From Malacoraja senta (taxonomy: Eukaryota): 64,000 nucleotides of DNA. Both the position numbers and the translations under genes were made by a program. The stretch lies in assembly GCA_038087875.1 (NCBI GenBank), contig CM075979.1:21762001-21826000 (forward strand), given 5' to 3'. This document shows positions 1-64,000 of this stretch, one piece after another (the stretch's first letter is position 1; every line of letters starts with the position of its first letter). Below the pieces are notes generated by a model. That model ran no database searches, was not told the DNA's origin, and was given only the letters and a program-made list of their open reading frames with translations.

Positions 1-481
1 CTGGCAATATCATTTGGATGCAAGCTGTCAAACGCCTTAGACTTAGACTTAGATTCCTTTATTGTCATTCAGACCTTTCGGTCTGAACGAAATTTCGTTG
101 CCTGCAGTCATACATATAATAAATAACAAAACACACAATAAACACAAATTAACATCCACCACAGTGAGTTCACCAGGCACCTCCTCACTGTGATGGAGGC
201 AAAAGTCTTAAAGTCTCTGTCTTACCCTAGGATGCAGCTCCTCGACCATAATATGGACTCTCTTCAAGACATCTTCATCGACTATCCCCACACGCTTTCT
301 TCACAGTAAACACAAAGGAGAAATACTCATCTCGTGTAGTACCTTATATAGATGACTGCATTAGTGTCTGAGGGGCTTTATTCTCTCTGTAAATACTCTT
401 TTTCCCATAATGTACTTGTGAAATACAGAGTCATAGAGTCGTACAGCATGGAAACAGTTCAGTTTTAGTTCAGAGCTTAGA

Positions 482-752
482 GATACAGCATGGAGTCCAC
501 GCTAACCATCGCACACCCGTTCACATTAGTTATATGTTTCTCCCTGTTCACAGCCACTCCTTATTTATTAGGAGCAATTTTACAGAGACCAAATAACATA
601 CAAATCTACACGTATTTGGAATGTGGGAGGAAACCCACACGATCACAAGGAGAAAGTGCAAACTCCACACAGACAGCATTCAAGATCAGAATCGGACCCG
701 GGTCTCTGGCACTGTGAGGCAGCAGCTCTACCAGCTGTGTCACTGTGACCAT
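482..752 (-). mobile_element. HE1-like tRNA-derived SINE (representative of >=9 copies; others near 14462-14655, 15482-15780, 29515-29770, 31645-31940, 40148-40460, 44190-44465, 44905-45080, 50780-51045)
   Basis: The motif set 'gtggcgcag..ggtagagttgctgcc(t/c)cacagcgccagagacccgggttcgatcctga...ggtttcctcccaca' recurs many times in both orientations. Boundaries are approximate and the family name is from recall. Confidence 0.75.
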
Positions 753-2718
753 TTTAGTTCGCAGTTACCCCACTGAACCTCTTCCTGCTAGTCATTTCCT
801 AGCTCAATACCTCCCAATGTATGCAAGGCTATGAAATACTATCCACTAAACCCATGAAGCAAACTTCATCTACAAGAGATCTGACACCTTGCAGGTTAAA
901 GAAACTCATTGGATTGGCACCGTGATAAATACTCACTTCTCCCCATCATTGGCTCATTATGTGTGCCATAGGTACCATCTACAAAATAGTCAGTCATACA
1001 GCATGGAAACAGGCCTTTTGGCCCAATTTGCCCATACCGATCAACGTCCCATCTACATTAGTCCCACCTGCCTGCGTTTGGCCAATATCCTTCTAAACCC
1101 GTCCTATCTAATTGTTTCTTAAATGTTGCAACAGTCCCTGCCTCAACTACCACTTCTGGCAGTTTGTTCCATACTCCCACCACTCTTTGTGTGAAAAGGT
1201 TACGCCTCAGATTCGTATTGAAATCTTTCCCCCTTCACCTTAAACCTATGTCCTATGGTTGTCGATTCCCCTACTCTGGGCAAGTGACTCTACCCAATAT
1301 CCTCTCATGATTTTATACACCTCAATAAGATGCACTGCAGCGACTTCAATTCTTATCTCAAGCATGTAGGCACTACCATTTAGCAGGACAAAGGCAAAGA
1401 GTATAAGGGAACACCATCTCAACTTGCACACAATCCTGACTTGGAAATATTTCACAGTTCCTCAATTTCACTGGTTCTAAATTCTGGAACCCACTATCCC
1501 AATAACATTATGGAATTAACTTCACCACAACAGGCCTCAAAGATTCAGGAATGTAGCTCACCCAAAACTTATCAAAATAATTTAGGGATTGACATAAATG
1601 TTGGTCTGGCTAATGATGTCTACATCCAATAAAATAAATGTATTGATAGCTGGAGAAACTCAGTGGTCAGGCAGCATCTGTGATGGGAAATGGACTGACG
1701 ATGTTTTGGAGAAAGGGGTGGGGGGGCAAGGAAGAGCATGTTTATTGGAGAGATACAGGTGAGGAGGGGTTGATTGGTAGATGTCAGGTAGGGGAGAGAA
1801 TTAAAGCCAAGATTGGAGATGATAAATGGAGACGACAAAATGGCAGAATGTGAGGAAAGAATGTGGAGAATTAACTATAGAACCAGATGAAGGGATAATG
1901 GGTTGAAAGGAATGATGAGGGTTAAGTAAAATGGGAGATTCGCAGTAGAGTGGAGTGAGAGATGAGTGGTGGAGGAGGGGCAGGTAACTGGTTAACAGGG
2001 GCAGGGAGCGTGGAAGGAAAGTGGGTGTTGGGACTGGATAGATGAGAAGGGGGTGGGCTATGTGAAATTGGAGAATTCAATGTTCAGCCCCACTGGGTTA
2101 TAGCTTACCCAAGCAGAATATGAGGTGCTGTTCCAGTTTGTGTATCCTATCTCTAACATTTATTACGAAAGATGCCAGTATGTGCACTCTCTTGTGAGCC
2201 CAATGTATTGATAGCTCTACAACTTCAGTCAGAATGTTGTAGGTTGTATTCCCACTCGAGAAACTGAAGCAGAAAAATCTAAGCCCTTGTTTAATGCACT
2301 ATTGAGTCTCTTTGAGATGACACAATAAACTTAGGCCTTTATTTGCTCTCTAAGGAAGAACCACAGGTTCCCATAATACTATCTGCACGAGGAGGGACAT
2401 TAGCTCCAATGTTCTGACAAATACTCATTCCAACCAACAATTTAGGATACAAGGTCATGCCACATTGCCAGGAAAACATCATCTGCCAGCCTACAATAAT
2501 GATTGCACTTCAGAAGTACTTTATTAGTTGAAATGAACTAACCAAGTCTGTAAAGGTCATATATAAAATGTAAGTGCTTCCTTTATAAACTTTTATACAA
2601 TTTTCTCTTCCTTGTTTCATTTTAGTTTCTGTGTTTTCTATTAAATAGATGTTTGTTCAAAACAGGAGAAAGGCAGAAGTCAGGGAACTTCACAGGTCAA
2701 ATAACTTAGCAGTTATTG

Positions 2719-3081
2719 CAGGTCCACCATCAATATTCCGGCACACTTGGTTCCAGAGCCTTGCTGGATTATCCACTTTGCCAGACCAACAGAGGTCACA
2801 GCCTCGGGGGCCCGAAATACAAATTCAGTCATTGGTCGGAAATGGGAACAGATCTGCCAACTCTGGCTGGTCTGGAGTTCCAGAGCACCAGTCACAGGGG
2901 GTAAATTCGACCCGCCGATCTCCGCGGAAGTCCCGATGAGGTCAAGACCGGCAGCATCACCTGGCCTAGGCGCCATATTTTGGGGGGGACTTCAGGAGGG
3001 AGATTTCAAGCGTACTCTTGTCATTTTGTTCCTTTGTAAAAGTGCCGGACCTCCAGTTGCTGCAATGCAGTGGTGGACCTG
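2719..3081. mobile_element. Non-autonomous Tc1/mariner (Tigger-like) MITE
   Basis: Terminal inverted repeats CAGGTCCACCA (2719) and TGGTGGACCTG (3071-3081). The right flank is TA and the left flank TG (probably a mutated TA). Confidence 0.6.
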
Positions 3082-4480
3082 TATTACTGAGATATAAAAG
3101 AGTCAGTAACCAAAGAGGAAATCGTTAATCATTTAGGAAAGCTAATCATAATTAGACGTAATTGACATTATTTTTTAAAAGGCAAATCATGTTTGATGAA
3201 TTTACTTCAATTTTTTGAAGATATAAATGTGAGAATTGATAAAGGAAGCAGAGATGTCATGCATTTATATTTCCAAAGGGCATGTGACATGGGTCTGAAA
3301 GGTAAATTAGAAGGCCATGGCATTGAAGGAGAGTATTGGACTGGATTGATACTGCCTGACTCATAGAAAACAGAGTTTGAATAAGTGGGTCATTTTCATA
3401 ATGGAAGGACTTAATTAGTGGAATACCACAGGAATAATTATTGGCCAAAGTAGTTCACTATTTAATGCCCTAGAGGAGGGAACACTAACGAAGGTTTCCA
3501 CATTTGCCAATGATGTGAAAATGGGTGGAAGGCCAACGTTGTGAAAAGTATCCTGTGATTCTGCAATAGGATATAGATTGAGTGAGTGTGAAAACACAGG
3601 CAAATGTCATATAATGTTGGGAAGTATTACATCATGCATGCCAGTAATCAAAGGTCGAATGGCATAATGAAGAGAGACTGGAAGTCATAGAGTATCACAG
3701 CATGGAACAGGCCCTTTAGATCAACTTGTCGACCAAGATGCCCCATCTAGGCTAGTTCCACCTGCTTGTGTTTGACCCATATCCCTCTAAACTTTTCACA
3801 TCCATGTACCTGTCCAAATGTATTTTAAATGTTGTTATTGTACCTGCCACAGTGACCTCCTCTAGCAGATTAGTTTAATTTGGCATCCGTATTTGGCATA
3901 GTCCTTCATGACCGAAATAGACCCTTTGCTCCAACTATCCTATCTACCTGTGACACCACTTTCAGGGAATCATGTACCTGCACTCTTAGATCCCTCTGCT
4001 CTACAACTCCCTTGGGCCATGACATTCACTGGGAAGGTCCTGCACTGGCTTGACATCCCAAAATGCAACATCTCGCACTTCTCTGCATTAAACTTCATTA
4101 ACCATTCTCACCCCACTTGCCCAACTGACAGAATTTTTGATAACCATCTTCACTATCTACAATACCACCAACTTTAGTGCCATCTGCAAGTATACTAATC
4201 ATGCTTTGTACATTCTCATCCAGATCGTTAATCTAAACCACAAACAGCAGGGTCCAGTACCAATCCGCAAGGCTCTAGCTTCCCATTAATCTTTGCAGTA
4301 TTATATCCCTTCCCTTTTAGTTTTATGCTGTCTTTGACTTTCCTTGTCAGCCATTGCTGCTCCACCATCATTCATGCTTGGGACCCTTTCCAATCAACTT
4401 TAGCCAACTCCTCCCTCATGCCTCTGTAGTCACCTTTACTCAACAGTAATACCAACACATCTGATTTCATCTTCTTCACT

Positions 4481-6201
4481 AAGGAAGACATAAATAATCT
4501 GCCGGAAATAGCACGGGACCGCGGGTCAAAGGAGTTGGAGGAATTGGGTGAAATCCAGGTTAGTCGGGAAGTGGTGTTGGGTAAATTGAATGGATTAAAG
4601 GCCGATAAATCCCCAGGGCCAGATAGGCTGCATCCCAGAGTACTTAAGGAAGTAGCTCCAGAAATAGTGGATGCATTAGTAATAATCTTTCAAAACTCTT
4701 TAGATTCTGGAGTAGTTCCTGAGGATTGGCGGGTAGCAAACGTAACCCCACTTTTTAAGAATGGAGGGAGAGAGAAAACGGGGAATTACAGACCAGTTAG
4801 TCTAATGTCGGTAGTGGGGAAACTGCTAGAGTCAGTTATTAAAGATGAGATAGCAGCACATTTGGAAAGTGGTGAAATCATTGGACAAAGTCAGCATGGA
4901 TTTACGAAAGGTAAATCATGTCTGACGAATCTTATAGAATTTTTCGAGGATGTAACTAGTAGCACGGATAGGGGAGAACCAGTGGATGTGGTGTATCTGG
5001 ACTTCCAGAAGGCTTTCGACAAGGTCCCACATAAGAGATTAGTATACAAACTTAAAGCACATGGCATTGGGGGTTCAGTATTGATGTGGATAGAGAACTG
5101 GCTGGCAAACAGGAAGCAAAGAGTAGGAGTAAACGGGTCCTTTTCACAATGGCAGGCAGTGACTAGTGGGGTACCGCAAGGCTCAGTGCTGGGACCCCAG
5201 CTATTTACAATATATATTAATGAACTGGATGAGGGAATTGAAGGCAACATCTCCAAGTTTGCGGATGACACTAAGCTGGGGGGCAGTGTTAGCTGTGAGG
5301 AGGATGCTAGGAGACTGCAAGGTGACTTGGATAGGCTGGGTGAGTGGGCAAATGTTTGGCAGATGCAGTATAATGTGGATAAATGTGAGGTTATCCATTT
5401 TGGTGGCAAAAACAGGAAAGCAGACTATTATCTAAATGGTGGCCGACTAGGAAAAGGGGAGATGCAGCGAGACCTGGGTGTCATGGTACACCAGTCATTG
5501 AAAGTAGGCATGCAGATGCAGCAGGCAGTGAAGAAAGCGGATGGTATGTTAGCTTTCATAGCAAAAGGATTTGAGTATAGGAGCAGGGAGGTTCTACTGC
5601 AGTTGTACAGGGTCTTGGTGAGACCACACCTGGAGTATTGCGTACAGTTTTGGTCTCCAAATCTGAGGAAGGACATTATTGCCATAGAGGGAGTGCAGAG
5701 AAGGTTCACGAGACTGATTCCTGGGATGTCAGGACTGTCTTATGAAGAAAGACTGGATAGACTTGGTTTATACTCTCTAGAATTTAGGAGATTGAGAGGG
5801 GATCTTATAGAAACTTACAAAATTCTTAAGGGGTTGGACAGGCTAGATGCAGGAAGATTGCTCCCGATATTGGAGAAGTCCAGGACAAGGGGTCACAGCT
5901 TAAGGATAAGGGGGAAATCCTTTAAAACCGAGATGAGAAGAACTTTTTTCACACAGAGAGTGGTGAATCTCTGGAACTCTCTGCCACAGAGGGTAGTTGA
6001 GGCCAGTTCATTGGCTATATTTAAGAGGGAGTTAGATGTGGCCCTTGTGGCTAAAGGGATCAGAGGGTATGGAGAGAAGGCAGGTACGGGATACTGAGTT
6101 GGATGATCAGCCATGATCATATTGAATGGCGGTGCAGTCTCGAAGGGCCGAATGGCCTCCTCCTGCACCTAATTTCTATGTTTCTATGTTTCTATGTTTC
6201 T
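4481..6201 (+). mobile_element. 5'-truncated young CR1-clade LINE with an uninterrupted 520-aa ORF2 fragment (RT domain)
   Basis: ORF 4535-6097 has RT motifs (YRPVSL, SQHGF, DFQKAFD, GVPQGSVLGP, KFADD) and the CR1 C-terminus (FFTQRVVNLWNSLP). It ends in a (TTCTATGT)n microsatellite tail at 6175-6201. Confidence 0.95.
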
Positions 6202-6829
6202 CCGTTATGTTATACATTATGGTCACTACCTCCTAAGGGTTCCTTTGCCTTAAACTCCCATGTATTGATGTATAGTCTTTTCTTTGACTGGATAGCACAC
6301 AAACGACAGCTTTTCACTGTACCTCAGTACATGTGACAATAAACTAAACTCTTCAAACCACTGTACTCCTCCAAGGATAATTTTGATCCCATCTTATACC
6401 TGACCCATACCTCCTTCTTCCCAAGAGCCTCGGTTTCTCCTGTTGTCCAGTGTTCCTTACTCCTACCTGCCTTGCCATTCACTCTACCCATGCATCCTTT
6501 TCTAAATGTCCCTTTGCCCACAACCTACTCTAATAAACTTTTGCAAGTTCCTGTCCAATACCATCAAAGTTGGCCTTGCCCCAATTTAGAACTTAGATCA
6601 GCCCTGTCCTGATCCATAATTATCTTAAAGCTAATAAAACTGTCGTCGCTGGTCCCAAAGTGCTTTCACATTGACACTTAAGTCACTTGCCCTGTCCAAT
6701 ACCGTAAGAGTAGGTCAAGCTTTGCCCTCTCCCTTGTAGAATCCTCTGGATATTACCCAAAATAACTTTTCTGAACCTACTTGCAAAATTCCACCCCATC
6801 TAAGGCCTTGGCATTATAGTTGTTTTCTA

Positions 6830-7530
6830 GGGCATGTAAATATTATGGAGGGTTGGGTCTCCTGTAAAAAATTAAGTAGGATTAAGTCCCCAGGCCTAAT
6901 GGAATCTATCCTGGAATATTGTGGGAGGCAATGGAGGAGATTGTGAGGGCCTCAACAGAGATCTTTGTATTCTATTTATCAAAAAGTTAGGTCCAAGAAG
7001 ACTACAGAATAGCCAGTGTTGTTCTTTTGTTTAAAAAGGGCAACAGGGATAATCCAGTAAATTATAGGGCAGTAAGCCTCATTTGAGTGATAGGGGAATT
7101 ATTCGAGAAAATTCTTGGGATATTAGATAGTAAGCACAGCTGTGTGCTGTGGATGTCCTGTCTCACACATTTGATTTTTTTTTTAGATGATTAAGATGAT
7201 TGGTGAGGGTTGGGCTGTGAATGTTATCTACATGAACTTTAGTAAGGAATTCGAGAAAGCCCCTCCTTTGGTAGACTGGTCAAGAAGATTAAGTCACACA
7301 GGATCCACAGTTAAGTTGAATTCAAAAGTCATAGAAGATGGAAGGTAGTGATTCTGTGACTCAAGGTTTGTGATAAGTGGTGTTCTGCCAATGAATATTG
7401 CTGGGAGACCTGTTCTTTGTAATCTATGTTAGCAACTGACAAAATGAGCAAGGTTGTCCAATGATACACCAGGATATAGATCACCAATTGAAGGACGTGG
7501 AGAGTTCCAGAGGACATCAGGATATTGCTT
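6830..7530 (+). mobile_element. Degraded CR1 ORF2 fragment
   Basis: Recognisable but mutated equivalents of the CR1 RT region seen at 4535-6097 (taagtccccaggcctaatgg, gttcttttgtttaaaaaggg). No intact ORF. Confidence 0.7.
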
Positions 7531-7570
7531 GAATTGGAATGTGAAAAAGTTGCCTTTCAGATTCCTAACA

Positions 7571-9604
7571 CAGTGCCCTCCATAATTTATTTATTTGTCT
7601 CTGCACTCCACAATTTGAGATTTGTAATAGAAAAAAATCACATGTGGTTAAAGTGCACATTATCAGATTTATTAAAGGCCATTGTTATACATTTTGGTTT
7701 CACCATGTAGAAATTACAGCTGTGTTTATACACAGTCCCCCTCCCCCCCAAAAGTACTTTTAAGTTGCTCTTTTAAGTACTTTGCCAAGTACTTAAAAGA
7801 GCAACCACAGTCCTGGAAAAAGGTCTTGTGGACAGATAAGATGAAGATTAACATATCAGAGTGATGGCAAGAGCAAAGTATGGAGGAGAGAAGGAACTGC
7901 CCAAGATCCAAAGCATACCACAACATCTGTGAAATGGCCTGGGCATGTATGGCTACTGAAGGTACTGGATCACTGATCTTCATTGATGATACAACTGCTG
8001 ATGGTAGTAGCATAATGAATTCTGAAGTGTATAGACACATCCTATCTTCTCAAGTTCAAACAAATGCCTCAAAACTCATTGGCCGGCGGTTCATTCTACA
8101 GCAAGTAGGAGAACACAGCAAGTAGGAGAACACAGAGGAGGAGCCATGTTGGGGAACGGCTGCTAACTAGCAGCCGTCCATTTAAATCACCTTTTTAAAA
8201 TAGTTTGTCTATCTATTGTCCAGTGTGCTGGAGAAATCTACTTCTAAGTGTAGGGTGAGTGGGGATAACTTTATTCTAGGTCCCTACCTGGTCGGTGAGG
8301 CAGCTTTTTCTCTGGGCTGCTTCGTCGACCCGTCCTCGTGGCCTACCAACGGGCAAGGAGCGCCGTTTCCTGGCGGGGACCGCCCAGCACCTTCAGCTTC
8401 GGTCGGCGGCACAGCGCTGGAGCGCTATCGGGGAGCGTAGCGGGCGATGCCTTGCCTGGGTCGACGCGGTGGAGCTCCGGTGTGCGGTGACCGCTGAGAT
8501 CAACACCTCCGGGTTGCGGGGCTGCGGAGCGACCAGCTGCGGGCGGCGGCGCCGACTTTAACATCGGGAGCCTCGTGGCTCCAACTCGGCTTCAGGTGCC
8601 ATGGACTCCGCTGGGAAACCGGCCGTTCCAGCCACTGCGAGGACTCTCCCGACGGCCAGGAACATCGGGCCTCTGTAGAGGCAACTGTGGCGGCCTCGAT
8701 GGGCCTGACTCTGGGGAGAACTGGGTTGGGGACTGGACATTGTGCCTTCCCCCACAGTGGTAACCATTGTGGGGGGATGATTTTGTGTGTAGTGTTAAGT
8801 GTCTGTGTTAGTCTGTGTTAGTCTATGTCCAACATGGCGGGCGGAAGGGAGTGTACGCTGGCGCGGTTTGGCTGCCGCTGCTCTCCCTTCATGTTGTGTT
8901 TTCTGAATTTTGTTGTTGTCTTTTTTTTTTTGGATCGAATTTCTGTTTTTTAATTTGTGTATTTGTGATGTCTTTATAACTTGTTTTACTGATTATATGT
9001 TTATATGTTTCTTAAATTGTAAGGTGTCCTAGAGACCTCGGTATTAGGCGCCCTTAAAATAAAATCTATTATTATTATTATTAAGTGAATGATCCCAAAC
9101 ATACTGCAAAAGCAACAAAGGAGTTTTTCAAAGCTTAAAAAATGGTCAATCCTTGAGTGGCCAACTCAATCACCTGAGCTGAACCCAATTATCATGCATT
9201 TTATATGCTGAAAAGAAAACTGAAGAGGACTTCTAGCCCCCAAAACAAGTATAAGCTAAAGATGGCTGCAATACAGGCCTGGCAGAGCATCACTAGAGAA
9301 GACACCCAGCATCTGGTGATGTCCATGAATCGCAGACTTCAGTCATTGCATGCAAAGGATATGCAACAAAATACTAAACACGACTACTTTCATTTACATG
9401 AAATTGCTGTGTCCCAAACATTATGGTGCCCTAAAATGGGGGGGACTATATATAAACACTGCTGTAATTTCTACATGGTGAAACCAAAATGTATAAAAAT
9501 GGCCATTATTAAAATCTGACGATGTGCACTTTAACCACGTGTAACTAGACAGAGGCAGATAAATACATGACGGGTCTTTGTCCCAAACATTATGGAGAGC
9601 ACTG
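7571..9604 (+). mobile_element. Internally deleted Tc1 transposon, interrupted by a retroelement
   Basis: TIRs CAGTGCCCTCCATAAT (7571) and ATTATGGAGAGCACTG (ending 9604). Transposase remnants read KKVLWTD, GTGSLIFID...GRRFILQQ | NDPKHTAK, WPTQSPELNPI, AWQSITREDTQHLVMSM. Confidence 0.9.
8105..9083 (+). mobile_element. GC-rich non-autonomous retroelement with L2-like 3' tail, inserted into the Tc1 QQDND motif
   Basis: It splits the transposase at CAGCAAG|...|AATGATCCCAAACAT and ends in aggcgcccttaaaataaaatct(att)n. There is a 17-bp tandem duplication (8101-8134) at the 5' junction. Confidence 0.65.
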
Positions 9605-12345
9605 CATATCTTTTCCATCTCCCCCTACAGTGAAATACATTTTGCATATATTACACATGCAGGCACTGCCATTATTCAAAGTCCAAAGTCTGGTCCACCC
9701 ACATGCTTAGAGTACTGCAGTTCACACCAACAGATGTCCCTCTCCCCTCCTGGCCATCGTTTTGTCCCGGGACACGTCTTGCAGCATACCTGAAGGTGCT
9801 GGAAGCATTACCCTGATTCTCAAATCCTTCTTTTCCAGCTCCCTCCCAGTTATGCTGTCTGCCAAGCCTTCAGGAAGCAGAGCTGCCAAGTAGTACGGAT
9901 TTCCATATTTTGTACAGAAATGAGATAAGAATACGGATTTGCTTTGTAAAATAGATTTTTTATTTAAATAATCGGCCCGACTTCCTGTTTCATCTTGCTG
10001 CTTAAAAAGCAAGGATTTAAAAAGTCATACTGTAATTCTAAAAATTATAGCAGATTAAACCTATTAGTATTTTAAATTTCAAGATCTGGATGATTATTTT
10101 TGTAAGTTTGATCTGCCTGTCCTGCTCCAGGTTTAAACCGCGCTGTCAGTTTAGCGCATGGGAATTTAAACGAACAGCGCTATGGGTTCTAATTATAGCG
10201 CTACCAGCTGGAGCGCTATTGCCTTTACACATAGCGCTATGGGCTTTACACATAGCACTATGGCCACAGAGCTATGGGCCACAGACTGTTTGGGGAGGGA
10301 GAAGGAAAGGGAGGGAGAAAAAAGGAAGGAGAGAGGGAGGGAAAGAGTACGGAAATGCTCTCAGAAAACTTGGCAGCTCTGAGAAAGGTTCCCAATGCTG
10401 CTGACCACAAGCCTTCAGACAAGGACCCGTCAACCGCAAGCCTTCGGGTAGGTTTCTGGCCCCGCTTAAGAGATCGTGGCAGGTGAGCCGGGCCTGGTTG
10501 CCAGGAGCACCCTGGCCCGCTGCTACCCTATATATACACACTTTTATAAGATCACCCACTGCTCATGCTACAAGGAATAAAGTCCTAGCCTGCTCTACCT
10601 CTCTACAATTCAGACCCTCAAGTTCTGGCAACGTGCTCCTAAATCTTCTCTGCACTCTTTCCAGCTTAACATCTTTCCTATAGCATGGTGACCGAACCTG
10701 AACAAAATACAGCCAATGCAGACCACACTAACATCTTGTACAACTGTAACATAACATACCAACTTCTACATTCAATACCCTGACTGATGAAGTCCAATGT
10801 ACCGAAAAACCATCTTGACCACCCTATCTACCTGCGATACCACTTTCAAGGAACTATGCGACCTGTACCACTCCTCAGAATCCTGCCATTCACTGCGAAG
10901 GTCATGCTCTGGTTTGACTTCCCCAGATGCAACACCTCACACTGACTTCCTCAGCCCACTTGATCAAGATCCTGCTATAATATGCCTAACCAAGTCTCTT
11001 GAATGCCATCATATCGCCCTCCACTACCACCCCAGCAGGGCAATCCAGGCACTCACCACTATGTAAAAAGCTTGCACTACATATCTTTGTACTTTGCCCC
11101 TCTCACCTTGAATCCTTTAGTATTTGATATTTCCATTCTGGGAAATGGTTCTGACAGTCCACCCTATCTATGCCTCTCAATTTAATATATTTCTATCAGG
11201 TCTCTTATGTAGCTTCTGGCATTCCAGAGAAAACAATGAAAGCCTGTCAAATTTCTCCATGTAACCAATACCCTCTAGCCAAAGCATCATTTTGGTATCT
11301 TCCTGGACGCATTTCCAAAGCCTCCACATCCTCTCTATATTGGGACAATCAGAACTGCACGCAGTGCTGCAAAAGTGGCCTGACCAAACTCTTGCGAGGC
11401 AGTATCATAACTTCCCGAAGGTTGACAAAAAATGCTGCAGTAACTTAGCGGGACAGCAACATCTCTGGAGAAGGAATGGGTGACATTTTGGGTCGAGACC
11501 CTTCTTCAGTAACTTCCCGACGTGTACTCAATGCCCTAGCCAATAAAGAGGCTAATTTACAATTATCTACTTGAGTTACTATTTTCAGGGAGTTATGGAC
11601 CCCAAGATCTCTCTTAATCCCAGAAATATAATTTGGGAGACGAGATGGTGTGGGTAGAATTATAAAATGCAATTTATGTAAATGAGCAGAAATGGGTGTT
11701 TGATGGTCAGCATGGCAGATGGAAGGGAAATTCTATTTTCTCTAGTCAAATAAAATACATTTTCACTTGGACAATATTGATCTCTGAATATTCAAATCAT
11801 TCCGATTTACAATCAAACCCGGAGGCAAGCCATACACCATCATCAATGTATTGGTCAGAATATAGTGCAGCACAGGAGCAGGCCCGTTGGCTCATGACAT
11901 CCGAGCCATGTCTCACTGTTTGTCCAATTAAAAAAAAAAACTGGCCAGCTACATAACTTTCCTTCCTGTTCTTGACAGATAATTTTCCTTAAGTATAATT
12001 GTCGTTCCTTTCTAAAATTAGTTTCACTTTGACCCATGTATTAAAATATATAGCAATGCACGAAAACAATAAAGTGAAGTCAGCCGAGATCAAGGGACCA
12101 AACAAATCGACTGCTAATCTCCATTTAAATCTGCAAATGTAATAATCTTCAACATCAGGTAAACTCTGTTCCACTTTAGTGATTTAATGTCTCTGGCCCA
12201 AAATATTTGATCAATACATTTTTTATAAAAAGTAAATTTTTTAGAAAAATAAATTTGGTGACTAAGGGAAGGAACAATTTCTTCCACCATCTATAACAAT
12301 TTAAAAAATGAAAACATTAGAGACCACATTTAAAAGCGAGTTTTT

Positions 12346-12351
12346 TTTAAT
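12346..12351 (-). terminator. Probable RPL27A polyadenylation signal (ATTAAA)
   Basis: ATTAAA on the minus strand about 20 nt after the stop codon, followed by U/GU-rich sequence. Confidence 0.55.
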
Positions 12352-12368
12352 TCTTACACAGTTAAATG

Positions 12369-20473
<8,105 letters not shown>

Positions 20474-20817
20474 CTTGGGCCGTGACGTAAGAGGAGCAAC
20501 GATCACGGCGCGCGCGCTTTTATTCCTCACCACCGCGCGTTACACAGCGCATGCGCCGTCACACATCTTCACTATTCAGTCTCCGGGGCGGAGCACCTTC
20601 AGCCTTTGTGGGTCAGGGGGTTGGAGCTTCACCTCAGGTCAAATAGATACAACATCCTGGAGTAACTCAGCAGGACATGCATCTTTCGAGCGAATGGATG
20701 GGTGAATATCAATGGACTTTTTTTAAAGCAGAGATAGATAGATTCTTGATTAGTACAGGTCTCAGGGGTTATGGGGAGAAGGCAGGAGAATGGGGTCAAG
20801 GGTCAAGAGTGTTTTTT

Positions 20818-21848
20818 AGCAATGTTACAAAATTTTGAGATTAAAAAATCAAGTCTGCAATTTATCCCAACAGATAAAGCATAAAAGAAGTTTAATTTGA
20901 CACATAATTCACTTTCATACCGTCTGTATTAAAAACGTTATGACCATTTGCATACTCTGAAATTAGCATCTTGTTCCCTATTGCTTTTCCATTGACTTAA
21001 CTCAAAAGCTGTGATCGAGGACAGTCAAAAGCCCATAACTTTCTTAAAAATTAAGAGAACTGAATGAAATTTTCAGTTATTATAGATTGAAGCACTCTGA
21101 AACAAATATGAAACAATCTTACTTGGAAGACCTGAAATTAAAGCATATAATTAGTTAGTTACCTAATTGTAGCTAATTACAAAATTCAATTACTAGATCT
21201 AAACATCTATCCGTTTCTTAAGAAAAGGTTAACATTTTTAAATAGCCTGTGTCCAAATAACATTCACACAAAAATTCACAACATAACATGATTTTTAAAT
21301 CTCATTGTTATGAATTTATAGGCCAAATGGAAGGAATTTAGTGTTTAATTCCCATAAATTAAGGGCCATTTTAATCATCTTGCGAGTGAGATTTTGTGGA
21401 ACGCGATCGATTGGAACGTTGCGGTTTGCGGTGAAATTTAAACCCCATATCGGTAGGAAAAACACTGCCGGTTCGTATATTTACATAATCACATTTTAGC
21501 TGATGAAATTTTGATTAAAGTAATCCTAAGAAGCAAGTTTATATGTAAAATTAATGACTTCCTTATGTTTTGTCCCGTACGGGAGATCCGTCCCGTCTCG
21601 GCGTTGAAAGTCGCTTTTTTATTTTACTCCAGCGATTTAATTGTCCTGCGGTTTAAAATAAAATTCACAGAACGGCAGTCGGAACGATTATTCAGCATTA
21701 GGTAGTAGCCCGAGAAGATATATATCGGACAGGCAGGAGAAAACGGCATTTTAACCTCGCCCCCTCCCCCCCTCAAAGGCGCCAAAGTCGCGCACACGGC
21801 CAGTGACAGAACTGCAGCGCCGCTGAAGGTAAGTTTTGTAACATACCT
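20818..21848 (+). mobile_element. Non-autonomous DNA transposon, copy 1 (Kolobok-like; superfamily uncertain)
   Basis: Termini AGCAATGTTACAAAA ... TTTTGTAACATACCT. It is homologous end-to-end to the inverted copy at 22731-24548. Confidence 0.65.
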
Positions 21849-21849
21849 A

Positions 21850-22530
21850 GTGTTTTATTGTCATATGTCCCGGACGGGACAATTAAATTCTTACTTGCTG
21901 CAGCACAGCGGAATATGTGAATATGTAAACATTGTATATAATGGGGGAAAAAAAGAAAAAGTTCAATAAATAACAAATATAGTGCAAATAACAAATAATA
22001 ACTCTTTTGCAGTTCAGAGCTCATAGCTTATTCGTTGTGTTTAATAGCCTGATGGCTGTGGGGGAGTAGCTGTTCCTGAACCTGGACATTACAGCCTTCA
22101 GGCTCTTGTACCTTCTTCCTGATGGCAGTGGTGAGATAAGGGTGTGGCCAGGATGGTGTGGGTCCGTGATGATTTTGGCTGCCTTTTTGAGGCAACTACT
22201 ATGATAGATCCCTTTGACGGTGGGGAGGTCAAAGTCGGTGATGGACTGGGCAGTGGTCACAAATTTTTGTAGTCTGTTTCACTCCTGGATGTTCAAGTTG
22301 CCAAACCAGGCCACGAAGTAATCAGTCAGAATGCTCTCTACCATGCACCTGTAGAAGTTTAGGAGAATGCTCTTCGACATGCCGAATCTCCGTAATCTTC
22401 TCAGGAAGTAGAGTCGCTGATGTGCCTTCTTTACAATTGCATCGGTGTGCTGGGTCCAGAAAAGTTCTTCTGATATATGCACGCCCAGGAATTTGAAGTT
22501 ATTGACCCTCTCCACCATCGTCCCATTGAT
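21850..22530 (-). mobile_element. Rex1/Babar-like non-LTR retrotransposon 3' fragment
   Basis: ORF pieces FKFLGVHIS...KKAHQRLYFLRRLRRF...YRCMVESIL and LPSGRRYKSL...RFRNSYSP.AIRLLN. Related fragments lie near 19490-19760, 36400-36870 and 46520-46640. Confidence 0.8.
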
Positions 22531-22730
22531 ATAAACAGGATTGTGGGAGGGAGAGATAGATCAGCCATGATTGAATAGCGGAGTAGACTTGATGGGCCGA
22601 ATGGCCTAATTGTGCTCCTATTAATGACCTTATGACGTTTCGGGTTGAGACCCTTCCTCAGACTGAGAGTCAGGGGAGAGGGAGACACAGAGATAAGGAA
22701 GGGTAAGGTGTGAAAATGAGACATCAAAGT

Positions 22731-24548
22731 AGCGATATTACAAAACCTACCATCAGCGGCGCTACAAATCTGCCACTGCGATTCCGGAGGCTTTGGGGGG
22801 GGGGGGGGGGGGCGGGATTAAAATGCAGGTTTGTATTGGTTGTCGAAGAGGGATTTCCTCGGGCTGCTAGCTGAAGAAAACAAATCGTTCGCGCTTCCGT
22901 TCGCGGGTTTAAAAAATAATTGCTGTACCATTGCGTTGCTGTATTGAACTTAATCAAGACTAAAAAAGCCTTCACCGCCTTTAAAATCACGGATCGCAAG
23001 TGCAGGACAATACAAAAGGTATGTCATTTATTTAACATATTTCACTTTTTGCTGTGACTTTATTTTAATCTTATGATGCAAAAATGTTATTTAGGCCCCA
23101 TACGAATTGGCCGTGTCTTGCCTGCCGATATGGGCTTAAAATTTACGCAACGGCAACGTTCCAATCGATCACATTCCAGAAATCCACTCTCAAGATGATC
23201 AAATTATTATTTTTTTGGACAATCATGTCATAAGAGCATCTAAATCATCTATATTTTGTGTTATTGTCTATCCATGATCAATATTTTCACACTAAATATC
23301 CACAACAGTTTTAGTCAGATGTATTGTGCAAAAAATAATGATTTTATCTTGAGAGTGGATGTTTCTGGATTAATTTATGGGAATTAAACATTAAATTCCT
23401 TGCATTTGACATATCAATTCATGACAAAGTGAGATTTAAAAATCATGTTATATTGTGAATGCATGTGAATGGGATCAGTTTGTATTTTTGTTATTTGGAT
23501 ACTTAGGCTATTAAAAAAAATTAGCTTTTTCTTAAGAAATGGATAGATGTTTAGATCTAGTAATTGAATTTAGATGAATTTGATTAGATTAATTTAATTG
23601 ATTTGATGAAACTGATGAATATGATTTTTTTGTTGGGTATTTACTATTTGTTTTAGCGTTTAACATTATCATTTCTACCTTTTTTTCTAAAACTCCAAAT
23701 AATAACTTGTTTCTGTTAATGCTGTTCAGTGTGGGTTTTTTCTTTACATTTTAAACAGATGTCTCCGGAGAAGAAATGCAAAATTGTCAATCTAAATGCC
23801 CATGTGATGATCTACAAGACATTCTTAATGGGAAAGTAGTGGGCTGAAAGGCATGTCATGTGTGGTTTGAAGAGCAAAAACTTGTAGTTTACAATGCCAA
23901 AATTGAAAAGTTGAGGAAAAATAAGGTGTACAGAGTTGCTTATTGGTTACAATCTGAGGAGTATGATGATGCTACTGATGCTACTGATTATGATATGCCA
24001 ATGTACCAGGTAGTAACTGATCTTCTCCATAAAGACTTGGTCTATTGTTAGAAATTGTAATTTTTTTACCGATCTGTTATGGACTTACAGCATATAATAC
24101 AATAATATTAAAGTTCTGATCTTGAGAATATCACATTTTTGAATTTTCAAGGCAGTCTGGGTGTTTATTACTATTTACAACGATCAATTTTATAATTAGC
24201 TACAATTAGGTAACTAACTAATTATATGCTTTAATTTCAGGTCATCCAAGTAAGATGTTCCATATTTGTTTCAGAATGCTTCAATCTATAATAACTGAAA
24301 TTTTCATTCAGTTCTCTTAATCTTTAAGAAAGATGGGCTTTTGACTGTCCTCGATTACAGCTTTTGTGTTAAGTCAATGGAAAAGCAATAGGGAACAAGA
24401 TGTTGATTTCCGAGTGTGAAAATGGCCATAACCTTTTTAATACTGAAGATATGAAATTTGGTATCAAATTAAAGTTATTTTTATGCTTTATCTGATGGGA
24501 TAAATTATAGGCTTGATTTTTAAAATCTCAACATTTTATAACATTCCT
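22731..24548 (-). mobile_element. Longer diverged copy 2 of the same DNA transposon, inverted, with extra internal sequence and an ORF remnant (23860-24051)
   Basis: Termini AGCGATATTACAAAA ... TTTTATAACATTCCT. Long reverse-complement similarity to 20818-21848, with about 0.6 kb extra at 23575-24185. Confidence 0.65.
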
Positions 24549-25384
24549 AATCAAAGGGGATGGTTCAATAAAAATGTAGAATAGATAATTGTTAGTGAGG
24601 AGAAGGTGACAACGAAGCATGCAAATATAACATTTTTAATAATCGGAGGATAGTCAGTGGTTGCAGAACTAGGATCGGAGAGGGATGGAGAGAGAGGGAA
24701 AACAAAGATTCGAGAAGTCAATATACCGCTGGGTTATAAGCTGCCCAAGCGAAATATGAGGTGCTGTTCCTCCAATTTACTTTGGACCTCACTCTGACAG
24801 TGGAAGAGGTCCATGACAGATAGGTCAGTATTGTTTCCATTATCATCGTTACATCAAACCCAGGTCTCTGGCGCTGTGAGGCAGCAACTCTACTGCTGCG
24901 CTACCGTGCCGTCCTTACAAAATGGCTAATTCTTCTTCTGCCCGAATGGTATCTCTGGCATAGTATTCTCAAGTGAAGCCACTATTTAAAATGTATATCT
25001 ATATGTCAAAATTGCAATTTTATCTTCTGCAGAACAGTAAAAATGGCATGATTTATAGGTCCGTTGCTTGAAATTACTTACCCATTTGAGAGAGACTCCA
25101 CAGCAGAATTATATTTAGAGCAATTTGATTTTGGAAAGTTGAACAAGATCATGGGGTATCTTTGAGATTTACTTGAACATTAAAGTGTTTCCTGTGGAAT
25201 ATCTAACCCATAGCATATAATGAACCCGGAACAGTACAGCATTGGAACAGGCCATTTGGCCCACAATGTCTGTGTCAAACATGATGCTAGGACAAACTAA
25301 TCTCTTCTACCTGCATGTTATCCATAAGTATCAAGTCTGCTACCAGATATTCTCCCCAATGTCTGTTTCTGTTGATGAAAAACT

Positions 25385-26020
25385 GTCATCTGTGATCTCT
25401 GTCTGTAATATCTCCATCTGAAATCTCTCTATGTCTGTGATCTCTCTCTCTGTGATCTCTCTCTGTCTGCGATCCCTGTGTTTGATATCTCTGATCTCTT
25501 TGTCTGAGATCTGTCTTCATCTACGACCTCTGTCTGTAATCCCTCTGTCTGCGAACCCTGTCTGTGATCTCTGTGACTGCGATCTCCCTTCGTCTACGAC
25601 CTCTCTCTGTTGTAATCTCTCTGTCTGCGATCCCTGTCTGTGATCTCTGTGACTGCGATCTCTCTTCGTCTACGACCTCTCTGTCTGCGATCCCTGTCTG
25701 ATCTCTGTGACTGCGATCTCTCTTCGTCTACGACCTCTCTCTGTTGTAATCTCTCTGTCTGCGATCCCTGTCTGTGATCTCTGTCTGCAATCTCTCCATC
25801 TACGACCTCTCTCTGCCTGTGATCTCCCTCTCTACCTGTGATATCTATATCTGTAATATCTCTGTGATCTCCCTCTCCATCTGTGACATCTCTGCCTGTG
25901 ATCTCTCTTTCAGTCTGAAATGGAGAGACCCACTCTCCATCTGTAATCTCTCCGTCTGGGATCTGTCTGATCACTCTGTCTGGGGAAATATAACCTCTCC
26001 CTCTCAGGTCTGATCTCTCT
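25385..26020. repeat. Degenerate CT-rich tandem repeat (TCTGTGATCTCT / CTACGACCTCTCTGT units)
   Basis: Visible periodicity, with near-identical ~60-70-bp blocks at 25555-25780. Confidence 0.9.
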
Positions 26021-26209
26021 ATTTCAGATGTCCCGCTGTCGAAGGAAACACCCCTCCCCGTGCAGGCCGCGCTGTGTCCCACAGAGGGAGACAGAGGCAA
26101 GTCGTTCCTCTCCCCGCCCAACACCGGCAAAAGTGAAACCAAGGCGGCGGCAGGCGGCTGGCGGCGAGAGGGGTGCGGGGAGCTCGGGGCAGGCTGGACA
26201 GCGAGGACC

Positions 26210-26276
26210 ATGGGGCGGCTGGGGAACCCACTGCGGCCACTCCTGCTCCTGTTGGTGATGTTGGCGCCACATTCAG
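26210..26276 (+). CDS. NCR3LG1: B7-H6-like exon 1: signal peptide MGRLGNPLRPLLLLLVMLAPHS
   Basis: Strong Kozak context (ACCATGG), hydrophobic core, phase-1 donor CAG|gtcaga. Confidence 0.85.
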
Positions 26277-29200
26277 GTCAGAGCCGTGGCTGGGCTGGGC
26301 TCGGGTCGCAGAATGGGGAGCACGGTGCCGGGGTGCGCGACCTGCCTTTTCCGGGGGGTGGTCGCTGCCTCGGGGGTTTAGCCTGGCATCGTGGGCGGCA
26401 CGGACATTCTGGGCCGAAGGGCTTGTTCCCCTATTGTACTGTTCTATGTATAAAGATTAACGTGGTTCTGGTAGGCGTGTTCCTATGATATACTGTGCCA
26501 TGTTCTGTGTATAAAGCCCAGCAAGGATATTGTGGGCCAAAGGGCCTGATCCTGGGCTATACTGTTGTGTAATAGCACAAACATTACGGGCTGACAGCTC
26601 TGTTCCTCCACTGTACTGCTCTATGTGTAATTGTCAGGGCGGCACAGTTTAGATCATTTTTGTAGGGTGCATTCTAACATTCAAACATTTTAACATATTT
26701 TAATATGTATATTTGTAAAAAAAGATATACATATTTGAATATGTATTTAAAATATTTAAAATATTCTAATATGTACATTTTCCCCCCAATTTACAGGACA
26801 GTTGACGTTGAAAGCAAGCAAAAGTCCAGCGGAACTCATCCTGTACGAAAATGGACTTCTCGAGTGTGAGATTGCTAATCTCAGTGCGATTACTTTGAAC
26901 CCAAATAATTTAGGCGTTTTATGGGTTTTTACCCGTGGAACTGAAAAATTAAATATCTTTATGTATTCTAACGGACAGATAACAAATCTGTGGAAGGAAG
27001 CAGAGCTGTCTGAAAGCTCCATTTTACATGGAAACATGTCACTTTACCTGAGACATGTTACGTTAAAACATTTTGGGGAATATCGCTGTGAGGTTGTTAT
27101 TCCACCAAATTACAAAGCTTCTCTGACGGTAAAGCTTGAAGTTTTAGGTAAGGAGATTTCTTGCACTTCACTGTAAATTATTTAATATTGTGATAAAACA
27201 ATATATATAGAGCTGTAGTCATTCAGTGCGGTAACAGGCCTTTTGATCTATCTCGTCCCTGCCGACCAATATGCCCCACTTTGCTTTCAAACCAAAGCTT
27301 TATACTGGCTTGATGGAGTTTGCAAAATTATTTTCTCCGAAATACAAACTTATATCCAAACTTTTTCAGTCTTCTTACTGTAGGAAGGAAGCCATTAAGC
27401 TGGCGAGAAGATTTAGAAGCATGTTGTCAGGACTCGAGGACTTGAGCTATAGGGAGAGGTTGGGCAGGCTAGGACTTTATTCGTAGTCATACAGCACGGA
27501 AACCAGCCCTTCAGTCCAAATGGTCCATGCTGATCAATATGTCCCATCTGCCCATATTTGGCCCATATCAGTCTTGACGTTTCCTATCCATGTACCTGTC
27601 CAAATGCTTTTAAATGTTGTTGTAGTACCTACCTCAACTACCTCCTCTGGCAGCTCATTCCATATACCTACCACTCTCTACCTGAAATTTTTGTCATTTA
27701 AATCTTTCCCTTCCCACCTTAAAACTATGTCCTCTGGTTCTTGATTCCCCTACTCTGGATACAATACTTTGTGCTTTCACCCTATGTATTCCCCTCATGA
27801 TCTTATACACGACTATAAGATCACCTCTCAGCCATCTGCGCTTCAAGGAGTAAAGTCCTAGCCTGCCCAAACGCTCCCTCTAGCTCAGGCCCTTGAGCCC
27901 TGGCAAAATCTTCCTTCGTCTTCTCTGCATTCTTTCAAGCTTAATGGTAGTTTCTTAGAGCATGGAGACCAAAAGATTTTGGGTATAAGTTTGTATTTCA
28001 GAGAAAATAGTTTTGCAAATTCCATGGTAGACACAAAATGCTGGAGTAACTCAGCGGGACAGACAGCATCTCTGAAGAGAAGGAATGGGTGACGTTTCGG
28101 GTCAAGACCCTTCTTCATGGGTGACCTTTCGGGTGGAGACTCTTCTTCTAATGCAAATTCCATCATGCTAGTATAACGCCTTGGTAGGAAAGCAAAATTC
28201 TACATTTATTTGATATCTGAAGGAAGAACAAATGTTATTGGAAACTCTCATATCAGGTAGAAACTGAACTGAAAGATATCAAATGTCATAGGTTGATTGC
28301 GTTGCATGGGAGCATCCACGCTATTTCACTAAACTAAACTGGGCTCATGGAAGAGTTCCCAAACCAAGTCTTTATGTGACCCAACAGTATGTTTTCTATG
28401 GTACACAAAAATGCTGGAGAAACTCAGCGGGTGCAGCAGCATCTATGGAGCAAAGGAAATAGGCAACGTTTCGGGCCGAAACCCTTCTTCAGACTGATAG
28501 GGGGTGGGGAGAAGAAAGGAAAATAGGCGGAGGAGGAGCCCGAGGGCTGGGGGAGGGGAGGAGACAACCAGAGGGCTGATGAAGGGGAGGGGACAGCAAG
28601 GGCTAGCAGAATTGGGAGAATTCAATGTTCAAACCCCCAGGATGTAGACTGCCCAATCGGAATATGAGGTGCATTTCCTCCAATTTCCGGTGTTGCTCGA
28701 TGTGGCCATGGAGGAGACCCAGGACAGAGAGGTCAGATACGGAATGGGAGGGTGAGTTGAAGTGCTGAGCCACCGGGAGGGCAGGTTGGTTATTGCGGAT
28801 TGACCAGAGGTGTTCGGCGAAACGATCGCCAAGCCTCCGCTTGGTCTCACCTATGTAGATCAGCTGGCATCTAGAGCAGCGGATGCAATAGATGAGGTTG
28901 GGGGAGATGCAGGGGAACCTCTGTCGCACCTCCGCCTTTTTCCTTTCTTCTCCCCACCCCCTATCAGTCTGAAGAAGGGTTTCGGCCCGAAACGTTGCCT
29001 ATTTCCTTTGCTCCATAGATGCTGCTGCACCCGCTGAGTTTCTCCAGCATTTTTGTGTACCTTCGATTTTCCAGCATCTGCAGTTCCTTCTTTAACACAA
29101 CAGTATGTTTTCTATGTTAAGTATAGCTGTTGAGACATTAATATATCTTTTTTTTTTATAGCACAACCCACAGTAACTATTGTTTCTGAGAAGCTTGTGG

Positions 29201-32200
29201 AGGTTGGCAATGGAGGAGAGATGGTCTTGGGTTGTCAGTTAAATGGATATTATCCTTGCGAATGCAAAACGGATTGGTTTCAGTCAAACCCATCACAAAA
29301 GAAAACAAAGCTGTTAACTGATATCTGCATCGCCCCTCCAATCAAAAATCCTGATGGGACATGCAACGTGACCACTGAAGTTCGACTGGAACCAGGTGTA
29401 GAAGATATTGGCAGCAGTTTTGAATGCCGGGTGACACACAAGGCATTTCCAGAGCCATACACTGCGAAAGCTGCAGTGACTTTGAAAGGTCAGTTAGTTT
29501 TAGTTTTGGAGATGGTGTGGAAACAGGCCCTTCGGCCCAATGAGTCTGTGCTGACCAACTATTTCCCATACACTAATTCTATCCTACATATTAGGGGCAA
29601 TTTACAGAGGCCAATTAATCTACAAACTCACATGTCTGGAATGTGGGACAAAACCAGAGCACCCGGAGGAAACCCACGCTGTCATGGGGAGAACGTACAG
29701 ACAGCACCCGTAGTCCGGATTGAACCTGGGACTCTGGCGGTGTAAGACAGCAACTCTACCGCTGCGCTGTAGTGTTCTTTCTATTTTTTAATGAAAAGTT
29801 GAAATTTCAAACTTGGTTACGTTCATGTTGAGGGGTAGAGTCACAGAGTAATCCAGCACGAAAACAGGCCCTTCAGCCCAACTCATTCATGCCGACTAAG
29901 ATGCCCCATCTCAGCAAAGCCATTTGCCCGCGTTTGGCATATATCCCTCTAACCCTTTCCTCTCCACGTACATATCCAAATGTCTCTTAAATGTTGTGAT
30001 AGTACCTGCCTCAACTACCTCCTGCAACTCGTTCCATATACCCAAAAGGTAGTCAGGTTCTAATTAAATCCTTCCCCCCCTCACCTTAAACTTAGGATCA
30101 GAAGTGATTTTTGGGATGGGTGCAAAGTTGTAACGTGGGGTAGTCATAGAGTTGTACAGCAAGGAAACAGGCCATTCGGCCCAATGTCTATACCATCAAA
30201 ATCCCCATCAAGTTTGTCCCATTGGCCCACATTTGGTCCTTATCTCTCTGACCCTTTCCTATGCAAGTATTTGTCCAAAGATCTGTTAAATGTTATTATT
30301 ATATCTGCATCAGCTACCTCCTCGTGCAGCTCATTCCATACAACCACCACCCAATGAATAAAAAAGTTGCCCCTCAGGTTCCTATTAAATCTTTCCCTCT
30401 CACCTTAGACTATGTGCTCTGGTTCTTGATTTCCTACCCTGGGTAAAAGACTCTGAACATTCACCCTTTCAATTCCCCTCTGGATTTTATACACCACTAT
30501 AAGCTGAAGATAAAACAAGTATGATTTAAAAAAAAAAAAAAGTTTGATAAAGGCTTTTTAAACGGAGTATTTTTATAACTCCTTTCTGCTAAATCTGTCC
30601 ATGAACCTTTTTCTGCTAAATCTAAGTACATCTGTAACTATAATTACATAGAAACATAGAAACATAGAAAGTAGGTGCGAGAGTAGACCACCAGGCCCAT
30701 CGAGCCCGCACCGCCATTCGCTCATGGCTGAACACTAAACAGACACCCTTACCCACAAACAGTAGACACAAGACACAGAACACAAGACCTTGTCAAAGTG
30801 TTGAGTATTTATAACTTCTATAACTTTTTTGATAATTGCATGACTCTTAAGGGCTAATTGCACTTTTACTTTTATAAACAGTAAGTTTCACATCCTAAGT
30901 AAAGAATTTTCTTCTTTTCTCTTTATTTCTTACCTTTTATCAATGGCTTTTAAATTCTCCCGTATGGAATTTTTTTTCCTCTTGGTCACTTCCGAGTCTT
31001 TTCTCGAACATGTTCAGGCTTTTAAAAGTAGATATGAGCGGTTCGTTCTGCACCATCTTCATCAGTTCATAAGTCATAGGAGCAGAATTATGCCATTCTG
31101 CCCATTGAGTCTACTCTGCCATTCAATCAATCATGGCTGAGCTAGCGCTCAACCTCTCAACCCCATTCCATCTCACCCCATTCAACTGCCTTCTCCCCAT
31201 AACCTTTAATGTCTTTACTAATCAAGAACCTGTCAATCTCCACTTTAAAAATACCCAATGACTTGGCCTACACTGCCATCTGTGGCAATGAATTCAACAG
31301 ATTTACCACCCTCTGGCTAAAGAAATTCCTCCTCATCTCTTTTCTAAAGGTATGTCTTGTAATCTTGTCATTTTTTTTGCACTTTTGTATTACAGAAGCA
31401 GAAATTCATCTGTCCAAAAGCTCAATAATTGGAAGCATCATTGGAAGTGTACTTTTTTCTGTAATGCTGTTAACGGCTGGAATTTACCTGTACATGCTGT
31501 ACATTTATAAAGGTAATGCTTATCTACTGTGGATGAATTTATAGAAAACGATTCAAAGAATCTTAAGTTATTTGGCTGGGGTACAATTAAATCTTTTTGC
31601 CTTCATGCTAATTTTAGTTTCATGTTTAAAAAATTCAACGTGGAAACATACCCTTCAGCCCACCGAGTCCACGCCAACCATCGATCATCCGTTCACACTA
31701 GTTCTATGTTATCCCACTTTCTCATTCACTCCCAACACACTTGGGACAATTTACAGAGGACAAATAACCCACAAACCCGCACGTTTTGGGGATGTGGGAG
31801 GAAACCGCAGCACCTGGAGAAAACCCACGCTGTCGCAGAGAGAACGTGTAAACTCCACACAGACAGCCCCAATGTTAGGATCGACCCCGGGGTTCTGGCG
31901 CTGTGAGGCAGCAGCTCTACCGTCTGCACAACTGTGCTGACCTAATTGTATAATTTTCTAGTTAACCTGTGCTGCACAAACTTGTGACAATTTTGGCATT
32001 GCCAACTATACTGTAAATGATTAATCTACTAACTATAAATGATCAATGATATTGTTGGTTAAGTTTGGTCCCACAAACAGTATTTAGCAGATATTTGTTA
32101 ATGATTATTTAAATTGATGTTCTTATTCCATTTCAAGTCCATTGCTCTGTGAAAGTGGTAACACAAGTAGATGGAGTGGTAACAAAGGCATAGGAGATGC

Positions 32201-35200
32201 TTGCCTTCACTGGTCGGGGAATGGCGTATAAGAGTCAGGATTTATAGGACTTTGGTTAGGCCACATTTAGAGTATTGCATGTGATTCTGATTGCCCATTA
32301 CCGGAAGGATGTGGAGGCTTAGGCAAGGGTGCAGAAAAGGTTCACCAAAATATTGCCTGGATTAGAGGGTTTTAGCTGCAAGGAGAGATGGGATAGACTT
32401 GGATTGTTTTCTCTAGAATCACCAGAAGATACGGGAGGCCGGATAGAGGTATATAAAATTATAGAAAGGATAGACAGTTGGAACCTCTTTCCCTGGATGG
32501 AAATGTCAAAGACTAGAGGGCAGAGATTTAAGGTGAAAGGGACAAAGTTTTAAATATATACGCAGGGCCAGTTTATTTTACACAGTTTATTATGGGTACC
32601 TGGAACCTGCTGCCAGGGATGGTGGTGGAGGCAGAAACGATAATTTTTATTTTAGAGATTTTTAGATAGGCACATAGACATGCAGTGAATGGAGGGATAT
32701 GGATCATGTGCAAGCAGAAGAGATTAGTTTAACAACATTATGATGGGCACAGACTTTGTGGGTCAAAGGCCTGTTCCTGTGCTATGCTGTTCTATGACTA
32801 TAAGTATTGGTTTAATTTGATATTCATCAGTCAGAAATGCTGATACCTCTATATAAGAATTCATATCCTCCATGCACTTAGTGCCATGAAATTGTAGGTG
32901 CAGTTTGATACAAATGTTTGTATTCATTAAACATTATCTTCTAACTTCAGAATGGCAGGCAGTGACTAGTGGGGACCGCAAGGCTCGGTGCTGGGACTGC
33001 AGCTATTTACAATATACATCAATGATTTGGATGAAGGGATTTAAAGTAACATTAGCAAATTTGCAGATGACACAAAGCTGGGTGGCAGTGTGAACTGTGA
33101 GGAGGATGCTATGAGAATGCAGGGTGACTTGGACAGGTTGGGGGAGTGGGCAGATGCATGGCAGATGAAGTTTAATGTGGATAAATGTGAGGTTATCCAC
33201 TTTGGTATCAAAAACAGGAAGGCAGATTACTATCTAAATGGCGTCAAGTTGGGAAAAGGGGAAGTACAACGGGATCTGGGGGGTCCTTGTTCATCAGTCT
33301 ATGAAAGTAAGCATGCAGGTACAGCAGGCAGTGAAGAAAGCGAATGGCATGTTGGCCTTTATAACAAGAGGAGTATAGTATAGGAGCAAAGGGGTCCTTC
33401 TGCAGTTGTACAGGGCCCTAGTGAGACCACACCTGGAGTATTGTGTGCAGTTTTGGTCCCCTAATTTGAGGAAGGACATTCTTGCTATTGAGGGAGTGCA
33501 GCGTAGGTTCACTAGGTTAATTCCCGGATGGCGGGACTGTCATATGCTGGGAGAATGGAGAGGCTGGGCTTGTACACTCGAGTTTAGAAGGATGAGAGGG
33601 GATCTTATTGATTGTTAAGGGTTTGGACACGCGAGAGGCAGGAAACATGTTCCCGATGTTGGGGGAATCCAGAACCAGGGGCCACAGTTTAAGAATACGG
33701 GAAAAGCCATTTAGAACGGAGACAAGGAAACACTTTTTCTCACAGAGAGTTGTGAGTCTGTGGAATTCTCTGCCTCAGAGGGTGGTGGAGGCCGATTCTC
33801 TGGATACTTTCAAGAGAGAGCTAGATAGGGCTCTTAAATATAGTGGAGTCAGGGGATATGGGGAGAAGGCAGGAACGGGGTACTGATTGGGGATGATCAG
33901 CCATGATCACATTGAATGGCGGTGCTGGCTCGAAGGGCCGAATGGCCTACTCCTGCACCTATTGTCTATTGTCTAACTCATGATAGTTGTGAATTTTAAC
34001 ATTGAAGCAGTTCACTTGCCTTTGATCTAATTCAATATCCTTATTGGTCTGAAGTGATCTGTTATTAAGAAATGTTGGGCTAATCTAGATGGCGGACCTG
34101 AAATGGAAATAAAATAAAATAAGAGGATTTCACAATCAAATCTGAGCCTTCACTACATAGAACATAGAACAGTACAGGAACAGGCCCTTCAGCCCATAAT
34201 GCCCGTACAGAACAAGATGTCAGGTTAAACTACTCTCCTTTGCTTGCGTATGAGCCATAATCCCTTCACTAAAACTTGATCATTCCAACTGATAGGAATT
34301 TTCAGGAAAAGACAAAGCTAATTTGCACAAATGCACCGAGTCTTTGGCCCAGAGTAGGGGAATTGAGAAACAAGAGGACATAGTATTAAGGTGAGGGGGA
34401 AAGATTTAATAGGGACCTGAGGGGCAAAATCTTTGCACAGAGAGCTGCCGGAGAAGGCAGTTGAAGCAGGTATTACGACAATGTTTAAGAATCATTTAGA
34501 GAGGTACATGGATAGGTTTAGAAGGATATGGGCAAAAAGCAGGCAGGTGGGACTAGTGTAGATGGGGCATGTTGATTGGCGTGGGCAAGTTGGGCCGAAG
34601 GGCCAGTTTCCACGCTGACTATGACTCTATATTTGGAATAATCCATCTTTAAATTTCTAATTTTCCTTCATTTATTCTCAGTTCCACCCAATGTATGTGA
34701 TCTTCAGATGCCTGCTCGATTTATCCATCAACAACCTGCAGAGATTACCTGTCACGTGTCTGGATTCCGACCTGATGTCATTTCTGTTGGCTGGTATTTG
34801 AGGAGAAGGAATGATGCTGAGGAGACCTTCATTGGTGAAAGCAAAAGGGAGCAGTGGATTATAAGGTTTGGCAAAGCAAAGGAGATAGCAGAAATAGGAA
34901 AGAGGAATTCAACTGACGTTAATTGGAAAGTCAGACAAAGTAGTTTTGTCCAACATGATGATGGAACACAGAGCTTTTCCAGCACTCTTGAGATTTGTCC
35001 TGACTTAATGGAGGACAATAAAGCAGAAATCATATGTAGAGTGTCGTATCCAACTGGAACTCGGGAGAAACGCACCTGTTTACAAGTTGATGGAAGTAAG
35101 CATTTTACAGATATGAAGTCATTGCGTAGAAACAAGAAACTGCAATTGCTGGTTACAAAAAAAAAGGACATAAAGTACTAGACTAACTCAGCGGGCTGGG

Positions 35201-38200
35201 AAGTGTTTCTGATGTTTAGAGTAAGGACCCTTCTTCCATCAGGAAGCTTTCTGACCCAAAACGAATGAAGAAGTGTCCCGACCTGAAACGTTTCCTACCC
35301 ATTTTGGAAATAGGGTCCCGACCAGAAAGATTGGAAGGGTTCCATCCTGAAACAACACCTATCCTTGGCTGAAGAAGGGTTCCGTCCCGAAATATTATTT
35401 ATCCATGTTCTCCAAAGATGCTGCCTGACCCGCTGAGTTACTCCAGCACTTTGTCTCCTTTTGTTTTAAGTCAGTGTCGGGAGACAACAGTATTGCGGAC
35501 TCTTCTTCAATTTATCCAAGTTGTAGATCACCCATATGGTTTCTTGATTCATTAATTTCTGATTGTATGTCCTAGAATTTACAGTCTTTAAATTTATAGA
35601 ACGGAGGTCCTTTACTTTTCACAGAGTTTGTGATTATTCACTGTGAACAGCAAACTATGCAAAAAACATTTGGAAAATGCTACCTTCGCAGTTAAAGTGA
35701 TGCATCGTGAGTTATGTAATAGTTCTGCATTATTTGCCTTCGTCTTATAGATGGTTTTAAGTACATCCACTGCAATAAGATAATTTATTGAAAAGCTTTC
35801 TTTAGGGGCAATTGTAGCTAATAGTTACTGGTATGGGATCAAAGATGTGGGACTAAAAGATGTGTAAGTAAAACAGAAGGCACCATAAGTTTAAATACTT
35901 CAGTATTTAAAAATGCACCTGGGACCACGTCTGTAGTGTCTGGAGGACTGGGGAGGAATTGTAGCAGTGTACTGGAAAGGATTTGTGGACTGGGAATCCC
36001 CTTGAAAAATAGTTGTTGGGACAAGATCAGTTTGAAACTGTTAAACACTGAGATTAATAGATTTTTGTTAGGATATTTACATGGATGGCATCTTTTACAA
36101 TTTTTGGGAAACTCCACGGCATTTTACAGGCAGGGAAAAACTTTTGAGATTTAGTTATAAAGTTGGAAACAGTTTATGGCAAGAAGGTACATTAATGGAT
36201 AAGATAAAGCCAAAAATTGGTTGAATGTTGGGATTTCCTTGTTTGCTGAATGGCAAATCTTATGCCCAAATTCCCAACTGCCTTTGATAAGATTATCTTT
36301 CTCTAAATTTGCCTTGAAACAGCACTATCGAGTCTGAAATTTACTGTGTGAATGAGAAATTAAGGATACAGCATGAGTATGGGAAGAAAATGGGATAGGG
36401 AGTAGATAGGTTTAGGCTTATTGTCAGGTGTACCGAGGTACAGTGAAAAGCTTTGTTTTGCATGCTGTCCAATCAGTTCATATAATAATGCACATAAATA
36501 CAATCAATTCAAACTCAAGAACAATAGGTAGAGCAAAGGGGAAGATACAGAGTGCAGAATATAGTTCTCTGCATTGTAGCGCATCTGTTCCATAGACAAA
36601 GTCCAATGTCCGCTATAGAGTAGAGGTGAATCGGACAGTATCCTAGCTTGTGGAAGAACCATTCTGAAGCCTGATAACAGAGGGGTAGAAGCCGTTCCTG
36701 AGTCTGGTGGTGTGCGCTTTCAAGCTTCTGTACCATGAGAAGAAGGAATGACCTGCATGGGACAAGTCTTTGATTATGTCAGCTGCTTTCCTGAGTCGGC
36801 ATGAAGTGCAGCTGGAGACACTGGTGGGTAATCTGGTTTGTGTGATGGACTGGGCTGCATCTACAGAAATTAAAATGTTACAAGCCTAATTGGCACAAGT
36901 TTATTGCTGAATTGTAAATGACCTTTGCACTGCTATATGAAAGACGCACAGCATCTTTTCCTTAAGATTGTGAATGTTAAGCTGATTTTACTTTGTTTTT
37001 TTCTCCTTAGTTGCTCCTAAGTTGGGGAACATAATCACACCTCATGTTGTGCGTCACAACACTTCAGTGATGCTGACTTGTCCAATAAGTTTTTTCATGC
37101 CACGTCGGTTAACAATCAGTTGGTATGAAAGAATACATGGGGTAAAATCTCTTTTGCTGGACCACACCGAGGAAAATGAGGCAGAAAGCACGGTGGGCCG
37201 GTATTCCCACTGTCTGCGTGAGTTTACCTATCCAGACCACACTTACAGCGTCCACAGCATGCTTACTTTCATTGCTTCAATTCAAGAAAATAATGGAAAA
37301 GAATATTTATGTGAAGTGAATCACGTTACCTTGAAACAACAAGCCGAGAAACAGGTTAAGCTGGAAGTGAAAGGTAACTCAAACTTAAAGTCTTTGATTG
37401 CGCATTCACCATCAAACGTAGCCATTATTATGAAATATTTGCCAGAGGCATTAAAATGGCCTTCCACCATTCATGGGGGAGAAGGCAGGAGAATGGAGTT
37501 GAGAGGGAAAGACAGATCAGCCATGATTGAATGGTGGAGTAGACTCGATGGGCCAAATGGCCCAATTCTGCTCCTATGACTTTATACCTAGTGTGGAAAT
37601 GTCATCCCTCAGCTTCCCATTAAATCTTTCCCCTCTCACCTTAAACCTATGTCCTCTGCTTCATACACACCTCGAGGGCCTTTCTCCACCTCCCCCAGTC
37701 CTCAGCGACCACTTCTCAGTCAGCAGTGCCAATGTTTTAACATCATGACTATATTTTGTGTTTACAAATGTAGTAAAATTCTATTTTATGATTTGCAGCA
37801 TTTCCTTCACTTGATACCATCCGGAGCGAACCAGTGAATCCAGAAATTGACAAAGAAATGACTCTCTCCTGCAAAGTGCACTCGTTTTATCCTAAAGAGA
37901 TTTCTGTCCAATGGGTCAAAGATAAGAAAGCCATAAAAGGGATTGAAACATCTGAAATAATCGAGAATCAGGAGAAATTGTATGAATTCACCACGACTTG
38001 CACCATAATTCCAACGTTATCAGACAGAAAGAGTAAATATCAATGCTTGGTCACACATGAGAGCCTTCCCAAGCCAAAGTTTGCGGAATATGTTCCAGAG
38101 AATTTGGGTATGCTTCCTCTCTTTTCAAAGATTATTTCTGCTATTTAGACAATAAGGACATTTTTTGTTCCTCATTAAATTGTGTTCTAATTTCATTATA

Positions 38201-41200
38201 TTATCTTGTCAGCTTTCTGTCATATCATTACTTTTACCTGTACATTTGCTTCTGGTTGGCAAAAAGATTATTGAGTAAATGCTGTAATTCCTCATGCTCG
38301 AGAACTTAGAACAGTATTAAGTATTCACTTTATTGTCATTTCACTGAGTACTTGCATACACAGAAGAAACAAAAAATTGTTTCTCATCAGTTTTGTCATC
38401 AGTGCAATTAATAAAAACAGAAATAAATACTTACAAGTTAAAAATTATCATCTCTAAAATAGAACTAAAACAGACATTCAGGCAGAACAATCGATCCCTA
38501 ACATAGGAACAATTTAAAGCGCTGTTCAGTGGCTTCACCTTGACAGGTGACTAGCTGGGAGGGGGGGGGGGGGGTTAGATGTGGGTGTGTATGGGGAGGG
38601 GACACAGTTCCATACATTCAACATAGAACAGTATAGTGTGTAGGAAGGAACTGCAGATGCTGGTTTATAACAAAGATAGACACAAAATGTTGGAATAACT
38701 TAGCAGGTCAAGCAGCATCACTGAAGAAAAAGAATAGGTGACGTTTCGGGTTCGACGAAGAGTTCCGACCCGGAACGTCACCTATTCTTTTTCTCCAGAG
38801 ATCCTGATCCGCTGAGTTATTGTTTTAGAACAGTTCAGCACAGCAACAGGACCTTCGGCCCACAATGTCAGTGCTAAACGTTTAGTCTTTAAAGGTACAG
38901 CATGGAAACAGGCCCTTCGGCCCACCAAGTCTGCGCCAACCAGCGTTCACCCCCATAAACTAACACTATCCTACACACTGGGGACAATTTACAATTTACA
39001 GAAGACATTTAACGTGCAAACCTGTACGTCTTTGGATAGTGTGAAGAAATGGAGCACCCATTTTGCCCCCCTCACAGAACTATGTCCTCTGGATCTTGAT
39101 TCTCCTACCCTGGCTAAACGACTGTGCATTTATCCTATCTATTCCTCTCATGATCTTATACACCTCTATAAGATCACCCATCAACCTCATGTACTCCAAG
39201 GAATAAAGTCCTAGCCTGCCCAACCTCTCTCTATAGCTCAGGCCCTCGTGTCCTGGGCTAGAATCTTCTTCGTATATACTCTTCGTAAATCTTCTCCGCA
39301 CCCTTTCCAGCTTTCCAGTTGTTATTTCTAGTCAACTTACAAACACTGATTACATCCTCATTGTACAAAAACGTTTCTGGAACATTACCTAAAACAATGT
39401 TTTAAGATGCAGTTCAGCTTTTCTTATTCCTCTTTCTTAGTATCTTCTCCCAAAGTAAAAGAAATTACTTGTGATCCTCCGAACCCTGAAGTCGGGAAGA
39501 CAATGACTTTGTCCTGTGAAATAATGGACTTTTATCCAGCGAATATTCAAATTGACTGGTTTAGGGATGAAGTGAGAATAAATGAAAATACAAAATATGG
39601 AATCGCTAACGAAGAATTGATGAATGAACACAGTCTCTACAGCAAAGTCACCAAATTAACCTTGAGTCCAAGCACTTATGATCATCAACATGAATACAAG
39701 GTTGAAGTTTATCATTCAAAATCTTCCACCAAACCTCAGAAGCAATGCTTCCACTTACTTCTTAAAGGTGAGTTAAGGTTCTCTTTATCAAGCTGTGGTA
39801 AAATGAATTCCAGCTGTTATTTGGAAATCATAATCAGCCAGAGCTGATTCCAAGACCTGAAAAAGTTAATTGAGAGTTATTTTGAGTGTAATAACATCAT
39901 ACTGGTGTCTTAGAAAACGGCCCTTATGGTGTTTTCCCATAATAGATTTTGTTTTTCTTTCCTCATAAATTGCATGAGAGCAAGTTTTATTCCATTTTAG
40001 CGATTTTGGGTAGTGATTTATGAATTTTGTAAAGGTGAATTACAGAATTCACACAAAAGGCCGTAACGTTGGACTTTGCTATAATTTTCTAATATTGTAT
40101 TCTTTTAAATTTCTATTGTTTTGAAAAGGAATAATTCAATTTTTGGGCAGTACAGTGGCGTAGCTGCTAGAGCTGCTGCCTCACAGGGCCAGAGACCCAG
40201 CTTTAATCCTGACCTCGGGTACTGGCTACGTGTGGAGTTTGCAGGTTCTCCGTGACTGTCGATTTTGTATGGGTGCCCCTTTTACCTCCCGCATCCCAAA
40301 GACATGCAGATTTGTAGGTTACATGGCCGCTGTAAATTGCCCCCATGTGTAGGGAGACTATGAGAAAGTGGGATAACATAGAACTTGTGTGAACGGGTGA
40401 TTCATGGTCGGTGTGGATTCGGTTGGCTGAAGGACCTGTATCTCTAAAGTAAACTAAACTTCCCAAACCTCCACCACCTAGAATGACAACACTGGGGGTG
40501 TGGGAGCAAATGGAATTCATCTGACTTGGATATGTTACATAGGGTCATAGAGTGAAACAGTGTGGAAACAGGCCCTTCAGCCCAACTTGCCCACACCGGC
40601 CAACATGTCCCAGCTACACGAGTCCCACCTGCCTTGCGCTTGGTCCATATCCCTCCAAACCTATCCTATCCATGTACCTGTCTAAGTTTCTTAAACGTTG
40701 GGATATTCCCAGCCTCAACTACCTCCTCTGGCAGCTTGTTCCAAACACCCACCACTCTTTGTGTGGAAAAGTTACCCCTCAGATTCCTATTAAATCTTTT
40801 CCCCTTCACCTTGAACCTATGTCCTCTAAGTCTTGCAATTCTTTTATTGGAATGAGTTTGCCACCCACTTGAGACCCACTTGTGCAGAGAGGGCAGTGTG
40901 TTTCATTCTGCACATAGGTCTCACCAATGCTTTTTTATATACAAAAGGGTTCTGGTACACATATTGCTCCTTGCTTTTGGTGTCAAAAGCAGATTATCGT
41001 CCTATATGCTGATTAAGAGACTGACCGACTAATGTTATTAATTTGATTCTTTAAACTTTTGTAATTTTTTTGTAATATAAAAAATGTTAAAATGTAGTTT
41101 TAAACTCTTTAGAGGAGCTGGTACTCCACGCTGTACCGTAGAGAAATGCGGGCAAACGTGACTAGCTGAAGGGCCTGTTTCCATGCTGTACAGTACTTTG

Positions 41201-44200
41201 ACTATGATTAAATGGTGGAGGAGTGACAACTTTGTAAAAATGACTGTGAATGGTTATCCACTTTATCCATGCCCCCTCGTCATCTTGTACTGTTACAGAT
41301 CTCAGCATTGCTTCCTGATTTCTTGGATCCAGGAAATCTTTTTTTTACCCCTTCAAAAAGGAGCTTTTATTATATACTAGACTAAGTGGGACACGTTGGG
41401 TCCCAGCATCACACGGGAGGGCTGGTCACCAACGCAATATTCCACCTCTCCACTAATTCCAATATTGCTCGCCAGTGGGGGGGCCTTTCTGTTGCGCTAG
41501 TATAGGTGTTGCGGGCCGAAGGTACTGGTTTCCAGAGGGCTAGTATAGACATTGTGGGCCAAATGGAGTCTTGGGCTGGCAGCCAACTGTTGCAACGATT
41601 TTAAAAGCCAAGCCAAGGCAAACAATTGGGCTGCAGCCACCTGACAACCAAAATTCATTTTGTGAACACAAATTTTTTTAAAAAGCGAGGCAAACAATTG
41701 GGCTGCAGCCACCTGACAACCAAAATTCATTTTGTGAACACAAACTTTAAAAAAAAAGGCGAGGCAAACAATTGGGCTGCAGCCACCTGACAACCAAAAT
41801 TCATTTTGTGAACACAAACTTTAAAAAAAGGCGAGGCAAACAATTGGGCTGCAGCCACATGACAACCAAAATTCATTTTGTGAACACAAACTTTTTAAAA
41901 AGGTGAGGCAAACAATTGGGCAGCAGCCGCTTCGAGGGGACTCACCGTGGAGTAGATGTGCGTTCAGTGTTATTCGCAGCTCAGAGAGCCGCGACCCTCT
42001 CGCTTCCTGGGCCTGGCAGAGACTGAGTGAGGCACTACACTTCTGTTTTTTATAGTCCCTCCCCCCTGCCGCCAGCAGGGGCAGCAGAGAGAATGGGGAA
42101 TTTTTTCAAAACATTAATATCTCTCTGATTTTTAATCGATGGGAAAAATCCTCTGGTCACGGAAGGCGGAGGGGGGCTCTGAGTGAGGTGGCCAAAAATG
42201 ACGGCCGTAGGTAGCGGCGTTCTCTCGGAAATCGCAGCACAGTGGGCCAAAAGCGGTTAAGATCAGACTTTTAGTAATATAGATTCACAGTTTACAAAGT
42301 ATTGCGTCATTCAAAACTGCTGCTCATTCAGTTTGCAACACTGACCAGCAAATTACGACATCATCAACCCTATCCACGATGCACTCGAGCCTCCCAGGAC
42401 ATCTTGGCAGCTAGTGACAGCTTGGTGGATGTAGAGCACCTTTAAATTTGTTTGAAATATGTAAGGGTTATAAAGAGGCTTTAAATATATACGTAAATGA
42501 CTTAAACAAATATTATTAACACATTAAAACTCTAACAAATAATTAACACTAAAATGAAAATGGTGAATTCACCTATTTCCACTGGATAATCCCTTTCAAT
42601 TGAATGGGACAGTCATTCACGTTAGTTTTTCTAGCAAACCTGAGGATGAAATACAAAGTGGATTGGACCTATCTTGTCACACATCCACCGTTTAGTCAGA
42701 GTCGTAGAGTTGGCAAGCATAGAAATGGGTCCTTCGGCCTGCCTTGTCCATGCTGACTAAATTGGCAGTCTGGGAAAATCCCATTTTCCTGCATTTGGTT
42801 CATAGCCCTCTGAACATTTTTCTCTCCATACATCTGTCCAATGTCTTTTAAAAGTTATAATTACATCCGCTTCTATAGCTTCCTCTGGCAGCTCATTCCA
42901 GGTACGGTCAACCCTCTGAGTGAAAAAAATGGTCATCCCTTTAAGCCTAACCTGGGTGCCTGGAATGCAGTGGGGGTGCTGGGGTGGTGGTGGGCAGTGG
43001 AAATAATGGCGTTTAAGAGGCTTTTAAATAGGGACATGGATATACAGGGAGTGGAAGGATCACGTGCAGGCAGATAAGAATTTGTCTTGGTATCATGATT
43101 GGCACAGACATTTGTTGGCCGAAGGGCCTGTTCCTGTGCTGTACTATTCTATGTTTCAAATGTATTTTCTTTTCAATATAGGCTCACCAACATTTTCAGA
43201 CTTCAAAATGGTGCCAGAGATCCCATGGTTTGGTGAATATTTATCCATGTCTTATTCCATACGTGGCCTCTCAAGAAAGGATTTCATTTTTGAATGGTAT
43301 AGAGGATCTGAGCCAGTGAAAAGTGGAGTAACTAATTCAGATTTTGTGTGTATCTCTGACAACAATTACAATGTAGAGAGTTGCCTTACATTTTTAGTAA
43401 CCGCGGAAGATTTTGAAAGAGAGTTAATCTTTCTGTGTAAAGACCGTTATAATATTGAAGTATTCAAAAGGCGTATTCAACTGCCCCTAAAAGGTGAGTG
43501 TGTTGTGAAAATGATTTGTTTAACTATATTTTGATAAGTTATTATTCTAAATTTGTATATAACCAACATTGAAGACAGTAAAGGTTTTACAATGAGTGCA
43601 GAAGAATGGCTTTTGTTGTTGACACAAACACCCTTTTATCTACTTTCCATCTCTGGCCTTTGTCCACCCATCTGCCAATGAAAAACTCTCACCTGAATGA
43701 ATCTACCTATCATTTGCAAGGCTTTGTCCCACGCATCTCTTGTCCAGCTTTTACTATCCCTGCTAAAATCAGTATGAAGAAAGTCCCAAACTAAAACATT
43801 GCTTATCCATGTCTTCCATAGATGCAGCCTGACACGCTGTTACTCCAGCACTTTGTAGTTTTGTTTAGCTTTTGTTGTTCATCGCCTTAAGGGCCTGTCC
43901 CACTTGGGCATCATTTGCGCGTCACGCAGATGGCGCGCGAAGATTTTGTGAATCCCAAAATCCTGGGGCACCACGCGCGACCGTGCGTCACTGCCTACGC
44001 CACCACGTCTCACCGCGCGCCATGCGCGCGTTACGTGCATGTCAAGACGCGGACGTGATGCGTGAATGATGTCGCGTCGTGACGCGTAAATGATGTCGCG
44101 TAAATGACGCGCAAATAACGCCCAAGTGGGACAGGCCCTTTACACAGGTTTATAGTCAAAACTTCTTATTTTTGGGTGATTAGTCTAGTTTAGTTTAGAG

Positions 44201-45927
44201 ATACAGCGCAGAAACAGCCCACGGAGTCCAGCCGACCAGCGATCACCTCGTACACTAACATTATCATACACACTAGGGACAAATTACAATTTTTACCAAA
44301 GCCAAGTAACCTACAAATCTGTACGTCTTTAGAGTGTGGGTGGAAATCGGAGCACCCGGAGAAAACCCATGCAGTCATGGGGAGAACGAGCAAACTCCGT
44401 ATAGACAGCACCCATAGTCAGGATCAGACCCAGGTCTCTGGCACTGTAAGGCAGCACTGCTACCAGGTGTCCAGAAGAGGCTTACCAGAATGATGCCTGG
44501 ATTAGTGGGTAGTAGCTGTCAAGAGAGGTTGGGTAAACCTAGTGTTTTCTCTGGAACCGTAAATTGCAGGGAGACCTGTTAGAAGTACCGGTATATAAAA
44601 TTATGAGAGGCAAAGATAAGTTAGACAGTTAAAGACGAGCATATATAGCTTTAAAGTGAGAGGGGCAAAGTGTAATGTGTGAGGCAAGGTTTTTTACACA
44701 GTAAGTAGAGGGTGCCTTGAATATGTTGCCTGGGGTGGTGGTGGAGGCAGATATGTTAGTGGCGTTTCAGAGAATATTCGATAGACACATGGATATCCAG
44801 GGAATGGAGCGATATGGATCACATGCAGGCAGAGGAAATTATGTTAATTTTGCATAATGTTCAGCACAAACATTGTAGGTCCAACGGCTTGTCCCTATGC
44901 TGTACTGTTCTATGGTCTAATCAAAGGTGGGGCCCGACACTTCTTTGGGGTGTGGGAGAAAACGGGAACACCTGGAGGAAATCCACAGTCTCATGGATAA
45001 TGTGCAAACTCCACACACAGACAGCACCTGAGATCAGGATCAAACGTGGGTTTCTGGTGCTGAGGCAACAGCTCTGTGTTTGGTAGTGGGTAGTTAGTTT
45101 GAATTTGGGCGATATTATTGGCACCAACTATAGAAATAGGGTATCTCTGCAAAAAGGGTGGCACCACGGGGGTGAAAAGCCAGAAGAGTGGTGGGGGCAG
45201 GACAAAGCCTGGCATGTGATAGATGGATATAGGTGAGGTAGGTTTTTGATTGTCAGATGGTTGGACAAAGGCCAGAAATGCAACAAAAAAAAAGTTTCAA
45301 AAGAGGATAGAAGAGGCATGAAATTTGAAGCCAGAGGAAGTAGTGTGGGTGGATGAGGGCAAAGGGAATGGGAAAGGAAGAATCAGGTGTGCATCCAGGT
45401 GGGGCACAGGGTAGAGAGGGTTAAAAAAAAGGCGAGGGCAGTAAAAAGGGCTAGGGGTGTTTGTAAGGTTAATTACCAAAAATTGAAGCCTCCACTGTTC
45501 ATACCAGTGGGTTGTAAGCTAACAAAGCGGAATAACATAATTTTGTTTGCCCAGGTCACTTTGGAACATAAAGTAAGCATTAATTTAACTTGTATTTGAT
45601 ATTTGTGATTTCAATTTTTCCACAGCTGTGGCTCCTAAAGTATCAAGTTCTATCAGCAATAATCGGTTCAAAATAGGTGGAAAATATACCCTTACTTGCA
45701 GGATTGAACATTTTTGCCCAATGGATATAGAAGTTGTTTGGTGGAAGGGATGGAAAGATTGCACGGATGATCAAATTATGGGAAAGCCCAAAATGGACAA
45801 AGGACTGTACTCTACAATCACAGAGCTGCCAATTCTCATGGAAGAAAATTCGGTAAATTATGTTTGTGAAGTTCGACATGTAAAAACCAATGAAATTGTT
45901 GAGAAGCCATTCAAACTGCAGGTTTAA
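26210..45927 (+). CDS. NCR3LG1: B7-H6 / NCR3LG1-like gene, 10 exons, 962 aa: SP-IgV-IgC1-TM-6xIgC1
   Basis: Exons 26210-26276, 26797-27147, 29162-29488, 31396-31512, 34682-35095, 37011-37373, 37799-38107, 39441-39767, 43182-43493, 45626-45927 are all joined by phase-1 GT-AG introns into one 2889-nt ORF. The V domain GEYRCEVVIPP...TVKLEVL and C1 PPIKNPDGTCNVTT match human B7-H6 motifs (GEYRCEVVVTP...TVQLEVV; PTIKNMDGTFNVTS). The gene is tail-to-tail with KCNJ11, as human NCR3LG1 is. Confidence 0.85.
26797..27147 (+). CDS. NCR3LG1: B7-H6-like exon 2: IgV domain
   Basis: ttacag|GA CAG TTG...GTT TTA G|gtaagg; B-strand Cys, C-strand Trp, GNMSLYL, GEYRC. Confidence 0.93.
28401..29097 (-). mobile_element. 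Young Penelope-like element: GIY-YIG endonuclease fragment between inverted pseudo-LTRs, 19-bp TSD
   Basis: ORF 28603-28929 (LIYCIRCSRCQLIYIGETKRRLGDRFAEH). Near-identical ~130-bp inverted repeats. Direct repeat CAACAGTATGTTTTCTATG at 28382-28400 and 29098-29116. Confidence 0.92.
29162..29488 (+). CDS. NCR3LG1: B7-H6-like exon 3: extracellular IgC1 domain
   Basis: tttatag|CA CAA CCC...TTG AAA G|gtcagt; C-x-LNGYYP, W, FECRVTH. Confidence 0.92.
31396..31512 (+). CDS. NCR3LG1: B7-H6-like exon 4: stalk plus transmembrane helix
   Basis: ttacag|AA GCA GAA...TAT AAA G|gtaatg; EAEIHLSKSS-IIGSIIGSVLFSVMLLTAGIYLYMLYIY-K. No stop codon in the exon. Confidence 0.85.
32949..33975 (+). mobile_element. 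CR1 3' fragment with frameshifts (same family as 4481-6201)
   Basis: ORF pieces 33090-33383, 33406-33618 and 33608-33886 match the CR1 ORF2 C-terminus; (CTATTGT)n tail. Confidence 0.92.
34682..35095 (+). CDS. NCR3LG1: B7-H6-like exon 5: post-TM IgC1 domain 1 (with ~35-aa insertion)
   Basis: ttctcag|TT CCA CCC...GAT GGA A|gtaagc; EITCHVSGFRP, W, DDGTQSFSSTL, IICRVSY. Confidence 0.85.
37011..37373 (+). CDS. NCR3LG1: B7-H6-like exon 6: post-TM IgC1 domain 2
   Basis: ctccttag|TT GCT CCT...GTG AAA G|gtaact; LTCPISFFMP, W, YLCEVNH. Confidence 0.87.
37799..38107 (+). CDS. NCR3LG1: B7-H6-like exon 7: post-TM IgC1 domain 3
   Basis: atttgcag|CA TTT CCT...AAT TTG G|gtatgc; LSCKVHSFYPKEISVQW, YQCLVTHESL. 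Confidence 0.9.
38635..38820. mobile_element. Two Penelope pseudo-LTR halves fused head-to-head
   Basis: GTGACGTTTCGGGTTCG...CGACCCGGAACGTCAC palindrome with flanking inverted similarity (gagttat / ataactt). Confidence 0.7.
39441..39767 (+). CDS. NCR3LG1: B7-H6-like exon 8: post-TM IgC1 domain 4 (no F-strand Cys)
   Basis: tttcttag|TA TCT TCT...CTT AAA G|gtgagt; LSCEIMDFYPANIQIDW; YKVEVYH where YxCxVxH is expected. Confidence 0.88.
41377..42283 (-). mobile_element. Non-autonomous Helitron
   Basis: The minus strand starts A|TCTATATTACTAAA and ends with hairpin GGGAC-CCAACGT-GTCCC then TTAGT-CTAG|T (A^T target, no TSD). Confidence 0.85.
41615..41930. repeat. ~62-65-bp tandem repeat (about 4.5 units) inside the Helitron
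   Basis: GGCAAACAATTGGGCTGCAGCCACCTGACAACCAAAATTCATTTTGTGAACACAAA(C)TTT(A)n repeated head-to-tail. Confidence 0.92.
43182..43493 (+). CDS. NCR3LG1: B7-H6-like exon 9: post-TM Ig domain 5 (divergent; no B-strand Cys)
   Basis: caatatag|GC TCA CCA...CTA AAA G|gtgagt; LSMSYSIRG where LxCxVxG is expected, FEWY, IFLCK. Confidence 0.8.
43890..44139. mobile_element. PIF/Harbinger-type MITE, intact
   Basis: TIR AGGGCCTGTCCCACTTGGGC at both ends; TTA target-site duplication (43887-43889 and 44140-44142). Confidence 0.88.
45626..45927 (+). CDS. NCR3LG1: B7-H6-like exon 10: post-TM IgC1 domain 6 and stop
   Basis: ttccacag|CT GTG GCT...CAG GTT TAA; LTCRIEHFCPMDIEVVW, YVCEVRH. Confidence 0.88.
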
Positions 45928-46659
45928 ATTTGCCTTATAACTTTACTCACACCAGCCTGTGCAAAATTATTCCAACAAATAATGAGTGGCATTACAGGGC
46001 TCTGAGAATTTATATTGAAATCTGCATGGAAGTATTTTAAGTTTAAAATCACAATATAGGAGTTGACCTTTGTGGGCTTTATACCATTTACAAATTTCCT
46101 CCGTTGTAAAGTTACCACAAGTAACAGATGCATATTACTTAATTTACACAAAGTGACATTACTTACTGTAATAGTTTTCAGGGAGAACTTGCTATTGCCC
46201 ATATTCTGAGGAAAATTAACCCATTTCTGAGGAAAATTAACCCATTTCCATTTAAAATGATGAAATTTGTCGCTTTGTAGGCCTGTCTCAATGGCAATTG
46301 AAAGTCTACCTGAATGTTGTGTCATAGATCTGTATAGCATGGAAACAGGTCATTCAGCCCACCTTGACCAAGTTGGCATATTGGGTTAGTCCAAATTGCC
46401 TGCATTTGGCCCAAAGCCCTCTAAATAACACCTGCTATCCATATATTCATCCACATTTTTTTTAAATCGGACAGTACCCTTGCATATGGAAGGACAATTC
46501 AGAAACTTGATAACAGAGGGGAAGATGTTGTTCCTGAGTCTGATGGAGCACATTTTCAAGCTTCTGTACCTTCTGCCTGACGGGAACAGGGAGAAGAAAG
46601 ATTGAGCGGGGTGGGACAAATCCTTGATGATGTTATAGAAAATCTAGGAAGACCATTAA

Positions 46660-47110
46660 GGGGCTGTCCCACTTGGGCGACCTAATTGGCGAGTTTAGGA
46701 GAGTTTGAAAAAATGTCATGTTGAAGACCTTCGACTATGTTGAAGACTAGCTTCGACTAACTTCGGGGAAAATTGGACACCGAATAGTGGAGAGTGAAGA
46801 CGACCTCCTTCGACTTCCCTTCGACCTCCCTTCGACTATGATGAAGAATATCTACGACTACCTTTGATTACCTTTGACTACCCTCGATTACCTACGACTA
46901 ACATGCCGACCTACTACGACTAAACCTACGAGTAAATAAAATATAGATTTTTTCCATGGCGACCTTTTTTTACTTGCGGGCATTTTTCAACATGTTGAAA
47001 AATACCCCGCAACCTAGCTGAGGCCTAGAGTATACGGGGACTACTCTCGAGCATGAAGGAGAGTTACAAGGACCTCCTAGGACCTCGTGTCGACCATACT
47101 GCGAGAATGA
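46660..47110. mobile_element. Truncated Harbinger-type MITE with (TTCGACTA)-like internal repeats
   Basis: Left end TA-AGGGGCTGTCCCACTTGGGC matches the TIR of 43890-44139; the right TIR was not found. Confidence 0.6.
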
Positions 47111-48932
47111 GTCGACACGAGGGGGGTTGGTGAACACATGGCAAGGATGGGGGTTGGTGCCGGAGGAAGGCAGGTGAGTGGACGGAGGCCGATGCGATGT
47201 CTGGTAGGGGGGTGGTGGGTGGTCAGGGAGGAGGGGGATATGAGAACTATAATGTGGGTGGGGAAGAGCTGGGGTCACATGGTTTGAGGGGGAAGGGGAA
47301 GACCCAGTGGAACAATGGAAGACCATTACTTCCCTTGGCTCCACAAAGACAACTTAGTTACGTTGGGAACATGGAGAGCATGTTACGCATTTATACGGAA
47401 CATGTCTTATGCTAACATATCATCAGGGAGAAAGCTGGGAGCATCATTACCGCTTTAATTGATTAAAACAAACAGTACAGAGACATGAGGCCTGACCGAC
47501 CATTGGCTGCAATTTGTATCTCCTGACCCACCAAATTTAAAAGACGTTTATGAACAATTGTTCACTGACACTGCCGGTCATTGGACTAGGTGGACCAATG
47601 TTCACCTGGTTTATAAATCTTCTATTCCTTTTTTTAATCATTTGACAAGCTTAGCATCTCTTACCCATCCCTAATTGCCCTTAAATTAATAGCTGTGATT
47701 TCAGGGGACACTTAAAAATTAACCACAATGGAAGGTCTAGAGTTACATCTCGCCCACACCAAGTACGCAAGGCAGAATACCTCCCCTGTTGATTTTGATC
47801 ATGTTTGTTAAAACAGTACGCTAATATGATTTGTTTGCGAGCCATAGGTGGGAAACACTGATTTCATGCACTTAAACTTTATTGCCAATCTTGTACCTTT
47901 ATTAATTTATCCTTCTGCATATACTTCAGTTATTGAACCAGGTGTGTCCATATAAATCAAATGTGGCCATATTGCTTACAATTATAATTTTTTGATGTTT
48001 AAATTGTTTTTTAAATGTTAGTAGTTATTCCAGACGTGAAGGAACAAATTCAACAATATATACAATAATATGATATGCAAAGTATGTTCACTATTTGCTG
48101 ACAGGACAGATCTGATGAACTGAAATGGGAATTGAAGTAATCTGTTTTAAACTAAACTTCTACAGCTTGATGCATTAATGGTTGACAAACCTTTTGTAAT
48201 ACAGTTGTTCTGCTATAATGTGCATTTCCATTATCACAGATTAAATATAACGCAATTAATGAAGTTGGGGACATTACTTGCATTGTGTGGGCTGAATTGG
48301 TTATAATGCGATTTCAATGGGCAACTTGGGAATCACTTTAAAGTTACTTTTGAAATTGACGGGCATTTGGACTTTGCCTTGGATTTAAACGGAGAGGGGA
48401 CAGAAAGCCTGTTTCGATGTAATTTCCTTGCAATAATCAACCATTGTCTCCTAAGAATACAGCGGATACTTTGCCAGTGGAAGTCAATTGAAATTGACAA
48501 GCAATAATTTCCATTGACACTTGTACAACCATACTCTATAAACATTGTGACATAAATACTTTGCAGTAACAAACAAAAACCTGCTGCTAATGAAAATCCT
48601 GCAGGAAAATTAACTTTGATAATGCGAGTCTGAAACTCTCTTGCCCCTGTGATGGATATTCACTTTCCAAGCCAAAGGCTTGTTCACTTCATAGGCCCAA
48701 ATGCTTTTTGCTAAACTTAGCTTTTTAGCACAGCAATTATCCAAGGTTCAAGATGTTTGTTGTTTGCTAAGTTAAAGATGTAATCAGTACAGTTTGCTCA
48801 CCTTGGTGCAATCAAAGAAACAATGGGTCCAAGGATGGCCTAACAAACACTTCATCCACCTAATCAAGATATTTGAAGGATATTGCATGATTGCAGGAAA
48901 CAGTATGTTAGAAGAAAGCCAGGGTTGGTAGG

Positions 48933-50169
48933 CATGGGCGGGAATCGGGGGGGGGGGGGACAGGAGGGATGCGCCCCCCCGTGTTTTCAGAGGTGGGGGG
49001 CATTCCCCCCCCCCCATGTTTTCTGAAACATGTATGTTGCAATGAGTTCCCATCCGACCGCGCGCTGCGGCGTCCAGGCCGCATGCATGGTCAGCTGGCT
49101 CAGACTCTGAAAAGAATTAGACTGAAAATAAAAGACTCTGAAAATGTCATCCATTGTTAATGATAAATGCTCATCCATTCCATATTCATAACAAGCTTTG
49201 TAAAGTATTGTGTTGGGTTTAATGAGTAGTGTACTGCAGAACGATTCGAGTCGTTTATCACATAATTCCACTGACTGAGACGAAAATGATGTGTTAACTG
49301 TCACTGTTAATTGCTACATCGATATGCATTCCTTAATCCTTAGTAAGTATAATTGTGTGAACTGACCTTGCTTCAAGTATGATGCATTCCTTTGAATAAA
49401 ATGAACGGGAGAAGTTATTAAAACTGTCTGATGCGGGTACAACGATTCGAGTTGTACACCTGTAGATTGAATTGAATTTCCTTTATTATTCAATAAAGGA
49501 ACAAAAGCAACAAAACACACAATTAACACTATTTAACACAAACATCCATCACAGTGAATCTCCTCCAGACACATCCTCACTGTGATGGAAGGCAAATGGT
49601 CTTATCTCTTCCCTGCTTCTTCTCCCGCAGTCAGGCAGTCAAACTGTTGCATCAAGGTGATTGAGGCTCTCGATGTTGAAGTCCCCGCCGGGCGATGGTA
49701 GATGTTACCTCTCCCTTCATATTACAGAGACCAAATGCTTTCTTCAGGTTATAAAGCAATTTTATTCACTAATTGACACCCTCTTTTTACAGCTGGCAAC
49801 TGGGGGAAAATATTGTTTAATACATCCAAGAATACAAAGTTTTAGGTTGCATATAATGCAGATCATTTATATATTGCTTGGTTTTAATAGCTTGGTTTCC
49901 ATACTACAGCTTGAAAGTGTCCTGTCCTATATTATGTTGTCCAGTGTATTTTAAATCTGTGGTACAGATCTGCACTAGTTAACTCATTCTAAAGGCCCCA
50001 TAGTAGAAGCGTCCACGTCTCGGGGCTGGAAACTGGAAGAATCCTGAGCTAATTACTGTCCACATGGCCCACGGCTGAAGCCTCCGAAGCCTCGTGTGCG
50101 TGTACGCGTCCGCCAAGAAAGTGTCCCCATCCCGCCCCCCCCATGTTTTGATAGCGATTTCTGCCCCTG
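48933..50169 (-). mobile_element. Degraded hAT-like DNA transposon
   Basis: Imperfect 15-bp TIRs CATGGGCGGGAATCG / CAGGGGCAGAAATCG, G/C-run subterminal repeats, flanking GTAGG direct repeat. A decayed ORF at 48987-49304 resembles a hAT C-terminal region only loosely. Confidence 0.55.
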
Positions 50170-53100
50170 GTAGGAGTTACCGTAATTAAAATGGAATAGG
50201 AGTGAGGGAGGAAGACATAGAATCCATTCCTCAGCTTCGTTAAAAGATGGGCTCTCTCCCCATAGCCGTCTTTCTACGACGGACGACTTGTTCGTCTGCA
50301 ACTCATTGGTATGTTATCGTAAATTGTAAGAATTGTACTCGTTTTTTGGAAATCCTTTATAAACTATGATCTCGGTTATTCCTCAGAATTAAATGTGTCT
50401 CATTTATAGTGCCCTATAGTGAGAGTGCTTGTAGATACTAATAACAGAAAAGACTTAAAGTCTTGACTTAGGTTTAGGGCTCTCGGGCGGTTAAACTCAA
50501 TATCATCACACCCCGAACCTCCATTGACATAATTGTCTTTATAACATCATTTTTATAACACCATCTTCACCATTTGTTATGGCAATGTTAAAGAATTTGA
50601 AATTAGGAATTGGGTATTGATTGCAATTTGGGGGGGAAACAAAATCAGTTTTTCTCCTATAAGGGAGCAAATGGAATCAATGTGGCTAAATATCTACCAA
50701 CAAATAGTTTCAGTTTATTTTAAAAGTGGATTGTCCATTGAAACAAATAGATAAAGGGTTCACAAAAGCCCCAAATAAAAAGGCAGAGCTGGTAGAGTTG
50801 CTGCCTCACAGCACCAAAGGCCGGGGATGTTGTCTGCATGGAGTTTGCAGTTTTGGCCATGACCATGTGGATTTCCTCCAGGTGCTCCGCTTTCCTCCCA
50901 CATCTCACAAACATGCACATTTGTAGATTAATTGGCCTCTGTAAATTGCCTAGCGTGTAGGGAATGGATGAGAAAGTGAGATAACATAGAACTAGAGCGA
51001 ACAGCTGATTGGTGTCGGCTTGGATGTGGTGGGCCGAAGGGCCTACTACGATGTATATCATTTAAAAAAACGTGTTGATATACTTTTTGAGGCAATGAAT
51101 ATGTGAGGAATGTAGAAAGCATTGTGCTAACTCCTTTCTTCCACTCTTACCTCAGAATTTATTTGCTGTTAACACTGGAACAACGTTGAAAGAAAATAAG
51201 CCTGGAATCAATATAGTCTTTAGATCCTTGCAGTAAAAAATCCTTGCAGTAAAAAATAATGAATTCATAGTTCATAGGAGTAGAATTAGGCCATTTGGCT
51301 CATTGAGTCTCCTCCGCAATTTGACCATGGCTGATCTATCTTTCCTTCTCAACCCCATTCTCCTGCTTTCTCCCCATAACCTTTCGCACCCTAATCAAGA
51401 ATCTGTCAATCTCCACTTTCAAAATACCCAATGACAAATGACAGCTATGGAAGCGGATACAATTAAGGGAAAGGGAAATTATATGGTTCAAGCAGAATTT
51501 TAAAACATCTGCACAATGGATCATAGAGATTTGGGATCCTTGCTGAAAAATATAATGGGGCTGAAACAAACCTATAACTGTATTCTGATTTAGTTTTAAA
51601 AGATCTAGTGTACCATGTTTCAAGCTGTTTGACAATCTCTTTCCAATTCTATCAAACTGAAACATAAATTACTGGAGGAACTCAGCGATCCAGAGAGCAT
51701 CCATGGAGGGAATGGACAGGTGATGTTTCAGTTCGGGACCCTTCTTCAGAGTCCTGAAACATTGTCTATCCATTCCCTCCACAGATGCTGCCTGACCCAA
51801 TGAGTACCTCATGCACTTTGTGTTTTCGTCAAGATTCCAGCACCCGCAGTTCCTTGTGCCTCTACCATCAAACTAGCAGGGTACATATTTAAAGAAAATA
51901 TCTATTTTCCTCAAACTATCTTAATGGGCCACGAATACGAAAAACTAGTATTAAAAATGAAAATGTGGCTTTTGAGATTATCCTTATTTTATGATTGATT
52001 GCAATAAATGTAGAACTCCACTATGGATGAATTAGTATTTATACCAAGCTGCTAAACTGGATTACTCTGTCTTCTGTCCTTTGCTCACTGATATTATTGA
52101 TATATCAACCCCTTCACATTAATTTAGAACTGCAGACTCTTTGAGCAATGATAGCTAAAAAAAGACTGCTACTGTCTGTAAATTATGAGATGTAACAAAA
52201 TATTTTGATTTAAATTTTGAAATACAAGCATGTTCATACGATTTAAAATTTGAATTTGTTTTACTTCTTTAAAACTTTATTTTACTTTTGTTTTACTTAA
52301 TTTTTTTATTTTACTTGATTTACTAAAATGTCACATTCCTGGATTTTGTTAAGTGAAAATTCATAAATTGAGAAGCTATTTTTCATTAGATTGCATTATT
52401 TTAACATTTTGCTTGGAAACAGCCCTTCAGCCCACCTTGCCTATGCTGATAAAGTTGGAGTACTGGTCTATTACTATTTGGCCCATAGCCCTCTAAACTC
52501 CTTCTATCCATGTATCTGTCAAAACATATTTTCTCTGGCAGCTCACTCCAGATGTGGATCACCCTGAGTGAAACGTTTGCCTGAGGTTCGTCTTCAATTT
52601 CACCCCTCTCAACTTAAGAGAATTTCCTTCAGTTTTAGAATCCACTACCTTGGGGAAAAGACTGAGAACATTCATTATATTCATGCCCCTCGTGATCTTG
52701 TACATCCTTAGCCTCCCATTCTCCAAAGAAAAAGGTCCCAGCCTATCCAACCTCTCTCTATAACTCAAGCCTGCATGCCCAGGTAACATCCTGGTGAATC
52801 TTTTAAGCACCCTTTCCAACTTAATGAAGTTCGTCTTGCAACTGGATGATCAGAACTGCACACAGTCCTTCAAATGATGTCCTCAGAATTTCAGTAAAAA
52901 AACTTGAACCGTTAAAATATATTAGAAGTATCTGAAATAATAAAACACTTTAATAATCAAATCGCAAGATAATAAAAATAATTAAAAACATACTCTTTAC
53001 CAAATGCAATGCACAGGTTCTTGAGAAATCCTGATTTTTTAAAAGTTTGGGTTTATTATTGTCATCTGTACAGAGGTACCGTTGTCAAGCTTCTGTATCT

Positions 53101-54282
53101 TCTGCCGGACAGGAGCAGGGAGAAGGAAGAATGACCAGGGTGGGACGTCTTTGATTATTTTGGCTGCTTTTCTAAGGCAATAAGAAGTGTAGATGGAGTC
53201 AAAGAAGTGGGGGGAATCAAATGCAGGTCACCACCTCAAAATAAGAGCTTGACCATTTAAAACCAGATGAAGTAGGCTATTGCTATATTTTACCGTTTCC
53301 AGAATTTCCCGAGTACTGATTGCAGTCCATTTTGAAATGACATGTTTTATAATGTGTTGCTGGAGCAAGTTTGAATGTAGAATCAGTATCTGGGTCCAAT
53401 CAATCAATAGTATCAATCAAATGGTGTAAGAGAGAAGAAATGGTATCTAGATGTTGTCACCCATACCCTAGATATTAATTATAGGGATTATAGTCAAACA
53501 TATTGACAAATTGGCAAGATTCAGATTTTTCTTCAAAGAATATTGCTCAATGCAAGAGGACAGACTTTACCTGATGTGATCATAGAACAGCGTTGTTGTC
53601 AATCTGTCTCCTTTGCCACACTGAGAAAATTGGCCTTTGAAAATCACTATACAGCCCTTGCGGGCTTCTGAGTGGCGGATTAAGAGAGGCTCAAACTTTT
53701 CACCCTTCAGGATATGGCAGTCTTTGACTGATTTCTACCTTGGAGATATATTCTCATGAGAAACTTGTCTTCCATAAGAGCCCCAAATTGTTAAATAGTT
53801 TCTTAGGAGAATAATCAGTTTTCTTTCAGCCCCAAAGGAAAATGTACTGCATCGCAGTACCTGTGCTTGTTGCCTCTATTACAAAACAAACATTGCAGAT
53901 TTCTCATCTTTTGAGGGCTCTTGCTTGCACCATTGAACAGTGTGGCTCAATGCTCATTTATTCTCTGGGTAAGAAAGAACTGCAGATGCTGGTTTAAATT
54001 GAAGGTAGACACAAAAATGCTGGAGTCTGAAGAAGGGTCTCGACCCGAAACATCACCCATTCCTTCTCTCCAGAGATGCTGCCTGTCCCACTGAGTTACT
54101 CCAGCATTTTATGTATACGCTCATTTATTCTCCCTGCTTCTGTTATTAAACATGAGCATGCTCAGCCACAATATTTGAATCATTGGGTAGGATGATTCAC
54201 AGTGAGTTAATTAAGGTGCCATATATGAATTTAAAAGTTTGAATTTTGAAAGAACACACAATTTAGAAGTTTGGGGTATTTA

Positions 54283-55059
54283 ATGGCCCTGTCCCACGGG
54301 CAGGCGGTTACTGGCGGTGAAGCGCGGCGTCGCCGGAAGAGGGGACCGCACGGCTACCGCGAGAACGCCACGCGTATGCCGCGGGAGCGCCGCACGGATG
54401 CCGCGCGGGGGCCGAATGATCTCCGTACGGCCGGTCCCACGAGCTTGTGGTAAGTAAAAAAAAATTAAACCTTACCGGAAGCTGTTGCCGCGCGTATGCC
54501 GGGTGACCACCGCACGGCTTATCCCACAAGCATGCGATCGCGAACTTTTACCGGAAGCGGGGGGGGGGTGCGCGGACGTCCATTTTGAGCGGAGTCTAGA
54601 AGCTCGAGCCTGACGCCATTTTTTTGCAGGTAATCAAAGTCGCTGCATGCAAGTATAAGCAAATAACAACGCGTCTCAATTTACTTTGCTGCCCCGGGTG
54701 ATGACGACATCCCGCAACGCGACGCGCTACGCGATGTCATTTCGGATCGCGGGGCTGTGGTGGTGCTAGTGGTGATTGCGGCGCTGTGGCGGCGGCTGTG
54801 GCGATGCTCGTGCTGCACTGGCGGCGGCTGTGGCGGTGCTCGTGCCGCACTGGCGGCGGCTGTGGCGGTGCTCGTGCCGCACTGGCGGCGGCTGTGTGGT
54901 AGGACAACATTTTTGAACGTTGTCGATTTTTTTGTGAGCACCAACACCGCACGGTCCCGGCGGTGTGCGTGGGACCGACCCCGCAGTCTCTGGCGGTCCA
55001 CGAGCAGTCCCAACTTCCTGCTTCACCACCAGTAACCGCATACCCGTGAGACAGGCCTT
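54283..55059. mobile_element. GC-rich Harbinger-type MITE with internal ~32-bp tandem repeat
   Basis: Ends TGGCCCTGTCCCACGGG / CCCGTGAGACAGGCCT in TTA/TAA context; GCGGCGGCTGTGGCGGTGCTCGTGCCGCACTG repeated about 3.5 times at 54790-54897. Confidence 0.65.
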
Positions 55060-58000
55060 TAATAGAGGGTAAGAGAGAGATATCTTTGACATCCTAGCTG
55101 TGACTGCAAGTTACTTAGAGATCAATATAATAGAATTTTCTATGCACATTATGCTAGATCTGGTCTTCACATATCCCATCTTTGTCTTCTTAGTATCAAT
55201 AAATTTAAAATATCAAAATATGTATTATAATTTACAGAATTCTGAAATGAAATAATGTGACAATTTCAATGCGTAAATAATACATGCTTATTTTATAAAT
55301 TGCAGTGGTGAATATGACATTCAAATGTGTATAGTTATGCACAACATGCAAAAGGTATGGTAAAAGGGCTATATTGTAAAAGATTAATATTTTATGGAAA
55401 TCAGGCATTTAACCCATTCTCCACATTGTCAAATTTGTAAATGAGAAATCTCCTGCTGAAAGAGCTTTAAACTTAATGTCTGGGCGTTAACTTGAATAAT
55501 ATTTTTTAAGCATAAATTCATATCAGAAAATAATTAGCACCGTATGCAAGTATTGTTTTATTCCCATATTTCCTTATGAACCCAATGAATGAATGGAAGC
55601 TCTCAATCCCATTCCTCCACTTATTTCCCTGTGACCTTTTCTTCCTGACATGTCCATCTCCTCCCTTCCCATCTACACAAGGGATAATTCTAATTTACCA
55701 ACTCACTAGCATGTCTTTGGAGTGTGGGAGGAAACAGTATGGGGGGGGGGGGGGGGGTCAGCTTACTTAGCTACAGGGGGATCCTGCAACCTCCACTACG
55801 AACGCATCAGCTGATATTCGAAGTTATAGTCAGTTGAATAAAGTCAAGAATTCAGATATTGTGAAACTTTTATTATAATGTGTAAGGATACAAAGGCAGA
55901 GAATTTTAAATGTCGAGTCACAAAGCTGATAATGTTCCCTAGCAGTTATGAAAATTACATTTCTGAACAATAAAGAACAGATAATAAAGAAAAGCTAACA
56001 ACCTGTGAAACTTTACTCATTTTTATAACTATTGTACACTGTACACTGACACTGTAACTAGAATGTAACTGCCTTTGCTAACCTCAAATTGTCAATTGCA
56101 AAACTGGCAGGTATTTAAGCTGTAATTACAGCAGTTTGTCGGTAGAGGTAAGATTTTCTGAGTTCTCAGTATGTTGGTTTGCTTAACACTTCACTTTTTT
56201 AACCTCTGTACCCTTATTTATGGCAAAGTTCATAAGAGCGGAGCTCTATGATCTTTGATTTACGGAAACACCCAAATAGGAATTTAAGCTTTGTGATATT
56301 TTAGTGAATTATAAATTGGCTATGCGAGTTCAGGGTTGACAAATGGAAGGCACTAATATAACCTCATGAAAAGAAAAAGAGAATGATTAACCTGCAGCAA
56401 TATAATTTAACTGTGGTATGGTAACATAACTAAAATTAACCTAGCTGTGTTCTGTGAAAGATATGTCATAATTCACCAATATTACATTGAATAATAAAAC
56501 GAGGGTAAATTGTTATAGTTCTGAATATGTAGCACATTCAGAACTAATTAAGATTAGAATAAAAATACAATTTTCGTGGGTAATGTCACTTGAAATGTTA
56601 GATTCGTTGTTTTCTTTTTGGAAGCAGGACTATCTGATCTTAAAAATGAAACATTTAAAAAATGATCAGGTTTTCAAGTACAAAACTAACCCTTGCCTTA
56701 AAGTTTGATATGTGAATTAGCAGGTGGAAAGCTACATTAAACAATATTGATGATGCGATTGTCCCTGTAAGAAAGACAAGATTATCTTGATGAAACTTTT
56801 TATCATCTATTCCATTTTCAATTTAAAGAGGTTTTTTTCTTTCTTGAGGTCCTGTTGAATTCTAGTTTGAAGTAGATGTTAAGATCTCAAACTAGTTTTT
56901 TTTAATCTGGGATTTTGTTTGTTTACTCTATTTAAGACTTTCTGGATGACACCTCAATGTTACTTCATGCAGAAGATGTAAAGCATAAAAATGTTGTAAA
57001 TTATTATTTACTTCAGTGTATTGTCACGGATCTTTATTTAGCACCATTAGATCATGCAATGTCAGCCACATAATTTCAGGTCATTTTAGTTTTCTTTGTA
57101 GAATTTTGGATTTCAATTTTGTCCATTTCCTTATAAAAACGTTGACAATTTGAGGTTAATTGATGCTAGTTATGTTGGCATTATTTAATTTACTACCTGT
57201 ATTAACATTTCACCTGAAAATATCCTTGTATAATTAATGAAGTGTGCACAATAATTCACTCACCTTCCTTTTGTGGAATTGCCCCCCCCACCCCGGTCCA
57301 ATATGGGAACACATGGTGCTGCTGTACATGCTCCTGATGCAGGTTAGATCAACTGGTTCAAAATGTTTGTAATCTTTGATTGCAAACCAAAAAATAATTA
57401 TTCTAACCGTAGGAAACAAGCACCATCCTGGCAACTCTAACTCATGCCATTACTCCCTTGCACTCCAACTACATGCTTTTAGTAATCATTGACTACTTGA
57501 TTCAGGAATCAATAACCAATAATGTTCTTAAAATATATGGATGCAATGTCTATATATGAGTAAATTCTGAGTAGAGCCATTGTAAATAATTTAAAGAGAA
57601 GGTTTATATGGGAATCTGAAAAGGACATTAGAATCAGTGTCATAGGAGCACAAAACAGGCACTTTGGCCCAATTCGTCCATGCCGACAAAGATGCCCCAT
57701 CTAAACTAGTCTAATTTGCCCATGTTTTGCCCACATCCCTCTAAACCTTTCCTATCTATGTACATGTCCAAGAGTATTAGAAATGCTGTTATAGTACCTG
57801 CCTCAACAACCTGCTCTGGCAGTTCATTCCAAATATCAATCTTATTGCCAAAATACATTTAAATTATTATTTTTTCCAAATTCTCACCAATAAGTAGTTG
57901 TATAAAACCACAATTCCCCTGGAATAGAGGAAAATCCTTTTAAATAAGTCTCTGCTTTAACATATATCATTATTATTCTTCCCAATCCAAAATAAAACTT

Positions 58001-59975
58001 CAAGAACATTCATTTGAAACTGATCATACTTTAAGAATGCACATATTCGCATCTGAAAAGTTCAATACATATTGTATTAAATATACAGAAGATTAATAAA
58101 TATATAATGTTTACAAAAACTTCTATTTCATCATCCCTGGGTGTTTTTTTTCATTCTTGGCCGTTATAAGAATTATGACAGTAGTAAACTAGTTTATTTT
58201 CAATCATTCAAGTATAGTTTCAACATTTACAGGTTGAATTATTGCTTCACTCCTCAATTTTTGGGATTTAATTGTTCATACTTTGTAAATGGGGCATGGT
58301 AACAAACATCAATTTAAGGATAACAAAATAAATGTACAATAAGTCCGCAATATACAATTTATCACCATAGTGCCGTAGACAAGCTTAGATACTTGCCATT
58401 AGTTGATAAAGTTATTTTTGGCTGTAACGAATAGCATGCCATCCTCTGCATTGTAATATACTGTCCTAAAATGCCATTCTGTGTTTTACCAGCCTTTCTT
58501 GAGTCATGAAATTTTTCTGAACAAAACATTTTCTACAGTTAGTCAGCATGTATACAATTTTGGGAAGAAGTGCCATTTGCCAGTTAAACAACAAAGTGAT
58601 ATGAATAAAAATGAATGGAAGGATAGATCCAGCATGTACTGCAGTAGTGTGCACATACAATATTCGATAGGAAGTCAGAACCTTTTTCCCCCCAGGGTGG
58701 AAATGTTAAAGATTTGATGGGATAGCTTTACGGTGAGAGGGACAAAGTTATTTTGTACAGAGGGTAGTGTGTGCCCGGAACGCACTGTCAGGTGTGGTGG
58801 TGGAGGCAGATAGTCATAGTATTTAAGAGGCTTTTGGACAAGCACATGGTTATGCAAATAATGGAGGGATATGGATCATGTGCAGGTGTAATTTGGCATC
58901 ATATTGAACATGGATATTGTGGGCTGAAGAGCCTGTTCTTATGCTGTACTGTTCTATGTTGATCTAATAAATTTATTAAGTTATTAACACAAGGCTATGT
59001 CAATACTTGAACAGTTTACTCAAACTTGCATTTATCTAGCACAAGCTATCCATGGGAGTTGAGTTAATCTACAGGATGAATATGAAACATAAACTTGCAA
59101 CAGCTCCACTTCAGACCAACCACCCCGAGCCATTGTTGAGCTACAGTACGCAAATGGTTTCTCAGTCTACCTATCACTTGCCAGGCTCTGTCCTGCCTCC
59201 ACCTCTTTTCTAGCTTTCTCCCCCCCCTACTAAACGTCACCTATCCATGAGATGCTCCCTGACGCACTGAGTTTTTCCAGCACTGCATTTTTTGGTAAAC
59301 CAGCATTTGCTATACCTTGTCTCTTCAGTCTCTTTATGTTCAGAGGCTTGGCTCCAAATTATGGCTGACTTGTTCACTAAAGCATGGCCTTATATTAAAC
59401 ATCTACAAAACTAAAGTCCTCTTCCAAACTGCTTCACTCTACAAAACTGCCTCCTGACAATAAAGGCCATGATAAATGGGGACAACCTCACGAGCAACAG
59501 TAGCTACCTGTCTACGAAGGCATACACTGAGCATGGCATTTACTACCACCTGCACAGGAACATAGGTCATGGTTTACCACGTGGCAAATATTCCACCCGC
59601 CACTACGCATACATAGTGGGAGGGCTGCACCCAGCAATGTCTAAATCCACTGGAAAAATAAGCGGACCAATGTCAATCAATAATCTCTCCCTGGCCAATA
59701 TCCTCAGCATTGGGGACCTAACTGCACCGTCAGCTCCAAGGGACAAACCATGAATCAGAAGCAGACATGCTACTCCAAACTTCATTAAGACAATAAATTA
59801 CAAGGGGAAAAGGAGATGATTAAAAAATGTCAACAATACTCCTGTGAATCCCTGGCTCTTTGCAACTTACAATGTCAAACGGTATTTATGAACTTCAAGT
59901 CAATTGATTGGAGCACACTGCAAATGGAAGTAGGGGCACAGCATTTCCAAAACTACTCATTTTCTTGCCCTGTCT

Positions 59976-60412
59976 CATAGAAACATAGAAAATAAGTGCA
60001 GGAGGAGGCCATTTGGCCCTATGAGCCAGTACCACCATTCATTGTGATCATAGCTGATCATCCACAATCAGTAACCCGTGCCTACCTTCTCCCCATACCC
60101 CTTGATTCCGCTAGCCTCAAGAGCTCTATCTAGCTCTCTTTTAAATTCATCCAATGAATGGGCCTCCACTGCCTTCTGTGGCAGAGAATTCCACAAATTC
60201 ACAACTCTCTGGGTGAATTTTTTTTTCTCATCTCAGTTTTAAATGGCCTTCCCTTTATTCTTAGACTGTGGCCCCTGGTTCTGGACTCCCCCAACATTGG
60301 GAACATTTTTCCTGCATCTAGCTTGTCCAGTCCTTTTTAATTTTATATGTTTCTATAAGATCACCTCTCATCCTTCTAAATTCCTGTGAATACAAGCCCA
60401 GTCTTTCCAATC
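59976..60412 (-). mobile_element. CR1 3' end
   Basis: Reverse complement of the 5760-6200 region, including the (CATAGAAA)n tail. Confidence 0.88.
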
Positions 60413-61261
60413 TCGTGCTAGGAATTCCAACGTGGCCTTCATCAGCTACAACTGACCATAGAGCTTCAGCTGGACCCAGTTATCCTCGATCCCATGGGGA
60501 AATGGCTAGCTTGGTTAAATTATTAGTGCATGATGAAGAATCCTGACATTCGCTGTTGGAATTATTGTTAAATATTCCTGTCAAAACCAATAGCCAAGAA
60601 AAGTGCTCTAACTAATTAATACTTTAATTTCAGATATATTTAAAAATGAAAGGCTGGGTGATTCTATGCAGGAGTGATTATCAAATTATATATATATATC
60701 TGGTGGTCCAGTTAGGCGTTGTGTGTATTTGCATTTTGACAAATGTGTTTTTGATCAGAACATTTGTGTGATTGTCTTGTGGTAGTATTAAAAGCAACAG
60801 AAAAATAGTGTAATGAAGCACGCACTTTGTGTATGTTCATTGCTACTAGGGCTCATGGTTTGCATATCAACAGAATTTGAGATTTAATGGCTCAGTGATG
60901 TGAATGTTCCTTTAAGCCCTCATTGGAGCCAGCATTTTGCTCAAGATGTTCTTGGTGCTTTGTGATAAGTCAGTGGCTGCAGGTTAAGTATAGGGAACTG
61001 TTAACTTCAGCACCTCTGCTGAAGGGGGAGGTGATATCGTGAATGATGGGTGATGTGTGCATCTGGTGTGAGAGGGCTCAGGCATGTGTGTGTGGAGGGA
61101 TCAAGATAGGTGTGCAAGCATTGAGGGGGAGGGGGAGGGGGAGGGGGAAGAGATGTGTGGGGTGGGAAGGCATGCGGACAGGTAGGTGTGTACTTTAGAT
61201 CTCCTTACCTCCCCCCAACCTGCCCATTATCCTGGTGAAGGCAGGCTGTCAATTCCAGTCA

Positions 61262-61520
61262 GGTATGTACTTGGGGAGGGGGTCTGTACAGATGTGTATA
61301 TGGGGGTGTCCGTAGAGAGGCGCATGGAAGGGGTCTAGACAAGTGTGTATATAGGATGGTAGTTTGTGCAGACGTGTATGGCGAATGTGTACACGGGAGG
61401 GGGCTCTGGAGATGTACACATGGGAGGGGGTCCGTAGAGGTGTGTGTAGATGGGAGGGGGTCCGGAGAGGTGTGTGTACATGGGAGGGGGTGTGTACTTG
61501 GGAAGGGGCATGTACAGAGA
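61262..61520. repeat. G-rich ~28-30-bp minisatellite immediately 3' of the KCNJ11 stop
   Basis: Repeated GTGTGTACA(T/C)GGGAGGGG(G/T)CCG(T/G)AGAGG units. Confidence 0.85.
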
Positions 61521-61565
61521 TCTTCTCTCCTCACCCTGTGGAAAAAAGGGAAGGTGGGTTGCGGA

Positions 61566-62807
61566 TCACAAACAGTCGCTCTGAAACACCGAGCTCTTTC
61601 TCCTCCTAACGCCGGGCGAGATTTCGAAGTTGACCACCTTTCCCTCTCCCTCTATCTCCACCTCCTCCTCCTCCGCCTCTTCGCCCCCCAGGCTGACCTG
61701 GGGCCGGTGCCTCGCCTCAGCCTGCTCCATCTCCAGCTGCCGGGCGCCGAGCGGCGGCGTGGGCACTTTGACAGTGTTGCCGAACTTGGAGTAGTCGACC
61801 GAGTAACGTCCGTCCTCCTCGCAGACGACGGGGACGAAGCGGTGCCCCCACAGGATCTCGGTGGAGAGGTAGGAGGTGCGCGCCTGCGTGGTGATGCCGG
61901 TGGTCTCCACCACGCCCTCGAGCACGACGACCAGCTCGAAGCGGGCGCGCGCCAGGCCGGCGGCCGTTAGGCGGTAGAGCGGGCTCGAGCCGTCGATGAC
62001 GTGCGCCACGATGATGGGCGAGACCAGGAAGATGGAGCTGCCGCTCCCCGCCGGCCCGTCCAATGAGACGTCGAGCTGCCGCAGCGGCTGCACCTCCCCC
62101 TCGGCCGTGCGCGCCCGCCCCACCAGCTGCGCGCGCACGCAGGCGCCGATGATCATGGAGGTGCGCAGGTCGCCCACACGGAACATGAGGCACAGGCGGC
62201 CGTCCCGCGGCGCCACCACCGCCGAGCGGCTGAAGATGAGTGTCTCGGCCCGCCGCCGCGCCTGCGACGTCTTCATGAAGATGCAGCCCATCATGATGGC
62301 GTTCACCACCAGCCCCACGATGTTCTGCGCCAGCAGCACGGCGATGGCGAACGGGCACTCCTCGGTGATCATCCGCCCGCCGAAGCCGATGGTCACCTGC
62401 ACCTCGATCGAGAAGAGGAAGGCCGATGTGAAGGAGTGGAGGCTGGTGATGCAGGGCACAGCAGGGGGAGACGGCCCCCCTCCACCTCCTCCTCCTCCGT
62501 CGTCCAGGTCGCCGTGAGCGAAGGCCAGCAGCCACCAGATCATGGCGAACAGCAGCCAGCTGCACAAGAAGCTCATGGTGAAGATGAGCAGCGTGTGCCG
62601 CCACTTCAGGTCGACCAGCGTGGTGAAGACGTCCTGCAGGAAGCGGCCTTCATCTCGGATGTTGGTGTGCGCCACATTGCAGGCGCCGTACTTGTCGACG
62701 AAGCGAGCCCGACGTGGCCTCTCCCGGCAGCGGGGACGCGCCACCACCTCCTCCTGCAGCCGCAGCACGTACTCCTCGGCCACCAGCTCTTTCCTGGCCG
62801 ACAGCAT
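61566..62807 (-). CDS. KCNJ11: ATP-sensitive inward rectifier K+ channel Kir6.2 (413 aa, single coding exon)
   Basis: MLS.RK...EEYVL N-terminus, [19 protein letters not shown] filter, [31 protein letters not shown]. An intronless CDS next to a B7-H6 homolog favours KCNJ11 over KCNJ8. Confidence 0.93.
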
Positions 62808-62864
62808 GGTGGGCCCATCGCAGGGCGAGTGCCCTCACCCGCCGGCCGGGCTCGGCTCAGCTCA

Positions 62865-62895
62865 CTGGATGGATGAGAGAGGGAGAGAAACGGGC
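62865..62895 (-). promoter_or_regulatory. Probable 3' splice acceptor 57 nt upstream of the KCNJ11 ATG
   Basis: Minus strand gtttctctccctctctcatccatccag|TGAGC implies an upstream non-coding exon, possibly outside the window. Confidence 0.5.
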
Positions 62896-62899
62896 AGAG

Positions 62900-63960
62900 A
62901 AAAACAACCAACCTTCAAACTGGGAGAGAGGAGCAGTTTGGCTTGAAAGACTGGAGGGGAGAGAGTGAGACGGAGAGGTGCAGTCCCACTGCAATAATGA
63001 CAGAGGAGCAGTCTGGTTTTAAACACTGGGAGAGAGGTACAGTCCACTTCAGTGACAGGAGTGTTCTTTCAAACAACAGTCAGAGAGAGGAGCAGTCTAT
63101 TTCAGTGACAGAGAGAGGAGCTGTGTTCTTTCAAACAGGGAGAGGAGCATGCTACTTCAGTGACAGTGGAGCAGGGTTTCAAATAGAGAGACGGAGAAAA
63201 GCAGACAACTTCAATAACAGAGAGGGGCAGTGTTTGAACAGAGAGCAGTCTACTTCAGTGACGAAGTGGGGAGCAGTGTTTAAAACAGAGGGCGACAGAA
63301 TTGTGTGCTTTCAAGCAGATGGGAGCATTCCACGTCAACGACAGGGGGAGAAGCAGGCTGGCTTCAAATAGTGGAAAGAAGAGAGGAGAACAACCAACCT
63401 TCAAAAACGGGGAGAAAGTAGAGCAGTCCACATTAATGACAGAGAGATAACCTTCAAACTGGGAGAGAAACAGAACAGCAGTCTAGAGGGAGAAAGACAC
63501 ATGCAGAGAGGAGCAGTCTGCCTCGGGGACAGAGAAAAATGGTCCGGCATTAAACCTTTGGGGGGGGGGGGGTCGTGAGAGAAGGAGAAAGGAGCAGTCG
63601 ATGCAAACACTGGTTGAGAGAGATAGGAATAGTCCATTTCAATGACAGAGTGAAAAACAGAGACAGAGAGGAGCAATCAAGCGTCAAAGAGTGGGAGAGA
63701 GTAGCAGTAGTCCTGCTTCTAACACTGGTAGAGAGAGGAGCATTCCACTTAAATGACAGAGAGAGAGGGGGACAGGAGCAACCAACCTTCAAACATGGGG
63801 AGGGAGACGAGAGAGAGAGAGAGAGGTATTCAACCTTCAAGCACTGGAGGGAGGGGTGGGGCAGTGCACTTCAATCACAGAGACAAAGAGGAGAACCAAC
63901 CTGCAAACACTGGCAGAAGAGAGCAAGCAGCCTGTCTTCAAGTACTGGGAGATCGACACA
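62900..63960. repeat. Degenerate purine-rich tandem repeat upstream of KCNJ11
   Basis: Recurring GAGAGAGGAGCAGT(C)...TTCA(G/A)TGACA and CAACCAACCTTCAAAC units. Confidence 0.75.
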
Positions 63961-64000
63961 TAGAGACATAGATTACAGAGCTTCAAATCCTAGCCCTGGT

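Follow-up and report, generated by a model that had tools for sequence, protein, structure and literature searches.

Antibodies, T-cell receptors and MHC molecules are characterised by C1-set immunoglobulin domains, which are taken to be extracellular. The locus described here, from the skate Malacoraja senta, raises the question of whether an array of such domains may instead lie in the cytosol. Within a 64 kb stretch of genomic DNA (the window), the initial annotation described a B7-H6-like protein in which six Ig domains follow the only transmembrane (TM) helix. We asked whether the gene model holds, on which side of the membrane the array lies and what it might do there.

Gene model

Re-splicing and Pfam analysis confirmed the ten phase-1 exons and the single open reading frame (leader, IgV, IgC1, TM and six Ig domains) originally claimed. 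All ten exons in the window have AG/GT ends and all nine introns are in phase 1; the joined exons (2889 nt, from a genomic span of 19.7 kb) translate to 962 residues and a stop. The features are listed in Table 1. The exon 1 leader is 91% identical to that of XP_032894882, and the first AATAAA after exon 10 is at 46935.

Table 1. Features of the skate B7-H6 gene and its neighbour in the window
Feature	Position	Strand	Residues	Remarks
Exon 1, leader	26210..26276	+	1-22	GC/CpG-rich start region
Exon 2, IgV	26797..27147	+	23-139	Pfam V-set; human B7-H6 alignment
Exon 3, outer C1	29162..29488	+	140-248	B-F cysteine pair and N208-V-T sequon retained
Exon 4, stalk and TM helix	31396..31512	+	249-287	Helix ~31425-31505; phase 1-1
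Exon 5, tail C1 D1	34682..35095	+	288-425	Immediately after TM
Exon 6, tail C1 D2	37011..37373	+	426-546	Cysteine pair retained
Exon 7, tail C1 D3	37799..38107	+	547-649	Cysteine pair retained
Exon 8, tail C1 D4	39441..39767	+	650-758	Without F-strand cysteine
Exon 9, tail C1 D5	43182..43493	+	759-862	Tyr in place of B-strand cysteine
Exon 10 coding part, tail C1 D6 and TAA stop	45626..45927	+	863-962	
KCNJ11 (Kir6.2) ORF	61569..62834	-		Convergent downstream neighbour; synteny marker only

Pfam places exon 2 in the V-set, at 24.8 bits and so slightly below the cut-off of 26; it assigns the C1-set to exon 3 and to each of exons 5-10. Five of the six tail domains score above the PF07654 cut-off; the weakest, D5 in exon 9, falls below it (20.5 bits against 21). 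The best solved-structure sequence matches for the tail are IgA1, SIRP-alpha and IgG. No B30.2 (PRY/SPRY) Pfam match was obtained for any skate exon, and the gene is not a butyrophilin. No extra Ig-type exon and no second copy was found in the 64 kb window, and the idea of another gene or another Ig locus there was rejected.

The sole strong internal hydrophobic stretch covers residues ~257-286 in exon 4, with a Kyte-Doolittle 19-mer value of 2.11; the leader reaches 1.37 and exons 5-10 never rise above ~1.0. These TM calls were made by hydropathy and not by a trained topology predictor. They bear out the earlier statement that exons 5-10 hold neither a second leader nor a second TM segment. 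Exon 4 is, as had also been stated, free of stop codons and ends in a normal donor (AAG/gtaatg).

Identity of the gene

Judged from sequence, the skate gene is B7-H6 (NCR3LG1), as had been proposed. Human B7-H6 is the best sequence match in the PDB, over residues 45-250 (E 6e-20), and its ectodomain is matched in fold by Foldseek with a TM-score of 0.87 on the target. A 90% identical Amblyraja model carries the name NCR3LG1. The downstream ORF is that of KCNJ11, its top solved-structure match being Kir6.2 (E 6.7e-161); KCNJ11 also adjoins NCR3LG1 in human. The skate and human proteins further share the leader-V-C1-TM ectodomain and the IgC sequon at N208, which is reported to be glycosylated in human B7-H6 (PMC10684670).

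The residues given as NKp30 contacts of human B7-H6 in PMC3135353 include G62, V125, T127, P128 and K130. The FG loop encoded by exon 2 (VIPPNYK) aligns with this NKp30-binding loop region; the Gly, Val, Pro and Lys are retained in the skate, while T127 is Pro and the alignment has a one-residue insertion. The family consensus retains T-P-x-K at the contact loop.

The two proteins differ behind the membrane. Human B7-H6 has 454 residues and a Gag-homologous tail, described as carrying an ITIM and SH2- and SH3-binding motifs (PMC2715080), whereas the skate tail of ~675 residues has no Gag homology and consists instead of six C1-set domains, as indicated by Pfam and by an AlphaFold model of an orthologue. 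This Gag tail characterises the human form, and most named vertebrate homologues do not have it.

The junction between the TM helix and the tail

The fusion could be an artefact in which gene prediction has merged B7-H6 with a separate gene made up of exons 5-10. Intron 4 is 3.2 kb long and contains chance poly(A)-like hexamers, and read-through of the exon 4 donor would give a 10-residue tail. However, the junction is crossed by contigs from which introns are absent. The joining of exon 4 to exon 5 on which the initial annotation depends is found in five of the seven Logan members of a related-skate cluster; three Logan contigs of 3.1-3.9 kb from this related skate encode the full 949 residues, and a newt-like form of 969 residues runs intron-free across the junction on a 7.5 kb contig. 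This support comes from relatives (at most 87% identical) whose contigs bear no RNA label, and a sequencing-run search with exons 5-7 listed no RNA run. The same fusion occurs in more than 100 models across jawed vertebrates, and a second gene would have neither leader nor TM segment. The artefact reading is scarcely credible and in our view has already been largely refuted.

Exon 4 is symmetrical (117 nt), so it may be skipped in frame. Forms without the TM segment, in which the outer C1 domain is fused straight to D1, are found in Bombina isoform X2 and in P0036 and P0063, and TM-less X2 models are likewise annotated for Varanus, Carcharodon and Cetorhinus. A secreted, TM-skipped isoform is probably made alongside the TM form.

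These exact skips in a frog, a monitor lizard and sharks, together with the symmetry of exon 4 and the disulfide pair retained in D2 and D3, raise a second reading. The gene might have two products, with the array selected in a secreted eight-domain form that acts as a long soluble decoy or adaptor for NKp30; in the TM form the cytosolic array would then be a tolerated by-product. We regard this as rather unlikely. TM forms dominate, with one TM segment followed by C1 domains in 66 of the 67 matches in one search and the TM segment retained in all five of the skate Logan proteins long enough to include it. D1, D4, D5 and D6 mostly lack the cysteine pair, and no glycan site is conserved in the tail, which is a poor fit with selection in the secretory pathway.

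Membrane topology

The predicted main product is the TM form. The skate protein has a leader, a single TM segment and positive-inside charge by hydropathy and charge counts, as a type-I protein would. Of the 47 aligned homologues with a TM segment, 44 carry the more positive net charge on its C-terminal side and the other three are ties, and V-C1 proteins show the same positive-inside bias in 73 of 86 cases (opposite in four). The TM segments of the family comprise 20-23 hydrophobic residues and end in an aromatic/basic cap.

The cysteines differ sharply on the two sides of this segment. The B-F pair is present in all 82 C1 domains that precede it and in 201 of the 400 that follow it; in tail-less V-C1-C1 and Ig-like controls it is present in 27 of 28. 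By position, the pair is found in the V domain (43/45), the outer C1 domain (47/47), D2 (43/45) and D3 (42/45), and is present in few or none of the D1 (5/50), D4 (0/37), D5 (2/32) and D6 (6/28) domains; the F-strand cysteine of D4 is missing in all 37 homologues. Against a cytosolic reading, D2 and D3 nearly always retain the pair, the skate protein itself retains it in four of its six tail domains, and TM-skipped isoforms are annotated. Ig heavy chains, shark UrIg2, SIRP-alpha and tapasin/TAPBPR also have one C1-set domain per phase-1 exon, but there the C1 run precedes the TM segment, as in the VJ, nine C1 and TM arrangement given for UrIg2 (PMC12227049). In the B7-H6 family it lies behind the TM segment and half of the domains lack the disulfide pair.

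Sequons occur at 1.48 per 100 residues outside and 0.60 in the tail, a difference for which the reversed-motif control fails to separate the two sides. The outer N208 column has a sequon in 28 of 47 homologues, compared with at most 6 of 45 for any tail column. On the other side of the argument, the total of 288 tail sequons is somewhat above that in shuffled sequences (234 +/- 14), with a ratio of 1.62 in D2, and the skate tail has two, N363 and N442.

The array could be extracellular or luminal if the leader were unused and the TM segment acted as a type-II signal anchor, or if the hydrophobic segment were translocated or cleaved. Elsewhere C1-set domains are known as domains of secretory-pathway proteins, and the cysteines of D2 and D3 and the sequon excess in D2 are in keeping with this arrangement. 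It is nevertheless improbable, as the V and outer C1 domains retain their disulfide pairs and conserved glycan sites, the protein has a leader, type II would call for the opposite charge bias, and the hydrophobic segment has the length and terminal cap noted above. The charge bias, the cysteine loss and the restriction of conserved glycan sites to the outer side support in silico the type-I topology first suggested, and the C1 tail is very probably cytosolic.

Fold and conservation of the tail

The AlphaFold model of P0005, a 90% identical orthologue, has a mean pLDDT of 87 and comprises eight Ig folds and one helix (265-284). This model was obtained from an alignment of 51 sequences; an alignment of six gave a pLDDT of 46.5. 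In it all six tail domains are Ig beta-sandwiches at high pLDDT, and D1 holds an insert of ~20 residues of low confidence.

Tail domains from sharks, coelacanth, lungfish and amphibians cluster by position in a quick tree (SH-aLRT 84-98), and the shorter array of a lizard falls in four of the six positional groups. The tree was used for these groups only; deep forks, namely the origin of the tail and the relation to V-C1-C1 proteins, lie outside our claims. At deep distance D2-D4 match the ectodomain in conservation (30-41% versus 24-38%) in comparisons with caecilian, lungfish, coelacanth, chimaera and toad, the lizard being lower. D2 is among the best-conserved tail domains. The tail domains have been conserved since before sharks and bony vertebrates split.

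By inspection, no conserved tyrosine motif stands out in the tail apart from residues of the normal C1 framework. The C-termini are variable and correspond to the last part of the G strand in an Ig domain, and a PDZ-binding motif there was rejected. Apart from B7-H6, Foldseek with the whole model returned generic multi-Ig matches (TM-score ~0.2), a titin I-band fragment being second, and the clusters obtained from the ESM Atlas were all unnamed Ig/C1 groups. A complex prediction with two copies of D1-D3 scored 0.00 and carries no weight for or against association.

Distribution among vertebrates

The initial annotation allowed that similar architectures might already be annotated, and this proved to be so. 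RefSeq and UniProt hold V-C1-TM-C1-tail models, mostly labelled 'uncharacterized', from chimaera, sharks, bichir, sturgeon, coelacanth, lungfish, amphibians and reptiles. One TM segment followed by C1 domains was found in 107 of 150 representatives and, in a third search, in 25 of the 30 new matches among 58. No bird or mammal with a C1 tail was present among the matches of these length-limited searches. The number of C1 domains after the TM segment ranges from 1 to 13 per protein.

On these comparisons the C1 tail is old and shared by the family; it is not special to the Malacoraja senta genome. Since it is annotated from chimaera and sharks through to reptiles, the C1-tail architecture looks like the ancestral state of B7-H6. 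The idea of a swappable tail is better recast as an ancestral run of C1 domains, variable in number, that gave way to a Gag-like tail in the human lineage.

Possible role of the tail

Ig-like arrays work in the reducing cytosol in titin, obscurin and filamin-type repeats. The likeness to the skate tail is one of generic fold, as those proteins are soluble and have I-set or filamin folds, whereas the skate array is C1-set and attached to a single-pass immune ligand. A cytosolic tail might likewise serve purely as an anchor or spacer. As a rod of the titin or filamin kind, it would tie the ligand to the cortical cytoskeleton or determine how mobile the ligand is in the membrane, with no part in sensing or signalling. 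The tandem beta-sandwich rod, the titin fragment among the Foldseek matches, the variable domain number and the lack of an evident tyrosine motif would suit this. The matches are generic, however, the position-specific conservation of D1-D6 suggests distinct partners and not length alone, and the human lineage has lost the C1 tail, to judge from the tail described in PMC2715080. We consider a purely structural role fairly unlikely.

In the reading that we prefer, the main product is a type-I membrane protein that exposes V-C1 on the outside and has six folded C1-set domains in the cytosol. A C1 rod starting at the inner leaflet would bind cytosolic partners and would relay cytosolic conditions (the partners present, stress or pathogen proteins) to the outer NKp30 ligand, the outcome being a change in its trafficking, clustering or stability. 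The logic resembles that by which cytosolic B30.2 controls the ectodomain of a butyrophilin. The butyrophilins BTN3A1 and BTN2A1 also combine a B7-like V-C ectodomain, one TM segment and a folded cytosolic domain, and their B30.2 is described as sensing phosphoantigen and signalling inside-out (PMC13681195). The butyrophilins serve as a functional model only, as their cytosolic domain is B30.2 and not a C1 array and the skate ectodomain is that of B7-H6. Given a cytosolic tail, the chance that it is a protein-binding rod coupling cytosol state to NKp30-ligand display is, by this analogy, about even. The full proposal, a type-I skate B7-H6 whose six cytosolic C1 domains form a protein-binding rod controlling an NKp30 ligand, is put forward tentatively, at slightly less than even likelihood. 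More doubtful still is the wider idea that cytosolic C1 arrays are an ancient, undescribed class of sensing or signalling module in the immune ligands of jawed vertebrates. Such modules would be borne by B7-H6 and by at least one further family (V-C1-C1-TM proteins of coelacanth and frogs, V-C1-TM proteins of bichir), would monitor the cytosol for infection or stress and would switch on the NK-activating ectodomain from within; on this view a C1 module was later replaced by the Gag-derived tail in human.

We found no description of cytoplasmic Ig domains on B7-H6 in the searchable literature (titles, abstract starts and passages); Flajnik 2012 and Ohta 2015 may mention them. A conserved cytosolic C1 array, if true, would mean that the C1 fold functions without its usual disulfide environment, and human B7-H6, a target in cancer immunotherapy, would be a derived form with its tail swapped for retroviral Gag sequence. 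The array is present in Xenopus and axolotl, tractable species that offer a direct route to the function of the B7-H6 tail.

Gene structure and identity

The gene comprises ten exons with canonical splice ends, every intron is in phase 1 and the joined frame encodes 962 residues followed by a stop. Pfam assigns exon 2 to the V-set and exon 3 and exons 5–10 to the C1-set. Hydropathy analysis indicates a leader and a single internal segment, encoded by exon 4, and the scan of the tail (exons 5–10, domains D1–D6) found no segment comparable to either. Splice ends, frame, Pfam and hydropathy thus agree with the initial annotation, which had described ten phase-1 exons for a leader, IgV, IgC1, transmembrane (TM) segment and six further Ig domains. 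The outer C1 domain, N-terminal to the TM segment, has six cysteines (164, 172, 174, 195, 207 and 228); Cys195, shared by 41 of 48 homologues, is a candidate for an additional or inter-chain disulfide.

The nearest database proteins are from skates (XP_032894882 from Amblyraja, named NCR3LG1, 90% identity; Leucoraja, 89%; Rhinoraja, 83%), followed by sawfish (69%) and horn shark (59%). These relatives have 963–972 residues each and a layout identical to that of the window protein. Among solved structures, the Amblyraja protein matches human B7-H6 best, across the V-C1 region (E 6e-20). The downstream neighbour is KCNJ11, in convergent orientation, as it is at human NCR3LG1; the KCNJ11 of the window has a glycine run in the loop behind its first membrane helix. 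The window protein contains an N208-V-T sequon, and Asn208 is a used and conserved glycan site in human B7-H6 (PMC10684670, excerpt). Alignment to human B7-H6 shows that its FG loop retains three NKp30-contact residues (Val, Pro and Lys) and has Pro in place of Thr127 (contact residues from PMC3135353, excerpt). On the orthologue name, structure match, neighbour and sequon, the skate gene is a bona fide B7-H6, as had been proposed. Human B7-H6, however, has 454 residues and a Gag-homologous tail (PMC2715080, excerpt), whereas the skate protein has a C1-set tail.

Features of the window
Feature	Position	Strand	Remarks
LINE-type reverse-transcriptase ORF, 555 aa	4430-6094	+	mobile-element remains
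RPL27A gene	about 16100-20500	minus	one exon matched
SNORA3/45 snoRNA	16419-16549		within RPL27A gene region
ALKBH8_N-type fragment	22282-22560	minus	mobile-element remains
CT-rich degenerate repeat	25396-25908		immediately upstream of exon 1
B7-H6 gene	26210-45927	+	exons 1-10
GIY-YIG fragment	28606-28998	minus	intron 2, mobile-element remains
Outer C1 domain	29162-29488	+	exon 3
Broken fragment resembling LINE-type reverse-transcriptase ORF	33045-33883	+	intron 4, mobile-element remains
72-bp tandem repeat, 4.3 copies	41616-41928		intron 8
KCNJ11	61569-62834	minus	convergent, downstream of B7-H6 gene; single ORF, GC-rich

Joining of the TM and tail exons

An annotation artefact that fuses TM and tail ranks fourth of the four rival explanations. 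The contigs that span the junction are from relatives of the window species and carry no RNA label. In the skate cluster, five of the seven members from Logan (assembled-contig proteins) cross the TM–D1 junction and two are C-terminal pieces. The full 949 residues are encoded by three skate Logan contigs of 3140–3886 bases; with a genomic span of 19.7 kb for the gene in the window, these must be spliced copies. A newt-like form of 969 residues lies on one contig of 7529 bases. The proposed joining of exons 4 and 5 is supported by these relatives. One Logan protein, P0010, continues past the end of exon 6 into intron sequence (intron 6, window 37374 onward), where it stops, an intron retention that leaves a two-domain tail.

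Skipping of exon 4 would preserve the reading frame. A Bombina isoform X2 lacks exactly this segment, in the representative proteins P0036 and P0063 the outer C1 is followed directly by D1, and the TM is absent from X2 models of Varanus, Carcharodon and Cetorhinus. These forms make it likely that a secreted protein of eight domains arises as a minor product. That the function lies in this form ranks first among the rivals.

Membrane topology

We aligned 51 B7-H6-like homologues chosen for the V-C1-TM-tail layout, 47 of which have the TM segment. Counted together, these 47 have 67 Lys and Arg before the segment versus 123 after it, and 90 Asp and Glu before versus 23 after; net charge is higher on the C-terminal side in 44 and tied in three. 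Among all 107 tailed representatives the same bias is found in 73/86 and, for forms with at least two pre-TM C1 domains, in 19/21. The core B–F cysteine pair, also checked by eye, is present before the TM in 43/45 V and 47/47 outer C1 domains; in the tail it is present in 5/50 (D1), 43/45 (D2), 42/45 (D3), 0/37 (D4), 2/32 (D5) and 6/28 (D6). The pooled values are 82/82 pre-TM versus 201/400 post-TM. Sequons number 1.48 per 100 residues before the TM versus 0.60 after it; the outer Asn208 column is occupied in 28/47 and the best tail column in 6/45. In the AlphaFold model of the Amblyraja orthologue (mean pLDDT 87) all eight domains are folded, and a single helix (265–284) is followed immediately by D1.

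A tail located outside the cell ranks third among the rivals. D2 and D3 do retain the B–F cysteines, the window protein keeps the pair in four of six tail domains, and tail sequons slightly exceed shuffles (288 versus 234 ± 14); a reversed-motif control gave no discrimination. The secreted form may be the reason for the D2 and D3 retention. In our view, sequence and model together make it very probable that the tail of the TM form is cytosolic.

Distribution and history of the tail

With the horn shark protein as a full-library query, 107 of the best 150 representatives have one internal hydrophobic segment followed by C1 domains, six have none behind it, five contain a pair of segments and 32 lack any past residue 60 (fragments, TM-less forms and other proteins). 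The TM-then-C1 layout recurs in 66/67 matches to the coelacanth tail, and in 25 of the 30 new proteins among 58 matches to a turtle tail. Named sources include chimaera, sharks, rays, bichirs, sturgeon, coelacanth and lungfish, one teleost with a three-domain tail, and caecilians, salamanders, frogs (several Xenopus genes), turtles, gharial, lizards and snakes; no bird or mammal is among those named in the matches listed for the three queries. Tails range from one to 13 domains.

A quick tree was built from 135 domains of 20 chosen proteins. In it, the tail domains of cartilaginous fishes and bony vertebrates sort together by position (SH-aLRT 93, 98, 94, 84, 86 and 85 for positions 1–6). A lizard's shorter array falls in four of the six groups. 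For several of the positions, the skate gene clusters with a single gene each from a caecilian and a lungfish, separate from a second paralogue set. The positional grouping and the two sets argue that the six-domain array is older than the shark/bony-vertebrate split, probably in two paralogous genes. Judged from rearranged paralogues, exon duplication is how the tail changes: P0016 (Amblyraja LOC116984368) has a doubled V-C1 ectodomain, P0047 (Heterodontus) seven D1-type repeats with a 167-residue period, and P0045 (Heptranchias) four D4-type repeats, which fall in the position 4 group.

A second single-pass set also carries post-TM C1 arrays (P0035, P0044, P0058, P0061, P0079, P0092 and others in a separate alignment; P0060 and P0066). 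Its V-C1-C1-TM forms (21 representatives with at least two pre-TM C1 domains; named sources coelacanth and a tree frog) reach 13 tail domains. The charge bias is alike (19/21) and half of the B–F pairs are lost (present in 54/107 domains). The bichir V-C1-TM forms of this second set have ectodomains closer to CD276 than to B7-H6.

Previous descriptions

Many reptile and amphibian models are named NCR3LG1 and most others 'uncharacterized'. The caveat that fish and amphibian annotations already hold such architectures was therefore justified, and the architecture is not new as sequence. Full-text literature searches found no paper describing a C1 tail behind the TM of B7-H6, and the papers that matched a phrase query on cytoplasmic or intracellular Ig domains were unrelated. 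The available portions of PMC6514059, PMC12227049, PMC11599192, PMC12619710, PMC2542381 and PMC13262535 do not mention it, and the B7H6 term is absent from one text supplement of PMC3964593. Xenopus genes do carry the tail. Since Flajnik et al. (2012) reportedly described a large Xenopus B7H6 cluster, that paper or its supplements may conceivably remark on it, although we lean slightly against this. The C1-set tail is a real, ancient feature of B7-H6, probably cytosolic and apparently unstudied so far.

Possible function

At deep distance, D2–D4 are as conserved as the ectodomain and each domain has position-specific motifs, which suggests specific tail partners. A purely structural anchor ranks second among the rivals. 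Our preferred model, for which BTN3A1 with its B30.2 domain (PMC13681195, excerpt) serves as the analogue, is that the tail would be a cytosolic binding rod, which would act from inside the cell to control how the NKp30 ligand is displayed or clustered.
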